From IMG/VR virus record IMGVR_UViG_3300045988_108148: a stretch of 64,000 nucleotides of DNA, one strand, 5' to 3'. Origin of the DNA: a virus. The translations under genes and the position numbers were made by a program. The notes beneath the pieces were generated by a model that was not told the origin of the DNA, made no database searches, and saw only the letters and a program-made list of their open reading frames with translations. Shown one piece after another: positions 1 through 64,000 of the stretch (the stretch's first letter is position 1; each line of letters starts with the position of its first letter).

Positions 1-917
1 AGGATAAAGAAGAGATTGAAGAAGAGGAGACTGAAGAAGAGATTGAAAAAGAATCTGAGGAGGAAACTGAAGAAGATGAGGTTGAATCTAAACAAGTATC
101 TGCTTTATTTGATGCGATTGCTGAAGAATTAGAATGGGATTTTGATGAAGAAGAGGAAGAAGAAAAACCAAAGACTGTGGAAGAATTGGTTAAGTATTTT
201 AAAGAAGTAATCGAAGAACAATCTACTCCAGAATATGCAAGCGAAGATGTTGCAAAATTAGATGAATTTGTTCGTAATGGTGGTAAGTTAGAAGATTATT
301 TCTCTATTACTCCGGACATTGATGTTGACAATGTTGATATTGAAAATGAAAATGAGCAAAAGATAGTATTGAGAGAGTTACTAGCTAGAAAAGGTTACAG
401 TGACAAACAAATTGCTAAGAAAATCGAAAGATTTGAAGATGCTGGAGTATTAGAGGATGAGGCAAAAGACGCAGTTGAGGAACTTCAAGAGATTGTTGCA
501 AAAGAGAAAGAAGAGCTATTAGAGCAACAAAGAATCAAAAAGGAGGAAATGGTACAGCGCCAACAAAAGTTTTTTGACGACGTTGTCGGTGAAATAAAGT
601 CCTTGGACAATATACGTGGTATTAAGATACCAGCTAAGGACAAGAAAGAATTATTGGCTTATATATTTAAAGCCGACGCTAGTGGAAAAACTCAGTACCA
701 AAAAGACTATTCCAAGAGCGTAAAGAATTTAATAGAGTCAGCTTATTTTACAATGCGAGGTGACACTTTGTTAGATGCTGCCAAAAAACAGGGTACTAGC
801 TCTGCTATTAAAAATCTGAAAAATAGTCTCAGATCAACAGGCGTTAGTAAAGGTACTAAGAGAATTAATACAAGTTCATCTAACTCTATTTTTAGTCGTG
901 CAGTACAACTACTTTAA
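1..917 (+). CDS. 5'-truncated, very acidic coiled-coil protein; possible scaffolding protein
   Basis: The frame of ORF 177..917 stays open back to the window edge (DKEEIEEEETEEE... from nt 3). It has Glu/Lys-rich helical low complexity and sits directly upstream of the capsid candidate. Confidence 0.5.
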   Translation, partial: DKEEIEEEETEEEIEKESEEETEEDEVESKQVSALFDAIAEELEWDFDEEEEEEKPKTVEELVKYFKEVIEEQSTPEYASEDVAKLDEFVRNGGKLEDYFSITPDIDVDNVDIENENEQKIVLRELLARKGYSDKQIAKKIERFEDAGVLEDEAKDAVEELQEIVAKEKEELLEQQRIKKEEMVQRQQKFFDDVVGEIKSLDNIRGIKIPAKDKKELLAYIFKADASGKTQYQKDYSKSVKNLIESAYFTMRGDTLLDAAKKQGTSSAIKNLKNSLRSTGVSKGTKRINTSSSNSIFSRAVQLL

Positions 918-942
918 TTAAAAATAAATTACTAACATTTAT

Positions 943-2430
943 ATGGATAACGGAATTTTAAATAATTTACAGATCGGTAGAGGTAAATGGTTCTCAGATC
1001 TTGTTGATGAGAATATGATTTCAAATGCAATGCTTACTAGACCGTATGAAGTAACCCGTGTTATTTCTTATGTATTCGGTTCTAAAGATGATGGTTATAG
1101 CACTTCTTTGGATGCGATTACTGGTGGTCTTGGCAATGTAATGACAATTGACCAAAGAGACTACGAATGGTCTGTAATGATTGATAGCGATAGAGCTGTG
1201 ACAATTCGCTCTGCAAAATGGCAGGGAACAGAAATCACTGCTGCAAATACTAGCACAGTTATGGCAGGTTTGGGTAACACACCTATCATGTTGTGGTTAG
1301 AGGACAAATGGTTTGGTCCTGGTGCAATTTTGGAATTTGATAATAGAGAGTATCAAGTACGTGTTTCTGGTGCTCCTTATCAAGATGGTAATGAATGGGT
1401 TTATACTTGTTTCATTGCAGATGGTCAATCTAACTCTTATATTCCTGGTGAATATTTGTTAGCCGGTCGTCAAGTATCTCGTTTAGCTTCTGCTTACGAA
1501 GAGTACAGTGAAGAGGGTGATATCCTGAATTATAATACTCATTTCAAGATGAGAAACTTCTTGTTTACGACTCGCTTGGATTATGATATTACAGGTACAG
1601 CTTATTCTACAGTACTTTGGATTGCTTTGAAAGATCCTAAAACTGGTAAGACTTCTTACTTGTGGTCTGACTATCAGGAATGGAAGGCAATGCGTGAGTG
1701 GTCTAAGAGATGTGAGAGAATGATGGTTTACTCTAAGTCTAATGTAAATAAAGATGGTTCTACTTCATTGTTAGGTACAAATGGCCGTCCGGTTTACATT
1801 CCTGCAGGTTTGTTGCAACAGATCGCTCCGTCTAACAGACGTTACTATACTGAATTGACTCCGGAATTGTTGGAAGACTTCTTGTTTGACTTGTCTTACA
1901 ATATCTTAGGTACTAACGAACGTAAGTTTGTTGCTTTGACTGGTGAAATGGGTATGAGAGAATTTGACCGTGTATTGAAACAAAAAGCAGCTACAATGAA
2001 CTTGATTGATACGAAGTTTATCAGTGGTTCTGGTCAGGCTTTGGTTTTAGGTGGTCAGTTTGTAACATACAAGATGACAAATGGCATCGAGTTGACATTG
2101 AAACATTTCCCGTTGTATGATGATACTACTTATAATCGTTTATTACATCCGGTATCTGGTAAACCACTGGAATCTTATAGAATGACATTCTTGGATCTTG
2201 GTAGACGTGATGGTCAAGCTAATATCGTTAAGGTTGTTCGTAAGGACCGTGAGATGGTTATCTGGAATACTTCAGGTTCTGTAGCTCCGGGAACTGGTTA
2301 CTCTAAGAATAAATCCACAGTAAGATCTAATGCAAAGGACGGTTACTCTGTTCACTTCTTAGGTGAGATGGGTATTATGCTTCGTGACCCCAGGGCATGT
2401 GGAGAGCTGCTGATGGAGGTCGAAGATTAG
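943..2430 (+). CDS. major capsid protein candidate (495 aa)
   Basis: The size and its position after an acidic scaffold-like gene at the head of the structural block fit a capsid protein. No signature motif could be verified by eye. Confidence 0.45.
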   Translation: MDNGILNNLQIGRGKWFSDLVDENMISNAMLTRPYEVTRVISYVFGSKDDGYSTSLDAITGGLGNVMTIDQRDYEWSVMIDSDRAVTIRSAKWQGTEITAANTSTVMAGLGNTPIMLWLEDKWFGPGAILEFDNREYQVRVSGAPYQDGNEWVYTCFIADGQSNSYIPGEYLLAGRQVSRLASAYEEYSEEGDILNYNTHFKMRNFLFTTRLDYDITGTAYSTVLWIALKDPKTGKTSYLWSDYQEWKAMREWSKRCERMMVYSKSNVNKDGSTSLLGTNGRPVYIPAGLLQQIAPSNRRYYTELTPELLEDFLFDLSYNILGTNERKFVALTGEMGMREFDRVLKQKAATMNLIDTKFISGSGQALVLGGQFVTYKMTNGIELTLKHFPLYDDTTYNRLLHPVSGKPLESYRMTFLDLGRRDGQANIVKVVRKDREMVIWNTSGSVAPGTGYSKNKSTVRSNAKDGYSVHFLGEMGIMLRDPRACGELLMEVED

Positions 2431-2496
2431 TTCAAAATAATTGGAACTTATTATGGAAGTTGACGTTTATAATAGTGAGTTTAAAAATTTACTATT

Positions 2497-3123
2497 ATGC
2501 GAACATACGAAGTATATAAGATAACCAACAAAGTAACTAATAAAATTTATATAGGAATAACAAATCAGGGCTCCGGTGCTAGATACAGACATCATTGGTA
2601 TGAAGCTCGCATCGGAGAACCTGCTCCTATTCATAAATCCATGGCAAAATATGGAGAAGATAATTTCACATTAGAAGTCATTGACTTTGCAGAAAATGCC
2701 GAGGAGTTAAAAGAAAAAGAAAAATATTACATAAAATTCTTTAACAGCAAAGATAGAAAAATAGGTTATAATTTAACTGACGGAGGTGATGGAACTTTTG
2801 GTAGAAGACATTCTGATGAAACTAAAGAAAAAATGAGACAAAAAGCTTTAGGTAGAAAAGTTTCTGAGGAAGCAAAGAAAAGAATGTCAGAAACACACAA
2901 ATTAAATTATTCTGATGAACACAGAAAAGCGGTTGCTGAAAGTAATGCCAGACGTACAAAGAAAGTATTAATGTTTGATAAAGATTTGAATGTAATTAAA
3001 GAATTTAACAGTTTAAAAGAAGCTGCAGCAGAAACTAAAATTCATTCTACAACTATTAGAAAATCCATAAGAGGAAATAAAATAAGTTATGATTATGTCT
3101 TTAGATTCAAAGATGCAGTATAA
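2497..3123 (+). CDS. GIY-YIG homing endonuclease (free-standing, I-TevI/Seg-like)
   Basis: N-terminal motifs VYKITN...IYIGIT, ARYRHH, EKEKYYI and GYNLTDGG match the GIY-YIG catalytic core. NUMOD3-like repeats (GRRHSDETKEKM, GRKVSEEAKKRM) and a C-terminal HTH-like segment (FNSLKEAAAETKIHSTTIRKSI) follow. Confidence 0.85.
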   Translation: MRTYEVYKITNKVTNKIYIGITNQGSGARYRHHWYEARIGEPAPIHKSMAKYGEDNFTLEVIDFAENAEELKEKEKYYIKFFNSKDRKIGYNLTDGGDGTFGRRHSDETKEKMRQKALGRKVSEEAKKRMSETHKLNYSDEHRKAVAESNARRTKKVLMFDKDLNVIKEFNSLKEAAAETKIHSTTIRKSIRGNKISYDYVFRFKDAV

Positions 3124-3135
3124 CAACAAAATACT

Positions 3136-3888
3136 ATGGATATTATATTAAAATTCGCCCGTACAAATCCATGGGCTGGAATAGCTAAGTATAAGAATTG
3201 TAAAGATTATATCAGTACTTACTGGACAAGATCTGGTAATAGATATACTGGTTTAACCCCAGAAGATGCTAGACGTTTGGAGAAAGAAATGGGATATGAA
3301 GAAGGACATTTATCTCCACAAAGTGGATTCTGGAAAACATATGCAATTGGTTTAGGCGCAAGAGATAAAGTTTTACATACTGAAAGACCTGAAGATGAAC
3401 TTGCATATTTATTTTTAAAAGGACACAAAAGAGTAGCGAATGGAATCAATAATCTTAAGCCTACTCATGATTATGTTCTTGTAAATAAAGAAATTGAGGC
3501 TGAAGAAGCTAACAAAAGAAATAAAGCTAAACGTGAGGCATTCTCTGAATTTAATAAGATGTCAATTGAGGAAATGCGCAAATGTTTACGCTTATATGGT
3601 CACAAGACTGATAATATCAGTAATGAGCTAGTTGAAAGTAGTTTATTTGATCTCATTGAAAACAATCCTGATAAGTTCTTCTTGATTTGGGTAAACAACA
3701 AAGTAAGAGATACTCAATACATTATTGAAGCAGCTATTTCAAAGAATGTAATTCGTAAATCTAAAAATATCTATTACTATGGTACTGATATCATTGGTAG
3801 AAGTTTAGAAGATGCTATTGCTTCATTAAATGATAAAAAGAATCAGGATATCAAAATGACTATACTTCAAGAAATCGAATCTAAGTAA
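3136..3888 (+). CDS. hypothetical protein (250 aa)
   Basis: Long ORF with an ATG start 13 nt after the preceding stop, co-oriented with its neighbours. No recognisable motif. Confidence 0.55.
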   Translation: MDIILKFARTNPWAGIAKYKNCKDYISTYWTRSGNRYTGLTPEDARRLEKEMGYEEGHLSPQSGFWKTYAIGLGARDKVLHTERPEDELAYLFLKGHKRVANGINNLKPTHDYVLVNKEIEAEEANKRNKAKREAFSEFNKMSIEEMRKCLRLYGHKTDNISNELVESSLFDLIENNPDKFFLIWVNNKVRDTQYIIEAAISKNVIRKSKNIYYYGTDIIGRSLEDAIASLNDKKNQDIKMTILQEIESK

Positions 3889-3896
3889 AAGTAAAC

Positions 3897-4607
3897 ATGA
3901 CAGTATTAGAAGCACATATAGCGTTTAAGATTGAAGCAGATAAAAATGCCGTTAATATTGGTATATCTGGTTGTCCATCTTTTTTACCTGAGGAAATTGA
4001 TTATTGGTTATATACAGCGTATCTAAGTAAGATAGCTACTAAAGCTACTGGTAACAATACTCTTAGAATACCATTTGAAGGTAATGTAAAAAGAGTAGCA
4101 GACTTAGAAGGTTTAGTAAAAACTGATAAGGGATTGTCTTTACTAAGTGAATCTATAAGTAATAGACTTACTATGAATAATTTCAAATCTAGTATTACTT
4201 ATGGTGATGATACTCAAGATAAGCGTATGTACTTCTTAGAAGGAATTTTACATTTTGGTAGTAATAAAATAGCTACAGTAAAACTTATTAGTCACGAACA
4301 AGCTACTAGATTCTTAGAAACTTATAATAATAAACCTTGGATTGAAGAACCTGTAGCAATACTGGAAGATAATAAGTTAATAGTATTTATAGATAGGGAT
4401 CTTATGGTAGGTCCCTATACTATAGATATTACTTATCTAGCATACCCAAGAAAGATTAATAATCAAGATATTACGTCTACTCTGGATGAAATCCCAGAGT
4501 ATATGCAATATGAAGTAGTTAAATTAGCTGCTGACATGGCAATTGAGAATATTGAATCTCCAAGAACTCAAACACATCCACAGTACGTAGCACAATTATC
4601 AGAGTAA
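3897..4607 (+). CDS. virion-module protein, paralog 1 of a tandem triplet
   Basis: It shares motifs with the next two genes: N-terminal AFxxExD and EIDYWL, central KRVADLEGLV, and C-terminal ITYLAYPRKI and IPEYMQYEVVKLAADMAIE. Confidence 0.6.
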   Translation: MTVLEAHIAFKIEADKNAVNIGISGCPSFLPEEIDYWLYTAYLSKIATKATGNNTLRIPFEGNVKRVADLEGLVKTDKGLSLLSESISNRLTMNNFKSSITYGDDTQDKRMYFLEGILHFGSNKIATVKLISHEQATRFLETYNNKPWIEEPVAILEDNKLIVFIDRDLMVGPYTIDITYLAYPRKINNQDITSTLDEIPEYMQYEVVKLAADMAIENIESPRTQTHPQYVAQLSE

Positions 4608-4608
4608 T

Positions 4609-5307
4609 ATGAGTAGTAAGGAAATGCAAATGGAATTCGAAAGACGAATTCAACTTATTAGCCCAGATCTTATTATAGATGAGAAACCTAACTCTGATCT
4701 TATATTTTCAATACTAAATGAAGCTCAAGATAGGTATGTAATGATGAATTATGTTGGTGATGATCAAATGGAAACTGAAACTAACATACATACTAGAAAT
4801 ACAGACTCTATTAAGAGTTTATTAGTAGAAAAAGAGTTAACCGCAACAGGTACTACTCTTAATGGTTTCACAAGATACAGATTACCATATGTACCTACTG
4901 AAGAATATTTCTTATATGTACATTCTTTTAGTAAAGTAAAAGGTACATATAAACAATACAAAGATTTTGTTAGAGTAGATAATCAATTAGTTAAGTATAG
5001 GGATCTTGGTAAGTTTATTAAAACTGCATACAATACACCTATCATTAGGCAACCTGCTGTTGCATTAGTATCAGATCCTACTACTAAATATAACTATATA
5101 GAAGTAGCAGTAGATGCATATACTACATTAGGTAATGTTACATTAACTTACTATAGAAAACCATTAAGATTTAATACTACTGATGGAGCTAGTAAATGTG
5201 AACTACCAGAATCAATTCATAGTGAAATTGTAGATTTAGCAGTTAATATGTTTATTACTGAAGGTAAATATAGATTACAAGTAAAACAACCAAATAATCA
5301 ACAATAA
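4609..5307 (+). CDS. virion-module protein, paralog 2 of a tandem triplet
   Basis: Same length class (232 aa) with shared C-terminal motifs LTYYRKPLRF and LPESIHSEIVDLAVNMFITE. Its start lies 1 nt after the previous stop. Confidence 0.6.
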   Translation: MSSKEMQMEFERRIQLISPDLIIDEKPNSDLIFSILNEAQDRYVMMNYVGDDQMETETNIHTRNTDSIKSLLVEKELTATGTTLNGFTRYRLPYVPTEEYFLYVHSFSKVKGTYKQYKDFVRVDNQLVKYRDLGKFIKTAYNTPIIRQPAVALVSDPTTKYNYIEVAVDAYTTLGNVTLTYYRKPLRFNTTDGASKCELPESIHSEIVDLAVNMFITEGKYRLQVKQPNNQQ

Positions 5308-6008
5308 TGAAGTATATTGAATTACAAACAGCATTTGAATTAGAAATAGATCAATTAGATGACAATCTAACAAAACCTACTACTTCAGATATTGAGTATT
5401 GGTTAATGGCTGGATTAGATAAATTTATCAAAACTAGATATTCTGGTATTAATTTCAAGCAAACTGGATTTGAACAAGACCAAAAAAGAATTGATGATCT
5501 TCGTACATTAGTTACTAGAAAATCTTATCAATTTACTACATATCCAGAAGAGTATACAGTTACTCTACCAGATGATTATATGTTTACTGTAGGAGAAACT
5601 GCTGTAATATTTAGTTATGATCATTGTTGGCCTGTGGGTCCAAGTGGTCAACCAAGAACTAAAAATACAGATGTGTTAGAAGCCACAGTAGAAAATATAG
5701 ATAGACAAAGACAAAACACTTTGTCAGAATATAGATTACATGGTAGATCTGCTAGACCATTAAGATTGTATGAAGGAAACGAAATCCATTTATATACAGA
5801 TGGTAATTATAATATAAGAAATTATATTCTCACTTACTTGAGAACTCCTAAAAGGATTAGTCTTACTGATGCTCCATTTGATGAGTATACAGATATGCCA
5901 GCTGCAACTCATAATGAGATAGTTAAGTTAGCGGTAGAGTTGTATTTGGAAAATAAGGCTAATCCAAGATATCAATCGTATATGAACGAAGTTAGTACAA
6001 TGGAATGA
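5307..6008 (+). CDS. virion-module protein, paralog 3 of a tandem triplet
   Basis: Motifs TAFELEIDQ, SDIEYWL, KRIDDLRTLV, LTYLRTPKRI and MPAATHNEIVKLAVELYLE align with paralogs 1 and 2. Its ATG overlaps the previous stop. Confidence 0.6.
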   Translation: MKYIELQTAFELEIDQLDDNLTKPTTSDIEYWLMAGLDKFIKTRYSGINFKQTGFEQDQKRIDDLRTLVTRKSYQFTTYPEEYTVTLPDDYMFTVGETAVIFSYDHCWPVGPSGQPRTKNTDVLEATVENIDRQRQNTLSEYRLHGRSARPLRLYEGNEIHLYTDGNYNIRNYILTYLRTPKRISLTDAPFDEYTDMPAATHNEIVKLAVELYLENKANPRYQSYMNEVSTME

Positions 6009-6122
6009 TTATACGAAATAGTTTAGTTTGACGAGGAAATCTGAAACACGAAAGTAGAAGAACTAATCAAAATGTTAAGCTAGACGTCTAATTAAAGTTT
6101 AACAAAAATAAAAATAAAAATT

Positions 6123-7100
6123 ATGCTTAATCATGTGAATACGGTACTTATTGGTACTGATGCACCTACATCTTATACGACAGTAGATGCATTGACAGAA
6201 GGTCAGATTGCATTATTTGATCAAAATAGAGCAATTGTAAAAGATGCAGCTGGAGCTAAAGCTGCTAGTTCATTGTACATTGGCGTTTGTGAAGGCAAAG
6301 AAGATGTTTATAATGGAGAAGGAACAAAATCAACTAAATCAGTTATTCGTTTTTCAATGCCTATCATGAAGGGTTCTAAACCTAACATGGTATTTAGTAA
6401 ATATGTAGCTGCAGCTGAAGATAAAATTGTAATCACAGCTACTAATGTTACTCCGGAAGTTGGTCATCGTTATGTATTACGTTTAGTGTACAATGACATC
6501 TATGAGGCACCTGGGCAATTTACTCATACTTATGAAGTAATTGCAAAGAGTACTAATGCAACTGATTTGATTACAGCTTTCAAAAACAAAATCAACAAAC
6601 ACAAAGAAGCCAGAGTAGTAGCAACTAGTGATGCTGCTGTTCTTACATTGAATGCTAAGGAAATGCCGTATAACGAAGGTATTATGTTAGACTCAAATTA
6701 TTCTCAGGTTTCTGTGGAAGCATTTATGGGGAAAACTATTCCTTCCGGTTTGTTGAGTAATGTAATGTATCCTATTGCCAATTTAACGATTGCTAAAACT
6801 CAAGGTACTCCAGGTAAGGGTAATCCGAAAATTGTTCGTGATCGTGAAAATGCAGCTCTTGGTTACAGAGGTATCACACACCGTGCAAATGGTATATATC
6901 CGTGCATTGCTCCTGAGTTGAAAGCCGATTTAAGTGCTACTTACGATACATTGTCTATCGAATGGGATAATAAATATCTTAGTGATGATAATCAATATAT
7001 TAAAACAACTCCATTAGCTTGTGAATTGTATGTAAATGCTGGTGAACTTGATGACTCTGCATTTATGACAGCTTTAAAAGCTTTTGTAGAAGTTGCTTAA
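6123..7100 (+). CDS. virion structural protein candidate (325 aa), probably its own transcription unit
   Basis: It is preceded by a 114-nt intergenic gap and followed by a strong intrinsic terminator. Ala/Thr/Val-rich beta-type composition. Confidence 0.5.
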   Translation: MLNHVNTVLIGTDAPTSYTTVDALTEGQIALFDQNRAIVKDAAGAKAASSLYIGVCEGKEDVYNGEGTKSTKSVIRFSMPIMKGSKPNMVFSKYVAAAEDKIVITATNVTPEVGHRYVLRLVYNDIYEAPGQFTHTYEVIAKSTNATDLITAFKNKINKHKEARVVATSDAAVLTLNAKEMPYNEGIMLDSNYSQVSVEAFMGKTIPSGLLSNVMYPIANLTIAKTQGTPGKGNPKIVRDRENAALGYRGITHRANGIYPCIAPELKADLSATYDTLSIEWDNKYLSDDNQYIKTTPLACELYVNAGELDDSAFMTALKAFVEVA

Positions 7101-7121
7101 TCAAAAAATATAATTCAAACC

Positions 7122-7164
7122 AAAAAGGGGATTGGGAGTAATATCCCTTTCCCCTTTTATTTTA
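7122..7164 (+). terminator. rho-independent terminator
   Basis: The arm aaaaGGGGattGGGA, loop gtaata and arm TCCCtttCCCCtttt form a hairpin, followed by a T-run (ttttatttt). Confidence 0.7.
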
Positions 7165-7176
7165 TATACGATTGAT

Positions 7177-7443
7177 ATGGAAATGAATGAATCATTGTAT
7201 TATGCAGAAATAAAACTGCTAACTACGTATTGCCACAACTGCCTAGATAACAAAATGAAGGATAAAATAATGATGTTTCTGTTTAAGAAAACACTTTATG
7301 ATAATGCTACTACTTTGAATCTTGCAGATGATGCAGAACAGTATTATAATGAAATGCTGAATTTACTTGATATGAGAACGTGTAATTGTACTATTGATAA
7401 CTGTAAAAATTGTAAAGATGGATATTGCGAATTATGTAAGTAA
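7177..7443 (+). CDS. small Cys-rich (zinc-ribbon-like) protein
   Basis: The start is moved to ATG 7177 because the 7132 start of the ORF track lies inside the terminator hairpin. Motifs CHNC ... CNC..DNCKNCKDGYCELC. Confidence 0.45.
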   Translation: MEMNESLYYAEIKLLTTYCHNCLDNKMKDKIMMFLFKKTLYDNATTLNLADDAEQYYNEMLNLLDMRTCNCTIDNCKNCKDGYCELCK

Positions 7444-7717
7444 AGTTGGTGAATTAGTTAATCAGTCTACTAAGTACAATACAAAACTGGATAGAACTTC
7501 TATTACTAATTTAGTATTATTGTTACATTTAGACAAATTATCTAGTTGGGCCAGTACTAAATTGGGTGATGAAGATTTTCCCATTACTCAGGAGGATGTA
7601 GATAAAATTATAGGATATATACATTGTTTAAAAAAACAAATTAATTTCTATCCAGAAAAAGATATCGACAATGATTGTATATTGACAGAAATTGAAGAAC
7701 ACATAATCCAAGAGTAA
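7418..7717 (+). CDS. hypothetical small protein
   Basis: ORF 7394..7717; the first ATG in frame is at 7418. It overlaps the previous gene end and abuts the fibre gene. Confidence 0.4.
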   Translation: MDIANYVSKVGELVNQSTKYNTKLDRTSITNLVLLLHLDKLSSWASTKLGDEDFPITQEDVDKIIGYIHCLKKQINFYPEKDIDNDCILTEIEEHIIQE

Positions 7718-7718
7718 T

Positions 7719-10700
7719 ATGAATAAAAAGATATCACAATTTGAACTAACAACTAAACTGCAAGAGCAAGACCTCATTACCCTTGTACAAGATGGTAGTA
7801 ATAAAAATATTACTAGTGGAAGTTTTACTACATCACTATCAGGTACATTTGCTACTAATGAGAGAGTAGATGCTGTAGAAGAAGATGTTGAGATACTAGA
7901 TACTAAAGTAAATGATAACTATAAAGATCTTAGTAATAAGATAGTAGAAGGAGATACTAGTGTAACTACTAATCTTAATAGTGCTATCACTAGTTACTAT
8001 GATGTATTGAATAATAAGATCATTACTTTAGATACTAAGCATGACACCGATATGTCAGAGATTGGTGGTACTATGCAAGAATGGATAGATGATATTGATA
8101 ATAGATCTACATTACAACAATTACAGGATGCTCTCAATAGACTTACTGTAGCTGAGAATACTATTACAGCATTATCTGAACTTATTGCAAATGGTGGAGG
8201 TAGTGGATCTGCTCCAGGCTATCACACCCAAAGTACTGCTACGATATTTCCTTTATCTGGTTATTATAAAGCAAATGATGCATCTCCATTAACTACTACA
8301 GATACATTAAATCAAGCTTTATCTAAACTTGAAAATCAAGTAGAAGCAGTAGCTAGCAGTTCTGGTTCTTTACCTGTTATAAAAAGAGGGGAAAGTACTC
8401 CACCAAGTGACTATTTTTTATATACCTCTGCAAAAGTAGCAGAAGATTATATTAATAAACACGGCGATGAGGTTGATGGAAGAATAGATTATATAACTGG
8501 TTGGCAAGGTGGTAAAACATTTAGACAAGGTTGGGATGGAGTTGGAGCTAGCTTATATCCTCTTGGATCTAAGTGGAATTTAGAACTGGACAATTTATTT
8601 GTAAGAGGCAACATGACAGTTAATGAACTTACAGTAAATGAAATCAAAGCTGTTGGTGGAGATATTCTCGTTACTGTTGCTGACATGAAGTGTGTCAAAG
8701 TAGAAGAATTAGCAGACTCTTATAAATGTTATTTTGATACAGAAGATGGAACTAAACATAATCAATTTATAGCTAATGATTTAGCAATATGTCAAAAATT
8801 TGATGGACACAATGTAAAGAGATACTGGCGTAAAGTTAATGCTACAGGAACAGACTGTATTTATTTATCTAAAGATGTATGTGAACCTGGTAGTGGAAAA
8901 CCAGAAGCAGATGATGAAATATTGCAATTAGGCCATATGTACGAATCTGATCCAGACTACAATTTACAAATGGATGAGAGACGTAATGCAATCTTTATTA
9001 GTGCTAAAGGTGAAAATGCTCCTAGAATATCATTCTATAAAAATATAGATACATTTTCATTAGCAGATGAAGATGGTCTTACTAGAGAAAGAGTAGTTAT
9101 TGGTGGAAATGAAACTAAATTTATAGGAACTATATCACAAACATCAGGAAATGATATAGTCAGAGTACCTGTATATAAAGGTGTATGGGTAGCCGGGAAT
9201 ACTTATTTTTATTATGATCAAGTAACTCATAAAGGTAGTTTATGGATTTGTATGAATCCTAATGGTACTAAGGACGAACCTAGTGAAACAGATGACGAGT
9301 GGCAGAAACAAGTAGCAAAAGGAGATGATGGTAAGTCTGGAGATGATGTTGCTAAATGGGTAGAAATAGTAGGAGACAGATTGTTTTTATTCCAAACTCC
9401 TGACTTTTCAGGTGTTCCAGAACCTACTAGCATTCACTTAACTGCAAATGTTTATGGCATAGAAGCACCGGTGTATGAGTGGACATATCAAGATGGTTCT
9501 GGTACAATTATATCACATCAAAGTTCGATTGATTTTCCATATACATCAATGCCTACAAGCTCTCGTACTTTAACGTTAAGGTGTACTGTAACACATTCAG
9601 ATGGAACTAAATATTATGACGATGTACAATTAGCAAAATTATCAAATGGTGCTGAGGGTTTAGATGCCTATTATATTGATTTAACTAACGGTACTGTTGC
9701 AATACCTTTTGCATCTGATGGTGTGACGCCATTAGTAGATTTAAGTACTATTAGTACTGCAGTATATGCATATAGAGGTATTAATCAAGTTGCAATTAAG
9801 ACGATAACCACTAATACTTCACAAGGTATAGCAACTGTATCTATTAATGCTAATACAATAACACTTACCTCAATATCTACAGCAAGTGCGGCAATAGATT
9901 TAAATGTTACATTAGAAGATGGTGTCAGTGTAACTAAAACATGGTATATTAATAAGACTTCTAATGGAGAAAATGGATTTAATGGTGAAGATGCTACATA
10001 TGTGACTATGTCAGGAGATCAATTTTTTCATTATAAATCTGGTGCTTTGATACCAGATCCAACTACTATTACTTTAACTACAGATGCATTTAATTTATTA
10101 TCTCCTACTTTTCAATGGTATTGGGCAATAGCAGGTACATACGATTGGCAGTTGCTACAAAATGAAACAAAAAATACATTAGTAGTTTCATATAATGGTG
10201 TTTATTTTACTAGTACAGGAAAAGATGAAATAACTTTCAAATGTGAAGTTAGTGGTTCTGGAACAGTATACTCAGACTTTATGACTATTAATAATGTAAG
10301 AGACGGTGAAAATGTATACAGAGGTATACTTACTAACGAAAATGCATCTGTTCCTGCTGATTCTGCTGGTGTAGTGTCTAGTTATAATACTGCTACTACT
10401 CAAGCAAGGTTAAAATATGGTTCACAAGAAATAACTGATTTTAAACTAATAACTACATTACAAACCGGTACTGGTACACTATCTTATACACAAAGTACAC
10501 AAACTATTAAATGTACTCAACTTGGTACTGATTACGCATTATGGAGAGTTGATTTTGTTACTCCAGCAACAGGTGGTACGGTTGTAGATTCAGTTGATTT
10601 TGTACTAACAAAAGCTAAATCTGGTACAGATGGTAATCCTGGTACAAGTCCAATACCTATATATTGTAATACTACTGGAAATAAACCTTCTAGACCAACA

Positions 10701-11912
10701 TTCACATCTAGGCCAACTGCTTCTGGGTCAAATAGTGGAGGTAATACATGGTATCCAGATGCTACATATAGTGCATCAGCTACTACTTGGATAAGTACCG
10801 GTAGTTATGATACAGTAACTAAACAGATTGTATATGATGAAAGTATTGGTGGTTATTGGACAGATCCTATAAAATTCTCTGGAAAAGATGGTGAGAAAGG
10901 TGATAAAGGAGACAAAGGTGATAAAGGAAATACTGGAGCACCTGGTTCAGATGGATGGAATGGTCCATCTTTAAGTTATCGTGGAGACTTTGATTATAAT
11001 AAATATTATGCATGGACAGTAAATCCAGATGTAAGAGACACCGTTAAATATAACGGAAAATATTACATGGTCGCAGATTCTAGAAGAAATTGGGGTTCGT
11101 TTCATAATGTTTATCCTACTAATGAAAGTTATTGGACAGTATTTGGAGCTAGTTTTGAATCTGTCGCAACTGGATTGTTATTTGCAGAAAAAGCAACTAT
11201 AGCTGGAATGGATTTTTATAATAATTGTATTCAAGCTCAAACTGGTAGATTTTTTATAGATGGGCGTTCAGCTTCTGATCTTGCTGGTTTGCCAATTATG
11301 TCATTTGGTGAAAATGCTTCTAAAGATGGAGTTCCGAGTTCTACTGCTGCAATAAAAATCTATGGTGGGGGTACTATTACTGTTGGTAATGGAACGGTAT
11401 CATCAAATGCTGGAATAACTGGACAAAATTATCCAACTGGAAATCCAGTTAGATTTTGGGCTGGAAATACTTTTGAAAGTAGAGAAAATGCTCCATTTAT
11501 TGTATATCAAAACGGTAGTATAAAAGCAACTAATGCAAATTTAACTGGAAGTTTTCAAACAACAAGCAGTGGTAATAAAGTAGTTATTAGTAATAGTAAC
11601 TCTATTTCTATGTACAACTCTGGTGGTCAACTTACATTATCAACTGGATTTTCTAGTTATGCATCAGGTTATGATATTGGTAATTTATCTTTTTACGCTA
11701 GAAATACATCAGGAAATGTATTAGGGCAAATTACAATGAATGCAGTGGGTATAACTATTGGAGGTGCTTCGAACGTTTTCCGTTTAGGTTTGTATTCTGC
11801 TGGATATATGAGAATGAATCATACTTCCATGCCTAATGATGGTACTTTATCTTCGTATCCATCGGGTACTATTTATAGAACATCTGATAATTACTTAAAA
11901 ATAAAACCATAA
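7719..11912 (+). CDS. tail fibre/spike protein (1397 aa) with collagen-like segment
   Basis: The N-terminal ISQFELTTKLQEQDLITLVQDGSNKNIT motif is typical of podovirus fibre attachment domains. It also has a long beta-rich Thr/Ser/Gly composition and a G-X-Y run. Confidence 0.7.
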   Translation: MNKKISQFELTTKLQEQDLITLVQDGSNKNITSGSFTTSLSGTFATNERVDAVEEDVEILDTKVNDNYKDLSNKIVEGDTSVTTNLNSAITSYYDVLNNKIITLDTKHDTDMSEIGGTMQEWIDDIDNRSTLQQLQDALNRLTVAENTITALSELIANGGGSGSAPGYHTQSTATIFPLSGYYKANDASPLTTTDTLNQALSKLENQVEAVASSSGSLPVIKRGESTPPSDYFLYTSAKVAEDYINKHGDEVDGRIDYITGWQGGKTFRQGWDGVGASLYPLGSKWNLELDNLFVRGNMTVNELTVNEIKAVGGDILVTVADMKCVKVEELADSYKCYFDTEDGTKHNQFIANDLAICQKFDGHNVKRYWRKVNATGTDCIYLSKDVCEPGSGKPEADDEILQLGHMYESDPDYNLQMDERRNAIFISAKGENAPRISFYKNIDTFSLADEDGLTRERVVIGGNETKFIGTISQTSGNDIVRVPVYKGVWVAGNTYFYYDQVTHKGSLWICMNPNGTKDEPSETDDEWQKQVAKGDDGKSGDDVAKWVEIVGDRLFLFQTPDFSGVPEPTSIHLTANVYGIEAPVYEWTYQDGSGTIISHQSSIDFPYTSMPTSSRTLTLRCTVTHSDGTKYYDDVQLAKLSNGAEGLDAYYIDLTNGTVAIPFASDGVTPLVDLSTISTAVYAYRGINQVAIKTITTNTSQGIATVSINANTITLTSISTASAAIDLNVTLEDGVSVTKTWYINKTSNGENGFNGEDATYVTMSGDQFFHYKSGALIPDPTTITLTTDAFNLLSPTFQWYWAIAGTYDWQLLQNETKNTLVVSYNGVYFTSTGKDEITFKCEVSGSGTVYSDFMTINNVRDGENVYRGILTNENASVPADSAGVVSSYNTATTQARLKYGSQEITDFKLITTLQTGTGTLSYTQSTQTIKCTQLGTDYALWRVDFVTPATGGTVVDSVDFVLTKAKSGTDGNPGTSPIPIYCNTTGNKPSRPTFTSRPTASGSNSGGNTWYPDATYSASATTWISTGSYDTVTKQIVYDESIGGYWTDPIKFSGKDGEKGDKGDKGDKGNTGAPGSDGWNGPSLSYRGDFDYNKYYAWTVNPDVRDTVKYNGKYYMVADSRRNWGSFHNVYPTNESYWTVFGASFESVATGLLFAEKATIAGMDFYNNCIQAQTGRFFIDGRSASDLAGLPIMSFGENASKDGVPSSTAAIKIYGGGTITVGNGTVSSNAGITGQNYPTGNPVRFWAGNTFESRENAPFIVYQNGSIKATNANLTGSFQTTSSGNKVVISNSNSISMYNSGGQLTLSTGFSSYASGYDIGNLSFYARNTSGNVLGQITMNAVGITIGGASNVFRLGLYSAGYMRMNHTSMPNDGTLSSYPSGTIYRTSDNYLKIKP
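10881..10967 (+). repeat. collagen-like G-X-Y repeat (GKD GEK GDK GDK GDK GNT GAP GSD GWN) inside fibre gene
   Basis: Read directly from the translation and from the ggtgataaagga/gacaaaggt DNA periodicity. Confidence 0.85.
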
Positions 11913-11913
11913 T

Positions 11914-12252
11914 ATGAAATTATCTTTAGTAGATAGAGTTATAATAATAAATTCTATATTGCCAACCACTGGCACAATTGAACAAATTAGAACAATTCTA
12001 TCAATAAAAAACAAAATAAAATTAACAGAGCAAGAAAATGCATCTTTAAAAATAACAGTACCATATAATAATATTATCCAAATTGATAATATTACAGATA
12101 CAATGTTGTTAAGAGATACAGTATATAGTTTTTCTGTAGCTGAAATAGAATTATTAAAGTTGTTCTCTAATTCCATTAATTCAAATGGATGGGTAACTGA
12201 ATCTAGTTTAAGTACAGTAGAATATTTAATCAATTATACAATTGAAGAATAA
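11914..12252 (+). CDS. small protein between fibre genes (possible fibre chaperone/adaptor)
   Basis: The ATG lies 2 nt after the upstream stop, and its stop overlaps the next ATG (taATGa). A mirror ORF on the minus strand was rejected. Confidence 0.5.
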   Translation: MKLSLVDRVIIINSILPTTGTIEQIRTILSIKNKIKLTEQENASLKITVPYNNIIQIDNITDTMLLRDTVYSFSVAEIELLKLFSNSINSNGWVTESSLSTVEYLINYTIEE

Positions 12253-15200
12253 TGATTAAGAATAATGTATATTATGAGTGGTTTGCAAGTATAACCGTAC
12301 CCAATCCAGATCAGGTTGGGTACTGGGTTGACTTGGGAGCAGATTCAAAAGGTAGAATAATTAAAGTTTACAATCGTGATATAGAAAAATGGATTGTACT
12401 CTTTGATGTAAGTAAAGATGACTATGTACCACCATTTATTGGTTCTAATGGCAACTGGTGGGTAGACAATAGAGATACTGGGGTAAAAGCTACTGCAGAG
12501 ACTCCATATATAGGTGAGAATGATCATTGGTTTACTTATGATCCTATCAACAAAGTATATGTAGATACAGGTATAGAAGCTCGTGGTCTTAGTGCTTACG
12601 ATATTGCAGTTAAATTAGGTTTCAAAGGTAGTGAACAAGATTGGATTGATAGTTTAAGTAAAGCATCTGAAGATGCTGCTGTTGCTGCACTAGATGCAGC
12701 TAACAAAGCAAATGAAGCTGCAGATAAAGCTAATCAAGCTGTAACAGATATTGAAGGTATAGTTGATGATGCTATCGCTGCTACTGATAAAGCTGAAGAA
12801 ATTGCTAGTAATCCACCAAAGATCGTAGATAATGATTGGTGGATTTATGACTACGATACTAAACAATATGTTAATACTGGTATAGCTGCTATTGGTGATG
12901 CTTTCACTTACAAGAAGGAATATCCTTCAGTAGAAGCAATGGAAGCTGATTGGGGTACTGCTGATGTAAAGTTAGGTGAGTATGTACTTATTAATACTAA
13001 TAATGTAGAAGATCCTGATGATGCTAAAGTTTACTTAAAGACTCAAGAAGGCTGGAAGTTTATTGTTGACTTATCTGGTATGCAAGGTATTCAAGGTTGG
13101 TCAGCATATGAACTTGCAGTAAAACATGGTTTTGTAGGTACTGAAGAAGAGTGGGTTCAATCATTAAAACAACCTGCATTAGATGCAGCAGCAGAAGCAT
13201 TAGAAGCTAAAGCTCAAGTAGAAGCTACTGAAAAAGCTGTTAAAGAAGCAGAAGCATTACGTGTTACTGCGGAACAAGGTAGAGTCAATGCTGAAAATAC
13301 CAGAGTAAGCAATGAGAATACACGCATCTCTAATGAAGATAACAGGAAAGCAGAAGAGTCTAAAAGGGTAACTGCTGAGAATGCTCGTATTGCTGCTGAA
13401 ACTTCTAGAAAAGAAGCAGAGTCTAGTAGGGTTAATGCAGAGTCAGATCGTGTAGAAGCTGAAGGTGCAAGAGCAGCAGCAGAGCAATTAAGGGCAAATT
13501 CTGAAAGTGAACGTAACACTAAGGAAAAAGAACGTATAGCTAATGAAGCAATTAGAGTTGCATCTGAAAGTGAAAGAGTAACTGCTGAGACTTCTAGAAA
13601 GGAGGAAGAAGCTAAGCGTGTAGAAGCAGAAACAGCTCGTGATACAGCAGAACAGGAAAGGGAATCAAATGAAGCCACTAGACAGGCAAATGAGGCGATT
13701 AGAGAGACTCAAGAGGCTGCAAGGGAAAAGAATACAGCTGATGCTATAACTGCCGTAAATGAGGCTAAAACAGCTGCACAACAAGCTACTACAAATGCAA
13801 CTACTGCTGCTAATAATGCTAACACTCAAGCAGCGAGAGCTAAAGAATATGCAGACAATCCTCCCAAAGTAGGAGAAGATGGTTATTGGTATCTTTGGGA
13901 TGAAGTTGATGATGTATATGTAAATACCGGTTGGCCATCTTCAGGTATTATTTTAAAAGGTAGACTTAACAGTCCAGAGGAACTAGGTGATATAGTAGAT
14001 CCGCAACTTAGTGATTCTTATATTGTTGGTACAGACTTATACTTTTGGAATGGTACAGAGTGGGTTAACATGGGTAGATTCCAAGGACCTCAAGGAGAAC
14101 CCGGTAAAGATGCTGAACTTAGTAAAGCAGCTATTGAAGCTGTATTAGTAGGTGAAGTAACTACTCATACTCATGATACTAGGTATTATACTAAGGATCA
14201 AACTGATGCTAATATAAAGGTAGTAGCAGATGATCTTGCTAACAACTACTATAATAAATCCCAAGTAGATAGTAAATTTACTTCTGTGTACATCTTTAAG
14301 GGATCTGTAGATAGTGTAGAAGATTTACCTACTGAAGGTAATGTGATTGGTGATGTATGGAATGTTCGTAAGAACGATACTAACTATGCATGGACAAGTG
14401 AAGGTTGGGATGCATTAGGAGGTACTGCTGAATTATCTTCATTAACTGCTAATGGTTTGATGTCCAAAGAAGATTTTGCAAAGTTACAAGGTATTGAAGC
14501 AGGTGCACAAGTCAATAAGATTGAAACCATTACTAAAAGAGTACTTTTGAATGTTGTAGATAAAAATGTAACTATACCAGAAGATATCGCAATTAGTCCA
14601 GATGAACCTACCAACAATGAAATCATCTGGATGGATACTGATGAAGATTATGACTTTACATTTGATGGGTATAGTAAAGTAGATGCTGATGCAAGATTTG
14701 TTCATCAAGTAGAGGGAAAAGATTTATCTACTAATGACTACAGTAATGCTGACAAAAATAAAGTAGATAATCTTAATAGTTACGTAACTAGTGGTAGTTT
14801 TGTACAAGATGCAAATAATGCTGCTATTACGTTGAATATTAAAGATCCTGTTACAGATAATAATTCCAATCAAGTACTCACTATTAACAAAGCTACCAGT
14901 ACTACTGCAGGTGTAATGTCTGCTGCTGATAAGACTAAGCTTGATGGGTTGAGTAATTACGATGATTCTACAATTACTCAGGACATTACCAACATAAAAG
15001 CAAACAAACTTGAGACAATTGAAGTAACTGGTACAGGTAATGTAATTACTACAGCTACTAAGAATGGTACTAAGATTGCATTTGCTAAAGGTATTACTGC
15101 AATGACTCAAGATGCTAGCGATGCCAGATATGTCAAAAAGGCAGGAGATACCATGACAGGTGCTCTTAATATAACGGCTGCTGGATACAATACTGAAGTT

Positions 15201-17033
15201 TCTTTAGATGGATTAAAATTAGAGACTTCTAAAACCAGTGCTAATGCAAAAGGTTTATTTTTTAGAAACTTTGATAAAACTGGTTATATTGGTGGAATTG
15301 GAATGTTTTCTACTGGAAACGGATCTATATATAGAGCTTATAATGCTTATGTAGGATGGGATAATAGTCCTTGGGATAGTGCTAATAATCTTACTGTATC
15401 TAAAGATGCATTTACTTATAAGAATAATAAAATATGGCATGCTGGTAATGATGGTTCAGGTAGTGGTTTGGATGCTGATTTGTTAGATGGATACCATGCT
15501 GGATATAAAAATGGTGATCTTGCATTATATATTAATCTTCCAAAAATAACTGATTTAATAAGTCAGGGTTTATTAAGATCAGATTATGAGACAGTTGGCT
15601 ATCCGACAGAGGATTTTTTGATTGCATTATGTAAATGGGCAATAAACAATTATATTGGTGAAACTTCCCATGTATTGCTACAAGGAGAGATTACTCCTGC
15701 TGTCTCGGGGTGGTGTGTTTTGGGTCTTTATGCTAATGATGGAAAAGATAACGCAACAGGATTACCAAAATATTGTTCAGGTCAAGTAAACTTAATTAAT
15801 AAAAGCTCCATATTATTCGGTTCTTATAATGGAACCTGGTATTATAAAACATTAGTAGATACTTCTAATCTAGAAGATACTCTAGCATACTGGTATGAAA
15901 ATGATGAAAACAATTCATCCACAACATGTGCAACAGGTGGTAATAGAAATGTAATTGAATCATTAAGAAGTAAGTTTAAGAGATGCATCGCTATGCCTAG
16001 TGGTGATGATGCTGCATTAATTAGTTATTGTAATGAAGAGGATAGTTCTAAATGGCCAGATAGTACAAACATTACAATTATGAACAACCATCAAAATAGA
16101 ATGGTTTATTTTCCAAAATACTATCACAAAACTATAGAGAGAAGCCCTGGCATTTGGAGAACCTATATATCTGAACAGCAAATAGATAGTAATTACATTG
16201 AAGAACCTGAAATGTTATTAGCTTCATTTGAAGGAGCGATAAACATAGAAGGTATGTTGATAAGTACAGCTTCACAGACAAGTGCAGCTTCAAAAACAAT
16301 GGCTGAGTTTGTTACAGCAGCTAAAACACATGGATCTTTATGGGGTATTGGTGATTATAGATCTCATGCAACTATAGCTAGAATGTTTTGTGCTTACTAT
16401 AAGACTACTAACATTAGTACAAGTAATAGTGCTATTCCATGTTCTGGAGGTACTAAGAGATATGACTACGGTAAGACTGGTGGGACAATAGCTCTTGGTA
16501 ATAAAGACGGTAAAGCTGCAGTTGTAGAAGATACAGGATATTACTCAACTAACTTCTTAGGACTTGAAGACTGCTATTACAGTAAGTGGGAGTTTGTACA
16601 AGGAATAAACATTTTAAAAGGTAAATACGTTGTATATGACGGAGGTTCATTCCCAGATAAGGATGTAGCAGAGCTTGAAGCAGCAGGTGCTACTAATATC
16701 AGAGTTGTGGGATATGAACCTAATCCAGCTGCAACAGCAGCATATAATGGATGGACTAAAGCCGTAGCTCAAGGCAAATATGGTGATGTAGTTCCTACAG
16801 CACATGGTGGATCTGAAACTACTTACTATTCCGATTATAGCTGGTTTAATCCAACAGGAAATAGAATCTTTCTACGGTCGGGTCGTTCGGCTAATGGTTC
16901 TCGGTGCGGGGTCTTCGTGGCTAGTGCTGGTAATGCTTCCTCGCTGTCGTGGGCGAATCTCGGTGCAAGATTAGCCTTTTATGGTAAGATCGTTGTAGTT
17001 GATTCAGATACATTTAAGAAAATGCAGGCATAG
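12252..17033 (+). CDS. tail fibre / receptor-binding protein (1593 aa), DGR target with C-type-lectin-like variable C-terminus
   Basis: Fibre motifs are SAYDIAVKLGFKGSEQDWIDSL, SAYELAVKHGFVGTEEEWVQSL and repeated G..WW.Y/D motifs. It also has a long coiled coil and LSTNDYSNADKNKVDNL-type repeats. The C-terminus ...RSANGSRCGVFVASAGNASSLSWANLGARLAFYG carries the VR. Confidence 0.85.
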   Translation: MIKNNVYYEWFASITVPNPDQVGYWVDLGADSKGRIIKVYNRDIEKWIVLFDVSKDDYVPPFIGSNGNWWVDNRDTGVKATAETPYIGENDHWFTYDPINKVYVDTGIEARGLSAYDIAVKLGFKGSEQDWIDSLSKASEDAAVAALDAANKANEAADKANQAVTDIEGIVDDAIAATDKAEEIASNPPKIVDNDWWIYDYDTKQYVNTGIAAIGDAFTYKKEYPSVEAMEADWGTADVKLGEYVLINTNNVEDPDDAKVYLKTQEGWKFIVDLSGMQGIQGWSAYELAVKHGFVGTEEEWVQSLKQPALDAAAEALEAKAQVEATEKAVKEAEALRVTAEQGRVNAENTRVSNENTRISNEDNRKAEESKRVTAENARIAAETSRKEAESSRVNAESDRVEAEGARAAAEQLRANSESERNTKEKERIANEAIRVASESERVTAETSRKEEEAKRVEAETARDTAEQERESNEATRQANEAIRETQEAAREKNTADAITAVNEAKTAAQQATTNATTAANNANTQAARAKEYADNPPKVGEDGYWYLWDEVDDVYVNTGWPSSGIILKGRLNSPEELGDIVDPQLSDSYIVGTDLYFWNGTEWVNMGRFQGPQGEPGKDAELSKAAIEAVLVGEVTTHTHDTRYYTKDQTDANIKVVADDLANNYYNKSQVDSKFTSVYIFKGSVDSVEDLPTEGNVIGDVWNVRKNDTNYAWTSEGWDALGGTAELSSLTANGLMSKEDFAKLQGIEAGAQVNKIETITKRVLLNVVDKNVTIPEDIAISPDEPTNNEIIWMDTDEDYDFTFDGYSKVDADARFVHQVEGKDLSTNDYSNADKNKVDNLNSYVTSGSFVQDANNAAITLNIKDPVTDNNSNQVLTINKATSTTAGVMSAADKTKLDGLSNYDDSTITQDITNIKANKLETIEVTGTGNVITTATKNGTKIAFAKGITAMTQDASDARYVKKAGDTMTGALNITAAGYNTEVSLDGLKLETSKTSANAKGLFFRNFDKTGYIGGIGMFSTGNGSIYRAYNAYVGWDNSPWDSANNLTVSKDAFTYKNNKIWHAGNDGSGSGLDADLLDGYHAGYKNGDLALYINLPKITDLISQGLLRSDYETVGYPTEDFLIALCKWAINNYIGETSHVLLQGEITPAVSGWCVLGLYANDGKDNATGLPKYCSGQVNLINKSSILFGSYNGTWYYKTLVDTSNLEDTLAYWYENDENNSSTTCATGGNRNVIESLRSKFKRCIAMPSGDDAALISYCNEEDSSKWPDSTNITIMNNHQNRMVYFPKYYHKTIERSPGIWRTYISEQQIDSNYIEEPEMLLASFEGAINIEGMLISTASQTSAASKTMAEFVTAAKTHGSLWGIGDYRSHATIARMFCAYYKTTNISTSNSAIPCSGGTKRYDYGKTGGTIALGNKDGKAAVVEDTGYYSTNFLGLEDCYYSKWEFVQGINILKGKYVVYDGGSFPDKDVAELEAAGATNIRVVGYEPNPAATAAYNGWTKAVAQGKYGDVVPTAHGGSETTYYSDYSWFNPTGNRIFLRSGRSANGSRCGVFVASAGNASSLSWANLGARLAFYGKIVVVDSDTFKKMQA
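13250..13735 (+). repeat. about 11-residue-periodic (hendecad-like) Ala/Glu/Arg coiled-coil repeat region of the fibre shaft
   Basis: Repeating units RVTAEQGRVNAENTRVSNENTRISNEDNRKAEESKRVTAENARIAAETSRKEAESSRVNAESDRVEAEGAR... Confidence 0.8.
16869..16968 (+). repeat. DGR variable repeat (VR); the secure core is 16875..16968
   Basis: Ungapped match to 17140..17239 (offset 271 nt). Of 29 mismatches per 100 nt, 28 lie opposite TR adenines. A local GC spike is caused by A->G/C replacement. Confidence 0.9.
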
Positions 17034-17139
17034 TCCTGAGTAATATAGATAATTAAATATTAATAACAAGGGCGGGATCTAAAAGAATTACTATGAGATG
17101 ACTTTATAGTAAGACTGCTGTCACATTATTTCATACTTG

Positions 17140-17239
17140 AAAAAACAGTCAGGTAATTCAGATAATGGTTCTCGATGCAGAGTCTTCATAGCTAATGCTA
17201 ATAATGCATCCTCGAATTCATAGACGAATATCAGTGAAA
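17140..17239 (+). repeat. DGR template repeat (TR), non-coding
   Basis: It contains 38 adenines in 100 nt and 7 AAT codons in the VR frame. An in-frame TAG shows it is not translated. It lies in a 349-nt ORF-free gap upstream of the RT. Confidence 0.9.
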
Positions 17240-17382
17240 TTTTGGAACTAACAGATACTTTCAGATAATTACAAAAATGTTTGTTGAACTTAGATCAGCC
17301 TTACCTCTAGGTAAAAGATAACAGGTGCTTTGAAGAGACCCTAGTAGTATTGTGCGAACGGGTCTTACCACCAAAATAGCTT

Positions 17383-18423
17383 ATGAAAAGAATAGGCAAT
17401 TTATTTAACAGGATAATATCATATGAAAATCTGGTCCGGGCTGAAAAGAAGGCTAGGCTAGGTAAAACTAAAAGATACGGCGTTAAGAAATTTGACAGGA
17501 ATCCACATGAAAATCTGGTCCGGTTACAAAAGGCATTAATAGAAGATACTTATCGTACTTCGGAATACTGCGTATATACAATCATCGCCGATCGTGGTAA
17601 CAAAGAAAGAGAAATATATAGGCTACCGTATTATCCAGACAGAATAGTCCATCATGCTATAATGAATGTTATAGAACCTTACCTTGTTAGTAGATTTACT
17701 GCAGATACCTTTAACTGTTTAAAAGGAAGAGGTATTCATTATGGAGTAAAGAGATTAAAAAGAGATTTAAAAGCTGATAAAGAAGGCACAAAATATTGTT
17801 TAAAATTAGATATTAAAAAGTTCTTTCCTTCTATAGATCAAGATGTGTTATATTCACAATTTGAAAAGGTATTTAAGGATAAGAAACTATTAAGATTATT
17901 ACATCATGTAGTTTATTCTACACCAAAAGGTTTTCCAATTGGAAATTACATATCTCAATTTGCAGCAAATTTGAATTTGACTTGGTTCGATAGGTGGATT
18001 AAACAAGTATTAAAAATAAAATATTATTACAGGTATTGTGATGATATTGTTATATTACACCCAGATAAAGATTACTTAAGATATTGCTTACAAGAGATTG
18101 AAAAATATCTAGCTGATAACTTGAAATTAAAAATAAAACGTAATTGGCAGATATTTCCTGTAGAAGTAAGAGGTATAGATTTTATTGGTTATGTATTTTA
18201 CCACGGTCATACTTTACTCAGGAAAGATATCAAAAAGAAGTTTATTCATAAATTAAGTTATAAAAGTAATAATAAGAGGCTAGCATCACTAGCAGCTTAT
18301 TGGGGATGGTGTAAATATGGAAGCTGTCATAATTTATGGTATCGCTTTACGAGATCTTATAATTTTAAAGATTATAGACAAAAATTATTAAGTGATGATG
18401 GAATTAAAAAAAGTACAGGGTGA
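17383..18423 (+). CDS. DGR reverse transcriptase
   Basis: RT motifs are LDIKKFFPSID, the DGR-diagnostic PIGNYISQFAANL and the catalytic YCDD (RYCDDIVIL). The size (346 aa) and position 143 nt after the TR also fit. Confidence 0.9.
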   Translation: MKRIGNLFNRIISYENLVRAEKKARLGKTKRYGVKKFDRNPHENLVRLQKALIEDTYRTSEYCVYTIIADRGNKEREIYRLPYYPDRIVHHAIMNVIEPYLVSRFTADTFNCLKGRGIHYGVKRLKRDLKADKEGTKYCLKLDIKKFFPSIDQDVLYSQFEKVFKDKKLLRLLHHVVYSTPKGFPIGNYISQFAANLNLTWFDRWIKQVLKIKYYYRYCDDIVILHPDKDYLRYCLQEIEKYLADNLKLKIKRNWQIFPVEVRGIDFIGYVFYHGHTLLRKDIKKKFIHKLSYKSNNKRLASLAAYWGWCKYGSCHNLWYRFTRSYNFKDYRQKLLSDDGIKKSTG

Positions 18424-18742
18424 TAATATACCTAAAGTAATAGAATACCTAGGAATGAATGAATGGGCAGTTAGATGGGATATTGAAGAAGTTAATTCTG
18501 AAGATATACATGGTTATGCTTATTATGAATTAAAATTCAATGAAGAACCAACCTACGATTCTTTTGTAAGTAAAATCATTAGAACAAAGTATAGTGCAGA
18601 TGAGGAAGCAGCATTAAAATCTAATATGGTTGAACAATTCATGAATGGAGAAATAATGCGTAGTCGTTTTGAAGAATGGCAAGCATTCCAAAATTGTAGA
18701 GACAATGCCAAATCTGTTGGTAGACAAATATTTAATATCTAA
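18392..18742 (+). CDS. small acidic protein downstream of RT (start ambiguous: GTG 18392, ATG 18395 or ATG 18455); possible fibre-assembly accessory
   Basis: The ORF overlaps the RT 3' end. The motif IIRTKYSADEEAALKSN...FEEWQAF resembles tail-fibre-assembly-associated domains. Net acidic charge. Confidence 0.45.
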   Translation: MMMELKKVQGDNIPKVIEYLGMNEWAVRWDIEEVNSEDIHGYAYYELKFNEEPTYDSFVSKIIRTKYSADEEAALKSNMVEQFMNGEIMRSRFEEWQAFQNCRDNAKSVGRQIFNI

Positions 18743-18744
18743 TT

Positions 18745-20508
18745 ATGGTAATTAAAGTAAAAAATAATGGGGAATGGGTTAAGATACCATACCTGAGCTC
18801 GGATAACAATCCAATAATTCCAGAAGCTCCATTAGACGGTAAACAATATGCTAGACAAAGTGGTGAGTGGACAGTAGTCAACATACCAGAAGTAGATTTT
18901 ACTGAAATAAATAAAAAAATATCTCAAAACACTGCTGCTATTGCTGCTAATACTACAGCTATCCAAAGTAAAGTAGATAAGGTAGATGGATTTGGACTTA
19001 GTTCTAACGACTACACCTCTCAGGAGAAAACTAAGTTAGCAGGTTTAAGCAATTACACGTTGCCTACAGCTTCAGACACAGTTAAAGGTGGTATTAAAGT
19101 TGGTACAGGTTTAACCATGAATGGGGAAGTACTTAGTGCAACTGGTGGTGGTATGGCAGATTCAGTTGAATGGGATAATGTATTAAGTAAACCAGAATTT
19201 GCTACAGTTGCTACAAGTGGTGCATATAATGACTTAACTGGTAGACCAAGTTTAGCTACAGTTGCCACTTCTGGTAGTTATGCAGACCTTAGTAATAAAC
19301 CAACTATACCTACTGTGGATGTAACAAAGTCTTATGTAGATACACAATTAGCTACTAAAGCTAATGTAAGTAATGTATATACAAAAGCTGAAGTAGATAG
19401 TAAAGTTAGTAGTGTTTATAGAGTAAAAGGGTCTGTTGCTAGTTACGCTAACTTACCTACTGTGGATGTAACAATAGGCGATGTTTATAATGTTAATGAT
19501 ACTGGTGCAAACTATGTGGCTACATCTACTACACCAACATGGGATAAACTCAGTGAAACTGTAGATTTATCTGGTTATGCAACTACTGCTGCAATGAACT
19601 CAGCATTAGGTAACAAGGTTGATAAAGTATCAGGGAAATCCCTTAGTACAAATGATTATACTACAGCTGAAAAAAATAAGTTAGCTGGTATTGCAGCTAG
19701 TGCAAATAATTACAGTTTGCCTGCAGCTACTTCATCTGTGTTAGGAGGTGTTAAAACTAGTACTGGTATTACTAACTCATCTGGTACAATTAGTGTAACA
19801 TATGGTACTGCAGCTGGAACTGCTTGTCAAGGAAATGATTCGAGACTAAGTAATTCTCGTCCAGCATCTGATGTTAGTGCTTGGGCTAAAGCTAGTACAA
19901 AACCAACTTATGCTTGGACTGAAATTACAAGTAAACCTAGCTGGATTGGTTCATCTAAGCCCACCTATACAGCATCTGAAGTTGGTGCGTTAGCTAGTGG
20001 AGGTACTGCAGTAAATGCATCGAAAGTTGCCAATTCATTTATATTTAAAGTAGCAGGAGGAAGTACAGAAGGTACAAATTTGTATACCTTTAATGGATCT
20101 GCAGCTAAAACAATTAATGTAGTAGCTGGTAGTAATGTAACCCTTACTCCTACTGCAGGACAATTAAGTATATCTGCTAAAGATACCACATATGCAGTTG
20201 CTACCACATCCGCTAACGGTCTAATGAGTTCTGCAATGGTAACCAAATTAAATGGTGTAGCCACTAATGCTAATAATTATTCATTACCAACAGCAACCAG
20301 TTCTGTATTGGGTGGAGTAAAAACTGGAAGTAACATTACAAATTCTTCTGGAACTATTTCTTTAAGCAGTGGTAATGTAACTAGCGCACTAGGCTACACA
20401 CCTGTTAAAAATGAATCTGGTGTAGCAAGCATTAGGGTTATGACTCAATCTGCATATGATGCATTATCAAGTAAATCAGCAACAACGTTATATATAATTA
20501 CAGGTTAA
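18745..20508 (+). CDS. tail fibre protein (587 aa) with internal modular repeats
   Basis: It has three LS.NDYT..EK.KLAG - NY(T/S)LP.A(S/T)..V.GG(I/V)K modules and ATVATSG.Y.DL repeats. Thr/Ser/Gly-rich. Confidence 0.75.
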   Translation: MVIKVKNNGEWVKIPYLSSDNNPIIPEAPLDGKQYARQSGEWTVVNIPEVDFTEINKKISQNTAAIAANTTAIQSKVDKVDGFGLSSNDYTSQEKTKLAGLSNYTLPTASDTVKGGIKVGTGLTMNGEVLSATGGGMADSVEWDNVLSKPEFATVATSGAYNDLTGRPSLATVATSGSYADLSNKPTIPTVDVTKSYVDTQLATKANVSNVYTKAEVDSKVSSVYRVKGSVASYANLPTVDVTIGDVYNVNDTGANYVATSTTPTWDKLSETVDLSGYATTAAMNSALGNKVDKVSGKSLSTNDYTTAEKNKLAGIAASANNYSLPAATSSVLGGVKTSTGITNSSGTISVTYGTAAGTACQGNDSRLSNSRPASDVSAWAKASTKPTYAWTEITSKPSWIGSSKPTYTASEVGALASGGTAVNASKVANSFIFKVAGGSTEGTNLYTFNGSAAKTINVVAGSNVTLTPTAGQLSISAKDTTYAVATTSANGLMSSAMVTKLNGVATNANNYSLPTATSSVLGGVKTGSNITNSSGTISLSSGNVTSALGYTPVKNESGVASIRVMTQSAYDALSSKSATTLYIITG

Positions 20509-20509
20509 T

Positions 20510-21187
20510 ATGATAAAGTTAGGAAGTACAGATATAACAAATGTAATGTTGGGAACAACTAAGGTGGACGCAATATTTCTTGGCAATACGAAAGTGTATC
20601 CAAATCCACCTGTAGTAGAAGGAGTATATGTATATCACGTGGATAAGAAATTTTATACTTTTCCTGAATTTCAAAAATTATCCAATACTGCTATATCACA
20701 AGTTCTTGGATTTGCTATTATAGATAATCAAGGTTCGTTTTTATTGCCACCTAGAGTAAATCTATCTAATGGCTACAGGTGGTGTCCTGAAAATTTTGAT
20801 ACTTTCCTAGTACCAGATGTTGGAATTGGTGTTGATGATATTAATGGTAGACAAAATACAGAAATAATGCACGATACCTTTCAAAATGTTGCTGGATCAA
20901 ATGAGTATGCTGCTGGATATGCATATCGTTTTACTCCTGTACCGATTGGTACTAATTGGTATTTACCATCTATTGGTGAACTTATTATAATTTACATGTA
21001 TATGTCAGAATTGAATGATTGGGTATTTGATACATTTGGCTTTTCTTATTTTGGTTATAAAGCTCTTTGGTCTTCCACACAACAAGATGCTACTACAGCT
21101 TGGCAATTAGATATTTCTGGTAGTGCATACAATACAGTAGCAAAGAGAACCCTCAACGCAGCACTCCCAGTAATTAAATTAGGTTAA
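20510..21187 (+). CDS. DUF1566/Lcl-C-like (C-type-lectin-fold) small fibre-associated protein
   Basis: The motifs WYLPSIGEL ... ALWSSTQQDATTAWQLDISGSAY match the DUF1566 pattern (W.LP...EL ... WSST ... AW). It lies immediately after a fibre gene. Confidence 0.5.
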   Translation: MIKLGSTDITNVMLGTTKVDAIFLGNTKVYPNPPVVEGVYVYHVDKKFYTFPEFQKLSNTAISQVLGFAIIDNQGSFLLPPRVNLSNGYRWCPENFDTFLVPDVGIGVDDINGRQNTEIMHDTFQNVAGSNEYAAGYAYRFTPVPIGTNWYLPSIGELIIIYMYMSELNDWVFDTFGFSYFGYKALWSSTQQDATTAWQLDISGSAYNTVAKRTLNAALPVIKLG

Positions 21188-21282
21188 CAATAACCGCTAT
21201 TACTTAGGATAGTGTCAATTTGTAAATAAAGAACTTTTAAACCTTATTGACGTTTACTAAATAAACTGTCAAAAGATATCAG

Positions 21283-21321
21283 AACGCTAGCTAATCTTGT
21301 ATTGGTTAGCGTTTTGTTTTT
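21283..21321 (+). terminator. rho-independent terminator
   Basis: Stem aacgcta / tagcgtt with a 17-nt loop, followed by ttgttttt. Confidence 0.55.
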
Positions 21322-21347
21322 CAATCATCCTCTTTCAAATTGTTGTA

Positions 21348-21893
21348 ATGTTACAAAGACTAAATAATATTATATTAACGGCTCAAAGTGTAGCTACAGT
21401 GAATTACTTTAAAGAATTAGTTAATGATGGACCAATTAAATTTATTGCCTGTTTACTTTCTGGCATAATGGGTTGGTTATCTACATTCTTTGCTCCCATA
21501 TATGCAGTAATAATTGTAGTATGTGTATTTATATTATTAGACGCAATTCTTGGTACGAAGGTATCAATTACTCATGGTGGTAAGTTTGAGTCTAGAAGAT
21601 TGTGGTCTACTTTAAAGAAATTCGGAAATTGTGCAATGATAATTTCTTGTTGTCATCTTATGGACACGGAGATATTAAAGTCGATAGACATGCATTTGGT
21701 AGAAGGATTTTCAGGAATTGTTTGTGGAGTTGAGTTGTGGTCAATGATCGAAAATCTCCAAGCAATTGACCCCACTGGACCATGGAAGATCTTCAGTAAG
21801 TTCATACGGAGCAAAGGAGAAAAGTATTTGGATATTACAATAGAAAAAGATGATTTACCAAAGATAAAGAAACTTGTAAAAAAGATAAAATGA
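21348..21893 (+). CDS. holin-like membrane protein (Phage_holin_4_1-like)
   Basis: The start is moved to ATG 21348 because the ORF-track start at 21297 lies within the terminator. It has several TM helices plus the motifs ILLDAILGTKVSI..GKFESRRLWSTLKKF and ELWSMIENLQAI. Confidence 0.55.
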   Translation: MLQRLNNIILTAQSVATVNYFKELVNDGPIKFIACLLSGIMGWLSTFFAPIYAVIIVVCVFILLDAILGTKVSITHGGKFESRRLWSTLKKFGNCAMIISCCHLMDTEILKSIDMHLVEGFSGIVCGVELWSMIENLQAIDPTGPWKIFSKFIRSKGEKYLDITIEKDDLPKIKKLVKKIK

Positions 21894-22498
21894 TATTTTC
21901 CAAAGTAAAGATAGCTATTGCTGTTATTTTTAGTTTACTATTGTTTAATAATGTCAGACTTGCTAAGAAAGTAAATGACTTAGATAAACAAGTAGGAATT
22001 GCAATGAATAATGCTCAAGTGTGGGCAGATATTGCAAATCAAAATAGAAATGAGGCAAGATTATTGGAATTAACAGTAAATGATTTTAAAAATTCTAATG
22101 ACAGTCTAATAAAGGTCGCCAGGGATCAACAGAAGAAGCTAAATATCAAAGATAAGCAACTACGTCAAGTAGCATCCACTGAGACCGTAATTAGAGATAC
22201 CACAGTAAGAATAATCCCTTCAAAAGAAAAGGATTTCTGTGTAGAGCTAAAACCAAATCAATTGACAACCATCACGGTGGCTAGAAAAGATAGCGTGTTC
22301 ACACATACTATGGAAATACTAAATCATCAAGATTTATTTGTATACGAAGATAAAGTCTATAGAAGACGTTATAAGAATTGGTTTCAAAGATTAATTCACT
22401 TCGATTTTAAAAAAGATAAAATCAGTAAATATCAAATTATAAACTCTAATGATTTAATTCAAGTATTAGATACTAGAGTAATACATATATCAGAATAA
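21890..22498 (+). CDS. N-terminally membrane-anchored coiled-coil protein (spanin-like position)
   Basis: ATGA overlap with the holin-like gene. N-terminal TM IAIAVIFSLLLF. The function is only a positional inference. Confidence 0.3.
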   Translation: MIFSKVKIAIAVIFSLLLFNNVRLAKKVNDLDKQVGIAMNNAQVWADIANQNRNEARLLELTVNDFKNSNDSLIKVARDQQKKLNIKDKQLRQVASTETVIRDTTVRIIPSKEKDFCVELKPNQLTTITVARKDSVFTHTMEILNHQDLFVYEDKVYRRRYKNWFQRLIHFDFKKDKISKYQIINSNDLIQVLDTRVIHISE

Positions 22499-22545
22499 TT
22501 GCAATACATTTCAATTTAGTGTTAATCAATAAATAAATTGAAACT

Positions 22546-23307
22546 ATGCATTTGAACAAATTATTAGAACAAATTAAACGCCATCAATCCCCTACAGAAG
22601 CTATAGATAAGTTGGCAACAGCTTTAGAGAAGCATGAAGGTAGCCTGTTGGAGAAAGGCTTCACTATTTTAAAGTCAGAATTGGCTGCAAATATGTATGA
22701 AGCTATAAATGGCCCTCATTTTGATGAGGAACATGCTCATTACGCAGTAGAGGGTATGGAAAATGAGGATGGTACAAAAGGACCTCACTGGACGGTTGAA
22801 GAGACAACGTCCGTTGCCAATCAAATGGGCATAAACTTAAAATCAGAGAAACATAACAAGTGGGACTGGTTTGTTGCTATGAATATGATATATTCAGACT
22901 TTTATAAAGCAGTAGTAGCAATGACTGGTAGCGCAAATACCAAATATTTCGCAGAATTAGCTAAAGCTTGGCTTTGTGACAAAGACATTTCAGAAGGCAA
23001 GATGTGGCACTACTATGTGTACATTATGTGTGACGACGAAGAAAACGATTATAAAGCATACGAACGTATGCACAGAGATCGTGAAGAAGAATATGGTCGT
23101 TATGCAAGACGTTCTGGTAGAATGGAATACGCAAATAAAGAAAACGATTACCGATATCCTTACTCTAAATATTATGACGAGTATGAAAGACCTGGTCGTA
23201 ATAGATATTATGAGTTAGATTATGATCGTGAAGATCGTGAAAAAGAAATGCGTGACCGTGATAAAGAATCCAGAGATAGACGTAACACATCTGTTAGATA
23301 TTTCTAA
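22546..23307 (+). CDS. hypothetical protein with NEDGTKGPHW domain and Arg/Asp/Glu/Tyr-rich tail
   Basis: The motif MENEDGTKGPHWTVEETTSV...AMNMIYSDFYK is recognisable as a recurrent phage family of unknown function. The C-terminal 90 aa are low-complexity RD/RE/Y. Confidence 0.55.
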   Translation: MHLNKLLEQIKRHQSPTEAIDKLATALEKHEGSLLEKGFTILKSELAANMYEAINGPHFDEEHAHYAVEGMENEDGTKGPHWTVEETTSVANQMGINLKSEKHNKWDWFVAMNMIYSDFYKAVVAMTGSANTKYFAELAKAWLCDKDISEGKMWHYYVYIMCDDEENDYKAYERMHRDREEEYGRYARRSGRMEYANKENDYRYPYSKYYDEYERPGRNRYYELDYDREDREKEMRDRDKESRDRRNTSVRYF

Positions 23308-23347
23308 TTATCAAATTATATATAAATCAATTAAATTATAAATCATT

Positions 23348-24292
23348 ATGTTAGAAAACGAAAGAATTATTGTACAAGACCGTGGTGGTATTGATGCTGG
23401 TATCGCTGCGTTAATGCAGAATGCTAATAAAGGTTTTGACCCCGCTGCTTTAATGGCCATGATGAACAATGGTAATGGCATGTTCGGTGGTAACGGTGGT
23501 TGGTGGTGGATCTTCATCATCGTGCTCTTCTGGATGTGGGGCGGATGGGGTGGAAATGGCTTCGGTCGTGGAAACCAAGCAGAAACAAATTCGGATTTCG
23601 CTCGTTTAGCTGCTATGGGTAATCAAAACAACAATACAGACTTATTGATGCAAGCAATCAATGGTAATAAAGATGCAATCAATACATTATCTACTAATCT
23701 GAACTGCGACGTTAAGTCAATTGACAACGCTTTGTGTTCTATCCAGAATGCAATTGGTAAAGTTGGCGGTGAAGTAGGTTTCTCTGCAGAAAGAGTAATT
23801 AATGCAGTTAACGCAGGTGACTGCAATGTTATCAAAGCTATTAGTGACTGTTGCTGCACAACTCAACGTTCAATTGATTCAGTTAATTTGAATCTGACTC
23901 AGATGAATGCTGATAACAGATTGTCTATCTGTCAGCAAACTAATACTTTGCAGAACGCTATTACTTCAGGTTTCAATACCTTGTCTAGTGAAAATGCTAC
24001 AAGATTCAACATTCTTGGTGCTAAGATAGATGCTCAGACTCAAATGATAAATGACAAGTTCTGTCAATTAGAGATGAGAGAAATGCAGAATAAGATCGAC
24101 ACATTACGTGACGAAAAGAATGCATTGCAATCTTCTGCATTGCTACAACAACAGACTTCTAATATCGTTAGTCAAATTAGACCTTGTCCGGTTCCTGCTT
24201 ACTTAACATGTAATCCTTATGGATGCAATGGTGGGTTGAATGGATACGGTTATGGTTATCCTTATGGATACGGCGATAGCTGTTGCGCTTAA
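23348..24292 (+). CDS. membrane protein with Gly/Trp-rich TM segment, Cys-containing helical region and YG-repeat Cys tail
   Basis: GGNGGWWWIFIIVLFWMWGGWGGNGFG; central Q/N-rich helices with C..C and CCC; C-terminus CNPYGCNGGLNGYGYGYPYGYGDSCCA. Confidence 0.55.
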   Translation: MLENERIIVQDRGGIDAGIAALMQNANKGFDPAALMAMMNNGNGMFGGNGGWWWIFIIVLFWMWGGWGGNGFGRGNQAETNSDFARLAAMGNQNNNTDLLMQAINGNKDAINTLSTNLNCDVKSIDNALCSIQNAIGKVGGEVGFSAERVINAVNAGDCNVIKAISDCCCTTQRSIDSVNLNLTQMNADNRLSICQQTNTLQNAITSGFNTLSSENATRFNILGAKIDAQTQMINDKFCQLEMREMQNKIDTLRDEKNALQSSALLQQQTSNIVSQIRPCPVPAYLTCNPYGCNGGLNGYGYGYPYGYGDSCCA

Positions 24293-24297
24293 TAAGA

Positions 24298-24304
24298 AAG
24301 GAGG
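24298..24304 (+). promoter_or_regulatory. Shine-Dalgarno-like AAGGAGG 5 nt upstream of ATG 24310
   Basis: Read directly from the sequence. It is unusual because the other starts I checked in the window lack SD-like sequence. Confidence 0.5.
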
Positions 24305-24309
24305 CGATT

Positions 24310-24708
24310 ATGTATCCTTTCGTATTTAATCCATTTGGTAGAAATAACACCGTAAATATTTTAGATCTAGTAATACCTAAAGTAAAAACTATAGCAATAG
24401 GTGAATCCACTGAAAATGTAGTATTAGGTATCTGCCCTAAAGTATGGTGTAGATTACCCAAAGAAGGTGTAATTGTTTTGGAAGTTAGACACACAGCAGA
24501 AGCTTCAGGAGCTAGTCTACCTGTATTTATCTCGGTTTCTGGTTCTGTAAGTACTGCTTCAAATACTCGCAATATACCTTTAGTAAATGCTTCAAGTGAG
24601 CCAATTACTGGTTCACAAGTTAGTGCTGGGAACAGATACATCGCATATTTTAATAAATGTGACAATGTAATACAGTTGATGAATTATACTCCTGCACCAG
24701 CTGCCTAA
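24310..24708 (+). CDS. hypothetical protein (133 aa from ATG 24310)
   Basis: ORF 24283..24708; ATG 24310 is preceded by AAGGAGG. No motif recognised. Confidence 0.5.
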   Translation: MYPFVFNPFGRNNTVNILDLVIPKVKTIAIGESTENVVLGICPKVWCRLPKEGVIVLEVRHTAEASGASLPVFISVSGSVSTASNTRNIPLVNASSEPITGSQVSAGNRYIAYFNKCDNVIQLMNYTPAPAA

Positions 24709-24722
24709 ATATTAATCAAGAT

Positions 24723-24762
24723 ATATGGGCAGCTATGAGAGTTGCCCATATTCTTTAAATTT
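24723..24762 (+). terminator. rho-independent terminator
   Basis: A 9-bp stem atatgggca / tgcccatat with an 11-nt loop, followed by tctttaaattt. Confidence 0.55.
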
Positions 24763-24770
24763 ATAAAGAT

Positions 24771-25364
24771 ATGACATTCTCTCAGTTAACGTCGGGTACT
24801 AGAATACACGTACTCGAAATAACAGGTACTTTTAAAAAGAACACAACGTACAGTTTAGGAACGGTAGTCAGTGTATCAAAACCCTATGACGAACCAGTGC
24901 CACCGACACAATTTCCGATGCCTATGCAAAATAGACGTAAGCTCGTGGATCTAGTGATTTCGTGTGATGGTGAACAAAGAAAACTGTCAGTATCTGAAGA
25001 TAAAACAATGATGACCGATTCATCCATCGGTCTTACTATAGCCACAGAAAAATCACAAATTGTTAACATGGTTAGACAATCTCTTGATGATTGTAGAATT
25101 AAGAAAGAAAGCTTAAGTAAGATTGATGAGGAGATGAGGAGATGTGAAGACATCTTAAAAATACTTAATGTAAATTCGGACATAACAACCAATGTGACAA
25201 AAGATTTCAAAGAACTTGATGACTTAAAAGCTGAAGTGAAAGAGCTTAAACAACTTTTACAAAACGTATCTGCTGTTCGTCCGGAAGTAATAAAAAATAC
25301 TCCACCTAATTCTACTGAAGACAAAAAAGTAGAACCAGAAGGAGAAATAAAAAAAGAAATCTAA
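24771..25364 (+). CDS. hypothetical protein (197 aa), C-terminal coiled coil
   Basis: Long ORF bracketed by two terminators. No motif recognised. Confidence 0.5.
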   Translation: MTFSQLTSGTRIHVLEITGTFKKNTTYSLGTVVSVSKPYDEPVPPTQFPMPMQNRRKLVDLVISCDGEQRKLSVSEDKTMMTDSSIGLTIATEKSQIVNMVRQSLDDCRIKKESLSKIDEEMRRCEDILKILNVNSDITTNVTKDFKELDDLKAEVKELKQLLQNVSAVRPEVIKNTPPNSTEDKKVEPEGEIKKEI

Positions 25365-25369
25365 AACAC

Positions 25370-25403
25370 AAAGGTTGGCTATTTAGTCAACCTTTTTTAT
25401 TTT
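25370..25403 (+). terminator. rho-independent terminator
   Basis: An 8-bp stem aaaggttg / caaccttt with a 10-nt loop, followed by tttatttt. Confidence 0.7.
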
Positions 25404-25410
25404 AAATAAT

Positions 25411-25824
25411 ATGAGCACATTATACAATAACAAATATGATATCCTAGCTAGTACAATCCAACCTAATCCTGCTTCTGTTAAATATTGGGCAGATTTATCA
25501 TCTAACCCAAATGGTGGTGATTTGAAATATTTTAATGGTAATACATGGGTGCTGGTTAATAACAAAGCCACTGAAGACATCAGTACGTTAAAACAAGATG
25601 TTGAAGATTTAAAAACTAATAAAGTTGACAAAGTAGAAGATAAACAGTTATCGACTGAAGACTATACTACTGCAGAAAAAAACAAGTTAAAAGGATTGTC
25701 TAATTACAATGATGCCGAAGTAAGAGAATTAATCTCAGCTTTAGCTCTTAGAGTGGGAACATTAGAAACTGACTATGAAGCATTAGAAGCTAGAGTTGCT
25801 GCATTAGAAACGCCAGCTGCATAA
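25411..25824 (+). CDS. short fibre-like protein (137 aa) sharing N-terminal and repeat modules with the large fibres
   Basis: PNPASVKYWADLSSNPNGGDLKYFNGNTWVLV parallels PNPDQVGYWVDLGADSKGRIIKVYNRDIEKWIVL of the 1593-aa fibre. It also has LSTEDYTTAEKNKLKGLSNY and a C-terminal coiled coil. Confidence 0.6.
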   Translation: MSTLYNNKYDILASTIQPNPASVKYWADLSSNPNGGDLKYFNGNTWVLVNNKATEDISTLKQDVEDLKTNKVDKVEDKQLSTEDYTTAEKNKLKGLSNYNDAEVRELISALALRVGTLETDYEALEARVAALETPAA

Positions 25825-25825
25825 A

Positions 25826-26257
25826 ATGGAATTAAAATTAAATAGAATCTTTCTAGGTAGTTCTGCAACCATTGGAGAATTGTATGTTGATGGGGAACAC
25901 ATAGCAGACACTCTTGAAGATAGAGTGAGACCAGAAGGAGAAAAAGTTTATGGTAAAACTGCAATATCCGAAGGTACTTATGAAGTTAAATTAACTTATT
26001 CACCAAGATTCAAGAAAATATTACCAGAAATACTTAACGTACCTAATTTTAGTGGGATTAGAATTCATAGTTTAAATAAAGCTGAAGAGAGTGAAGGATG
26101 TATTGGGGTTGGTGAATGGAATGGCAAAGACACGAATTGGATTTCTAATTCTAGGAAAACATTTAATAAATTGTTTGCATTACTAGAAGAAGCAAACAAC
26201 AATAAAGAAAAAATCACAATAACTATAAATAACTCATGGAAAGCTGTAAAGAACTAA
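25826..26257 (+). CDS. DUF5675-like protein; candidate cell-wall-acting (lysis) enzyme
   Basis: The pattern TIGELYVDG...TLED...ISEGTYEVKLTYSPRFKK..PEILNVPNFSGIRIHS.N....SEGCIGVG matches my recollection of the DUF5675 family. Any function is inferred. Confidence 0.4.
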   Translation: MELKLNRIFLGSSATIGELYVDGEHIADTLEDRVRPEGEKVYGKTAISEGTYEVKLTYSPRFKKILPEILNVPNFSGIRIHSLNKAEESEGCIGVGEWNGKDTNWISNSRKTFNKLFALLEEANNNKEKITITINNSWKAVKN

Positions 26258-26976
26258 GAGAAAATAACCCATATCTTTTTAATTCTTGGAGAGCTATTCT
26301 CTATACAGAGAAAGGAAGGAAAGCAGGAGTTGTTAATGACTGGAGAAAATTTCCTGTCTTCTATGAAGATGTGCATAAAAGTTATAAAAAAGGTCTCAGA
26401 TTGAGTAGGAAAGATAAAAATAAACCGTTTGGACCGGATAACTTTGAATGGGTAACTAACTTAGAACTTGCACAAACAAATACACACACAATAAGACTTA
26501 CTTACAATGGAGAAACTAAAACTTTGCGTGAGTGGTCAGAAGAATACGGAATGTCTTATAATGGTTTGTTAATAAGATATTTAAAGAATAAGAATTACAC
26601 AATTGAAGAAATCTTGTTTGGAAAGAAATACAAATCTAAAGGAAAGCCTAGAGAATACAATTTGTATACAAGAGCTTCTAAATTACTATCTGCATACAAA
26701 CTAAAAGATTGGAAAGCTGATAGAGAATTTAATTTAGATAGAGACTGGTTTGTAAAAAATATTCTTAAATCTCAATGTATATACTGCGGAAGCAAAGAAA
26801 AACTAGGTTGCGATAGAATAGATAATTCCAAAGGTCACACTTACGACAATGTAGTGCCATGTTGCTACGTTTGTAATTGTGCTAGAAATAACAATTTTTC
26901 ATTTGATGAAATGAAGATTCTAGGTAAGACAATTAAAAAAATAATGGAGGACAGACTAAGTGGAAATGGTAATTAA
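26236..26976 (+). CDS. HNH homing endonuclease
   Basis: C-terminal HNH/zinc motif CIYCGSKEKLGCDRIDNSKGHTYDNVVPCCYVCNCARNN. The N-terminal TLREWSEEYGMSYNGLLIRY region is a DNA-binding-type module. It overlaps the upstream gene by 22 nt. Confidence 0.8.
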   Translation: MESCKELRENNPYLFNSWRAILYTEKGRKAGVVNDWRKFPVFYEDVHKSYKKGLRLSRKDKNKPFGPDNFEWVTNLELAQTNTHTIRLTYNGETKTLREWSEEYGMSYNGLLIRYLKNKNYTIEEILFGKKYKSKGKPREYNLYTRASKLLSAYKLKDWKADREFNLDRDWFVKNILKSQCIYCGSKEKLGCDRIDNSKGHTYDNVVPCCYVCNCARNNNFSFDEMKILGKTIKKIMEDRLSGNGN

Positions 26977-27044
26977 TACTAAAAGACATTCGGAGCTTAT
27001 GAACATATTAGATAGTTCGGAATGGGTTAATAAAGAAGATTATT

Positions 27045-27689
27045 ATGACATTTAATTCACTAAACGCAATTATAGACGACATTTATAACATCTTAAGAGA
27101 TAATAATGTGTCAGAAAGTGAAAATCTAAGTCGTATACAGGTAGAACAATGGATTCATCAATACAGAGCTTATCTAATCAAACAAGATTTGGATAAAGGT
27201 AGAGATATAAATGAGTCGTATGTTCAAACAATAGGACCATTGCATATTTCTAAAGTACGCAATTGCCCTACGGATGGATACAATTATAAATCTGACGAGG
27301 AATTACCAAAGTTTATAGATTTACATTTTGGATCTGGGTTAATTTGTGTAAAAGATTTAGATGGTAATTTGATTCAAGTTGGAACTGAAACCAAAGCAAA
27401 GTATCAAATTAATAGAAAATATACATGCAATGATTATATTGCATATCTTAAAGGAAATCATTTGTACATAGTGGGACCAGAACATCTAGAGTATGTAAAA
27501 ATAGATGGGATTCTAGAAGATCCAACGTCAATTGGTGAATGTTTTGATAGGGATGATACACCATATCCTGTTCCTGCAAATATGATACCTACGATTAAAG
27601 ATATGATCTTTAGTAAAGAATTAAATTTGATGTTACAAATGCCAAATGATACTACTAACAATAGTACAAATGATGTAAAAGTTCAATAA
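27045..27689 (+). CDS. hypothetical virion-module protein (214 aa)
   Basis: Long ORF translationally coupled to the next gene (stop overlaps the ATG). Confidence 0.5.
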   Translation: MTFNSLNAIIDDIYNILRDNNVSESENLSRIQVEQWIHQYRAYLIKQDLDKGRDINESYVQTIGPLHISKVRNCPTDGYNYKSDEELPKFIDLHFGSGLICVKDLDGNLIQVGTETKAKYQINRKYTCNDYIAYLKGNHLYIVGPEHLEYVKIDGILEDPTSIGECFDRDDTPYPVPANMIPTIKDMIFSKELNLMLQMPNDTTNNSTNDVKVQ

Positions 27690-28132
27690 TGGAGACGAAA
27701 GCTTATACAGGACACAATTTTTATGATTCATACTCTGAGTATGTGGAAGATAATCCACTATATCAAGTTGAATATAGAGTATTTAGAGACATAATAAACG
27801 ATTACTTTAAATATCTTAGAGATGAGTTAATAGAAAACGGAAAAGAGGTTAAGTTACCTTGTAGAATGGGAACCATTCAAATAGTAAAACACAAACCTAA
27901 AGAGTATACTGGGAAGAGTCTTCGAATTGATTATGCTGAGAGTAAGAAAGCTGGTAAAATTATTTATCATTTAAATGAACATTCCAATTTCTATAAATAT
28001 AGAGTATATTGGAATAAACAAAATATGATAACCCCAAATAAAACTAAATATCAATTAGTAATGACGAGGGATAATAAAAGGCATCTTGCTCAGATTATCA
28101 AAAATCATATTAGAGATTATAGAGAATTATGA
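27689..28132 (+). CDS. HU/IHF-like fold protein (crAss-type conserved IHF-like gene position)
   Basis: FRDIINDYFKYLRDELIENGKEVKLPCRMGTIQIVKHKPK resembles the HU/IHF pattern (G..V.LP..G...I). It sits inside the tail module, as in crAss-like phages. Confidence 0.35.
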   Translation: METKAYTGHNFYDSYSEYVEDNPLYQVEYRVFRDIINDYFKYLRDELIENGKEVKLPCRMGTIQIVKHKPKEYTGKSLRIDYAESKKAGKIIYHLNEHSNFYKYRVYWNKQNMITPNKTKYQLVMTRDNKRHLAQIIKNHIRDYREL

Positions 28133-29112
28133 TTACAAAATTAACTTCAATTAAAACGGTAATTGCTAAGATAATTGCTGATCTAGATTTGAAAGAAGAT
28201 GACATGAGAATAAGTGACATCAGATCTTGGTGTGGAGAAGCAATTGAAAAGATTGGTGCTGTTACACAATTTATTCCAAAAGTATCTGGTCAAGATGGTA
28301 CTCCAATTACTAAATTGTGTGGGTATCAAGCATCATTACCATGTGATCTTCATCAATTGCATCAAGTTGCATACTCTTTTAATTGTGATGGACCTTGGTT
28401 TCCTATGAGGAAAGCTACAGGTTCATTTGCTGTTTGGGGACATGGCAAATGCTGTTGCAACTGTGACTGTTATGATGAACTTGGACACAAAAAGGAATGT
28501 AGGCACAACAATTGTTGTGAACATTGCGATCCAAATATGATTGTACAAGAAGATACAATGGTAAATTTAGTAGTAGATATGATTGGTAATATTGATAAAA
28601 CAGAGGCTTTAGAATTGTTAAACACTAATCAAAATTTACGTACAATCATTTCAAATCTTATAAATGAACGAACATACAATGATGGATTTAATACTGCAAA
28701 TCCTAGTGGAGGGCTACAATATAGTATTAAACCTGGATTTATAATGTGTAATGTTCCATCAGGTTACTTAAAACTATCCTATAGTGCAATACCTACTGAT
28801 GAAGATGGATATACTTTAATACCAGATTTAACTTCCTATACTGAAGCTATATACTGGTATGTTACAATGAAACTGAAATACCCTGAGTATTTGAATGGTA
28901 AATTAAATAGAGAAGTATACTATGATATTAAAAGATCTTGGAATTTTTATAGAAACCAAGCATATGCTGAAGCATTAATGCCAAATGAAGATGGCATGGA
29001 GTCTATTAAAAATAACTGGAATAAAATTGTTCCAGAATTTAGAGATCATAATACTTTTTATTCACATACTGGGGAAAGACAAATAATTTATAACGCAAAT
29101 GAACGCTACTAG
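28129..29112 (+). CDS. virion-module protein with dense Cys cluster
   Basis: A 327-aa ORF with ATGA coupling. It contains the insert GHGKCCCNCDCYDELGHKKECRHNNCCEHCDPN. Confidence 0.55.
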   Translation: MITKLTSIKTVIAKIIADLDLKEDDMRISDIRSWCGEAIEKIGAVTQFIPKVSGQDGTPITKLCGYQASLPCDLHQLHQVAYSFNCDGPWFPMRKATGSFAVWGHGKCCCNCDCYDELGHKKECRHNNCCEHCDPNMIVQEDTMVNLVVDMIGNIDKTEALELLNTNQNLRTIISNLINERTYNDGFNTANPSGGLQYSIKPGFIMCNVPSGYLKLSYSAIPTDEDGYTLIPDLTSYTEAIYWYVTMKLKYPEYLNGKLNREVYYDIKRSWNFYRNQAYAEALMPNEDGMESIKNNWNKIVPEFRDHNTFYSHTGERQIIYNANERY

Positions 29113-32100
29113 ACAAACAAACACATTTGCTGGTGGACTTAACATGGATGTAGACTATTCTGTGTTAAAAGACAACCAGTACATATATGCAGAGAACATT
29201 CGGATATTGACGAATGAAGGATCTTCTTTTGCAGCAATGCAGAATATAGAAGGGTTCTTAGCGTGTAGACCTTCTTCAAATTTGTCTGGTGAAACTATTA
29301 TACACGTTACCACAGTAAGAGATTGGGCGATTGTTTTTACTAAGGTTAATGGTACAAATAACAACAATGTCTATAGAATTGATTTTTCTAGATCCCAAGA
29401 GGAACCAATTGTAACAAAAGTAGTAACTAATAGACCTTTAGATATAGAAGTATCATCTAGTAATGTAGCTGCAATTAGCAGTGTATGTAGATGGGAGTCT
29501 GTAGATAATGTCAAAGTATATTGGGCAGATGGGCATGCTCAAATCAAAGTAATTAACGTAGATGATAGCCATATAAAAAGTAATGAGAATATTACTTCAG
29601 ATAATATAGTAATGTTACCAAAAGCTACATTAGCACCATTTGAATTTAATGGATTTGGGACAGGTAGTTTAGAATCTGGAATGATACAATATTGCTATCA
29701 ATTGTTTAAAGTGAGAGGTACAGAATCTGCAATATCCCCACTTACTCCTCTTTATCATTTAAGTGACGGAGATCAGAAAACAAATTATAATGCTGTAAAA
29801 GGAAGTTCTAAAGGACAGAATACTGGTAAGTCTATAAAGTTGCAAGTAAGAAATAATAGCACTGGATTTGATAGACTTAGAATAATCTCTTTATTCTACA
29901 AGGCAAAGAATGAAGTACCTGTAATATCTATAGTAGATGATATAGTTATTGGCACTGGTTCTGTAATAAACTATGAAGATAAAGGTGGTAGTTTAGTATC
30001 AGAATTAAGTATTGATGAATTTAATTCATTAGCTAATTATACGTTTATACCTGAAGTAATAGAATCTAAAGATAACAGATTATTTGCTGCTAATCTTACT
30101 GAGGAAACATGGGATGTAGAATATGATGCTAGAGCATTTAGAGCTAATTCTTCTGGTAATGTATTATTGTTATCTAACTCTGGTTCTTCGTTAAACTTTG
30201 CTCTATCAGCATTAACTACTACAAACATACCTAAAGACCACGATTGTATATGCCCATTTAATGTAGATGGTAGTGCATACAAGTATACTACTTCTCCAAC
30301 AGGAGGATACATACAGGGTGGTAAAGGCAAGAATGTATCATATAGGTTTATTACTACAGATTTACTAGAAGATGCATCTACTACATCTAGAGGAATGATA
30401 AACGAAGAATTTACATTCAATGCTTCTTCAAGATCACTTACTAGTTTAGGTATTAACTATGAAGGTAATGATAAATCAAATACAATAAGTTTATCATCTG
30501 GTAACAAAATACCAAACTATTCTAATGCCGAAATAGAGTCCAAAGTAAAAGGATATATGAGGGATGAGATTTATAGATTTGGTATAGTATTGTATAATAA
30601 GCAAGGTTTGGCATCACCGGTACATTGGATAGGTGATATAAGAATGCCATCTAATAAAGATTCTGGTTATAAGTTTTTTACTTCCAATGAGGCTAGTGAT
30701 TATGGATCTAATTTATCAGTTGTTACTAAACCTCTTGGTATTGAATTTGAAGTAAAGAATTTACCATCAGACGTAGTAAGATATGAGATAGTTAGATGCG
30801 AAAGAACTCTATCTGATAGAACTATATTAGCTCAAGGAGTAGTAAGTTGCATTACAAATTATGATAGAGATTCTAATATCTTAACACCATTCCCATATCT
30901 AGCTTATTCAAATAAGCATGGTTACTATGCAAAGACTCACAACAATGGAGATTTCCAATATACCTTTAACTTGTCAGATACACAATCTAACAATTATTTC
31001 ATGTTTGTATCTCCAGAGATAGCAATTAACAGAGAAAATGCAGATGCATTAATTGATAAGTTTCAAACAGTTGAAAAGGTAGGGATTATGACATCTCCTA
31101 TTACTGCAGATGGTGATTGGGGAATAACGAATGGATCTCTAAAAGTATTAGCAAATGCCAAATCTATAAAGTATGATGGTACTACAATAAAACCAACCAA
31201 AACATTAGGAGGTCAGTCTAGTAATGGTTATGTTGCTAATGGAGCAATAGTAATAAATAATGATGATTTCTATTCAGCGTTACTTGCTAAATACTATGGT
31301 TTATATGTTGAAAATGGTGTTCAATCTGCTGCAGTAGAGAGTGCAAAATATGCAGGGCCAAGCAGTCCTTGGTTAACAAATGGTGATCAACCTTGGTATA
31401 ATGCCGAAGCAATTACTATTGGTGATAAAGTATATTATAACTGGGTATGGGATAATATTAGAACCGCAGGAGATGGTGAAGTAGATAAGACTGATGCAAA
31501 CAATGTTAGAAAATATGGTCCTCATGGAATATGTTCCATATTTAAGAGCAACAACATGATTGCTAACATACCATTAGCTGTAAGTACTTCTAGTTACAGA
31601 TATGTTAATTCAGTTGCTTTGTGTAACATGAAGCAAAGTGTAAATGCATATGGTGGTAATTCTTACTCTGCTGTACAGAATTCTGTGTATATTACTACAG
31701 GGGCTAGTGCCGAATCTAGTATTTCCACAGTACTATGTTATGGTGGAGATACTTATCTAAACATATTTGATTATAATAACTGTATGTTTAGTTATAATAC
31801 AGATGATTATTATAACAATAAAGCCAATAGATTATTCTTAGGTGCTCTTATACCATGTGAATCAAGTGTAAACCTAGCATTAACTCATGCTGATTCATCT
31901 ATAAATAGAACTTATCAAGCCGGTAATGGATATGCTAATCATTTTGTAGAAGATGATATAATTACTGTTGGTGATTTATATACTCAGAATACTCCATCAT
32001 ATGCATACAATGATGCCTATTCTGCTCAACCTAATGCAAAGAAGTTTGTATCTGAATCTATTTATAACATAGATAATCTATTAACAGATACTCGTATCAT

Positions 32101-33112
32101 ATCTTCAGAACTAAAGACAAATAATGAAGTTACTGATTCATGGACGAAATTTAAAGTAGCTAACTATATTGATGTGGATACTAAATTTGGTCCAATTAAT
32201 GATATGAAGCTGTTTAAAAACAATCTAGTATTCTGGCAAACCGACGCTTTTGGCACAGTTGCAGTGAACGAACGTTCTATTATAACTGATAATAATCCCG
32301 GTACTCTTACTCTAGGTACTGGTGGTATACTAGATAGATATGACTACTTTACTACAATGAATGGTGAAAGTCCAAACCAGTTGAGAGCAAATACTCAATC
32401 AGATAGTACTGTATACTGGTACGATAGTAAACGTAATGAGATATGTGGGTTTAATGGTCAATTACAAACAGTATCTAAATTAAAAGGAGTTCAATCTTAT
32501 TTGAATGAGAATAAAGACTTGTTTAAAAAAGATCCTATTGCAGTTTATGATAAGAAATATAATGAAGTTCTGTTTACTCTAGGAGATAAAACATTAGCGT
32601 TTAATGAACAATTAGGAGTATTTACTTCATTCTATAACTATAATCCAGACTATTACGCAGAATTTAGTGATAAACTATATTTATTTAAATCATTGAAACT
32701 GTTTAAATATAATGGTGGTGAACAAGCTGATTTAGATTCTGACAAAGCAAAGGTATCTGAAATAGAATTTGTAGTTAACAAAGATTATCCACAAACCAAA
32801 ACATTTGATAATGTTGAATATAGTGGTGATTTTACTACGGATACTAACTTTGATTTGATATTATTTACTACAAAAAGACAAACTAGTGAAACATTGACTA
32901 GTGAAGATATTGATTACAGAGAGGATACTTATAAATTTGCAATCCCTCGTAATTCTTTGAAGCTTAATGAAGTAGAACAACTGGCTAACAAATCATACAA
33001 AGATAGGATGAAAGGAAAATATCTTATCTGTAATTATAAGTATGATTGTAATGGTGGTAATGAATTTAAAGTACCATATATTAGCACAGCTTATAGATAC
33101 TCAATGATATAA
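29099..33112 (+). CDS. large tail structural protein (1337 aa; nozzle/muzzle-type by size and position)
   Basis: Long beta-rich ORF located after the IHF-like and adaptor-size genes and before the ejection proteins. No motif verified. Confidence 0.5.
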   Translation: MNATRQTNTFAGGLNMDVDYSVLKDNQYIYAENIRILTNEGSSFAAMQNIEGFLACRPSSNLSGETIIHVTTVRDWAIVFTKVNGTNNNNVYRIDFSRSQEEPIVTKVVTNRPLDIEVSSSNVAAISSVCRWESVDNVKVYWADGHAQIKVINVDDSHIKSNENITSDNIVMLPKATLAPFEFNGFGTGSLESGMIQYCYQLFKVRGTESAISPLTPLYHLSDGDQKTNYNAVKGSSKGQNTGKSIKLQVRNNSTGFDRLRIISLFYKAKNEVPVISIVDDIVIGTGSVINYEDKGGSLVSELSIDEFNSLANYTFIPEVIESKDNRLFAANLTEETWDVEYDARAFRANSSGNVLLLSNSGSSLNFALSALTTTNIPKDHDCICPFNVDGSAYKYTTSPTGGYIQGGKGKNVSYRFITTDLLEDASTTSRGMINEEFTFNASSRSLTSLGINYEGNDKSNTISLSSGNKIPNYSNAEIESKVKGYMRDEIYRFGIVLYNKQGLASPVHWIGDIRMPSNKDSGYKFFTSNEASDYGSNLSVVTKPLGIEFEVKNLPSDVVRYEIVRCERTLSDRTILAQGVVSCITNYDRDSNILTPFPYLAYSNKHGYYAKTHNNGDFQYTFNLSDTQSNNYFMFVSPEIAINRENADALIDKFQTVEKVGIMTSPITADGDWGITNGSLKVLANAKSIKYDGTTIKPTKTLGGQSSNGYVANGAIVINNDDFYSALLAKYYGLYVENGVQSAAVESAKYAGPSSPWLTNGDQPWYNAEAITIGDKVYYNWVWDNIRTAGDGEVDKTDANNVRKYGPHGICSIFKSNNMIANIPLAVSTSSYRYVNSVALCNMKQSVNAYGGNSYSAVQNSVYITTGASAESSISTVLCYGGDTYLNIFDYNNCMFSYNTDDYYNNKANRLFLGALIPCESSVNLALTHADSSINRTYQAGNGYANHFVEDDIITVGDLYTQNTPSYAYNDAYSAQPNAKKFVSESIYNIDNLLTDTRIISSELKTNNEVTDSWTKFKVANYIDVDTKFGPINDMKLFKNNLVFWQTDAFGTVAVNERSIITDNNPGTLTLGTGGILDRYDYFTTMNGESPNQLRANTQSDSTVYWYDSKRNEICGFNGQLQTVSKLKGVQSYLNENKDLFKKDPIAVYDKKYNEVLFTLGDKTLAFNEQLGVFTSFYNYNPDYYAEFSDKLYLFKSLKLFKYNGGEQADLDSDKAKVSEIEFVVNKDYPQTKTFDNVEYSGDFTTDTNFDLILFTTKRQTSETLTSEDIDYREDTYKFAIPRNSLKLNEVEQLANKSYKDRMKGKYLICNYKYDCNGGNEFKVPYISTAYRYSMI

Positions 33113-33113
33113 T

Positions 33114-35075
33114 ATGAAAAAGAAAAACAATAAAAAGACTATACCAGCATATGCGTTTGGCATGGATCAGTTGTCAAACTACCTTGGTGGAGCTAATGTA
33201 TTTGGCTCTGCCATTTCTGGTTTATCAGAAGAAGGTTCAACAGGTGATGTTGCAGGTAGTACTATTGGCAGTGCAGCTTCGTTAGCCGGTGCTGGTCTCA
33301 CTGTAGGTGGTCCTATTGGCGCCGCTGTTGGTGGTGGATTAGGATTGGTAAGTGGACTTATTGGTTCAATTAAACGCAAAAAGCAAATGCAAGCATTACG
33401 ACGCAGAAAGGAAACCCTCAACAAGACCAAAATAGGTATGAATGCTGCAGCTGAAACTGAAGGGGAATATTGGGATAATAATGATCTTGCATATACATTT
33501 GAGAATGGTGGAATACTCCCAGACTTAGCGTACTTGGACAATAACGAAGTGGTCAGAGATGACTCTGGTAATATTGTTCAGGTTCCAAACACACAACCTG
33601 GCACAGATAATCATCTAGTGGACGCATCTACTTTAGAATCTGTATTATCTGACAAGATTAAAAGACCAGGTACAAATCGTACATTTGCTAAGGAAGGACA
33701 AATATTATCTAAAATGACAAAACCTAGCAAAGGCAAAGATATATTTGCTGAAAATACAAACAGATTAAATAAAATAAATGCTAACAAAGCTTATAATAAA
33801 TTGTTAGCAGAACAAGAAGCCGTTAAAGCTGCAAAGGGTGTTAAACCCAAAGTAAAAGGAATACCTGCATATGAGGACGGTACCAATAATAGAAAGTTAC
33901 GTTGGGGCATTTGGAATGTAGAAGATGTCAATTTACCTGATCTTAACGTACTGGATAGATTGTTTACCAGAGATGCAAAAGATATAAGTGATCCTGATGC
34001 TACTGTTACTAAAGGTAGAGCTGGTATTTATGATGTTAAACCAGTAAGATACAACCGTAATGCTGCACATAATACTGCATTACAAATGGGTTCTCCTACA
34101 ACTGGAACATGGTTTGCACCATTACAAACTACCGTAGCTACACCACAACAAGTAGATGCAATCACATATGCAAACGATGAACCAATCGCTGTTGATATAC
34201 CTCTTTTACCGATTGAATCTGAACCAACTTTAACAAACACGTACACAAATGCATCGAATAAACAAGTTACAAAAACCCCTAGTACTACTGGTTCTGTAAC
34301 CACCAAACAGACAACCAAACCTAACATTACTAAAACTACTACTCAAAGATTATCTGAACCAGCAATACCACTAGTAAACACTAGTATGGCAATAGATTGG
34401 GAGGATGTTGTTACTCCAGTAAATATACCAACGTCTGCAGATGAAGCTACTAAGAAACGTGCACTTGGTAAACCAAAAAGTGGGTATTCACCAGATTGGT
34501 TATCGTTGGCTCCTACGGTGTATAATACTTTACAATCATTAAGAGGACCAGAAGAAGAACCATTAGTATTAAACCCATATGCTGGTGCAGTTAGAAGTAC
34601 AATGGCTAGACGTAGAATGAACATTGAACCAGCTAGACTAGCTAACAGTAGATCAAGGGCCATTTCAAATTATAACTTAGCAAATATTAATGCTAATACT
34701 GGTGCTAATTTAGCAGCAAGAACTCAAGCTGCTGTTGATGAGTATGCTTCTAATGCAAACATGTACGCCACTAAACAAAATGCTGACAATGCTTACTTAG
34801 GAGAATACGCAAATACTCTTAATAATTTAGGACAACAATTTGTACAAAGTGAAAATATGTACAACGATCTTAATGCTAGAAACAGAGCTGCTGCTAGAAA
34901 CTTTGGAGCAACTGCAACTAGTCAACTTGGTAAATGGTCTCAAGTAAATAGACAAATGCAAAATCAATACAATAGGGATCAAATGACACTACCATTCTTA
35001 GCTGATTTCTTAAGTCAAGGATTTACTAAAGAACAAGTGGATAATTTATTAACAAGAACTAGAAATAGAGTTTAA
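33114..35075 (+). CDS. internal virion/ejection protein candidate with N-terminal glycine-zipper segment
   Basis: The Gly/Ala-rich hydrophobic region GSAASLAGAGLTVGGPIGAAVGGGLGLVSGLIGSI is followed by a KRKK motif. The C-terminus is Q/N-rich. Confidence 0.5.
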   Translation: MKKKNNKKTIPAYAFGMDQLSNYLGGANVFGSAISGLSEEGSTGDVAGSTIGSAASLAGAGLTVGGPIGAAVGGGLGLVSGLIGSIKRKKQMQALRRRKETLNKTKIGMNAAAETEGEYWDNNDLAYTFENGGILPDLAYLDNNEVVRDDSGNIVQVPNTQPGTDNHLVDASTLESVLSDKIKRPGTNRTFAKEGQILSKMTKPSKGKDIFAENTNRLNKINANKAYNKLLAEQEAVKAAKGVKPKVKGIPAYEDGTNNRKLRWGIWNVEDVNLPDLNVLDRLFTRDAKDISDPDATVTKGRAGIYDVKPVRYNRNAAHNTALQMGSPTTGTWFAPLQTTVATPQQVDAITYANDEPIAVDIPLLPIESEPTLTNTYTNASNKQVTKTPSTTGSVTTKQTTKPNITKTTTQRLSEPAIPLVNTSMAIDWEDVVTPVNIPTSADEATKKRALGKPKSGYSPDWLSLAPTVYNTLQSLRGPEEEPLVLNPYAGAVRSTMARRRMNIEPARLANSRSRAISNYNLANINANTGANLAARTQAAVDEYASNANMYATKQNADNAYLGEYANTLNNLGQQFVQSENMYNDLNARNRAAARNFGATATSQLGKWSQVNRQMQNQYNRDQMTLPFLADFLSQGFTKEQVDNLLTRTRNRV

Positions 35076-35076
35076 T

Positions 35077-36990
35077 ATGGTAAATAGATATGATAATCCT
35101 GCACAAGCAGAATTCATAAATACATACGTTCCAATTCCATTTGAACAATTGTATACACTTGGGAAGCAGGCAAAAGAAAACGTAGATCAAGCATTAAAAG
35201 ATTATTCAACAGCTTTGGATAAATGGGCTGAATTTCAATCTCCATCCGCTGCTGACACAAAAGCATACTATGATGAAACTTATGGTAGAGCTTTGCCTGT
35301 GGCTGAAGAATTGTCTAAAAACTTAGACATGATAAAAACTGCAGAAGGTAGATCTAAGATATATTCAGCAATAAACAATGTAGACAGAGCTAAATTAAGT
35401 ATGCTTCGTCAAAGTGCTGAAGGTTTAAGAGAGAGACAAAAAGTAAATCAACGTCTAATGCTAGAAGGTAAATATAATCCCTTGTGGCACGATGTTGATT
35501 TTACTGGTTATAACACACTTACTTCAGGTATTTATAATGATGTATCTCCACTAGGTTATCAATCAATAAAAGATCTTACAGATAAATATGTAAATAATCT
35601 TAAAGATAGCTATTTGGGTAGATCCAACGGTTTTATTCATACTGGTGTAACTGGGGATCAAATTAAAAAAATATTGGATGAAAATAGAAGTGGTATACTA
35701 TCTACTCCTGAGGCTCAAATGCATATGCAAGTGTACTTAAAACAGAACCCTGGAGCAACCGCTGAAGATGCTGCAAATGCTTTTATGGAAAGAGCATATA
35801 TAGATAATCAAGAATACATTAGAAATAATATTACAGTAGACCCATATGCAATGCAAGCTTTGAAAGAACAACAAGCTTTAAGAGTTGCAGCTACACGAAA
35901 AGGAAAAAATGGTGAACAACCAACTGATTATCCAGATGCTTATACTAAATTGTATAATGACGCAGTAGTTCAAGAAAAGCGTCAAATGCAAAATAATCCA
36001 AATCTAACTAGAACAAGATCATTTATAGAAGGTCAAGCATCTATGATACAGACTTTGACAGACGCTGCTAATGCTCTAGAATTAGGTGCTATTACTCCAG
36101 AAGAATACAACACTATGTATAAGGCATACCAAGAATCTGCATCAAAGAACTACAGTAATGAAGCTATGGCAAATGCTTATGCAGAGGATGTTAGGGATAT
36201 GTTTGCTAAACAATCTGATATATTCCCAGCTGTTGGAGTAAAACAAGAAAAGTTACCATTGTACTATGATACTGCGTCCAGGGTGTTGAACGAACTTACT
36301 TATCCTACTTCAGGATTAGTTATGAACCGTTACAATAAAATAAAATCTTCTAAAGAAGTAGAAATTAACAGTAATGATGCTATAACTAATGGATTTACTA
36401 TTCCAGATACTAATGGGTTAATATTGTCCACAGACTTTGTAAACAAAGTAATGAAGGTTCCTTCTATGAAATACACTGTTCAGGATAATTCAAGACTTAA
36501 TAGAAACTTTGCAGAAGACCTAAAATCTGGAGTATTCCAAGATGTTATAAAGGTGCCTAGAAACAAAATAATGGTAGGTGAATCCAATGGTCAACCACAA
36601 TTATTTCAAAGGGTTAGTGTTAAGATACCTATTCAGTCTATAAGAAATGCTAACTATGATGTTGACAGTTTTAAAGAAATGGTTAATAAAACTATGGGTT
36701 TAACATCTGAAGTTGGTTTAAGTGTTAAGCCAATAAAAGGTGAAAGTGTGGAAGATGCGTGGGGTCACTCTGACACTAGAGGTGGGGCAGCTCTTACTGG
36801 AGAATACTTTACATTTGATGCAATGGAACCAATTGATCCACATGGTATGACAAGAATGACTTTTGATCAAGAAGTCAATAAAGAACATGGTGGGTCTAAA
36901 CTACAAAATGATTTATATGATAGTTCATATAACGAATCATATTCTTCTGATATCGAACTTTATCAAACTATGCTTAATCTGTTACAATAA
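35077..36990 (+). CDS. internal virion (cargo) protein candidate (637 aa)
   Basis: Long ORF tightly coupled between the ejection-protein candidate and the giant ORF. No motif recognised. Confidence 0.45.
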   Translation: MVNRYDNPAQAEFINTYVPIPFEQLYTLGKQAKENVDQALKDYSTALDKWAEFQSPSAADTKAYYDETYGRALPVAEELSKNLDMIKTAEGRSKIYSAINNVDRAKLSMLRQSAEGLRERQKVNQRLMLEGKYNPLWHDVDFTGYNTLTSGIYNDVSPLGYQSIKDLTDKYVNNLKDSYLGRSNGFIHTGVTGDQIKKILDENRSGILSTPEAQMHMQVYLKQNPGATAEDAANAFMERAYIDNQEYIRNNITVDPYAMQALKEQQALRVAATRKGKNGEQPTDYPDAYTKLYNDAVVQEKRQMQNNPNLTRTRSFIEGQASMIQTLTDAANALELGAITPEEYNTMYKAYQESASKNYSNEAMANAYAEDVRDMFAKQSDIFPAVGVKQEKLPLYYDTASRVLNELTYPTSGLVMNRYNKIKSSKEVEINSNDAITNGFTIPDTNGLILSTDFVNKVMKVPSMKYTVQDNSRLNRNFAEDLKSGVFQDVIKVPRNKIMVGESNGQPQLFQRVSVKIPIQSIRNANYDVDSFKEMVNKTMGLTSEVGLSVKPIKGESVEDAWGHSDTRGGAALTGEYFTFDAMEPIDPHGMTRMTFDQEVNKEHGGSKLQNDLYDSSYNESYSSDIELYQTMLNLLQ

Positions 36991-36993
36991 TAT

Positions 36994-39900
36994 ATGGAAA
37001 CATCTATATTAGACAAATACAATGCTGGTTTAATTCCTTCTAAAACCAATGCCACTACTGCCGCTATACGGCAAGTAAATGCACAGCATTCCCCTTTAAC
37101 AAAAATTAAAACAGGGTACGATCGTGAATTGGAACAAACTCCAATTGATGATTATGAAGAAATGTATCTATTGGACAAAGAAAATCCAGAGGAAACTCTT
37201 AAAGATAAGAGCTACTTAAAAGATGCATGGACCACTTTTATGAATAGTAGAGATCAAATCAATCTAATGTCGGAAAGAGCTAAATTAGCTAAGGATATAA
37301 ATCCCGTATTAGATGATATTGATTATGAATTGAATTTTCTTAGTGATAAGCAAAAGCTTAAAAATCTTGAAAATACTATTCCTACTTTGGATGAGAATTC
37401 TGAAGAATACAAAAATGCAATATCTGAATATTTTCAACTTCAAAGAACATTAGCAGATAGACAAGAGCAATACGATAGCATCTTGTCTAAATATGGTGAA
37501 AAAGAGGGTGATAACATTGATGCGAGAATTGAATATCTAAGTAATTCTAGAAAATCGTGGGAAGAAGAAAGATCTAAAGTAAATGAAGAAATAAATAATA
37601 TATACTCTAACTTACGAGAAAGATCTGAAAATTATACACCGTCTTCTGAATTTAGAATAAAAGAACAAAGAGCTCAAGACAAACCTTGGTATTCCCCAGA
37701 TTATTTCTTATACGCTGGTCCAGGTTTAACAGGTTCTTCTATGGCAACTGTTAATGGTTATATTGCAGATGCTTTAGCTACTGGAGCTTTATGGTTAGGT
37801 AGACACTATGCTACTACTGGAGCATTGAACGCTGTCCCTGGAATTGGTGCTGCATCTAATCTAATTGGGTGGGGTAGTGCAATTGCAGCTACTGCAGCTA
37901 GTGTTGCTGGTAATATATACAGTAGACATAGAGAATCTTTAGCTCAAGTATATGGTGCGTATAGATCTAGAATTGAAGATAGTTTAAAGGAACAAGGTAT
38001 TGACATTAAACAATATGCTGAAATTGGTAGAAACCAGTTAAAACAACAAGACCCCAATATAGATGTTTCTAAGATCTCTGATGATGAGATAATAGATAGA
38101 GTTATATCTGGAGAGATAAACATAAATGATGCAACTCTAGCAAATGCTAAAAGATCTTTAAAAGATGGATTAGAAAGAGTTTATGATAACAACATGGCAT
38201 TATCTGCTATGGATGTTGCTCAATCTGCTTTAGTATTTGCACCTCTTGGTAAAGCTATGGGTAAAATAATAACAGCTCCAATTAAAACTGCTTTAAACCC
38301 ATTGTTAAAAACAGGTACGAAATTAAGCGAAGCTGCAGCAAGTAAATATAACAAACTTATAGACGCTTATACTGGGTTTAATGCTAGACTTGCATACAAT
38401 TCCCCAGTAAAAAATGCTAGTTTACAAGCTGCTAAAGCACTTGGTAGATTAGGTTTCTCTGCTACTGGAGAAGCATTTGAAGAAGCTAACCAAGACATAT
38501 TTGATTATGATTATATTTCTGGTAAGTATGATAAAAAGTCTAGCAGTGTCTTTCAATCCTTAATGGGGTTAGCTGATGCCAACTATCGTACTGCAAAGAT
38601 ATTATCTGGAATAGATACTGAATCTGAATTAGCAAATGATCCACAATTTTGGAATGATGTAAAAGGTGGTTTTGCATTAGGTTTATACATGGGTGGACCT
38701 ACAATTGCTTATCATTCTGGGTTAAAGACTTACAAAGACATGACTGCCAACTCTTTTGTAAGAGACGTAGTTGCAGATCACATTGGTAAAAAAGATGCAA
38801 TGATCAAAGCTATGTCCTACTCTGAGATGGCAAACAAAAAATTAAACTATCAACAAAATGTACTTGATGTACTTGAAAACTACAAGTACAATCTACCAGA
38901 AGGTATCACTGAACAAGATTTAAATGATGAGATAGCTACTGCAAATAATATCTTTAGTTTATCTAAATCTAAAGTAAATCAGAACATTGGTAAAACTATT
39001 GGTTATAATCCTGGGACTACTGAATATAATACTTTAATTGGGTTGCAACACTTGGCAACAATAGATGCACAAGAAGCACTTGACAATGCCAATCAAGCAC
39101 AAGAGGCAGACAATGCTTTCTATACTACTTTGGAAAATGATCAAATGTTAAATCATTATTCTCCAGAAGAGAAGCTTACTGCTGTTGCATTAACTAAGTT
39201 AAACATTCAAAAGCAAGCATTAGAACAATTAAAAACAGCACTCGAATCTAAGCCAGAAGAAAATCAACAAAAGTTTGGTATAACGAATGAGTCAAATGCT
39301 GTTGGTAAATCTATTTCAAAAGAAATACCTAATATATTAAAAGACATAGATGCTAAACTAAATCAATTATCAGAAGGTACTAGATTCAGTTCAAACTTCA
39401 TAGCCACTCCAAATTTGGTTAACAAAGGTATTGATAGTTATGTCAACACAATGATTGCAAATCATGACCTTTTGGTAGCTGAGCATAAGATGAACGAAAT
39501 ATTCGGCAATACTTTGGAAGATGGCAAACTTATAAACTTCAACAACGCTTCTAATGAATCAAAAAAGAATATAGGTAAAAAGATAAAAGAAAGAATTGAT
39601 AATTATATAAACAATTCAGATGAAGCATCAAAGATAGTAGAAGAAAATGCAAAGGATGTTGTTGAAGCAGAATCTGCAAAAGAAATGTCTAGAGAAGCAG
39701 CTAATCAAAGTGATGATCAACAACCTATTACTAACAACGAAACTCAAGTAGATAATCAAGTAGCTACTGAAGTAGAGCAAGAAAAGGCAACGTCTCCAAA
39801 AACTCCTATTATGGATGACAGGGCTACTTCTGACATTGATACTAAAATACCAGTAGTAGAGAAGGAAATAAAAGAAGATGAAGAATTTCCTACTAAAGGA

Positions 39901-42900
39901 TTAGAAGAGTTAAGTAAGGAGTTTGAAGAAACCTTAGCCAAAGTAAAAGAAAAAAAACAAGAAGATACTGAAAGGAAACCTAAACCTGAGCCTAAACCAG
40001 TTGTTGAAACTCAAGAAGACGAAGAGGATGAAATAGAATTTGAGCGAGCTGATGAAAAAGCTCTGATAGATCTTGCAAATTCTGAAGCTGTTTCAGACGA
40101 GGATGATAAAAAAGTATCTGAAACTTATGAAACTTCTAATCCTGAAGTAACTGAAGAATCTCAAGTAAAATGGGCCCGTAAGAAGATTGCTACAGAATCT
40201 AAAATGAACAGAAGAGCAGATATGGACTCTGAGACTAGAGATTTGGATGAATCTTTAGAAATTGAGGAAATGGTACAAGATAAAGTATCTCATACACTGT
40301 TCTTTAATCCTGATGCTACAACGCCTATTTATCCTGGTACCAAGCCAGGCAAGGAATTAGCAGAGAGAATAAAAGATCCAAACTTTTTTAATGATAGTTT
40401 CTGTGAGTTTGTTATAAATAAAGATTATACAGAAAAGGGGCATAAACCATATAAAGAAAATGATCCTAGTACATATGATTCTGCATCTATAATAATGTTA
40501 ATTCATCATGGCACTGGCGATTATGCAATGGCTTTGAAAACTCCTTCTGGAGCTAGAACTTTCTTAGCAGCAAAATTAGCTAGCATACCTAAAGAAAGGC
40601 TTACAGAAGAGGATATTAATCTTATTAATAATGCTAATGATTTATCTATAGCAGATTTACGTAGATTTAGAAATGCAGTAATTTCTACAATAGAGTCTGC
40701 GACAAATGATGAAGCTGTAGTACCTAGCACAATAGTTAGAACTAAAGGAATACCTAATGTTGTTAGAAAAGATGGTAGAGCTGTATTCAGACCAATACAC
40801 GAAGTAAAAGGCTTACAGATACCAACAGAAATTACTGAGATTACTCCAGAAAATGTAACATTTGGTATAAGTGATGGTATTGTAAAAGATTCTGATATAA
40901 TAGGAGCCAATGGTGAAATGTTGCCAGGTAAAGGTGGTAGTGGACAATTGTTTATTTATCCACCAAAATCTAGTACTTTATCAAATCAAATGTTGCCATT
41001 ACAATTAACTCTTCAAAGATTTGACAGGAAGCAAGCTGAGTTTTTAGCTGACTTGTTAATCAATTATGGCACTAATACTAACTCTGAATATAGAGATACA
41101 GGAGTTATTGCTGGAGAATTAATTGACTTTATGGTTAGATTTGGAGATGCTACCAAAGTAACCACTGCAGATAAAACATTTGATTGGTTAAAAGAAAAGC
41201 AATTGTATATTGATGATAAATCCAATCTAATAGTTGGTGAAAAAACATTCAATATAGGCAATTTATCTACTCAGGATAAAAAAGACATAGTTGAAGCTTT
41301 AATGGGATTCCATTGGCGTGTAGCTAGAAAGAATTTCTTCAGCCCAATAAAAGAAGCATTACCTTCTGTATATGATTATTTTAACAATAATTCTGTTGAT
41401 TTGCTTGATATCATTCCAGGTATATCTCTTACTAAGGATGATTTCATTTCTTCTACCCCAGTTTATACTATGGGTGTGTTAGAAAAAGCTGGTATAATAA
41501 GAAGTGACTTAGATGATCAACTATTTAAAGATTCTTTCGCATATGCTGAAGATGTTCAAAAGATACCAAGAAAGATCAATAATCCTGAAGTAAAAGAAGC
41601 TGTTGAAAATAAAGCCAGTTCGTTACCAAATATTCCTAGCACCCCAGAACCACAGACAGAGGTTACTGAAGATGTTACGACTTCTGAAGTTACAACTCAA
41701 GATGATTCTTACATAAAGGAAATAACTAATGATGGAGAAATAGATCCTTTGAGTTTGGGAATTGATGAAGATTTTGATGTACCTTTTCGTAAAGTTGCAG
41801 GAAATATATCAGAAGTAGTAACTCCAGAAGAAATTCAATGGTTTAGAAATAAATTAGGATTACCAGAAGATTCTTTACATATCGTTGAAGATGCTATTGC
41901 ACTTGGTGGTAATGAGTATGCTATGGGTCTTGTTAGAAAAGATTCTACCATACTGTGGAAAGGTGCAGAACGTGGTACATTGTATCATGAAGCATTCCAT
42001 AGAGTATCATTATTAACTATTTCTCCAAAGGAAAGAAAGAAAATTTATGAATTCTATAGAAATAGAACTGGTTTTGTTGGAAGTGATAAACAAGTAGAGG
42101 AAGCTTTAGCAGAAGACTTTAGGCAGTATATGCTAAATAAAGTAGATCCTGAATTAAATCTTCTTAAAAGAGCTTGGAAAGCTATTAAGAATTTCATAAG
42201 TAAATGGGTTTGGAGAACCGATACTAGTATTGATAATATTTTTAATAGAATCGATTCTGGTTATTACAATAGATCTAAACAAGATTCGGCTGCTGTAAAT
42301 GAATTTCTTGCTGCATATAAAGGTGCAGGTGCTCCATTTAAAATAAGAAACCACAAATTTAAAAACATTACTAACACACAATTCAAAGAAACTGTAAATT
42401 CACTTGTAGGTGCTTTATTTACATTAAATAACATAAGACTACGTGATGATTTGCAAAATCTTAATTATGGAGTGTTAAAAGCTGCATTAAAACCAGAAAT
42501 AACAGCAAAGTTAGTTGAAAAAGGAACTATTACTAAGGAGCAAGGGGAAGTTAGAAATGAAATATACAATACATTTGATACTGTATTTAAACCAGAAATT
42601 ATAAATAAATTAAATGAGTATCAAATAAGAGCAGTGGATAAGCAGGAAAATATTGATGCAGAGATTGATGAGAAAGCAGTTGGTAATGATGTAGGTGATC
42701 AGATGGCTAACTACATTCAAGAACAATTGGCTGTTTCAGTTAAAGATAATGCTCTTGCATCTATAAAGATTTTCATTGCAACAATGCCTAGGACAGAATT
42801 TGTCATGAAACAAAAAACAAATCCTGATGGCACTGTGACTCAAGTACAAGGTGTTGCTGCAATAAAGAGTCCTGTTACAGGCTTACCTCTAATGGTTGAC

Positions 42901-45900
42901 TTTGATAAATCTTGGAATACAATTATTAATGAAATTCACTCTGAAAATACATTCAAAGGAATGATGGACAAGAGTGCAAAACTTGCTAAAGTAACACCAT
43001 TATTTAAAACTTTGTATAATGAGTTATACAAGATTACAAATGAATATGTACAAAAGAAAGGTATTCAAGAGGACGAAGTTCAAAAAATAGCAAGAGAGAA
43101 TTTACAAACTCAGTTTAGAAACACATTCCGTAAAGCTAGACACAAGTTAGTTGGTATTTTATCAGAAAAAGTTGAAGATGAAAACGGTAATGAACAAACT
43201 AACTTGTATGTTAAAGATGAAAATGCAAATAAAGTATCTAAAAATATATTAGAGGGTTGGAATTACAATTTAATAACAAACAGTGGTGTATTAGATACTT
43301 CTGATAACTTATTTAAAGCAAAAGTTAGTGAGTCTGAAGAATTCGTAGCTAGAGAAATCAACAATGAATTCAATAAAATAATAAAGATTGTAGAAAAATA
43401 CAAAACTACACCTAACAAGAAACTAGTAAATGGTCAAACTTATAAAGAGTATGTACCAGAGAAGTTAATTACTATTAAGAATAAGATAGTTGATTTACTT
43501 AATAAAGTTGGAGTAGAAATTGATTTAGAATCATTAAACTCCTTCCTTACTAAGGAATATTATAATTCAGATTCTACTGAGTCATTAGTTTCAATGTTAT
43601 CAGATAGATCCAATAAAGGTATATATTTCTTCTTTAATTCTAAAGTAAAGGACTTAGCAAAGATTCAAGAAAGTGGCGTAGTTCCTGGTCAATATAATAG
43701 AAGTATTACAAAATATTATGATGACTCTAAATTCTTAGGAAGACTTGCTGAAACATATGCAATGTTGCATCCTTCTTCTGATGAATTATCAGTATTATCT
43801 ACTGATGGTAAATTGTTGTATCCTATATCAGAACACAATTATTTGTCTGACATGGTTCAAAGATTGGATAATGACCCAGCAACAGTAGAAGCACTTACCA
43901 AAGTATTATACAATACTGGTAATAATACCAATCCTAATTACTTCAAGGGTTCTGTATTGTTAACAAATTTATATAATAATGCAGATGCTAAAGGTAAAAT
44001 AGGATTTGAAACTCTTGTTTATTTTAAAGAACAAGGTAGTGCAGATAAAGGACGTAAGTACACAGAAATATCCCCTCTTGAAGACTATATTGCTAAGATG
44101 ACATTCACTAGAGCAGGTAGAATTATCTTACCTACTATGGGTGATTCTCAAACATATAATACATTATATGGTACTGCAATAAACAACTTTAAAAATCCAT
44201 TTGACGTAAGTAATGGTGAAATAAAATTCGATGCTCAAATTCTTAAAAGATTTATTAATTACTTTGAAACTGAATTAGATACCATTGAATTTAATTACAA
44301 GAATGAAAATAATTTAACTGAGGAACAAAAAGTAAAGAACTATGATACAGGAAATAGAAATGGTTATAGATTCAGATACTTCAATGGATTCTTTAAATTG
44401 AAAGAAAGACCTACGTTAAATGGTATTGAATTTGAAAAAGATTTTTCGAACTTTAACGAAGCATTAGACCTAGCAGAAGATCTTGGTGGTAATGAATATG
44501 GAACTTCTATTATTTCTCAAATAAGAAATAATTGGAATAAGTTCAGTAATGCTGAAAAAGCAAATCTAATGAATAACTACCTGTGGGATGCATTTAAAGA
44601 TGAGTTAAATTATGCACAAGAATTAGGTATAATTAAATGGGATGGTAATAAAATAGCTAGTGTAACGAGTTTAGCATTGCCCCAGAAGGCATTAGAAGAA
44701 GCATCATCACATTATAAAAAATCTGCAACAGTTTCTAATTATAGCGAAAATCTTGGTGCTGCTGAAATGATTGGTAATTATTTTGCTAATACCATTTCTT
44801 CAGTAATTGAATTTGAGAAACTTTTTATAAAAGATCCAGCCTACTACAAAAATCCTGTAGATAAAATTAAACGTTTACGTGAGGTATTATCCACTGGTGT
44901 TACTCCAAGAATAGACTACGAAGAAGGAAATACAATGGCAGATCTCACTGAAGTGAACGTAGGTACACTATCAGATAATGTTATCGTAAGTAGACAAGCT
45001 GATCAAATTGCAGAGTATGCTAAAAGATCTGCGGCTATACGCTTGCTTCAGGAAATGCACAATATGACATTAGATGAGGCAATTAGAACTTACGATAGTT
45101 CTGAAGCTTTACCTCAGGATGTAGAAGATGCAGCTAATCTTATAGTAAGAGATAAATTTAATGGTTATCTTAATCCAAAAGGTAAAGTAAACCAAACTGA
45201 TGCCACAGTACTAATATCTCCAGAGTTTTATAAAGAACTAGTACGTAGAGTAGATGGATGGACACCGCAAGTAGCAAAAGCATTTGACTTACTTAATGAT
45301 CCAAATGCAGATCTTGAAGCAGATATGGATACGTATGCAGAAGCATTGGCGGTTACATTGAAACCTTTGAAATTCATGTATTTTGGTGATCATTACGATG
45401 TAGGTGCTAAAAGGGATATACCAATATTTGATAAGATGGCTATGTTCCCTGTACATCGTATCTTCTCTACTGGGGACATGGGTAAAGTATTGGAAGTTAT
45501 GCAATCACGTAATATCCATATGCTTGCTTTTGATTCCGCAGTAAAAGTAGGACAAAGGGCTAAAGAAGTTAAATCAAGAATCTATAAAGATAAGACTAAT
45601 AAAGAAATAGACATGGACAGTCTGATGTCAATGCCTACTCACAAACAATCTTTGGCTAACTTTAGACGTCAGTTAATTACTGATCCTCACCATGCAGAAA
45701 GACAAATGTTTGTATCTCAAGCACAAAAAGCTGCCATGGGTAATATCAGAAGTGCATGGAAATATACTACACCAGATGGTAAAGTATATAATGGTGATGA
45801 GTTGATTAATAATTTTAACGGTGCTCACAATGCCATTACTGAAGCTGGTAGAAGAGAGATAGAAAGAGATTTTGGTATTACTCCAGATAAACCTCAAGTA

Positions 45901-48900
45901 AGTGTACAAAGATTTGCTGAAATTATGCAACGCAAAGCTTTAAGTTCAAACATGAATGACAATGTTATTAATGGTTTGGATGTTGAAAATGGTGAAACTG
46001 TTGCACCAATTTCTGGTTTATCTGATAACTCTTGGATAGAAAGTGGTCTTATATCAATGTTGAATAAGTCAATTGTTGATACTAACTTACCAGGTGGTAT
46101 GTTTATTCAAATGTCTTCAATATTGTACAATAGAATTGCTGTAACTTCAGACGCACAAAATGAAAGAAAGCTAAGATTTGCAAACACTGATGGTACTATG
46201 GATTGTGTTATTTCAATTAACTTATTGAAACACATAATTCCTGATTACGATAAAAAGACTTTCAGTGAAGCTAAAAAGTGGTTGATAGATCATGATATTG
46301 TTGGTCCGAATTCTAAAGCTCTTGCAATGGGTTATCGTATCCCTGCTCAAGGTCAAGCATCAACTGCAGCTCTTAAAGTGGTAGATTTGTATCCTGAACA
46401 AATTGGTGATACTATTACATTACCTGATGAATTTACATCTCTTACTGGTTCTGACTTCGATATTGATAAATTGTTCGTTGCTAGATATAACTATGATAAA
46501 AACGGTAATAGAATCAAATTTGAGACTAAAGAAGATTACACTAACAGACTCAGAGAAGCTGGCTTAGATGATGAAACCATAGTTCGTAAAGTCTACGAAA
46601 GATATAATGGTAAAACTGATTTTGAAGCTAATTCAAAGGAAGCAAATGAAAATATGCTTCTTGATATGTATATATCAGTTATTTCTAACCCACTGAACTT
46701 TGCAGAAGCTAGACAACCACTAGATACAGTAACCGATTACTTAAAAGATACTATTCTTAAAGAAGTAGATACAATAACTGGTCAAGGTAAACGTACAAGC
46801 AAATCCCAACTGTATTATGCCACTCCAGCATTCCAGAGTAGAACTAAGGCAGAGTTGAATGGTGGTAAATTTGGTATTGGTCCATTTGCATTAGCAAATG
46901 CTCATCAAGTTCTTACTCAATTGGTCAAATTAAGATTTAAACCAAATAAAATTTTAAGAGACTATGGTATAAGCAATTTGTATGGTATCCAGAGTAATGA
47001 TAGAAATAAGATTAATATCCTTGACTGGTTATCAGCATTAATCAATGCTCATGTGGACGTTGCAAAAGATCCATACATCATTCGATTGAATGTAAGGAAG
47101 TTAACATTTAATATGACTAACTTCTTGATAAGATCTGGTAAAGGTGAAAGTACATTCTATTTCTTACCTCAACAAATATTAAAAGACTTTGCAATAGAAT
47201 ACGATAAATACTCTGGCTTTTATAATGTAGATACACAAAACAAAAATCCTGAAAGTCTAGCATATAGAACTATTTGGAATACATATTTTGAGAAAGCAAA
47301 ATCTTTATCTAAAGGTAAATATGATCAGCTTTTAGACTTTTTGAATGATAAAGGTGTAGGTGTTAAACAAAGAGAAAAGATGTTCGATGTCAATTACTTA
47401 AAGAAGCAATTGAAAAAAGAAGAAACATTTGATTGGTACTACAATCAGTTGCTCATTATGAAGACTTATCAAGAACTTAATCCGTTCTCAAGATCTTTGT
47501 CTGAATTAACTACATTGTCTCAAATTGATACTAAGCGCTTTGGTAATAATTTTGGTTTACAAAGTGCATTCTTGGATAAATGGAAACAATTCATGGTAGA
47601 GCAACAAGTATTTGAAGATCCTATAAAGGTATTCTCAAATACATTCTTAGGTAAGAAAATGCAAGATGCATTAATATTCCCTAGAATTGCCTTCCAAAAC
47701 ACAATGATTAGACTTACTCCAGAATTTGAAAACTTAAGAACATTAATAGAATTCTATACTAAAGGTTATGCAATTAGTGATGATACATACATTAATAATA
47801 TTACCAGAAGTATGGAAGCTACGTATAAAGCTGGTTTCTTTAATAAGTATTTAGCTGAAAATGGAATAAAGCTCAGTAGTTTGTTAGGTGGTCCAAATAG
47901 TATCTCTAAGAGATTGGATAGAATTAAATCTGATGTAAGAAGTGGCAAATATCCAGATTTATTAAGTAGTGATGGTTCATTTGAAAATGTACTTATTAAT
48001 AACATCTTTAGTAGACCAAAGGAAGATACAACTGAATTAAATGGTCCTGATTTTATTGCTTACAAACCAAACAAGAGTGGTGATAATAACTTAGAAAATG
48101 AGATCATTAGAGCTTGGGAGGAATTGTGGGATAGTGATTATCAGGAAATAAGAGATTTTGCAAAAGATCTTGCATTGTATGCTTTCTATACTTCTGGTGA
48201 TGCATTTGGTAAGAATAATATCTTTAGATATGTACCTAATTCAATCAGAGAGGAAATAGGTTATTTTGATTACATTAGAGATTTAGAACGAAATCCTGAT
48301 GATGCAGTTAAAGATATTAAAGTATTCCAAGTAATAAAAGACTTGTGGTGGAACGACCACGTAGTTCCTACTATTGATTATTACGTATTAGATTCTAGTA
48401 GAGAAACTATTGAAGAAGAAGGTAGACCTGTATACAGGGCGTTACCTCACGAAGATAGTGGTTTTACTGTAGTAAACAAGAAAGGAGTAGAAGTACAAAT
48501 TCCTGGCATCATATATGATAAAAAGTCTCAATCTATAATTTCATTCAATCAAAATGGTCAACCTATATATCCACCATTTAAAAAAGTAAAATTAGATAGA
48601 AATAATGATCCTAGAACTACGTTCCTGTATGAGTACATAGGCATTAATGAAGATGATGCCCCAGTGTACAGATTGATTAACAAGAAGGGAATGAGTTATA
48701 GAGGAAACATATTAATTGAGAGTGGTAGAAATAGATCTGTTCTTAAATACAACAATGTTGTACCAAAGGGTTATGAAATTATGCCAGAAGAACAAATAAC
48801 TTGGGTTACTGATCTTACTCCGGTAAAAGCTAGCTTACAAGCAAAGGCATTTAATCAAGCTGGTGAATTTAATACAGACATGCTTGCTAATATACAGCAA

Positions 48901-51900
48901 ACGGTTAAAACTCAACAAGCAACTGAACCATTATCTTATCAAGAATGGGTTAAAGACTATCAAACTCAAAAAGGTGAAGCTGATGCAGAAGCGGCATATC
49001 AACAATATCTGGATAACTTTGAGTACAGTAGATCACAAGAAACACAAGATATAAATAACTCTGCAAATACTGATAATGATCCTGCTAATTTTAATGATGC
49101 TTCATCAAGTAAAGCAATAATAAGTAGTAATGCAACAATTCTCACAAACGAAGAATTAAGGAAACTTAAACCTTTTGTAGGGAATAACCCTAGAATTGGA
49201 GTAGCTTCTGAATATACTGATCCCGCATTCTTTAGTAAACAGATAATAAGGGTTTTAAATGGTGAAGAAGTGATATCAGATAAATTTGGTAGAACTTTTT
49301 CTGGAACGGATTTCAATGCTTTATATATAATTACAAAGCACGATGGTCTTCCAATTGAGAACTTGTTGAAACACAAAATACCTAAAATAATTCATTTTAG
49401 TATAACTGGATTGGGTGGTACAAAATATGAGCCAGGAGTAATGAAACCTAATGATTTACTTGATAGAATTCAAGCTATGTTAAAATTAGGACTTGACCCA
49501 GAATCTGTTACAATACGAATAGATCCTATAGTTCCTGGTGTAACTTCCACAAAAATGATAGAGAATATTGTAAAGCGTGCTTCAGAAATGGGCATTAAAA
49601 CAATACGTTTCTCTATAATGGATCAATACAAGACTACCAAAAAGTACATGGAGGAATTAGGATACGATTATTCTAAGTTCTATGATGGTGTATCTATGCA
49701 CGCTAGAGATGACGTACGTGAACAAATAGAGACATTTATGGACTCTCTTATAGATAAATATGGAGTTACGATGTCTACTTGTGCAGAACCTCTTTCATCG
49801 AATAGTAGAATTAAACGTGATGCATGTTTGTCCGTAAATGCTGTAAACAACATGTTAGGCACAAATGTACCTCAATCTGCTGGTACAGGTAAACGAAAAC
49901 TATGTTCTTGTTTTGGTGGTAAAACTGACTTATTGAAATATGATAATGTGTGTGCATCTAGCTGTGCTTACTGTTATGCTCATCATAATAATGATAACAT
50001 TCTTAAATATTATAATGAAGATGGTTCATTAAAAGATATACCTCTTACCAGAGTGTCTAAAATTGATGAACAGTCTCCAGTACAACTAAATGCATCTGAA
50101 CAACCCACTACACCTGCAGTAGAACAACCAGCAATTACTGACACTACTAAAGGATTTTCTCTAGAACCGTTTATAAATAAAATATTTCCAGATTGGAAAT
50201 CAAAACTTCCAAATTTGCCAGAGGAATTAGCTGCTGAATTCATGTCATGGAGTATTGTACCTGGGATAGATGAGTGGTCAATAAAAGATAGAATTGAGAA
50301 ATATAAAGATTTTGAAATCGAAGAAGAAACACGGGAAGCAATAAAACGTGGGGATAAAGAAGGAATTGTTCAAGGTATTGCAAACACAATTTCTTATGAA
50401 TTGGCTAAGGATGGAATCACAGAAAGAGATCTATTTATAAATTTATTTGGTCAAAGTTATGTAGATAAGGTAGACAGATATGTTGCTGAAATCAAAGCCG
50501 AAGTTCAGAAAGAAAAAGATACTACTAAGGAATTCTTAGATTATGCTAATCAATTTGGTTTTACTGATGAAGCTGCTTCACTTGCAAAAGACTTACCAAA
50601 AGCAGTTGAAGAAGCTAAGAAAGTAGAAGAAGAGTACGTATTTACATTTAATGATGGGTTTAAGATCAATTTACCATTCTCATTAAATGATCAACAGAAA
50701 TCAGCTCTATATGAATTAGAGAAGTTTATTGAAGATGGTGGAACTGAAATTACTTTATCTGGTTATGCTGGTACAGGTAAATCTACTATCATTGGTATAT
50801 TTAGTAAGTGGTTGAATAATAGAATTGGTAGAGGCAACATTGTATATACTGCTCCTACTCATAGAGCAAATGTTATAACTAAACAAAATAATCTTAATGC
50901 TAATGTATATACGCTTTCTGCTCTATTTGGGTTTACTCCAGATACAGATATAGCAATGGAACAAGGTTCATTGGATTTAAGAGAACTGGAGTTTAGAGCC
51001 AAGAATCAAATGAAATACGAACCAGGTCAATTAATTATCATTGATGAAGCTTCAATGGTACAAGATGGCTTGTATGAATATATTCAAGAAATTGTAGCTA
51101 AACATAACGGTAGTGTAATATATGTTGGGGATTCTGCACAATTGAGACCTGTAAAATCAGATCATATTTCTAAAGTGTTTACATCTGATGGAGTACCTCA
51201 AATAACTTTAACCAAAGTAGAAAGAACTGGTGATAATCCTATTTTAAAAGAAGCCACCAGACTTAGACGAGGTGAAGGATTGAGTTACCAAACTGATATA
51301 AATGATAAAGGTCAAGGAGTATTGTACACTTCGGATGATGCAATTATAGATAAAAACCTGAAACAGATTGTTACTTCTGAAGAGTTCAATGCTGATCCTT
51401 TACATTTTAGAGTATTGACTGCTACAAATGCTGCAGCATCTACATATAATTCAAAGATTAGATCTTTGAGATATGGAAAATTTGCTAAACCATTTGTAAA
51501 AGGTGATATTATAATGGGGTATTCAAACAAACTCAGAAAACCCGATGGATCTTATAGATTAATAAACTCTGGAGATTATATAGTTCAAAGTGTAAAGGAT
51601 ACCAACATTAAATTCAAAACCGATAAAGGGGATATAGAATTTAAAGCATTCAATTTATCAATTAGACCGACTGGTGGTACTATTATGGATGACTTTCAAC
51701 TTACTGTAATTGACAAAAATGAACCAGATTCTAAGCTATTTGAAGTAGTAGAATATAAAGATAGATTGTGGAAAATGGCTAAAGAAGCTAAACAAAATGG
51801 GCAAATATCTAAATATAGAGATTTAGTTCAAATGGCGTACAATGTTGACAATGAACTGAATATTACCAAGAATTTGGAAGATAACCAAGGCAGGTTAAAA

Positions 51901-52263
51901 ATTAGAAAAGCAATTGATTATGGATATGCACAAACTGTTTGGAAATCACAAGGTAGTACGTACAGTAAAGTTTTAATACTCTCCAATGAAATTGATACGT
52001 TTGGTTATGGTAAAGATGTAATGCAATTAAGAAATGAGTTGAGATATGTAGCTGTGTCACGTGCTAAAAACTTTGTTATAATAAATTCAGAAGCAGAGAA
52101 TAAGAAGAAAGTTTCTATGCGAAATGAAATAGCCGAAGAAGATTTATTAGACGATATAGAATTTGAACCAGCTACAGAAGAACAAGCAATAAATGCATCT
52201 TTGCAGGATTCAATTGATGAGTTAACAGCAAATGGTAAACAACGTAGAAAAGAATGTGAATAA
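36994..52263 (+). CDS. giant multidomain virion protein (5089 aa) containing crAss-type two-barrel RNA polymerase, zincin motif, DUF1848-like Fe-S domain and SF1B helicase
   Basis: An uninterrupted 15.27-kb ORF. The motifs are listed as sub-features below. Confidence 0.85.
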   Translation: METSILDKYNAGLIPSKTNATTAAIRQVNAQHSPLTKIKTGYDRELEQTPIDDYEEMYLLDKENPEETLKDKSYLKDAWTTFMNSRDQINLMSERAKLAKDINPVLDDIDYELNFLSDKQKLKNLENTIPTLDENSEEYKNAISEYFQLQRTLADRQEQYDSILSKYGEKEGDNIDARIEYLSNSRKSWEEERSKVNEEINNIYSNLRERSENYTPSSEFRIKEQRAQDKPWYSPDYFLYAGPGLTGSSMATVNGYIADALATGALWLGRHYATTGALNAVPGIGAASNLIGWGSAIAATAASVAGNIYSRHRESLAQVYGAYRSRIEDSLKEQGIDIKQYAEIGRNQLKQQDPNIDVSKISDDEIIDRVISGEININDATLANAKRSLKDGLERVYDNNMALSAMDVAQSALVFAPLGKAMGKIITAPIKTALNPLLKTGTKLSEAAASKYNKLIDAYTGFNARLAYNSPVKNASLQAAKALGRLGFSATGEAFEEANQDIFDYDYISGKYDKKSSSVFQSLMGLADANYRTAKILSGIDTESELANDPQFWNDVKGGFALGLYMGGPTIAYHSGLKTYKDMTANSFVRDVVADHIGKKDAMIKAMSYSEMANKKLNYQQNVLDVLENYKYNLPEGITEQDLNDEIATANNIFSLSKSKVNQNIGKTIGYNPGTTEYNTLIGLQHLATIDAQEALDNANQAQEADNAFYTTLENDQMLNHYSPEEKLTAVALTKLNIQKQALEQLKTALESKPEENQQKFGITNESNAVGKSISKEIPNILKDIDAKLNQLSEGTRFSSNFIATPNLVNKGIDSYVNTMIANHDLLVAEHKMNEIFGNTLEDGKLINFNNASNESKKNIGKKIKERIDNYINNSDEASKIVEENAKDVVEAESAKEMSREAANQSDDQQPITNNETQVDNQVATEVEQEKATSPKTPIMDDRATSDIDTKIPVVEKEIKEDEEFPTKGLEELSKEFEETLAKVKEKKQEDTERKPKPEPKPVVETQEDEEDEIEFERADEKALIDLANSEAVSDEDDKKVSETYETSNPEVTEESQVKWARKKIATESKMNRRADMDSETRDLDESLEIEEMVQDKVSHTLFFNPDATTPIYPGTKPGKELAERIKDPNFFNDSFCEFVINKDYTEKGHKPYKENDPSTYDSASIIMLIHHGTGDYAMALKTPSGARTFLAAKLASIPKERLTEEDINLINNANDLSIADLRRFRNAVISTIESATNDEAVVPSTIVRTKGIPNVVRKDGRAVFRPIHEVKGLQIPTEITEITPENVTFGISDGIVKDSDIIGANGEMLPGKGGSGQLFIYPPKSSTLSNQMLPLQLTLQRFDRKQAEFLADLLINYGTNTNSEYRDTGVIAGELIDFMVRFGDATKVTTADKTFDWLKEKQLYIDDKSNLIVGEKTFNIGNLSTQDKKDIVEALMGFHWRVARKNFFSPIKEALPSVYDYFNNNSVDLLDIIPGISLTKDDFISSTPVYTMGVLEKAGIIRSDLDDQLFKDSFAYAEDVQKIPRKINNPEVKEAVENKASSLPNIPSTPEPQTEVTEDVTTSEVTTQDDSYIKEITNDGEIDPLSLGIDEDFDVPFRKVAGNISEVVTPEEIQWFRNKLGLPEDSLHIVEDAIALGGNEYAMGLVRKDSTILWKGAERGTLYHEAFHRVSLLTISPKERKKIYEFYRNRTGFVGSDKQVEEALAEDFRQYMLNKVDPELNLLKRAWKAIKNFISKWVWRTDTSIDNIFNRIDSGYYNRSKQDSAAVNEFLAAYKGAGAPFKIRNHKFKNITNTQFKETVNSLVGALFTLNNIRLRDDLQNLNYGVLKAALKPEITAKLVEKGTITKEQGEVRNEIYNTFDTVFKPEIINKLNEYQIRAVDKQENIDAEIDEKAVGNDVGDQMANYIQEQLAVSVKDNALASIKIFIATMPRTEFVMKQKTNPDGTVTQVQGVAAIKSPVTGLPLMVDFDKSWNTIINEIHSENTFKGMMDKSAKLAKVTPLFKTLYNELYKITNEYVQKKGIQEDEVQKIARENLQTQFRNTFRKARHKLVGILSEKVEDENGNEQTNLYVKDENANKVSKNILEGWNYNLITNSGVLDTSDNLFKAKVSESEEFVAREINNEFNKIIKIVEKYKTTPNKKLVNGQTYKEYVPEKLITIKNKIVDLLNKVGVEIDLESLNSFLTKEYYNSDSTESLVSMLSDRSNKGIYFFFNSKVKDLAKIQESGVVPGQYNRSITKYYDDSKFLGRLAETYAMLHPSSDELSVLSTDGKLLYPISEHNYLSDMVQRLDNDPATVEALTKVLYNTGNNTNPNYFKGSVLLTNLYNNADAKGKIGFETLVYFKEQGSADKGRKYTEISPLEDYIAKMTFTRAGRIILPTMGDSQTYNTLYGTAINNFKNPFDVSNGEIKFDAQILKRFINYFETELDTIEFNYKNENNLTEEQKVKNYDTGNRNGYRFRYFNGFFKLKERPTLNGIEFEKDFSNFNEALDLAEDLGGNEYGTSIISQIRNNWNKFSNAEKANLMNNYLWDAFKDELNYAQELGIIKWDGNKIASVTSLALPQKALEEASSHYKKSATVSNYSENLGAAEMIGNYFANTISSVIEFEKLFIKDPAYYKNPVDKIKRLREVLSTGVTPRIDYEEGNTMADLTEVNVGTLSDNVIVSRQADQIAEYAKRSAAIRLLQEMHNMTLDEAIRTYDSSEALPQDVEDAANLIVRDKFNGYLNPKGKVNQTDATVLISPEFYKELVRRVDGWTPQVAKAFDLLNDPNADLEADMDTYAEALAVTLKPLKFMYFGDHYDVGAKRDIPIFDKMAMFPVHRIFSTGDMGKVLEVMQSRNIHMLAFDSAVKVGQRAKEVKSRIYKDKTNKEIDMDSLMSMPTHKQSLANFRRQLITDPHHAERQMFVSQAQKAAMGNIRSAWKYTTPDGKVYNGDELINNFNGAHNAITEAGRREIERDFGITPDKPQVSVQRFAEIMQRKALSSNMNDNVINGLDVENGETVAPISGLSDNSWIESGLISMLNKSIVDTNLPGGMFIQMSSILYNRIAVTSDAQNERKLRFANTDGTMDCVISINLLKHIIPDYDKKTFSEAKKWLIDHDIVGPNSKALAMGYRIPAQGQASTAALKVVDLYPEQIGDTITLPDEFTSLTGSDFDIDKLFVARYNYDKNGNRIKFETKEDYTNRLREAGLDDETIVRKVYERYNGKTDFEANSKEANENMLLDMYISVISNPLNFAEARQPLDTVTDYLKDTILKEVDTITGQGKRTSKSQLYYATPAFQSRTKAELNGGKFGIGPFALANAHQVLTQLVKLRFKPNKILRDYGISNLYGIQSNDRNKINILDWLSALINAHVDVAKDPYIIRLNVRKLTFNMTNFLIRSGKGESTFYFLPQQILKDFAIEYDKYSGFYNVDTQNKNPESLAYRTIWNTYFEKAKSLSKGKYDQLLDFLNDKGVGVKQREKMFDVNYLKKQLKKEETFDWYYNQLLIMKTYQELNPFSRSLSELTTLSQIDTKRFGNNFGLQSAFLDKWKQFMVEQQVFEDPIKVFSNTFLGKKMQDALIFPRIAFQNTMIRLTPEFENLRTLIEFYTKGYAISDDTYINNITRSMEATYKAGFFNKYLAENGIKLSSLLGGPNSISKRLDRIKSDVRSGKYPDLLSSDGSFENVLINNIFSRPKEDTTELNGPDFIAYKPNKSGDNNLENEIIRAWEELWDSDYQEIRDFAKDLALYAFYTSGDAFGKNNIFRYVPNSIREEIGYFDYIRDLERNPDDAVKDIKVFQVIKDLWWNDHVVPTIDYYVLDSSRETIEEEGRPVYRALPHEDSGFTVVNKKGVEVQIPGIIYDKKSQSIISFNQNGQPIYPPFKKVKLDRNNDPRTTFLYEYIGINEDDAPVYRLINKKGMSYRGNILIESGRNRSVLKYNNVVPKGYEIMPEEQITWVTDLTPVKASLQAKAFNQAGEFNTDMLANIQQTVKTQQATEPLSYQEWVKDYQTQKGEADAEAAYQQYLDNFEYSRSQETQDINNSANTDNDPANFNDASSSKAIISSNATILTNEELRKLKPFVGNNPRIGVASEYTDPAFFSKQIIRVLNGEEVISDKFGRTFSGTDFNALYIITKHDGLPIENLLKHKIPKIIHFSITGLGGTKYEPGVMKPNDLLDRIQAMLKLGLDPESVTIRIDPIVPGVTSTKMIENIVKRASEMGIKTIRFSIMDQYKTTKKYMEELGYDYSKFYDGVSMHARDDVREQIETFMDSLIDKYGVTMSTCAEPLSSNSRIKRDACLSVNAVNNMLGTNVPQSAGTGKRKLCSCFGGKTDLLKYDNVCASSCAYCYAHHNNDNILKYYNEDGSLKDIPLTRVSKIDEQSPVQLNASEQPTTPAVEQPAITDTTKGFSLEPFINKIFPDWKSKLPNLPEELAAEFMSWSIVPGIDEWSIKDRIEKYKDFEIEEETREAIKRGDKEGIVQGIANTISYELAKDGITERDLFINLFGQSYVDKVDRYVAEIKAEVQKEKDTTKEFLDYANQFGFTDEAASLAKDLPKAVEEAKKVEEEYVFTFNDGFKINLPFSLNDQQKSALYELEKFIEDGGTEITLSGYAGTGKSTIIGIFSKWLNNRIGRGNIVYTAPTHRANVITKQNNLNANVYTLSALFGFTPDTDIAMEQGSLDLRELEFRAKNQMKYEPGQLIIIDEASMVQDGLYEYIQEIVAKHNGSVIYVGDSAQLRPVKSDHISKVFTSDGVPQITLTKVERTGDNPILKEATRLRRGEGLSYQTDINDKGQGVLYTSDDAIIDKNLKQIVTSEEFNADPLHFRVLTATNAAASTYNSKIRSLRYGKFAKPFVKGDIIMGYSNKLRKPDGSYRLINSGDYIVQSVKDTNIKFKTDKGDIEFKAFNLSIRPTGGTIMDDFQLTVIDKNEPDSKLFEVVEYKDRLWKMAKEAKQNGQISKYRDLVQMAYNVDNELNITKNLEDNQGRLKIRKAIDYGYAQTVWKSQGSTYSKVLILSNEIDTFGYGKDVMQLRNELRYVAVSRAKNFVIINSEAENKKKVSMRNEIAEEDLLDDIEFEPATEEQAINASLQDSIDELTANGKQRRKECE
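37714..37923 (+). other. glycine-zipper/hydrophobic membrane-active segment of giant protein
   Basis: AGPGLTGSSMATVNGYIADALATGALWLGRHYATTGALNAVPGIGAASNLIGWGSAIAATAASVAGNIYS. Confidence 0.6.
41986..42000 (+). other. HEXXH zincin metallopeptidase motif (HEAFH, aa 1665-1669)
   Basis: Context GAERGTLYHEAFHRVSLL with downstream EEALAEDFRQY as a possible third ligand or Glu helix. Confidence 0.55.
46453..46467 (+). other. DxDxD catalytic motif (DFDID, aa 3154-3158) of double-psi beta-barrel RNA polymerase
   Basis: The context MGYRIPAQGQASTAALKVVDLYPEQIGDTITLPDEFTSLTGSDFDIDKLFV parallels the NRAPTLH...NADFDGD region of beta-prime. This motif type is known from crAss-like virion RNAPs. Confidence 0.8.
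49189..49990 (+). other. DUF1848-like Fe-S (radical-SAM/SPL-related) domain, aa about 4066-4332
   Basis: The ordered motifs are VASEYTDPAFF, IITKHDG, IHFSITGLGG, RIDPIVPGV, IRFSIMDQYK, STCAEP and GKRKLCSCFGGKTDLLKYDNVCASSCAYCYAHHN. They match the DUF1848 pattern (ASRRTDIPAF...FWTK...RYDPI...ETCAE...CGC...C..C.YCYAN). Confidence 0.65.
50670..52090 (+). other. SF1B (RecD/Dda/Pif1-like) helicase domain, aa about 4560-5035
   Basis: Motif I GYAGTGKST, Ia VYTAPTHRAN, II LIIIDEASMV, III VIYVGDSAQLRPV, V YAQTVWKSQGSTYSKV, VI LRYVAVSRAKNFVII. Confidence 0.85.
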
Positions 52264-52265
52264 TT

Positions 52266-55200
52266 ATGCAGTGTTTAAATGTTAAAAATAAAGAGGTTGC
52301 AGCTTTACTAAAGCAATATACAAAGATATTGGGTAATGAAAATGCTGCATATTATGTGTTATCAGAAAACAATGGTTATGGTTTAGATAAGGCTCCCAAT
52401 GGGGAGCCATCTAAGCTATTTTCAGATTTAGTTAATCATTTTAATGGTAATAAGAAAGAAGCTATACGAACAAAGTCATTAATATATTCTGCACAATTTA
52501 GACAGATAAGAAACATTGTATTAAATAATGATGGAGAAGTATCTATAGATGTGTTATTAAATAATTCAGATAAAATAAATAACCCATCATACGTTCCAAA
52601 AAAAATACATGAAACGTATAATAAACTTATTCAAGCTTTGTCAAGGCGAATAAAAGATATTCAATATGCAAAATATAGTGACAGTAAGAAAGTAGATGAA
52701 CTAAGAGCATTGGAATTTAAATTAAATCAATTGGAAAACGATCAAGCTACTTTTGAATTTGTAGATTATATGGCAAGTGACGTAATATCCGCATTAAATG
52801 AAGTAAAGGCTTTACAAACCAAAGTAAATGAAAACCAAAAGTACAATAACCCGCTAGATCTAACTTCTGCAGAATTAGATATGATAAAGAAAGGTTATAT
52901 TGGCTTTTATGGTAACATTGCTACTAATATCCAGAACATGTTGGATGATGAATCTACGTTTGACTATTTAAATGATCCTCAATTAGTTGAGGATACAAAA
53001 CAAAACTTAAAAAGGACTGTAGGTGACTACTATGAATTAGTAAGAAACTATAACAATTTAGCAGACATTGTTGCTAAAGATAATTTTATTAGAGAAGCAA
53101 CTAAAGCCGGTTCATTTACTATAGATCATCTTAAAAAAATATTAGATGAAGGTGATGTGGATATAAATCTATGGGATCAGTGGGCAGGTAATACACAATA
53201 TTCTAATAGTGAGTTAGTACGTATAATTCTTAACAAGATAGTTAATACTAAAAATAATGTTGCTGAAAAAGAACTAGAAGTAGGTAAAGAGCTTGTAGAA
53301 ATACTATCACATGTAAATAAATCTAAGTTAGCTTATATGCATGAAAAAAATAAAGATGGTCATAAAACAGGCTTTATAACAAGAGACTTAAATTACGGTC
53401 AACACTATCAAGATTACTTGGAACATCAAAAAAAGTTAGCCGAAAAGTTAGGATTTGGAGATAAGGATATTGCTGAAGTACCTAGTTTATTGAATCCAGA
53501 GCAACTAAAGAAATGGAATAAAGCAAATAATGATTGGGAAGCTAAGCATACAATTCGTAAGTTTACTCCAGAGTATTACGAGCTAACTAACAGTCTTAGT
53601 GAAGAAGCAAGATCTCGTAGAGATTCCATAAATATGGAAATAAACCTATTGTTAAGTACTACCGTTGATAAGAACGGAGATTACCACAGAGAAGATTTAT
53701 CCGATGAAGATTATCTAAAATTACAAGAGTTAGAAACTAGACGTAGAAATTTAGCTAATCCATATTATCCAGATGGTTCAGTAAAAGTTGGATTAGATAA
53801 AGAAATAGCAATAGAAATGAGAGAGTATAATGAAAAATTAAGAGAGAAATTACATTATACTCCAAATATGGAAAAATTTAACAAAGCTCTACAAAATGCA
53901 AAAAAGAACTTAAGTCCAGAAAAATTTGCTAAGTGGGAACAACGCAATACAGTTGATCAAATAATTGAAGAATTCTGGGACGATATTAAAACTCTTTCAT
54001 CAAACGCAAATAAATCTGATGATCAAACACTATATGAAACGGCTAGAAAGAACATGTTAAGACTTTACACCAGAGAAGATGGTAAAGTAGATGTTGATAG
54101 CATGCCTGACCAAGTAAAGTCGTGGATTAATACTTATGATGAATTGATTTCTGAGGAAAGTTTGAAAACTCGTGATAAATCAAAGAAATCCAAAGTAATG
54201 GACATAGCTGAATGGGAAGTAAACCCTAGATTCTATGAAGAATTAGAAAGAGTTGAAAAATTAGGTCAAGCTGAATATAATGCGTGGGTTTCTATAAATG
54301 CTAGATATGACTATGAAGGAAATCTTGTACCAGCTTCCTTTTGGAAGAAATTAGTTCCGAAGAAAGAGTTAAGATCTAAATACATGCGCAAAGTACCTAA
54401 CAGATCCTGGTCTGAAATCGATAAAGAATCACCTTTCTACGATAAAAGATTTACTAAATATGCAGATCGTGGAGAAACAAGAATTCCAAATCCTGAATTG
54501 TATGACAACAGTGCAAATTATCGTAAAATAACTTCTGATTCAAACTTAAAGAAGCTTTATGATAAACTTGTTGATGTAATGGAATTATCAAATTCTAAGA
54601 TTCAATTCTTAAAGTATGAAAACAAATATAGACTACCACAAATAGAAGGTGGGGCATGGACACAAATCCGAAGTAAGGACAATATTTTAAAGGGGTTAGC
54701 GTATGCAATAGAAGATACTTACACTGTAAAGGATGATGATACTGCATATATGTTGGAAAATGCTAAACGATCAGATGGGTCACTTGTTAAACTTATACCT
54801 ACTAGGTATATTAAGATGTTATCAAATCCAGACGCTTTAACAAACGATATAGTAGGATCTGTCATTGCTTATTACAAAATGGCAGAAAATTATGAACAAA
54901 TGAGTGAAATTGCCCCAGAATTAGAAGTAGCTCTTGATTTTGTTAGTCGTACAGATTTTACCGATAAGAAGGGTGGTAGAATACAAGGTTTGGAAAGTAA
55001 GACATATGATAAATTAAAATCTGTACTAGATCAATTGGTATATGGTATGGAAAAGAATGCATTAGAATTAGATGTTCCTTTACCAAAAGGCAAACATGTG
55101 ACAGTAAGTGTTGGTAAGTTAGCTGCTAATTTAGCTGCATACACTAGAATACAAGGCATAGCTCAAAATATGAATGTGATTCTTACTGGTCTTATTACAA

Positions 55201-56426
55201 ACAAAATACAAAATAGACTCGAAGCAATCTCTGGTATATACTTTGGAAATAAGGAACTTGCACAAGCAACAAAATTAATTATACCGTCATATGCGAATGC
55301 AATAAAGAACATAGGTCATTCAAACAACAAAGACAAGGTTCTATGTTATATGGAGTATTTAGGTGTAGTAAGAGAAAATGCTCAAACCTTTAGTAAACTT
55401 AATCAATCTAGATTTTTAAGAGCATTAAATCAACACTTCTGGTATTTTGGACATGAAATGTCAGATTATGTAACAAAAGGTAAAATGGCATTGGCAATTG
55501 GTCTATACTATAAATATGATCCTGAATCTGGTAAATTCTTAAATAAGAACGAATTCCTAAGAAGATTTAAGAGCAAAAAGGAAGGCAATGCCAAATGGAA
55601 TACTTTAGGTATAACTTTTTATGATGCATTTGAAGTTAAAAACAACAAACTAGTAATAAAACCAGAGTACGCTAAATCTCTCGATGAAGCTACTATAAAC
55701 AAAGTTAGAAATACGGCAAAACAGGTAGGTACCAGAATTGACACGCAATTAACAGATTTGGATAGAAGTAAATTACATGCAACTGTGATTGGACAATTGT
55801 TGCTTATCTTCCGTAACTTTATTTTGGTTAACTTACAAACTAAGTTCTTAACTAAACGTCAATTTAACTATTCTACAGGCATGTGGAGCGAAGCTCAAGT
55901 ACCAGCTGCAGTTAAATATGTATATAGACATTACTTTAATCAGAACAAAATAGATCAATTAAAGGAACTATATCAAAATCATTATGATGAATTGGACGAT
56001 TTCGAAAAAGGATGTCTTAAAAGAGTTACTTATGAAGTTTTATTTTCCACAGTAGGTTTCATGATCATTTCTTCTCTTATCAGAGCAATGGCAGATGATG
56101 ACAAACGTAATTGGTGGAAACAAGAAGCAGCGTATCTTACTCTAAGAGCTTCATTAGAGACACGTGGTAACATATTACCTATTGAAGTAATTAACTTACT
56201 TAATACTCCTACTGCTGCATGGTCTACTTTACAATATTGGGGTGACTTAACTACAATGATGTTGAATGATCCCACACAAGAGATAAAAAAAGGTCCATAC
56301 AAGGGTATGAACCGATTCCAACGATCCTTAATTAAGGCTACTCCTTTAAGAAGTATATGGGAAGCACAAGATCCAAGATCAAAAATGGAGTATTACGATA
56401 ACATGATTTCAATATTTAACTTTTAA
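52266..56426 (+). CDS. large internal virion/ejection protein candidate (1386 aa) with C-terminal TM helices
   Basis: The ATG lies 2 nt after the giant ORF stop. It is coiled-coil rich, with hydrophobic helices IGQLLLIFRNFILVNL and VLFSTVGFMIISSLI near the C-terminus. It is the last gene of the plus-strand block. Confidence 0.55.
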   Translation: MQCLNVKNKEVAALLKQYTKILGNENAAYYVLSENNGYGLDKAPNGEPSKLFSDLVNHFNGNKKEAIRTKSLIYSAQFRQIRNIVLNNDGEVSIDVLLNNSDKINNPSYVPKKIHETYNKLIQALSRRIKDIQYAKYSDSKKVDELRALEFKLNQLENDQATFEFVDYMASDVISALNEVKALQTKVNENQKYNNPLDLTSAELDMIKKGYIGFYGNIATNIQNMLDDESTFDYLNDPQLVEDTKQNLKRTVGDYYELVRNYNNLADIVAKDNFIREATKAGSFTIDHLKKILDEGDVDINLWDQWAGNTQYSNSELVRIILNKIVNTKNNVAEKELEVGKELVEILSHVNKSKLAYMHEKNKDGHKTGFITRDLNYGQHYQDYLEHQKKLAEKLGFGDKDIAEVPSLLNPEQLKKWNKANNDWEAKHTIRKFTPEYYELTNSLSEEARSRRDSINMEINLLLSTTVDKNGDYHREDLSDEDYLKLQELETRRRNLANPYYPDGSVKVGLDKEIAIEMREYNEKLREKLHYTPNMEKFNKALQNAKKNLSPEKFAKWEQRNTVDQIIEEFWDDIKTLSSNANKSDDQTLYETARKNMLRLYTREDGKVDVDSMPDQVKSWINTYDELISEESLKTRDKSKKSKVMDIAEWEVNPRFYEELERVEKLGQAEYNAWVSINARYDYEGNLVPASFWKKLVPKKELRSKYMRKVPNRSWSEIDKESPFYDKRFTKYADRGETRIPNPELYDNSANYRKITSDSNLKKLYDKLVDVMELSNSKIQFLKYENKYRLPQIEGGAWTQIRSKDNILKGLAYAIEDTYTVKDDDTAYMLENAKRSDGSLVKLIPTRYIKMLSNPDALTNDIVGSVIAYYKMAENYEQMSEIAPELEVALDFVSRTDFTDKKGGRIQGLESKTYDKLKSVLDQLVYGMEKNALELDVPLPKGKHVTVSVGKLAANLAAYTRIQGIAQNMNVILTGLITNKIQNRLEAISGIYFGNKELAQATKLIIPSYANAIKNIGHSNNKDKVLCYMEYLGVVRENAQTFSKLNQSRFLRALNQHFWYFGHEMSDYVTKGKMALAIGLYYKYDPESGKFLNKNEFLRRFKSKKEGNAKWNTLGITFYDAFEVKNNKLVIKPEYAKSLDEATINKVRNTAKQVGTRIDTQLTDLDRSKLHATVIGQLLLIFRNFILVNLQTKFLTKRQFNYSTGMWSEAQVPAAVKYVYRHYFNQNKIDQLKELYQNHYDELDDFEKGCLKRVTYEVLFSTVGFMIISSLIRAMADDDKRNWWKQEAAYLTLRASLETRGNILPIEVINLLNTPTAAWSTLQYWGDLTTMMLNDPTQEIKKGPYKGMNRFQRSLIKATPLRSIWEAQDPRSKMEYYDNMISIFNF

Positions 56427-56449
56427 AGCCACAAAAATTTTAACGGCCA

Positions 56450-56956
56450 TTACAATAAAGCCCCTTCAGTTTTTACTGTTGGGGCTTTTCTGTATTTTAA
56501 ATCTTGTAGTGGTATATTTTCACCTGTTGGTTTTACTACTTTTGCTAGAGGATTAAATAGATACTCATGAACTTTGCTATCGACATTAACATTCCAAAAA
56601 TTTAATATTTTTAATTTAGCTTGATAACCCAAACGTTCATATAAACCAAGATTTATCTTGTTTACTATGGAATGAATTGAATAAGCTTTATTAAAAACAT
56701 ATACTCTGTAATTAATACCATAAATAGTTAATGTATAATCGCAATAATATAGTTTGTGCTTTCTTAATCTCTCTATTAAGTAAGATTTAGTATTATGAAA
56801 TACTAAAAAAATATGATTTGAAAGTAATGGATTATTCATATCACTTGTGTACATATTTACAAACTCATTACTTTTCAAATCATATTTAGTAAAGGTATCA
56901 TAAAATATTTGAGGAAGTGAAAATATACTATGCTTTGTATACTTATTAATAATCAT
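56450..56956 (-). CDS. hypothetical protein (168 aa)
   Basis: Long ORF whose start overlaps the upstream nuclease gene stop (ATGA-type coupling). Confidence 0.5.
   Translation of the reverse strand: MIINKYTKHSIFSLPQIFYDTFTKYDLKSNEFVNMYTSDMNNPLLSNHIFLVFHNTKSYLIERLRKHKLYYCDYTLTIYGINYRVYVFNKAYSIHSIVNKINLGLYERLGYQAKLKILNFWNVNVDSKVHEYLFNPLAKVVKPTGENIPLQDLKYRKAPTVKTEGALL
56457..56499 (+). terminator. hairpin terminator at the convergent module junction (overlaps the 3' coding end of the minus-strand gene)
   Basis: An 8-bp stem aaagcccc / ggggcttt with a 16-nt loop, followed by tctgtatttta. It lies 31 nt after the plus-strand stop. Confidence 0.45.
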
Positions 56957-57948
56957 AGTAGTTCTGCTCCATCTCCTTCATAATATTCTTTTACATGATC
57001 CCATAAGTCATTATCTCTATGCCAAGCAATACGTTTGATAGCATCTTCAATAACACACACTTTGGCTTCAATGTATTGATTTTCAATATTAAAAACCTTT
57101 ACTTCATAACCGTCATGACTTTGAACAGCTATTATATATGTTTCTCGTGTATATTCTTCTAAATCTAGTTTTAATTCATTTTTAAAATACCAATAAATTG
57201 CAAACCAGTAATAAGCTAATTGTCTACAATAGTCAAATTCTTCTATAGAATGTCTGAAATTATACACATCAGCTGTAGTTTTAATATCAACGAGTACTAC
57301 TTTCTTATTTGTATGATCAATCATTACTCTATCGAGTAAAGATTTACAAGGAAAATCTCCTAATTTAGAAGCATTTGGAAATTCCCAATTTATATGAAAT
57401 TCATTGTGAACTTCAAATGTTTTCGGATAAGCAAATAAAATCTCATTTGCTTTTTTATGCTCTTGCATATTTTGCTTTATGGTCTTTAGAAGAGCCAAAT
57501 CAGCAAAAGAAATAACTTTCTTACTATCTTTATTTCTAAAGTATTCAATGTAGTTTTTGTATAATTCTACTAGTTCTTTTGCTTCTTGAATTCTTTTATT
57601 AATGGGTTTATTATTACTATAAGCTGCATTATAACTCATTAATAATATATCTTCTTCAGTAGCAAAAGGATCGGTTAATCTTGCAGTAGAATAAAACTCT
57701 AGAAGATCTTTTTGTTGTTTTACTTTAGGTACTGCAAAGTCTAAAATAATATAATCATTCCAGAATTCTTCTGGTTGAAGGATATATTCATGAATCATAG
57801 TTCCTTTATCTAAGAAACTTGCTTTTAATCCTTCAATTTTTCCATCTAGCATATCTTTTAGATATCGGGGTCCCTTTTTAAGGAACCATCCGATATTTGA
57901 ATTAGATATTCTAGACATATCCTCATAATAAGGTATGCTTATATCCAT
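56953..57948 (-). CDS. PD-(D/E)XK (RecB/Cas4-like) nuclease
   Basis: Motifs GTMIHEYIL, DRVMIDHTNKKVVLVDIKTT (D...D.K) and RQLAYYW (QxxxY). Confidence 0.6.
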   Translation of the reverse strand: MDISIPYYEDMSRISNSNIGWFLKKGPRYLKDMLDGKIEGLKASFLDKGTMIHEYILQPEEFWNDYIILDFAVPKVKQQKDLLEFYSTARLTDPFATEEDILLMSYNAAYSNNKPINKRIQEAKELVELYKNYIEYFRNKDSKKVISFADLALLKTIKQNMQEHKKANEILFAYPKTFEVHNEFHINWEFPNASKLGDFPCKSLLDRVMIDHTNKKVVLVDIKTTADVYNFRHSIEEFDYCRQLAYYWFAIYWYFKNELKLDLEEYTRETYIIAVQSHDGYEVKVFNIENQYIEAKVCVIEDAIKRIAWHRDNDLWDHVKEYYEGDGAELL

Positions 57949-57950
57949 AA

Positions 57951-58145
57951 TTACTCTTCTAACTTACTTAAACGATCTGCTTCTACTAGTTCATTAACGA
58001 ATGCAATGTCATTAAGTTCGTCTGCTTCAAAGTAAATATCTTGTTCAGTCTGAGACATTACTTCATTATTCATATTTTGCTCGTCTAATTGTAAGTTAAC
58101 TAATTCGTAATTCTTCATAATCGTAAATTTTAAGTTATAGTTCAA
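57951..58145 (-). CDS. small acidic protein
   Basis: A 64-aa ORF tightly packed between neighbours. Strongly acidic. Confidence 0.4.
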   Translation of the reverse strand: MNYNLKFTIMKNYELVNLQLDEQNMNNEVMSQTEQDIYFEADELNDIAFVNELVEADRLSKLEE

Positions 58146-58845
58146 ATGTTAATGGTTTAAAATAAATCGAATAAGATTCATCGAGTATACTTACGTTTGC
58201 TACACGTACATTAGTCCATTCTGTATCTTCTTGAAATACATAATCGTATACAGGACATGCTGTAATATTATGATTTCCAGTATGAACATGCCCACATAGA
58301 GCATACTTTGGCTTTTTTCGTTTAATCTCGTCAGTTAGTGCAGCACAACAATACTGTATTTCAGTTCCATTGTCATGAGTAGTTCCTACTTCTGCAAGAT
58401 TAGATGCTTCGTGAGTCATTAATATGTCTAAGTCTTTTGGTATCTTCTCATATTTCTTAGCTAATTCAGCATGATTAGCCATAAACGCCCATGGTCCACA
58501 TTGTTTACACCAAGGTGTTCCATAGATTTTATACCATTTGTCGTCAGTACTATTATATACTTTCGTTTCTCCATCAATCAATATAGTTAATTTATTAAAT
58601 AAGTAAGTATTTGATTGAGTAATCATTTTTTCAAACCAAAAATCATGATTACCTGGAGTAAGTATAATAGTAGGGCAATCTATCTTCATTATCCATTCCT
58701 GAAATTCATTAAATATCCATTTTGTCATTTGAATATAGTCTCTTTGAATCTCTAATGGAGATATATCACCACATATCAATAGTAGGTCACATGGTTCTAT
58801 ATCAATAAGATTACCATGTAAATCACTGATTGCTGTTACTTTCAT
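58135..58845 (-). CDS. calcineurin-like metallophosphoesterase
   Basis: Motifs ISDLHGN, ICGDISP, PGNHDFW, MTHEAS, CGHVHTGNH. Confidence 0.8.
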   Translation of the reverse strand: MKVTAISDLHGNLIDIEPCDLLLICGDISPLEIQRDYIQMTKWIFNEFQEWIMKIDCPTIILTPGNHDFWFEKMITQSNTYLFNKLTILIDGETKVYNSTDDKWYKIYGTPWCKQCGPWAFMANHAELAKKYEKIPKDLDILMTHEASNLAEVGTTHDNGTEIQYCCAALTDEIKRKKPKYALCGHVHTGNHNITACPVYDYVFQEDTEWTNVRVANVSILDESYSIYFKPLTFEL

Positions 58846-59134
58846 TTTCTAATCCTAAAATAAAGTTATCATAAGTTGTTTTATATTCTTGTAACAGATT
58901 ATAATATTTTGTAATATCCTGTTTCAATTCATGATATCTCTTAAATAGATTCTTATCATAATAAGTATAAAATAAACTTACTGTATAACTATTTTTACTT
59001 TTGGATATATTATCATTATTAAAAAAGTTCTCAAGTTCCATTTCTTTCTCTAAAATCTTATTTTCGAGTTCTGAAATAGCTAACTTATAATTACTCTTAA
59101 ATAACTTAATTGTATTTTCAGATATGTTCTTCAT
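58823..59134 (-). CDS. hypothetical protein (103 aa)
   Basis: Co-oriented ORF overlapping both neighbours. Confidence 0.4.
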   Translation of the reverse strand: MKNISENTIKLFKSNYKLAISELENKILEKEMELENFFNNDNISKSKNSYTVSLFYTYYDKNLFKRYHELKQDITKYYNLLQEYKTTYDNFILGLENESNSNQ

Positions 59135-59441
59135 TATCTTTATTTGGTTTTAGTTTTTGTACTTTATCTTCGTGCTCTTTTAGCATTTTATTACATTTAT
59201 CTCTTAAATATTTTACAAAACATAGACATTCATTTCCTTCAAATTGTTTAAAGAACTGATCTGCTGCGTCTTTGTAAATTTTTGTACAATACGATTTCTC
59301 TCTATAACCTTCATTATCTAGTAATACTATATCTTCAAAGTCATCACTATCTTTTGAAAATATGTGAAGAAGAATTGCAGTTCTAGGAGATATTTGTATA
59401 AACTTTCTCTTATAGTTCTTGAATTCGTCTAATACATTCAT
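59118..59441 (-). CDS. hypothetical protein (107 aa)
   Basis: Co-oriented ORF overlapping both neighbours. Confidence 0.4.
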   Translation of the reverse strand: MNVLDEFKNYKRKFIQISPRTAILLHIFSKDSDDFEDIVLLDNEGYREKSYCTKIYKDAADQFFKQFEGNECLCFVKYLRDKCNKMLKEHEDKVQKLKPNKDNEEHI

Positions 59442-59817
59442 CAGTTTCTTTATGATTGTGTACTACAAATAACTTATACTTCTCAGCTAATCCTTTATTT
59501 AAAAGATACCACATGAACCATTTCCATTTATATGGCCATACATCATTAGGTTTTCCTTTAGCTTCGATAATAAAATTATCTCCAACAAAGTCTGGAGTAT
59601 AAGTCATCGCTCGGATCTTTTTACCACAAAAAGTAAATGCTGGTATTAATTCAAACTTAATAGGCTCATATTCTGCTTTGAGATTATGAGCCTTTAATTG
59701 TTTATAAACATATGTTTCAAGTATACTTTTAAATTTAATACCATCATATACATTAGGGGTAGCGTTCTTAACTTTCTGATTTGTCGTTTTCTTTCTTTTT
59801 GTTTTTCTTTGCTTCAT
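59410..59817 (-). CDS. small restriction-endonuclease-fold nuclease (DUF1064-like)
   Basis: The motifs DGIKFKSILETYVYKQL ... MTYTPDFVGDNFIIEAKGKPND..YKWKWF match the ..PDF....E.KG pattern. The start is probably Met16 of the ORF track (59817). Confidence 0.5.
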   Translation of the reverse strand: MKQRKTKRKKTTNQKVKNATPNVYDGIKFKSILETYVYKQLKAHNLKAEYEPIKFELIPAFTFCGKKIRAMTYTPDFVGDNFIIEAKGKPNDVWPYKWKWFMWYLLNKGLAEKYKLFVVHNHKETDECIRRIQEL

Positions 59818-59923
59818 AACGATCAATATATGTACAAAGTAAACTTCCACAAAGATTTCCAATAAAACTAATCAGAATTAATTGTAACCACGTTAAGTCT
59901 GGTGTACTATTTAACCATTCCAT
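59768..59923 (-). CDS. candidate unannotated 51-aa single-pass membrane protein
   Basis: My own translation gives MEWLNSTPDLTWLQLILISFIGNLCGSLLCTYIDRYEAKKNKKKENDKSES. Its ATG overlaps the stop region of the upstream phosphoesterase gene. It is below the ORF-track size cut-off. Confidence 0.3.
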   Translation of the reverse strand: MEWLNSTPDLTWLQLILISFIGNLCGSLLCTYIDRYEAKKNKKKENDKSES

Positions 59924-60512
59924 GTTCATTGTCTTTTTCTATTTTTGTAAGATGATTTGCAAGTTTTTCTAAAGATATTAGATCATAATTAGCTAGATTT
60001 CCATCTATACCTACATCTACTCTTAATTCTTTAGAATCTGTATTTATTTGATCTACTTTTCCATGACAATGACCGTGTATCATAATAGATCCTTTATCTT
60101 TGTGTTCCCAACTTAACATCGGAAAATGGCACATTATTACTTCTAGATCTTTATGTAAGAAATTATATACAGATTTCTTAAATTTAATATTCTTGATCTG
60201 AGTAATATGATTGAAATAGCATTTTAAATGATCTGGTACTTTATCATGATTACCAAGTATTAGTACTTTGTTACCATTTAGTCTTTGAAATAGTTTTCTT
60301 TTATCTTCTACTTCACCAAATGCAAGATCACCTAAAATATATACAGTATCTTTCTTGTTTACTCTAGAATTCCATAACTGTATCATAGCTTCTTTAGCTT
60401 TTTCAACAGTACTTCCAAATATCTCTTTTCGCTTAGGATGAAATTCTAATATACGGTCGTGAAAGAAATGTAGATCTGAAGTAAACCATATCATAATGTT
60501 TCTTTTAACCAA
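59907..60512 (-). CDS. calcineurin-like metallophosphoesterase (second copy, different subfamily)
   Basis: Motifs FTSDLHFFHD, YILGDLAFG, ILGNHDK, HGHCHG. Confidence 0.8.
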   Translation of the reverse strand: MVKRNIMIWFTSDLHFFHDRILEFHPKRKEIFGSTVEKAKEAMIQLWNSRVNKKDTVYILGDLAFGEVEDKRKLFQRLNGNKVLILGNHDKVPDHLKCYFNHITQIKNIKFKKSVYNFLHKDLEVIMCHFPMLSWEHKDKGSIMIHGHCHGKVDQINTDSKELRVDVGIDGNLANYDLISLEKLANHLTKIEKDNEHGMVK

Positions 60513-61456
60513 TTTTTAATTACTTCAAAGCCATTTAGTTTCACCGCATCAGATATATCTTTAGCTTTCCATTTTTTATGAATTAGAAAGCCATTTAAAC
60601 CTGTTTTAAGGCTAATTTTACGCATATTTTTAACTCCAGAAATATCCCTATCGAAACATATTAAAATGCGCTTAAATCGAAGTTTAAGTGCATCTATAAC
60701 ATCTGGAGTAAGAAATGTACTTTCTGAAGCTGGTGATATAGCAGTATAACCCATTTCATATAAACACATAACATCTTTCATAGATTTAGTAATAATTAGT
60801 AAATCACCTTTTTTAGGTAATTGTTCATATCCCTGAATATCATATGGGGTTAAATTATTACGCCATTTAGTATATTTATCTGCTAAAGGTCTATAAATCT
60901 TAAATCTATCATATACTTTATATGCATACATAGGATTATTTTCCTTATACACTCCCTTTACTACACCATCACATAAATAATATTTTATACTACTTACACC
61001 AAATTTCTTTAAAGTCTTTAGAGAAATTCCAAATTGTGACCAATATTGTTTATCTATATCTGTCCAGTCTTGTCTAACTACTCCGATAACTGTTTCAGTA
61101 GATTTCTCTACTTCTTTATTACTATGCAATACCGTATTATTAGTAATTTGCATATCCTTTACTATTTGATTTAGTAGATCATTATAATTAGTTATACCAG
61201 TATATAACTCTACGAATTTAATTACATCTCCGCATTCTCCATTACCATGATCTTTAAATAGTAATTTTCCAGTCTTCTTACTTCGGAATATTCCAAATGA
61301 GGGATTCTTATCCTTTCTAAATGGACTATTATAGATAAATCCAACCTTAAATTGTCCTAGATATCTAGCATAAATATCATATTCTGTGACTTTTGATAAG
61401 ATATAATCCAAAGTAATAGGATTATCTTGTTTTTTAATTCTTTTAGAGTCATACAT
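60491..61456 (-). CDS. DNA primase (DnaG/TOPRIM-type with degenerate zinc-binding N-domain)
   Basis: SPFRKDKNPSFGIF....FKDHGNGECGDVIKFV parallels CPFH.EKTPSF..CFGCG..GD.I.F. The TOPRIM-like motifs are LLIITKSMKDV...SPASES...ICFDRDISG. The start is set to Met28 (61456) because the upstream extension is GC-rich and structured. Confidence 0.6.
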   Translation of the reverse strand: MYDSKRIKKQDNPITLDYILSKVTEYDIYARYLGQFKVGFIYNSPFRKDKNPSFGIFRSKKTGKLLFKDHGNGECGDVIKFVELYTGITNYNDLLNQIVKDMQITNNTVLHSNKEVEKSTETVIGVVRQDWTDIDKQYWSQFGISLKTLKKFGVSSIKYYLCDGVVKGVYKENNPMYAYKVYDRFKIYRPLADKYTKWRNNLTPYDIQGYEQLPKKGDLLIITKSMKDVMCLYEMGYTAISPASESTFLTPDVIDALKLRFKRILICFDRDISGVKNMRKISLKTGLNGFLIHKKWKAKDISDAVKLNGFEVIKNWLKETL

Positions 61457-61660
61457 ATGATATAAATTTGAATAAGTGCAATGTGGGGTAACGATCCCCA
61501 CGAATCTAACCATTAGACATTGCTCCACCTTTAACAATACCCCCTGTGTGGTCAGTGCCAGCCTACGATCTGGTTCTCCTGGTGCGCTATCATTGAAGTA
61601 TTTATCAATATGCTAAGCGTGAGAAGTCTTCGTTCTATTGCGCAAATAGAATTTATATTT

Positions 61661-62299
61661 TTAAAATGGCAATCCGTTAGGATCGGCATTGTTTGTATTA
61701 TCTAAAGTTCCATCTACTACGGTAAATGAATCATTAGATAATAGTGGATTTGGATTCGATTGTTCAAAATCAGCAATTACTGGTTTCTCAAATTGATCAA
61801 TATTCAACTTGACAATAACAGACTCATTCTTATCAACAATCGTCATCGGTTCAATAAATCTATATTTTGCATACTTCGGTAGAGTAGTATAACCACTATT
61901 ATTATATACTACTTTAATACGAAGCAATGTAGACTTATCTGCATTGTTAAGCTTTTCAGCTACCCAAGTAATAAACTCCTTAAAGCTTTCGCCATTAAAG
62001 ACTCTATCTTCAGGATTTGGATAATAACATTCAAGAATCTGGTCAATTCTTGCAAACTGATTATCACATTTTCTTTGCAAATCTTCATCAGACATATTGT
62101 CTGATTTAGACGGTTCCCACTCTGTATGAGTCATAAATTTACCATCTTTTGCAACGAATTTAAACTCAATAAAATTATTACCATTGAGAGACTTATCTAC
62201 TCTAATTGATTCTAATACTACATTGTCATGGATACCAGCTGCTAAATATGCAATATCTTTTTTCTGGATAGCTTGTGCTCTTTGTGAACTATAAATCAT
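61661..62299 (-). CDS. single-stranded DNA-binding protein candidate
   Basis: The C-terminal tip ...NNADPNGLPF resembles the acidic D..PF SSB tail. It sits between the ATPase and primase genes. Confidence 0.4.
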   Translation of the reverse strand: MIYSSQRAQAIQKKDIAYLAAGIHDNVVLESIRVDKSLNGNNFIEFKFVAKDGKFMTHTEWEPSKSDNMSDEDLQRKCDNQFARIDQILECYYPNPEDRVFNGESFKEFITWVAEKLNNADKSTLLRIKVVYNNSGYTTLPKYAKYRFIEPMTIVDKNESVIVKLNIDQFEKPVIADFEQSNPNPLLSNDSFTVVDGTLDNTNNADPNGLPF

Positions 62300-62316
62300 C
62301 TTCTTCTATGTTTTGG

Positions 62317-63060
62317 TTATTCTTGGTCTGGCAAATAAATTTTATCCCAATATACTGAGATTTTTCCTTCGTCATCACTTTCTGCGATAACAATATTTTG
62401 ACCTCTTAGGTGTGGAGCTCTCGCTTCAATAGTAATGTTCTCCCCACCTTTAAAGGATGCAATGGTTTGGTTCTTCTTTCTAGAAATATATGCAATAGCA
62501 TCAGCTTCTCCACATATGATATTACTTAACTTTCCAGCTAAGTCTAATTCCATTTCTGAAAGTTCTTCACCATCTTTGTTTACAAGTTTATCCTTAGTAT
62601 GACCTATCAGGATAAAATTTTCGCAAAGTTCTCTAAACATATCTAATACTTTACGTACAGCTTGTCTTACATAAAACCAGCCACCGCCTTGCGGCAGTAA
62701 TCGTACATCTCCCTTATAACTCTTCCCCATCGGAGTTTGATTATATAAAGTGAGAGCATATGATAACGTAATTTCTTCCAAACGTGTTGCGTTATCGATC
62801 GTGATATATTTGTAGAAATATCCATTACATTCTTTATTCTTTTGTCTAATGGCATTAGCTATTTCACCTAAATCATTAATATTTCTAGCTTGTACTGCTA
62901 AGCAATCAATAAATTCAGATCCACCCTCTAGATCGATAATTAAATTATTTTCTAAATGAGCTGCTAATGTTGTTTTACCAGATTTCGGTTTACCAAAAAA
63001 GATAAGAAATCTTGGATTTCTCACCTTTGCTTTAATTTTCTCAGTAGGTAATACTATCAT
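62317..63060 (-). CDS. AAA_24 / Sak4-like RecA-fold ATPase
   Basis: Walker A FGKPKSGKTTLA about 20 aa from the N-terminus, LIIDLEGG, and Walker B-like YITIDNATRLEE. Confidence 0.65.
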   Translation of the reverse strand: MIVLPTEKIKAKVRNPRFLIFFGKPKSGKTTLAAHLENNLIIDLEGGSEFIDCLAVQARNINDLGEIANAIRQKNKECNGYFYKYITIDNATRLEEITLSYALTLYNQTPMGKSYKGDVRLLPQGGGWFYVRQAVRKVLDMFRELCENFILIGHTKDKLVNKDGEELSEMELDLAGKLSNIICGEADAIAYISRKKNQTIASFKGGENITIEARAPHLRGQNIVIAESDDEGKISVYWDKIYLPDQE

Positions 63061-63158
63061 AATGTTAGTCTATCTACTTCTCAGAAAAATTTGAAAGAAT
63101 TTGATATAGTTTTTGAAAAGTTTTGTAAAAATTCTGAAAAGATTTGTTATAAGTTAAA

Positions 63159-63653
63159 TTACGCTGCGATCTCTAATGAGTTAATATTCATTGAGATATT
63201 ATAAAGAATAATACGATCCTTCTTAGGAATATCATTAAAGAATGACGAACTTGTAAACTTCGGGATCAATCGAGAACCTACTTGAATATAATTACCATGG
63301 ATCTTAACTGGAATATCTCCAATCTTAAAATCATAGGAGGGATTCTCTGTATAGTAAATATAATCAAACAAGCGAGAAGCCGCTTTGTTCCATTCCAGAT
63401 TCAATGCTTCCGGAGTAATATCCAAAATTGTATAATTCTCATACGGAGCATTATCCAATGTCAGAATTGTGTACTTGTTATCATTCTTGTTAGCCCACGG
63501 GAAAATAGATTTAATCTTATCCAAAATGCTAATCGTATAATCACTCTTCTTAGAAGAAGTAGTTGTCGTAAAATACTTACTCAAATCAATCGTATAGTCA
63601 AGATTTGTGTTATTCTTTGCCGTGTTGTTTACTGTATTATATTTGTATGTCAT
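63159..63653 (-). CDS. hypothetical protein (164 aa)
   Basis: Co-oriented long ORF. No motif recognised. Confidence 0.45.
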   Translation of the reverse strand: MTYKYNTVNNTAKNNTNLDYTIDLSKYFTTTTSSKKSDYTISILDKIKSIFPWANKNDNKYTILTLDNAPYENYTILDITPEALNLEWNKAASRLFDYIYYTENPSYDFKIGDIPVKIHGNYIQVGSRLIPKFTSSSFFNDIPKKDRIILYNISMNINSLEIAA

Positions 63654-63692
63654 AATTCGCCTTTATTTAACCAAGATTAATAAAAATCCTAT

Positions 63693-64000
63693 CTATAACT
63701 CAATTAGGTTGTTATATTTCAGGTCATTCTCAAATTCAAGTATTGCCAATTCTCCTTCTCTTACTTTAAGAAAATGGAGATATACTTTATTTTGTACAGG
63801 TAGTCGTTGAGGACCATAAGCGGTGATACCTAAAGTTTCAGGTCGAGATAAAACCGCTATAACATCACTTCCTTGAAATACAGAATCAGATGATGATAAA
63901 TCGCTTCGCATCGGATAGTGACTCGATGGATTATTAATTCTATCAATATTTTCTATATTACGATTCATCTGAGATAATTGTATGATACTTGTCATACCAA
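63693..64000 (-). CDS. DnaB-like replicative helicase, C-terminal fragment (gene continues beyond the window)
   Basis: IIQLSQMNRNIE...PMRSDLSSSDSVFQGSDVIAVLSRPE matches the DnaB C-terminal pattern (LSQLNR...P..SDLRESG.IEQDADVV..L.R). The frame is open to the window edge. Confidence 0.7.
   Translation of the reverse strand, partial: GMTSIIQLSQMNRNIENIDRINNPSSHYPMRSDLSSSDSVFQGSDVIAVLSRPETLGITAYGPQRLPVQNKVYLHFLKVREGELAILEFENDLKYNNLIEL

Follow-up and report, generated by a model that had tools for sequence, protein, structure and literature searches.

The window, a stretch of 64,000 nucleotides from an IMG/VR virus record (IMGVR_UViG_3300045988_108148), belongs to a phage of the Cohcovirus group (Suoliviridae) with 96.6% identity to the genome cr50_1. 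In the human gut, no phages are more abundant than the crassviruses. A single giant open reading frame (ORF) of the window encodes a protein in which a zincin motif, preceded by about 1600 residues, is followed toward the C-terminus by an RNA polymerase (RNAP), a variable cassette, and a helicase with a conserved tail (Table 1). Residues 1-4018 are 98% identical to a 4774-aa coding sequence of cr50_1, which carries the annotation 'DNA helicase'; the databases label the giant gene variously as 'DNA helicase', 'exonuclease V' or 'hypothetical' in these genomes. The gene for the crassvirus muzzle protein lies upstream, and the giant ORF is assigned to the virion or cargo block on this ground. The preliminary description had assigned the helicase to this late block and had noted a separate DnaB-like helicase on the opposite strand, and both observations hold: the latter is represented by the C-terminus of a DnaB_C protein whose remainder lies outside the window, and its orthologue in cr50_1, complete at 303 aa, matches DnaB_C at 7.6e-22. 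The 1386-aa gene that follows the giant ORF gave no match in a Pfam search. Its counterpart in one relative (L005) bears an ART-PolyVal domain, and in another (L031/L058) the gene is continuous in frame with the giant.

Table 1. Coordinates of the features discussed, in nucleotides of the 64,000-nucleotide window
Feature	Coordinates	Strand	Details
Crassvirus muzzle protein gene	29099..33112	+	Pfam crAss_MUZ E = 0 (1216 bits), crAss_MUZ_C 3.7e-20
Giant ORF	36994..52263	+	5089 aa, polyvalent virion-RNAP protein; from the ORF list, free of internal stops
Zincin-type HEAFH motif	41986..42000	+	aa 1665-1669; candidate processing protease site
crAss-type two-barrel RNAP core	45181..46677	+	aa 2730-3228; phmmer match to 6VR4 gp66, 1.1e-29
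Catalytic DFDID of the RNAP	46453-46467	+	aa 3154-3158
Variable cassette	49048..50499	+	aa 4019-4502; DUF1848 module and helical module
Dda-like SF1B helicase module	50500..52095	+	aa 4503-5034; N-terminal helical extension and core, motifs I-VI
C-terminal tail of the giant	52096..52263	+	acidic disordered linker, amphipathic helix, terminal '...GKQRRKECE', stop
1386-aa gene, same block	52266..56426	+	starts 2 nt past the stop of the giant; from the ORF list
DnaB-type replicative helicase, 3' end	63693..63998	-	DnaB_C 9e-8; remainder beyond the window

The polymerase portion of the giant is of the type of gp66 from phage phi14:2, given that the catalytic DFDID is present and that the two-barrel core is homologous to that of gp66. 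The HEAFH sequence is the sole HExxH in the protein, and the pattern YHEAFH.VSLL is invariant across six Suoliviridae giants that are elsewhere 25-30% identical. Searches of the zincin region against Pfam and NCBIfam returned no match; a zincin domain has been reported in orthologues of gp65, in the literature around the gp66 preprint. According to that preprint, gp66 is packaged in the phi14:2 virion, and gp65 to gp67 are fused as a polyprotein in some phages. In crAss001, mass spectrometry of the virion detected gp47, gp49 and gp50, and in the model for this phage the cargo proteins leave before the DNA. In vitro, gp66 transcribes single-stranded or denatured DNA, but not native double-stranded DNA. 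Its relative QDE-1 requires the helicase QDE-3 and RPA, and the virion RNAP of the N4 type needs a single-stranded DNA (ssDNA) template. A literature search turned up no text that places a helicase in the transcription block of crAss-like phages; Yutin et al. 2021 may depict one in Fig. 3. As of a 2023 review, there was no Suoliviridae phage in culture.

The segment 50500-52260 is confirmed, by sequence and structural prediction, to encode an intact Dda-like helicase of the SF1B (5'-to-3') type. The six motifs listed in the preliminary description (GTGKST, TAPTHRA, DEASMV, VGDSAQLRPV, QGSTY and VAVSRAK) all occur in the translated giant frame, with the Walker A sequence GTGKST at aa 4593-4598 (nt 50770-50787), and the claim of completeness is borne out by the agreement of motif set, profile scores and predicted fold. 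The interval of 50670-52090 that had been given covers the helicase core, but the conserved module is slightly larger, extending over aa 4503-5089, with its boundary set by collinearity with cr50_1, L005 and cr118_1. Pfam searches match the helicase to AAA_30 at 1.3e-24 and also to AAA_19, PIF1 and Viral_helicase1, with a weak match to UvrD_C_2; the match to PHROG 325, 'Dda-like helicase', is at 1.3e-71, and that to the sequence of T4 Dda (3UPU) at 1.9e-14.

An AlphaFold2 model of the module has a mean pLDDT of 86.4 and a pTM of 0.78. In a Foldseek search with this model, T4 Dda 3UPU ranks first (E 8.9e-29, target TM 0.77); DSH9, RecD2 and Pif1 come next, and UvrD, of the SF1A type, first appears at rank 49. 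Model residues 410-452 form a long helical hairpin that fits the Dda-like tower, as judged by secondary structure rather than superposition. The NCBIfam equivalog model for RecD2 (TIGR01448) scores 86.4 bits against a cut-off of 500 bits, and the helicase is, as modelled, RecD2-like in fold yet no orthologue of RecD2. Given its membership of the SF1B family, it is predicted to translocate and unwind in the 5'-to-3' direction at the expense of ATP. All seven motifs are retained in the 33 copies that are fused, apart from three exceptions of one residue each, and the invariant alignment columns include the D/E of Walker B, the G, D and Q of motif III, and the Q of motif V. Beyond the core, model residues 536-558 have low pLDDT and residues 560-586 form a helix. 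The ending '...GK.R.KECE' is also found in the giant of cr125_1, which lacks the helicase, and a Cys is among the last 6 residues in 6/6 giants.

The helicase is confirmed to be no separate gene but the last module of a giant crAss-type virion RNAP protein, as had been proposed when it was placed at the C-terminus of an RNAP polyprotein. In 22 of 27 close IMG/VR relatives, the full 10-kb flank 5' of the helicase, at least 3333 codons, reads through as one open frame, and in the other five this frame is broken only by a group I intron with an ORF for a homing endonuclease. The TGA stops about 1250 codons upstream in those five relatives might be taken for gene boundaries, but they are part of the intron, whose endonuclease ORF has 234 codons. 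A search for an independent start between aa 4330 and 4580 found one ATG only, in poor context and inside a dispensable module, and an internally initiated helicase product is rejected on this ground. Database proteins of 686-1056 aa suggest a separate helicase gene; these calls are partial pieces of continuous giant ORFs. In one relative (L004), a frameshift lies about 575 codons upstream of the helicase.

The cassette between RNAP and helicase differs even between genomes that are more than 90% identical. Across 32 related sequences it takes 18 variants of 142-498 aa, every one with a length that is a multiple of 3 nt and with zero stops, and these variants are made up of about seven modules, which include DUF1848, cpYpsA/SLOG (1.8e-23) and NADAR (3.9e-17). 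In the window, DUF1848 is matched by Pfam at aa 4122-4329 (nt 49357-49980, 1.4e-22) and is followed by a helical module at aa ~4378-4502. This cassette shows no similarity to its counterpart of 169 aa in cr50_1, in spite of the near-identity of the two giants up to that point. The DUF1848 segment also matches, at 1.3e-27, the PADLOC model RTasDUF1848, which is associated with DRT systems, and DUF1848 again adjoins the helicase in P0069, a relative of 37% identity. In other lineages, Kinase-PolyVal, ART-PolyVal, NADAR or 2H domains are found next to the helicase. Virion-packaged NADAR and SLOG domains are read in the literature as counter-defence. Sequence searches of the cassette modules against the PDB were uninformative, and no assignment was obtained for modules M3, M5, M6 and M7. 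From these comparisons the cassette is a putative effector slot, swappable by recombination, with the hot spot directly upstream of the helicase. In this the cassette modules differ from the helicase, which stays constant across the genus.

The preliminary description had proposed a survey of whether related phages encode the helicase as a separate gene beside the RNAP. Of the 80 helicase homologues in an IMG/VR sample, 26 are part of giant ORFs, and crAss-type RNAPs are present in 22 or more of these 26 giants (profile against 6VR4, E 8.3e-77). No crAss-type RNAP is present within 10 kb of any of the 54 copies that stand alone, indicating that the helicase is either fused or sited elsewhere. 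In bootstrapped trees, built by neighbour-joining only, nearly all of the fused helicases fall in one clade with 100% bootstrap support, and the SF1 helicases of the crAss replication block form a clade of their own (99%), with the fused copies outside it. The helicase is absent from the giants of cr1_1, cr125_1 and cr4_1, which represent three other Suoliviridae genera, and a scan of the complete cr1_1 genome found no SF1 helicase at all. In cr50_1 and cr118_1 an SF1 helicase occurs at one place per record, and the fused copy is the only one both in the window and in a 35-kb stretch of cr50_1 (L001).

A polymerase of another type has also acquired such a helicase, independently of the crAss-type giants. 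In L053, a PF13532 domain (2OG-Fe(II) oxygenase), a Dda-like helicase and an N4-type virion RNAP (vRNAP) share one open frame of 1870 codons. In canonical N4-like phages, of which DFL12phi1 was inspected, the helicase is a remote stand-alone gene. The adjacency of helicase and vRNAP in L050 was considered as ordinary N4 gene order, and this was rejected on the layout of DFL12phi1 and the intact L053 frame. A 4048-aa ORF in L054 has an N-terminal segment in common with L053 and gave no Pfam match.

The helicase is under purifying selection, with a median dN/dS of 0.12 over 27 comparisons, as compared to 0.02 for the RNAP body. It evolves about five times faster than that body, and its identity to cr50_1 (92% versus 98%) and to L005 (44% versus 68%) is lower in both cases. 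This pattern of divergence fits conflict-driven accessory domains. Given that some Suoliviridae do without the module, it is an accessory rather than a core part of the RNAP, and the giant as a whole is a polyvalent virion protein.

The explanation that best accounts for these data, to which a rough probability of 0.5 is assigned, is that the helicase is a module of a polyvalent RNAP giant and acts on incoming DNA. That it is delivered with the virion and acts early is, by analogy to the packaged homologues, probable. The giant would be packaged in the capsid, as are its homologues in phi14:2 and crAss001, and would be ejected ahead of or with the DNA, and its own zincin domain may cut it. The helicase would then be at work on the injected genome ahead of all phage gene expression; it would load on that DNA and either open it or remove proteins bound to it. 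The ssDNA-dependent virion RNAP would thereby reach the DNA, and the neighbouring effector modules, directed at DNA or nucleotides, would gain access as well.

The structural half of what had been proposed, a complete helicase in the virion block and fused to the RNAP, thus stands, and the half that concerns unwinding for early transcription is carried forward as conjecture. The latter gains circumstantial support because gp66 depends on single-stranded or denatured template in vitro, because the fusion recurs in many divergent RNAPs of the crAss type, and because an unrelated virion RNAP of the N4 type acquired the same kind of helicase. A reading in which the helicase is required for the vRNAP is weakened, however, because the giants of three genera lack the module, because the helicase adjoins a hypervariable array of counter-defence-type domains, and because it evolves so much faster than the RNAP body. 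SF1B helicases require a 5' ssDNA tail for loading, and the entering DNA is double-stranded; this need counts against a role on entering double-stranded DNA (dsDNA). On balance, a part as the template-opening partner of the RNAP is plausible at somewhat less than even odds. More tentative still is the broader proposal that a dedicated Dda-like lineage has co-evolved with virion RNAPs and would be their missing DNA-opening factor, with the cassette using the same ssDNA access for repair or de-modification.

A transcription-independent role in counter-defence is possible, if rather less probable than early action on DNA in general. The helicase would translocate along the injected DNA and displace or stall restriction enzymes, Cas proteins and other DNA-bound defence proteins, or, in a variant, would work together with DUF1848, NADAR and SLOG (in L053, with the PF13532 oxygenase) in scanning the DNA and in its repair or de-modification; either way the module is likened to the helicase half of DarB from phage P1, and helicases are recognised in polyvalent proteins such as DarB. 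The effectors of polyvalent type that invariably flank the helicase (NADAR, SLOG, DUF1848, Kinase-PolyVal, ART-PolyVal or 2H) indicate counter-defence as much as transcription. The position directly 3' of a conflict-type cassette, the match to a DRT-associated model, the recurrence of the DUF1848-helicase pair in a distant relative, the literature on packaged NADAR and SLOG, and the patchy distribution of the module and its faster evolution relative to the RNAP body all agree with such a role. It is set back by the constancy of the helicase within the genus and by a clade that tracks the crAss-type RNAP giants, and both independent captures were onto virion RNAPs that need an ssDNA template. 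Furthermore, polyvalent proteins have so far been described with helicases of the SNF2 or UvrD type, joined to a methylase, and not with Dda-like enzymes.

That the module is a replication or recombination helicase, merely relocated to the end of a late gene, is unlikely. Its link to the RNAP would then have no functional meaning, and it would be released by the zincin, whose invariant motif could serve this purpose, to act either once it had been delivered or at a late stage within the same cell. Intestiviridae and Crevaviridae do carry a stand-alone SF1 helicase of 480-500 aa beside UDG and PolB, N4-like phages likewise have a stand-alone helicase, and where the fused copy is present, no other SF1 helicase occurs in the sequences covered (cr50_1 and cr118_1; the window and the L001 stretch). 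The fused and replication-block helicases are, however, not sisters, and cr1_1 replicates without any SF1 helicase. Random relocation also predicts other than what is seen, namely the same partner in many lineages, no intermediates with an adjacent gene, and a frame preserved through all of the cassette variants. Still less probable is a motor for DNA entry. The preliminary description had suggested that the helicase could drive DNA translocation, and in this reading it would be tethered at the entry channel after ejection and draw the DNA into the cell by ATP-driven movement. Genome internalisation in T7 is driven by an RNAP, and the exit of cargo proteins ahead of the DNA in crAss001 would suit such a motor, but Dda-like SF1B enzymes translocate on ssDNA and not on dsDNA. 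Specific support for it was not found. The module-free giants of the three other genera belong to phages that must inject about 100 kb, and the AlphaFold2 model has no membrane- or channel-binding feature. An assembly or gene-calling error, or an inactive fossil, is refuted and has a negligible probability. The short database calls and the L004 frameshift might suggest one, but the raw frames run without a break in the window as they do in 22 of 27 loci, with the calls being merely partial, the cassettes are in frame, the motifs are kept under a low dN/dS, and the fold is predicted with confidence.

An RNAP limited in vitro to single-stranded or denatured templates must still start transcription in the cell from a genome that is double-stranded, and how it does so is an open problem; to our knowledge, the crassvirus virion RNAP is the only one of its kind to have been characterised. 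A helicase in the same polypeptide, recurrent among crAss-type giants and convergent in the N4 type, is a concrete and testable candidate for the opening of DNA. If this is true, the fused helicase lets ssDNA-dependent RNAPs begin transcription on freshly injected dsDNA. The giant also extends the concept of the polyvalent protein to crAss-type RNAPs. In addition, the swapping of counter-defence-type domains, among them NADAR, SLOG and DUF1848, upstream of the helicase in near-identical gut phages bears on the arms races of phage and host in the microbiome, as well as on genome annotation.

The module has the full SF1 motif set and the fold in common with T4 Dda and RecD2. It is about 21% identical to Dda, which is a free protein of about 440 aa, whereas the module forms residues 4503-5089 of a giant and is longer by a helical extension at the N-terminus (about 60 aa) and by an acidic and helical tail of 55 aa. 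The gp14 protein of p-crAssphage and its orthologues belong to the same broad Dda-like family, with about 28% identity, but they are stand-alone proteins of 480-500 aa, encoded beside UDG and PolB on the replication strand and placed in a separate clade, and the module shares neither that setting nor that clade.

The genomic position of the giant, after the muzzle and cargo genes, is that of gp66 in phi14:2 and of gp47, gp49 and gp50 in crAss001, and what sets the giant apart from gp66 is the swappable cassette and the Dda-like helicase appended to the RNAP. The polyvalent proteins defined by Iyer et al. 2017 (PMC5512222) are likewise giant, multidomain products of late genes with shuffled conflict-type domains and RNAPs for early transcription. 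That class includes N4-type virion RNAPs fused to MPTase, ART, lysozyme or PBECR domains, and it accepts helicase modules, as in P1 DarB, which joins a methylase to an SNF2 helicase. In the present giant, a zincin motif, an RNAP, DUF1848 and a helicase are joined in one ORF 3' of the muzzle gene, and shuffling is evident in the 18 variants drawn from about seven modules. The RNAP is of the crAss two-barrel rather than the N4 type, and the helicase is Dda-like SF1B rather than SNF2 or UvrD and is without a paired methylase; the terms crAss, Dda, RecD, SF1, AlkB and DUF1848 are absent from PMC5512222. The gp66 preprint describes no helicase module and mentions a helicase only as QDE-3. QDE-1 of Neurospora, a structural relative of the crAss RNAP, prefers ssDNA and needs both a helicase and an ssDNA-binding protein. 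Although QDE-3 is a separate protein of the RecQ type (SF2), and the phage module is SF1B and fused, the tethered phage helicase would, as a functional analogy, be a cis version of the QDE-1 and QDE-3 partnership.

The canonical helicase motifs placed by the preliminary description at the end of the window's 5089-aa giant protein were all recovered on translating its frame, which contains GYAGTGKST, YTAPTHRA, IIDEASMV, VGDSAQLRPV, LTKVERTG, KSQGSTY and YVAVSRAK. Pfam assigns the region to AAA_30 (1.3e-24), with AAA_19, PIF1 and Viral_helicase1 also matched and UvrD_C_2 weakly so; the PHROGs match is family 325, 'Dda-like helicase' (1.3e-71), and T4 Dda is the best solved relative by sequence (1.9e-14). 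An AlphaFold2 model of the helicase module (aa 4503-5089), built from a 52-sequence alignment, is confident (mean pLDDT 86.4, pTM 0.78). Structurally it comes closest to T4 Dda (E 8.9e-29, target TM 0.77), DSH9, RecD2 and Pif1, and the SF1A enzyme UvrD ranks far lower. Motifs, family matches and model therefore confirm the helicase. The fold is Dda/RecD2-like, and the protein is not a RecD2 orthologue, given that its RecD2 equivalog score is 86 bits against a 500-bit cut-off. The seven motifs are intact in 33 fused copies, barring three single-residue exceptions.

Coordinates of the giant gene and neighbouring features in the window
Feature	Position	Strand	Remark
Crassvirus muzzle protein gene	29099-33112
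Giant ORF, 5089 aa	36994-52263	+	single frame, zero internal stops
HExxH motif HEAFH	41986-42000 (aa 1665-1669)		only HExxH in giant
Variable cassette	49048-50499 (aa 4019-4502)		between RNAP body and helicase
Region of claimed helicase motifs	50670-52090		all quoted motifs found
1386-aa gene downstream of giant	52266-56426		no Pfam match
AAA_24 ATPase gene	62317-63060	-	uninterrupted

Residues 2730-3228 of the giant match the virion RNA polymerase (RNAP) gp66 of crAss-like phage phi14:2 (6VR4, 1.1e-29), with the catalytic DFDID at aa 3154, and the muzzle gene assigns the ORF to the virion/cargo block. From 56450 onward, a block on the opposite strand encodes a PDDEXK-like protein, a metallophosphatase, a DnaG-type primase and the AAA_24 ATPase; a DnaB_C helicase end sits at the window edge, as expected from the earlier claim of a DnaB-like helicase in that replication block. 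Among public genomes, that of the uncultured phage cr50_1 (Crassvirales, Suoliviridae, Boorivirinae, Cohcovirus) is closest: 88% of a 12-kb query aligns to it at 96.6% nucleotide identity. There the homologue of the giant is a 4774-aa CDS annotated simply as 'DNA helicase'. The HEAFH site lies in YHEAFHRVSLL (aa 1664-1674), in a region with no Pfam or NCBIfam match, and 'YHEAFH.VSLL' does not vary among six Suoliviridae giants whose identity elsewhere is 25-30%. The site probably belongs to the polyprotein's zincin protease, in agreement with the zincin reported for gp65 orthologues and with a published comment that some phages have gp65, gp66 and gp67 joined in one polyprotein. The counterpart of the downstream 1386-aa gene in L005, a 68%-related phage, encodes 1844 aa (12058-17592) with an ART-PolyVal domain.

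Gene calls in protein databases give helicase homologues of 686-1056 aa, and a separate helicase gene of that kind was rejected, since these calls are truncated relative to the raw sequence. Precomputed calls list only C-terminal pieces of giants, never the giant ORFs, and their protein lengths are misleading for this family. The frame is continuous in the window and open across the whole 10-kb flank (at least 3333 codons) in 22 of 27 IMG/VR relatives, which upholds the placement of the helicase at the C-terminus of the RNAP polyprotein. In the other five (L011, L017, L018, L019, L027) the giant gene is interrupted by an insertion with a 234-codon ORF, a putative homing endonuclease, between two group I intron halves (RF00028, E 2.5e-9 and 1.2e-7, both under the gathering score). 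In L011 it lies at 5403-6327, level with roughly aa 3200-3330 of the window protein; the window itself is free of the intron. The cr50_1 AAA_24 gene (29171-30922 of L001, a 35-kb stretch of that genome) is apparently split in two, with an HNH endonuclease gene between the parts; this is probably a further intron or homing-endonuclease insertion. The giant's frame is shifted in L004. In L031/L058 (IMGVR_UViG_3300045988_096239) the helicase ORF, without its last few residues and stop codon, runs in frame into the homologue of the downstream gene for 1479 further codons, giving an ORF of at least 5385 aa.

Pairwise comparison divides the giant into a conserved body (aa 1 to about 4018; 98%, 68% and 30% identical to cr50_1, L005 and cr118_1), a variable segment (aa 4019-4502) with no similarity even to cr50_1, and the helicase module (92%, 44% and 27%). 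Only one ATG is available for a helicase-specific start between aa 4330 and 4580; its context is not AT-rich, and the module holding it is missing from many relatives. Median dN/dS is 0.12 for the helicase module versus 0.02 for the RNAP body. Open frames, in-frame cassettes, the single poor ATG, retained motifs and dN/dS together indicate that the helicase is made as part of the giant and is functionally constrained, if more loosely than the polymerase.

The variable segment is a cassette with 18 variants of 142-498 aa in 32 sequences (the window, L001 and L003-L032 among them), each a multiple of three nucleotides without stop codons. The variants are mosaics drawn from about seven modules, with short linkers rich in Q, S, E and P between them, such as the repeated 'QQDLFASEQ', and the region is a recombination hot spot among genomes more than 90% identical. 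Three modules match Pfam, as cpYpsA (SLOG; 1.8e-23), NADAR (3.9e-17) and DUF1848 (1.4e-22); the remaining four had no Pfam match, and PDB sequence searches were uninformative. The window's own cassette combines DUF1848 with a helical module. DUF1848 matches the PADLOC model of a DUF1848 protein associated with defence reverse transcriptases (1.3e-27), and the literature holds little on it beyond that association. The literature interprets phage NADAR and SLOG domains as enzymes, either virion-packaged or early, directed against NAD+/ADP-ribose-based immunity. The giant ends in '...GKQRRKECE', and because the ending '...GK.R.KECE' is common to the window and helicase-less cr125_1, cassette and helicase seem to have been inserted after the RNAP body, ahead of a conserved tail. 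All six giants have a Cys among the final six residues, and the tail may be a packaging or interaction signal. All the Suoliviridae giant ends (window 52096-52260; cr125_1, cr118_1, cr1_1 and cr4_1, loci L037, L046, L036 and L038) have an acidic stretch and then a short basic tail.

Within Suoliviridae, the fusion occurs in Cohcovirus, L005 and Besingivirus (cr118_1, a 4946-aa CDS annotated 'exonuclease V'). In cr1_1, cr125_1 and cr4_1, the giants lack the module and end in short unrelated tails; a profile search found no SF1 helicase in the complete cr1_1 genome. Intestiviridae (cr11_1, cr8_1, cr3_1, cr107_1, p-crAssphage) and Crevaviridae (cr127_1) have a stand-alone 480-500-aa SF1 helicase beside UDG/PolB. 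An alignment-based IMG/VR scan gave 80 helicase loci; in 26 the helicase sits inside an ORF of 1400 aa or more, which in three cases requires TAG recoding. Eleven of these giants match the window's RNAP body directly and 11 more carry [SG]DFD[IV]DK; a profile from eight such regions matches gp66 (8.3e-77, residues 1016-1700). On these matches, at least 22 of the 26 giants are crAss-type RNAPs, and many of them come from IMG/VR datasets separate from the gut dataset in which the Cohcovirus loci were found. The helicase mostly lies C-terminal to the RNAP; L068 has the reverse order, with the helicase N-terminal, and in L112 another 1742 residues come after it. A separate helicase gene next to the RNAP had also been proposed for survey: stand-alone copies exist, but none of the 54 has a crAss-type RNAP core within 10 kb. 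Domains flanking the helicase in other lineages include Kinase-PolyVal (L068, P0084, P0103), ART-PolyVal (P0106), NADAR (L129), a 2H-type phosphodiesterase (L112), DUF7831 (L072, L077) and DUF1848 (P0069). The cr125_1 and cr4_1 giants contain 38-78 in-frame stops under the standard code, and L061-L063 are single ORFs of 4019-4380 aa only with TAG as sense; such stops are consistent with the TAG reassignment reported for Suoliviridae.

The analysis shows an intact, constrained Dda-like helicase translated as the C-terminal module of this zincin-RNAP giant of the virion block, in an arrangement that recurs widely. An assembly or gene-call artefact is excluded by frames continuous in the raw sequence, retained motifs and the dN/dS of 0.12. 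The consistent fusion partner and the phylogeny make a relocated replication helicase less likely. Neighbour-joining trees (100-200 bootstraps), which are crude but agree with one another, group the crAss replication-block SF1 helicases in one clade (99%) and nearly all RNAP-fused helicases, including those of the window, cr118_1 and divergent lineages of other IMG/VR datasets, in another (100%). The fused clade also holds a well-supported subclade of stand-alone helicases of 439-491 aa (L073-L075, L078-L080, L082-L085, L087, L092-L101, L105; contigs of 35-187 kb, mostly over 100 kb), with no crAss-type RNAP within 10 kb; they may have left the fusion secondarily or represent the donor lineage. 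L130/L134 and L053 fall outside. The trees fit a single ancient capture by a crAss-type RNAP gene, with later losses, and a small number of independent captures.

By homology, the giant would be capsid cargo ejected into the host, because gp66 is virion-packaged and mass spectrometry of crAss001 virions detected gp47, gp49 and gp50, for which the published model is capsid cargo refolding once ejected. A helicase tethered to an ssDNA-transcribing RNAP could open DNA or clear roadblocks. Such a partnership is plausible, given that recombinant gp66 transcribes ssDNA and denatured DNA and hardly native dsDNA, that its eukaryotic relative QDE-1 requires the helicase QDE-3 and RPA, and that N4 virion RNAP likewise has unusual template requirements. 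The chief competing reading makes the helicase a functional part of the effector array next to it, with a counter-defence role like that of the P1 DarB helicase; its patchy distribution, its faster evolution than the RNAP body and the conflict-type domains constantly beside it favour this reading. A DNA-entry motor finds no specific support.

The multidomain nature and polyprotein fusion of crAss transcription-block proteins were already known, as were polyvalent virion proteins with helicase modules, and public records already flag a helicase match in giant genes. Searches covering the text rather than the figures of the literature found no account of Dda-like helicases recurring as modules of crAss-type virion RNAPs, a distinct fused-helicase clade, an in-frame shuffling cassette upstream of the helicase or a convergent N4-type helicase fusion. 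The last is seen in L053 (9800-15409), a single frame of 1870 codons open to the contig end that encodes, in order, a 2OG-Fe(II) oxygenase (PF13532, 2.4e-16), a Dda-like helicase (AAA_30 5.8e-22, UvrD_C_2; 32% identical to that of the window) and an N4-type virion RNAP domain (PF21867, 2.8e-7). The collinear, frameshifted L050 (10001-17651) adds vRNAP_plug, N4_RNAP_helical and vRNAP_dom, and the two loci represent a convergent helicase-vRNAP fusion. The Dda-like helicase of a canonical N4-like phage has a gene of its own (425 aa) that adjoins the DNA polymerase, on the strand opposite to the virion RNAP and about 9 kb away from it. The polyvalent-protein paper (Iyer et al. 2017, PMC5512222) mentions neither helicase nor AlkB for N4-type virion RNAPs, which it already places among the polyvalent proteins, fused to MPTase, ART, lysozyme or PBECR.
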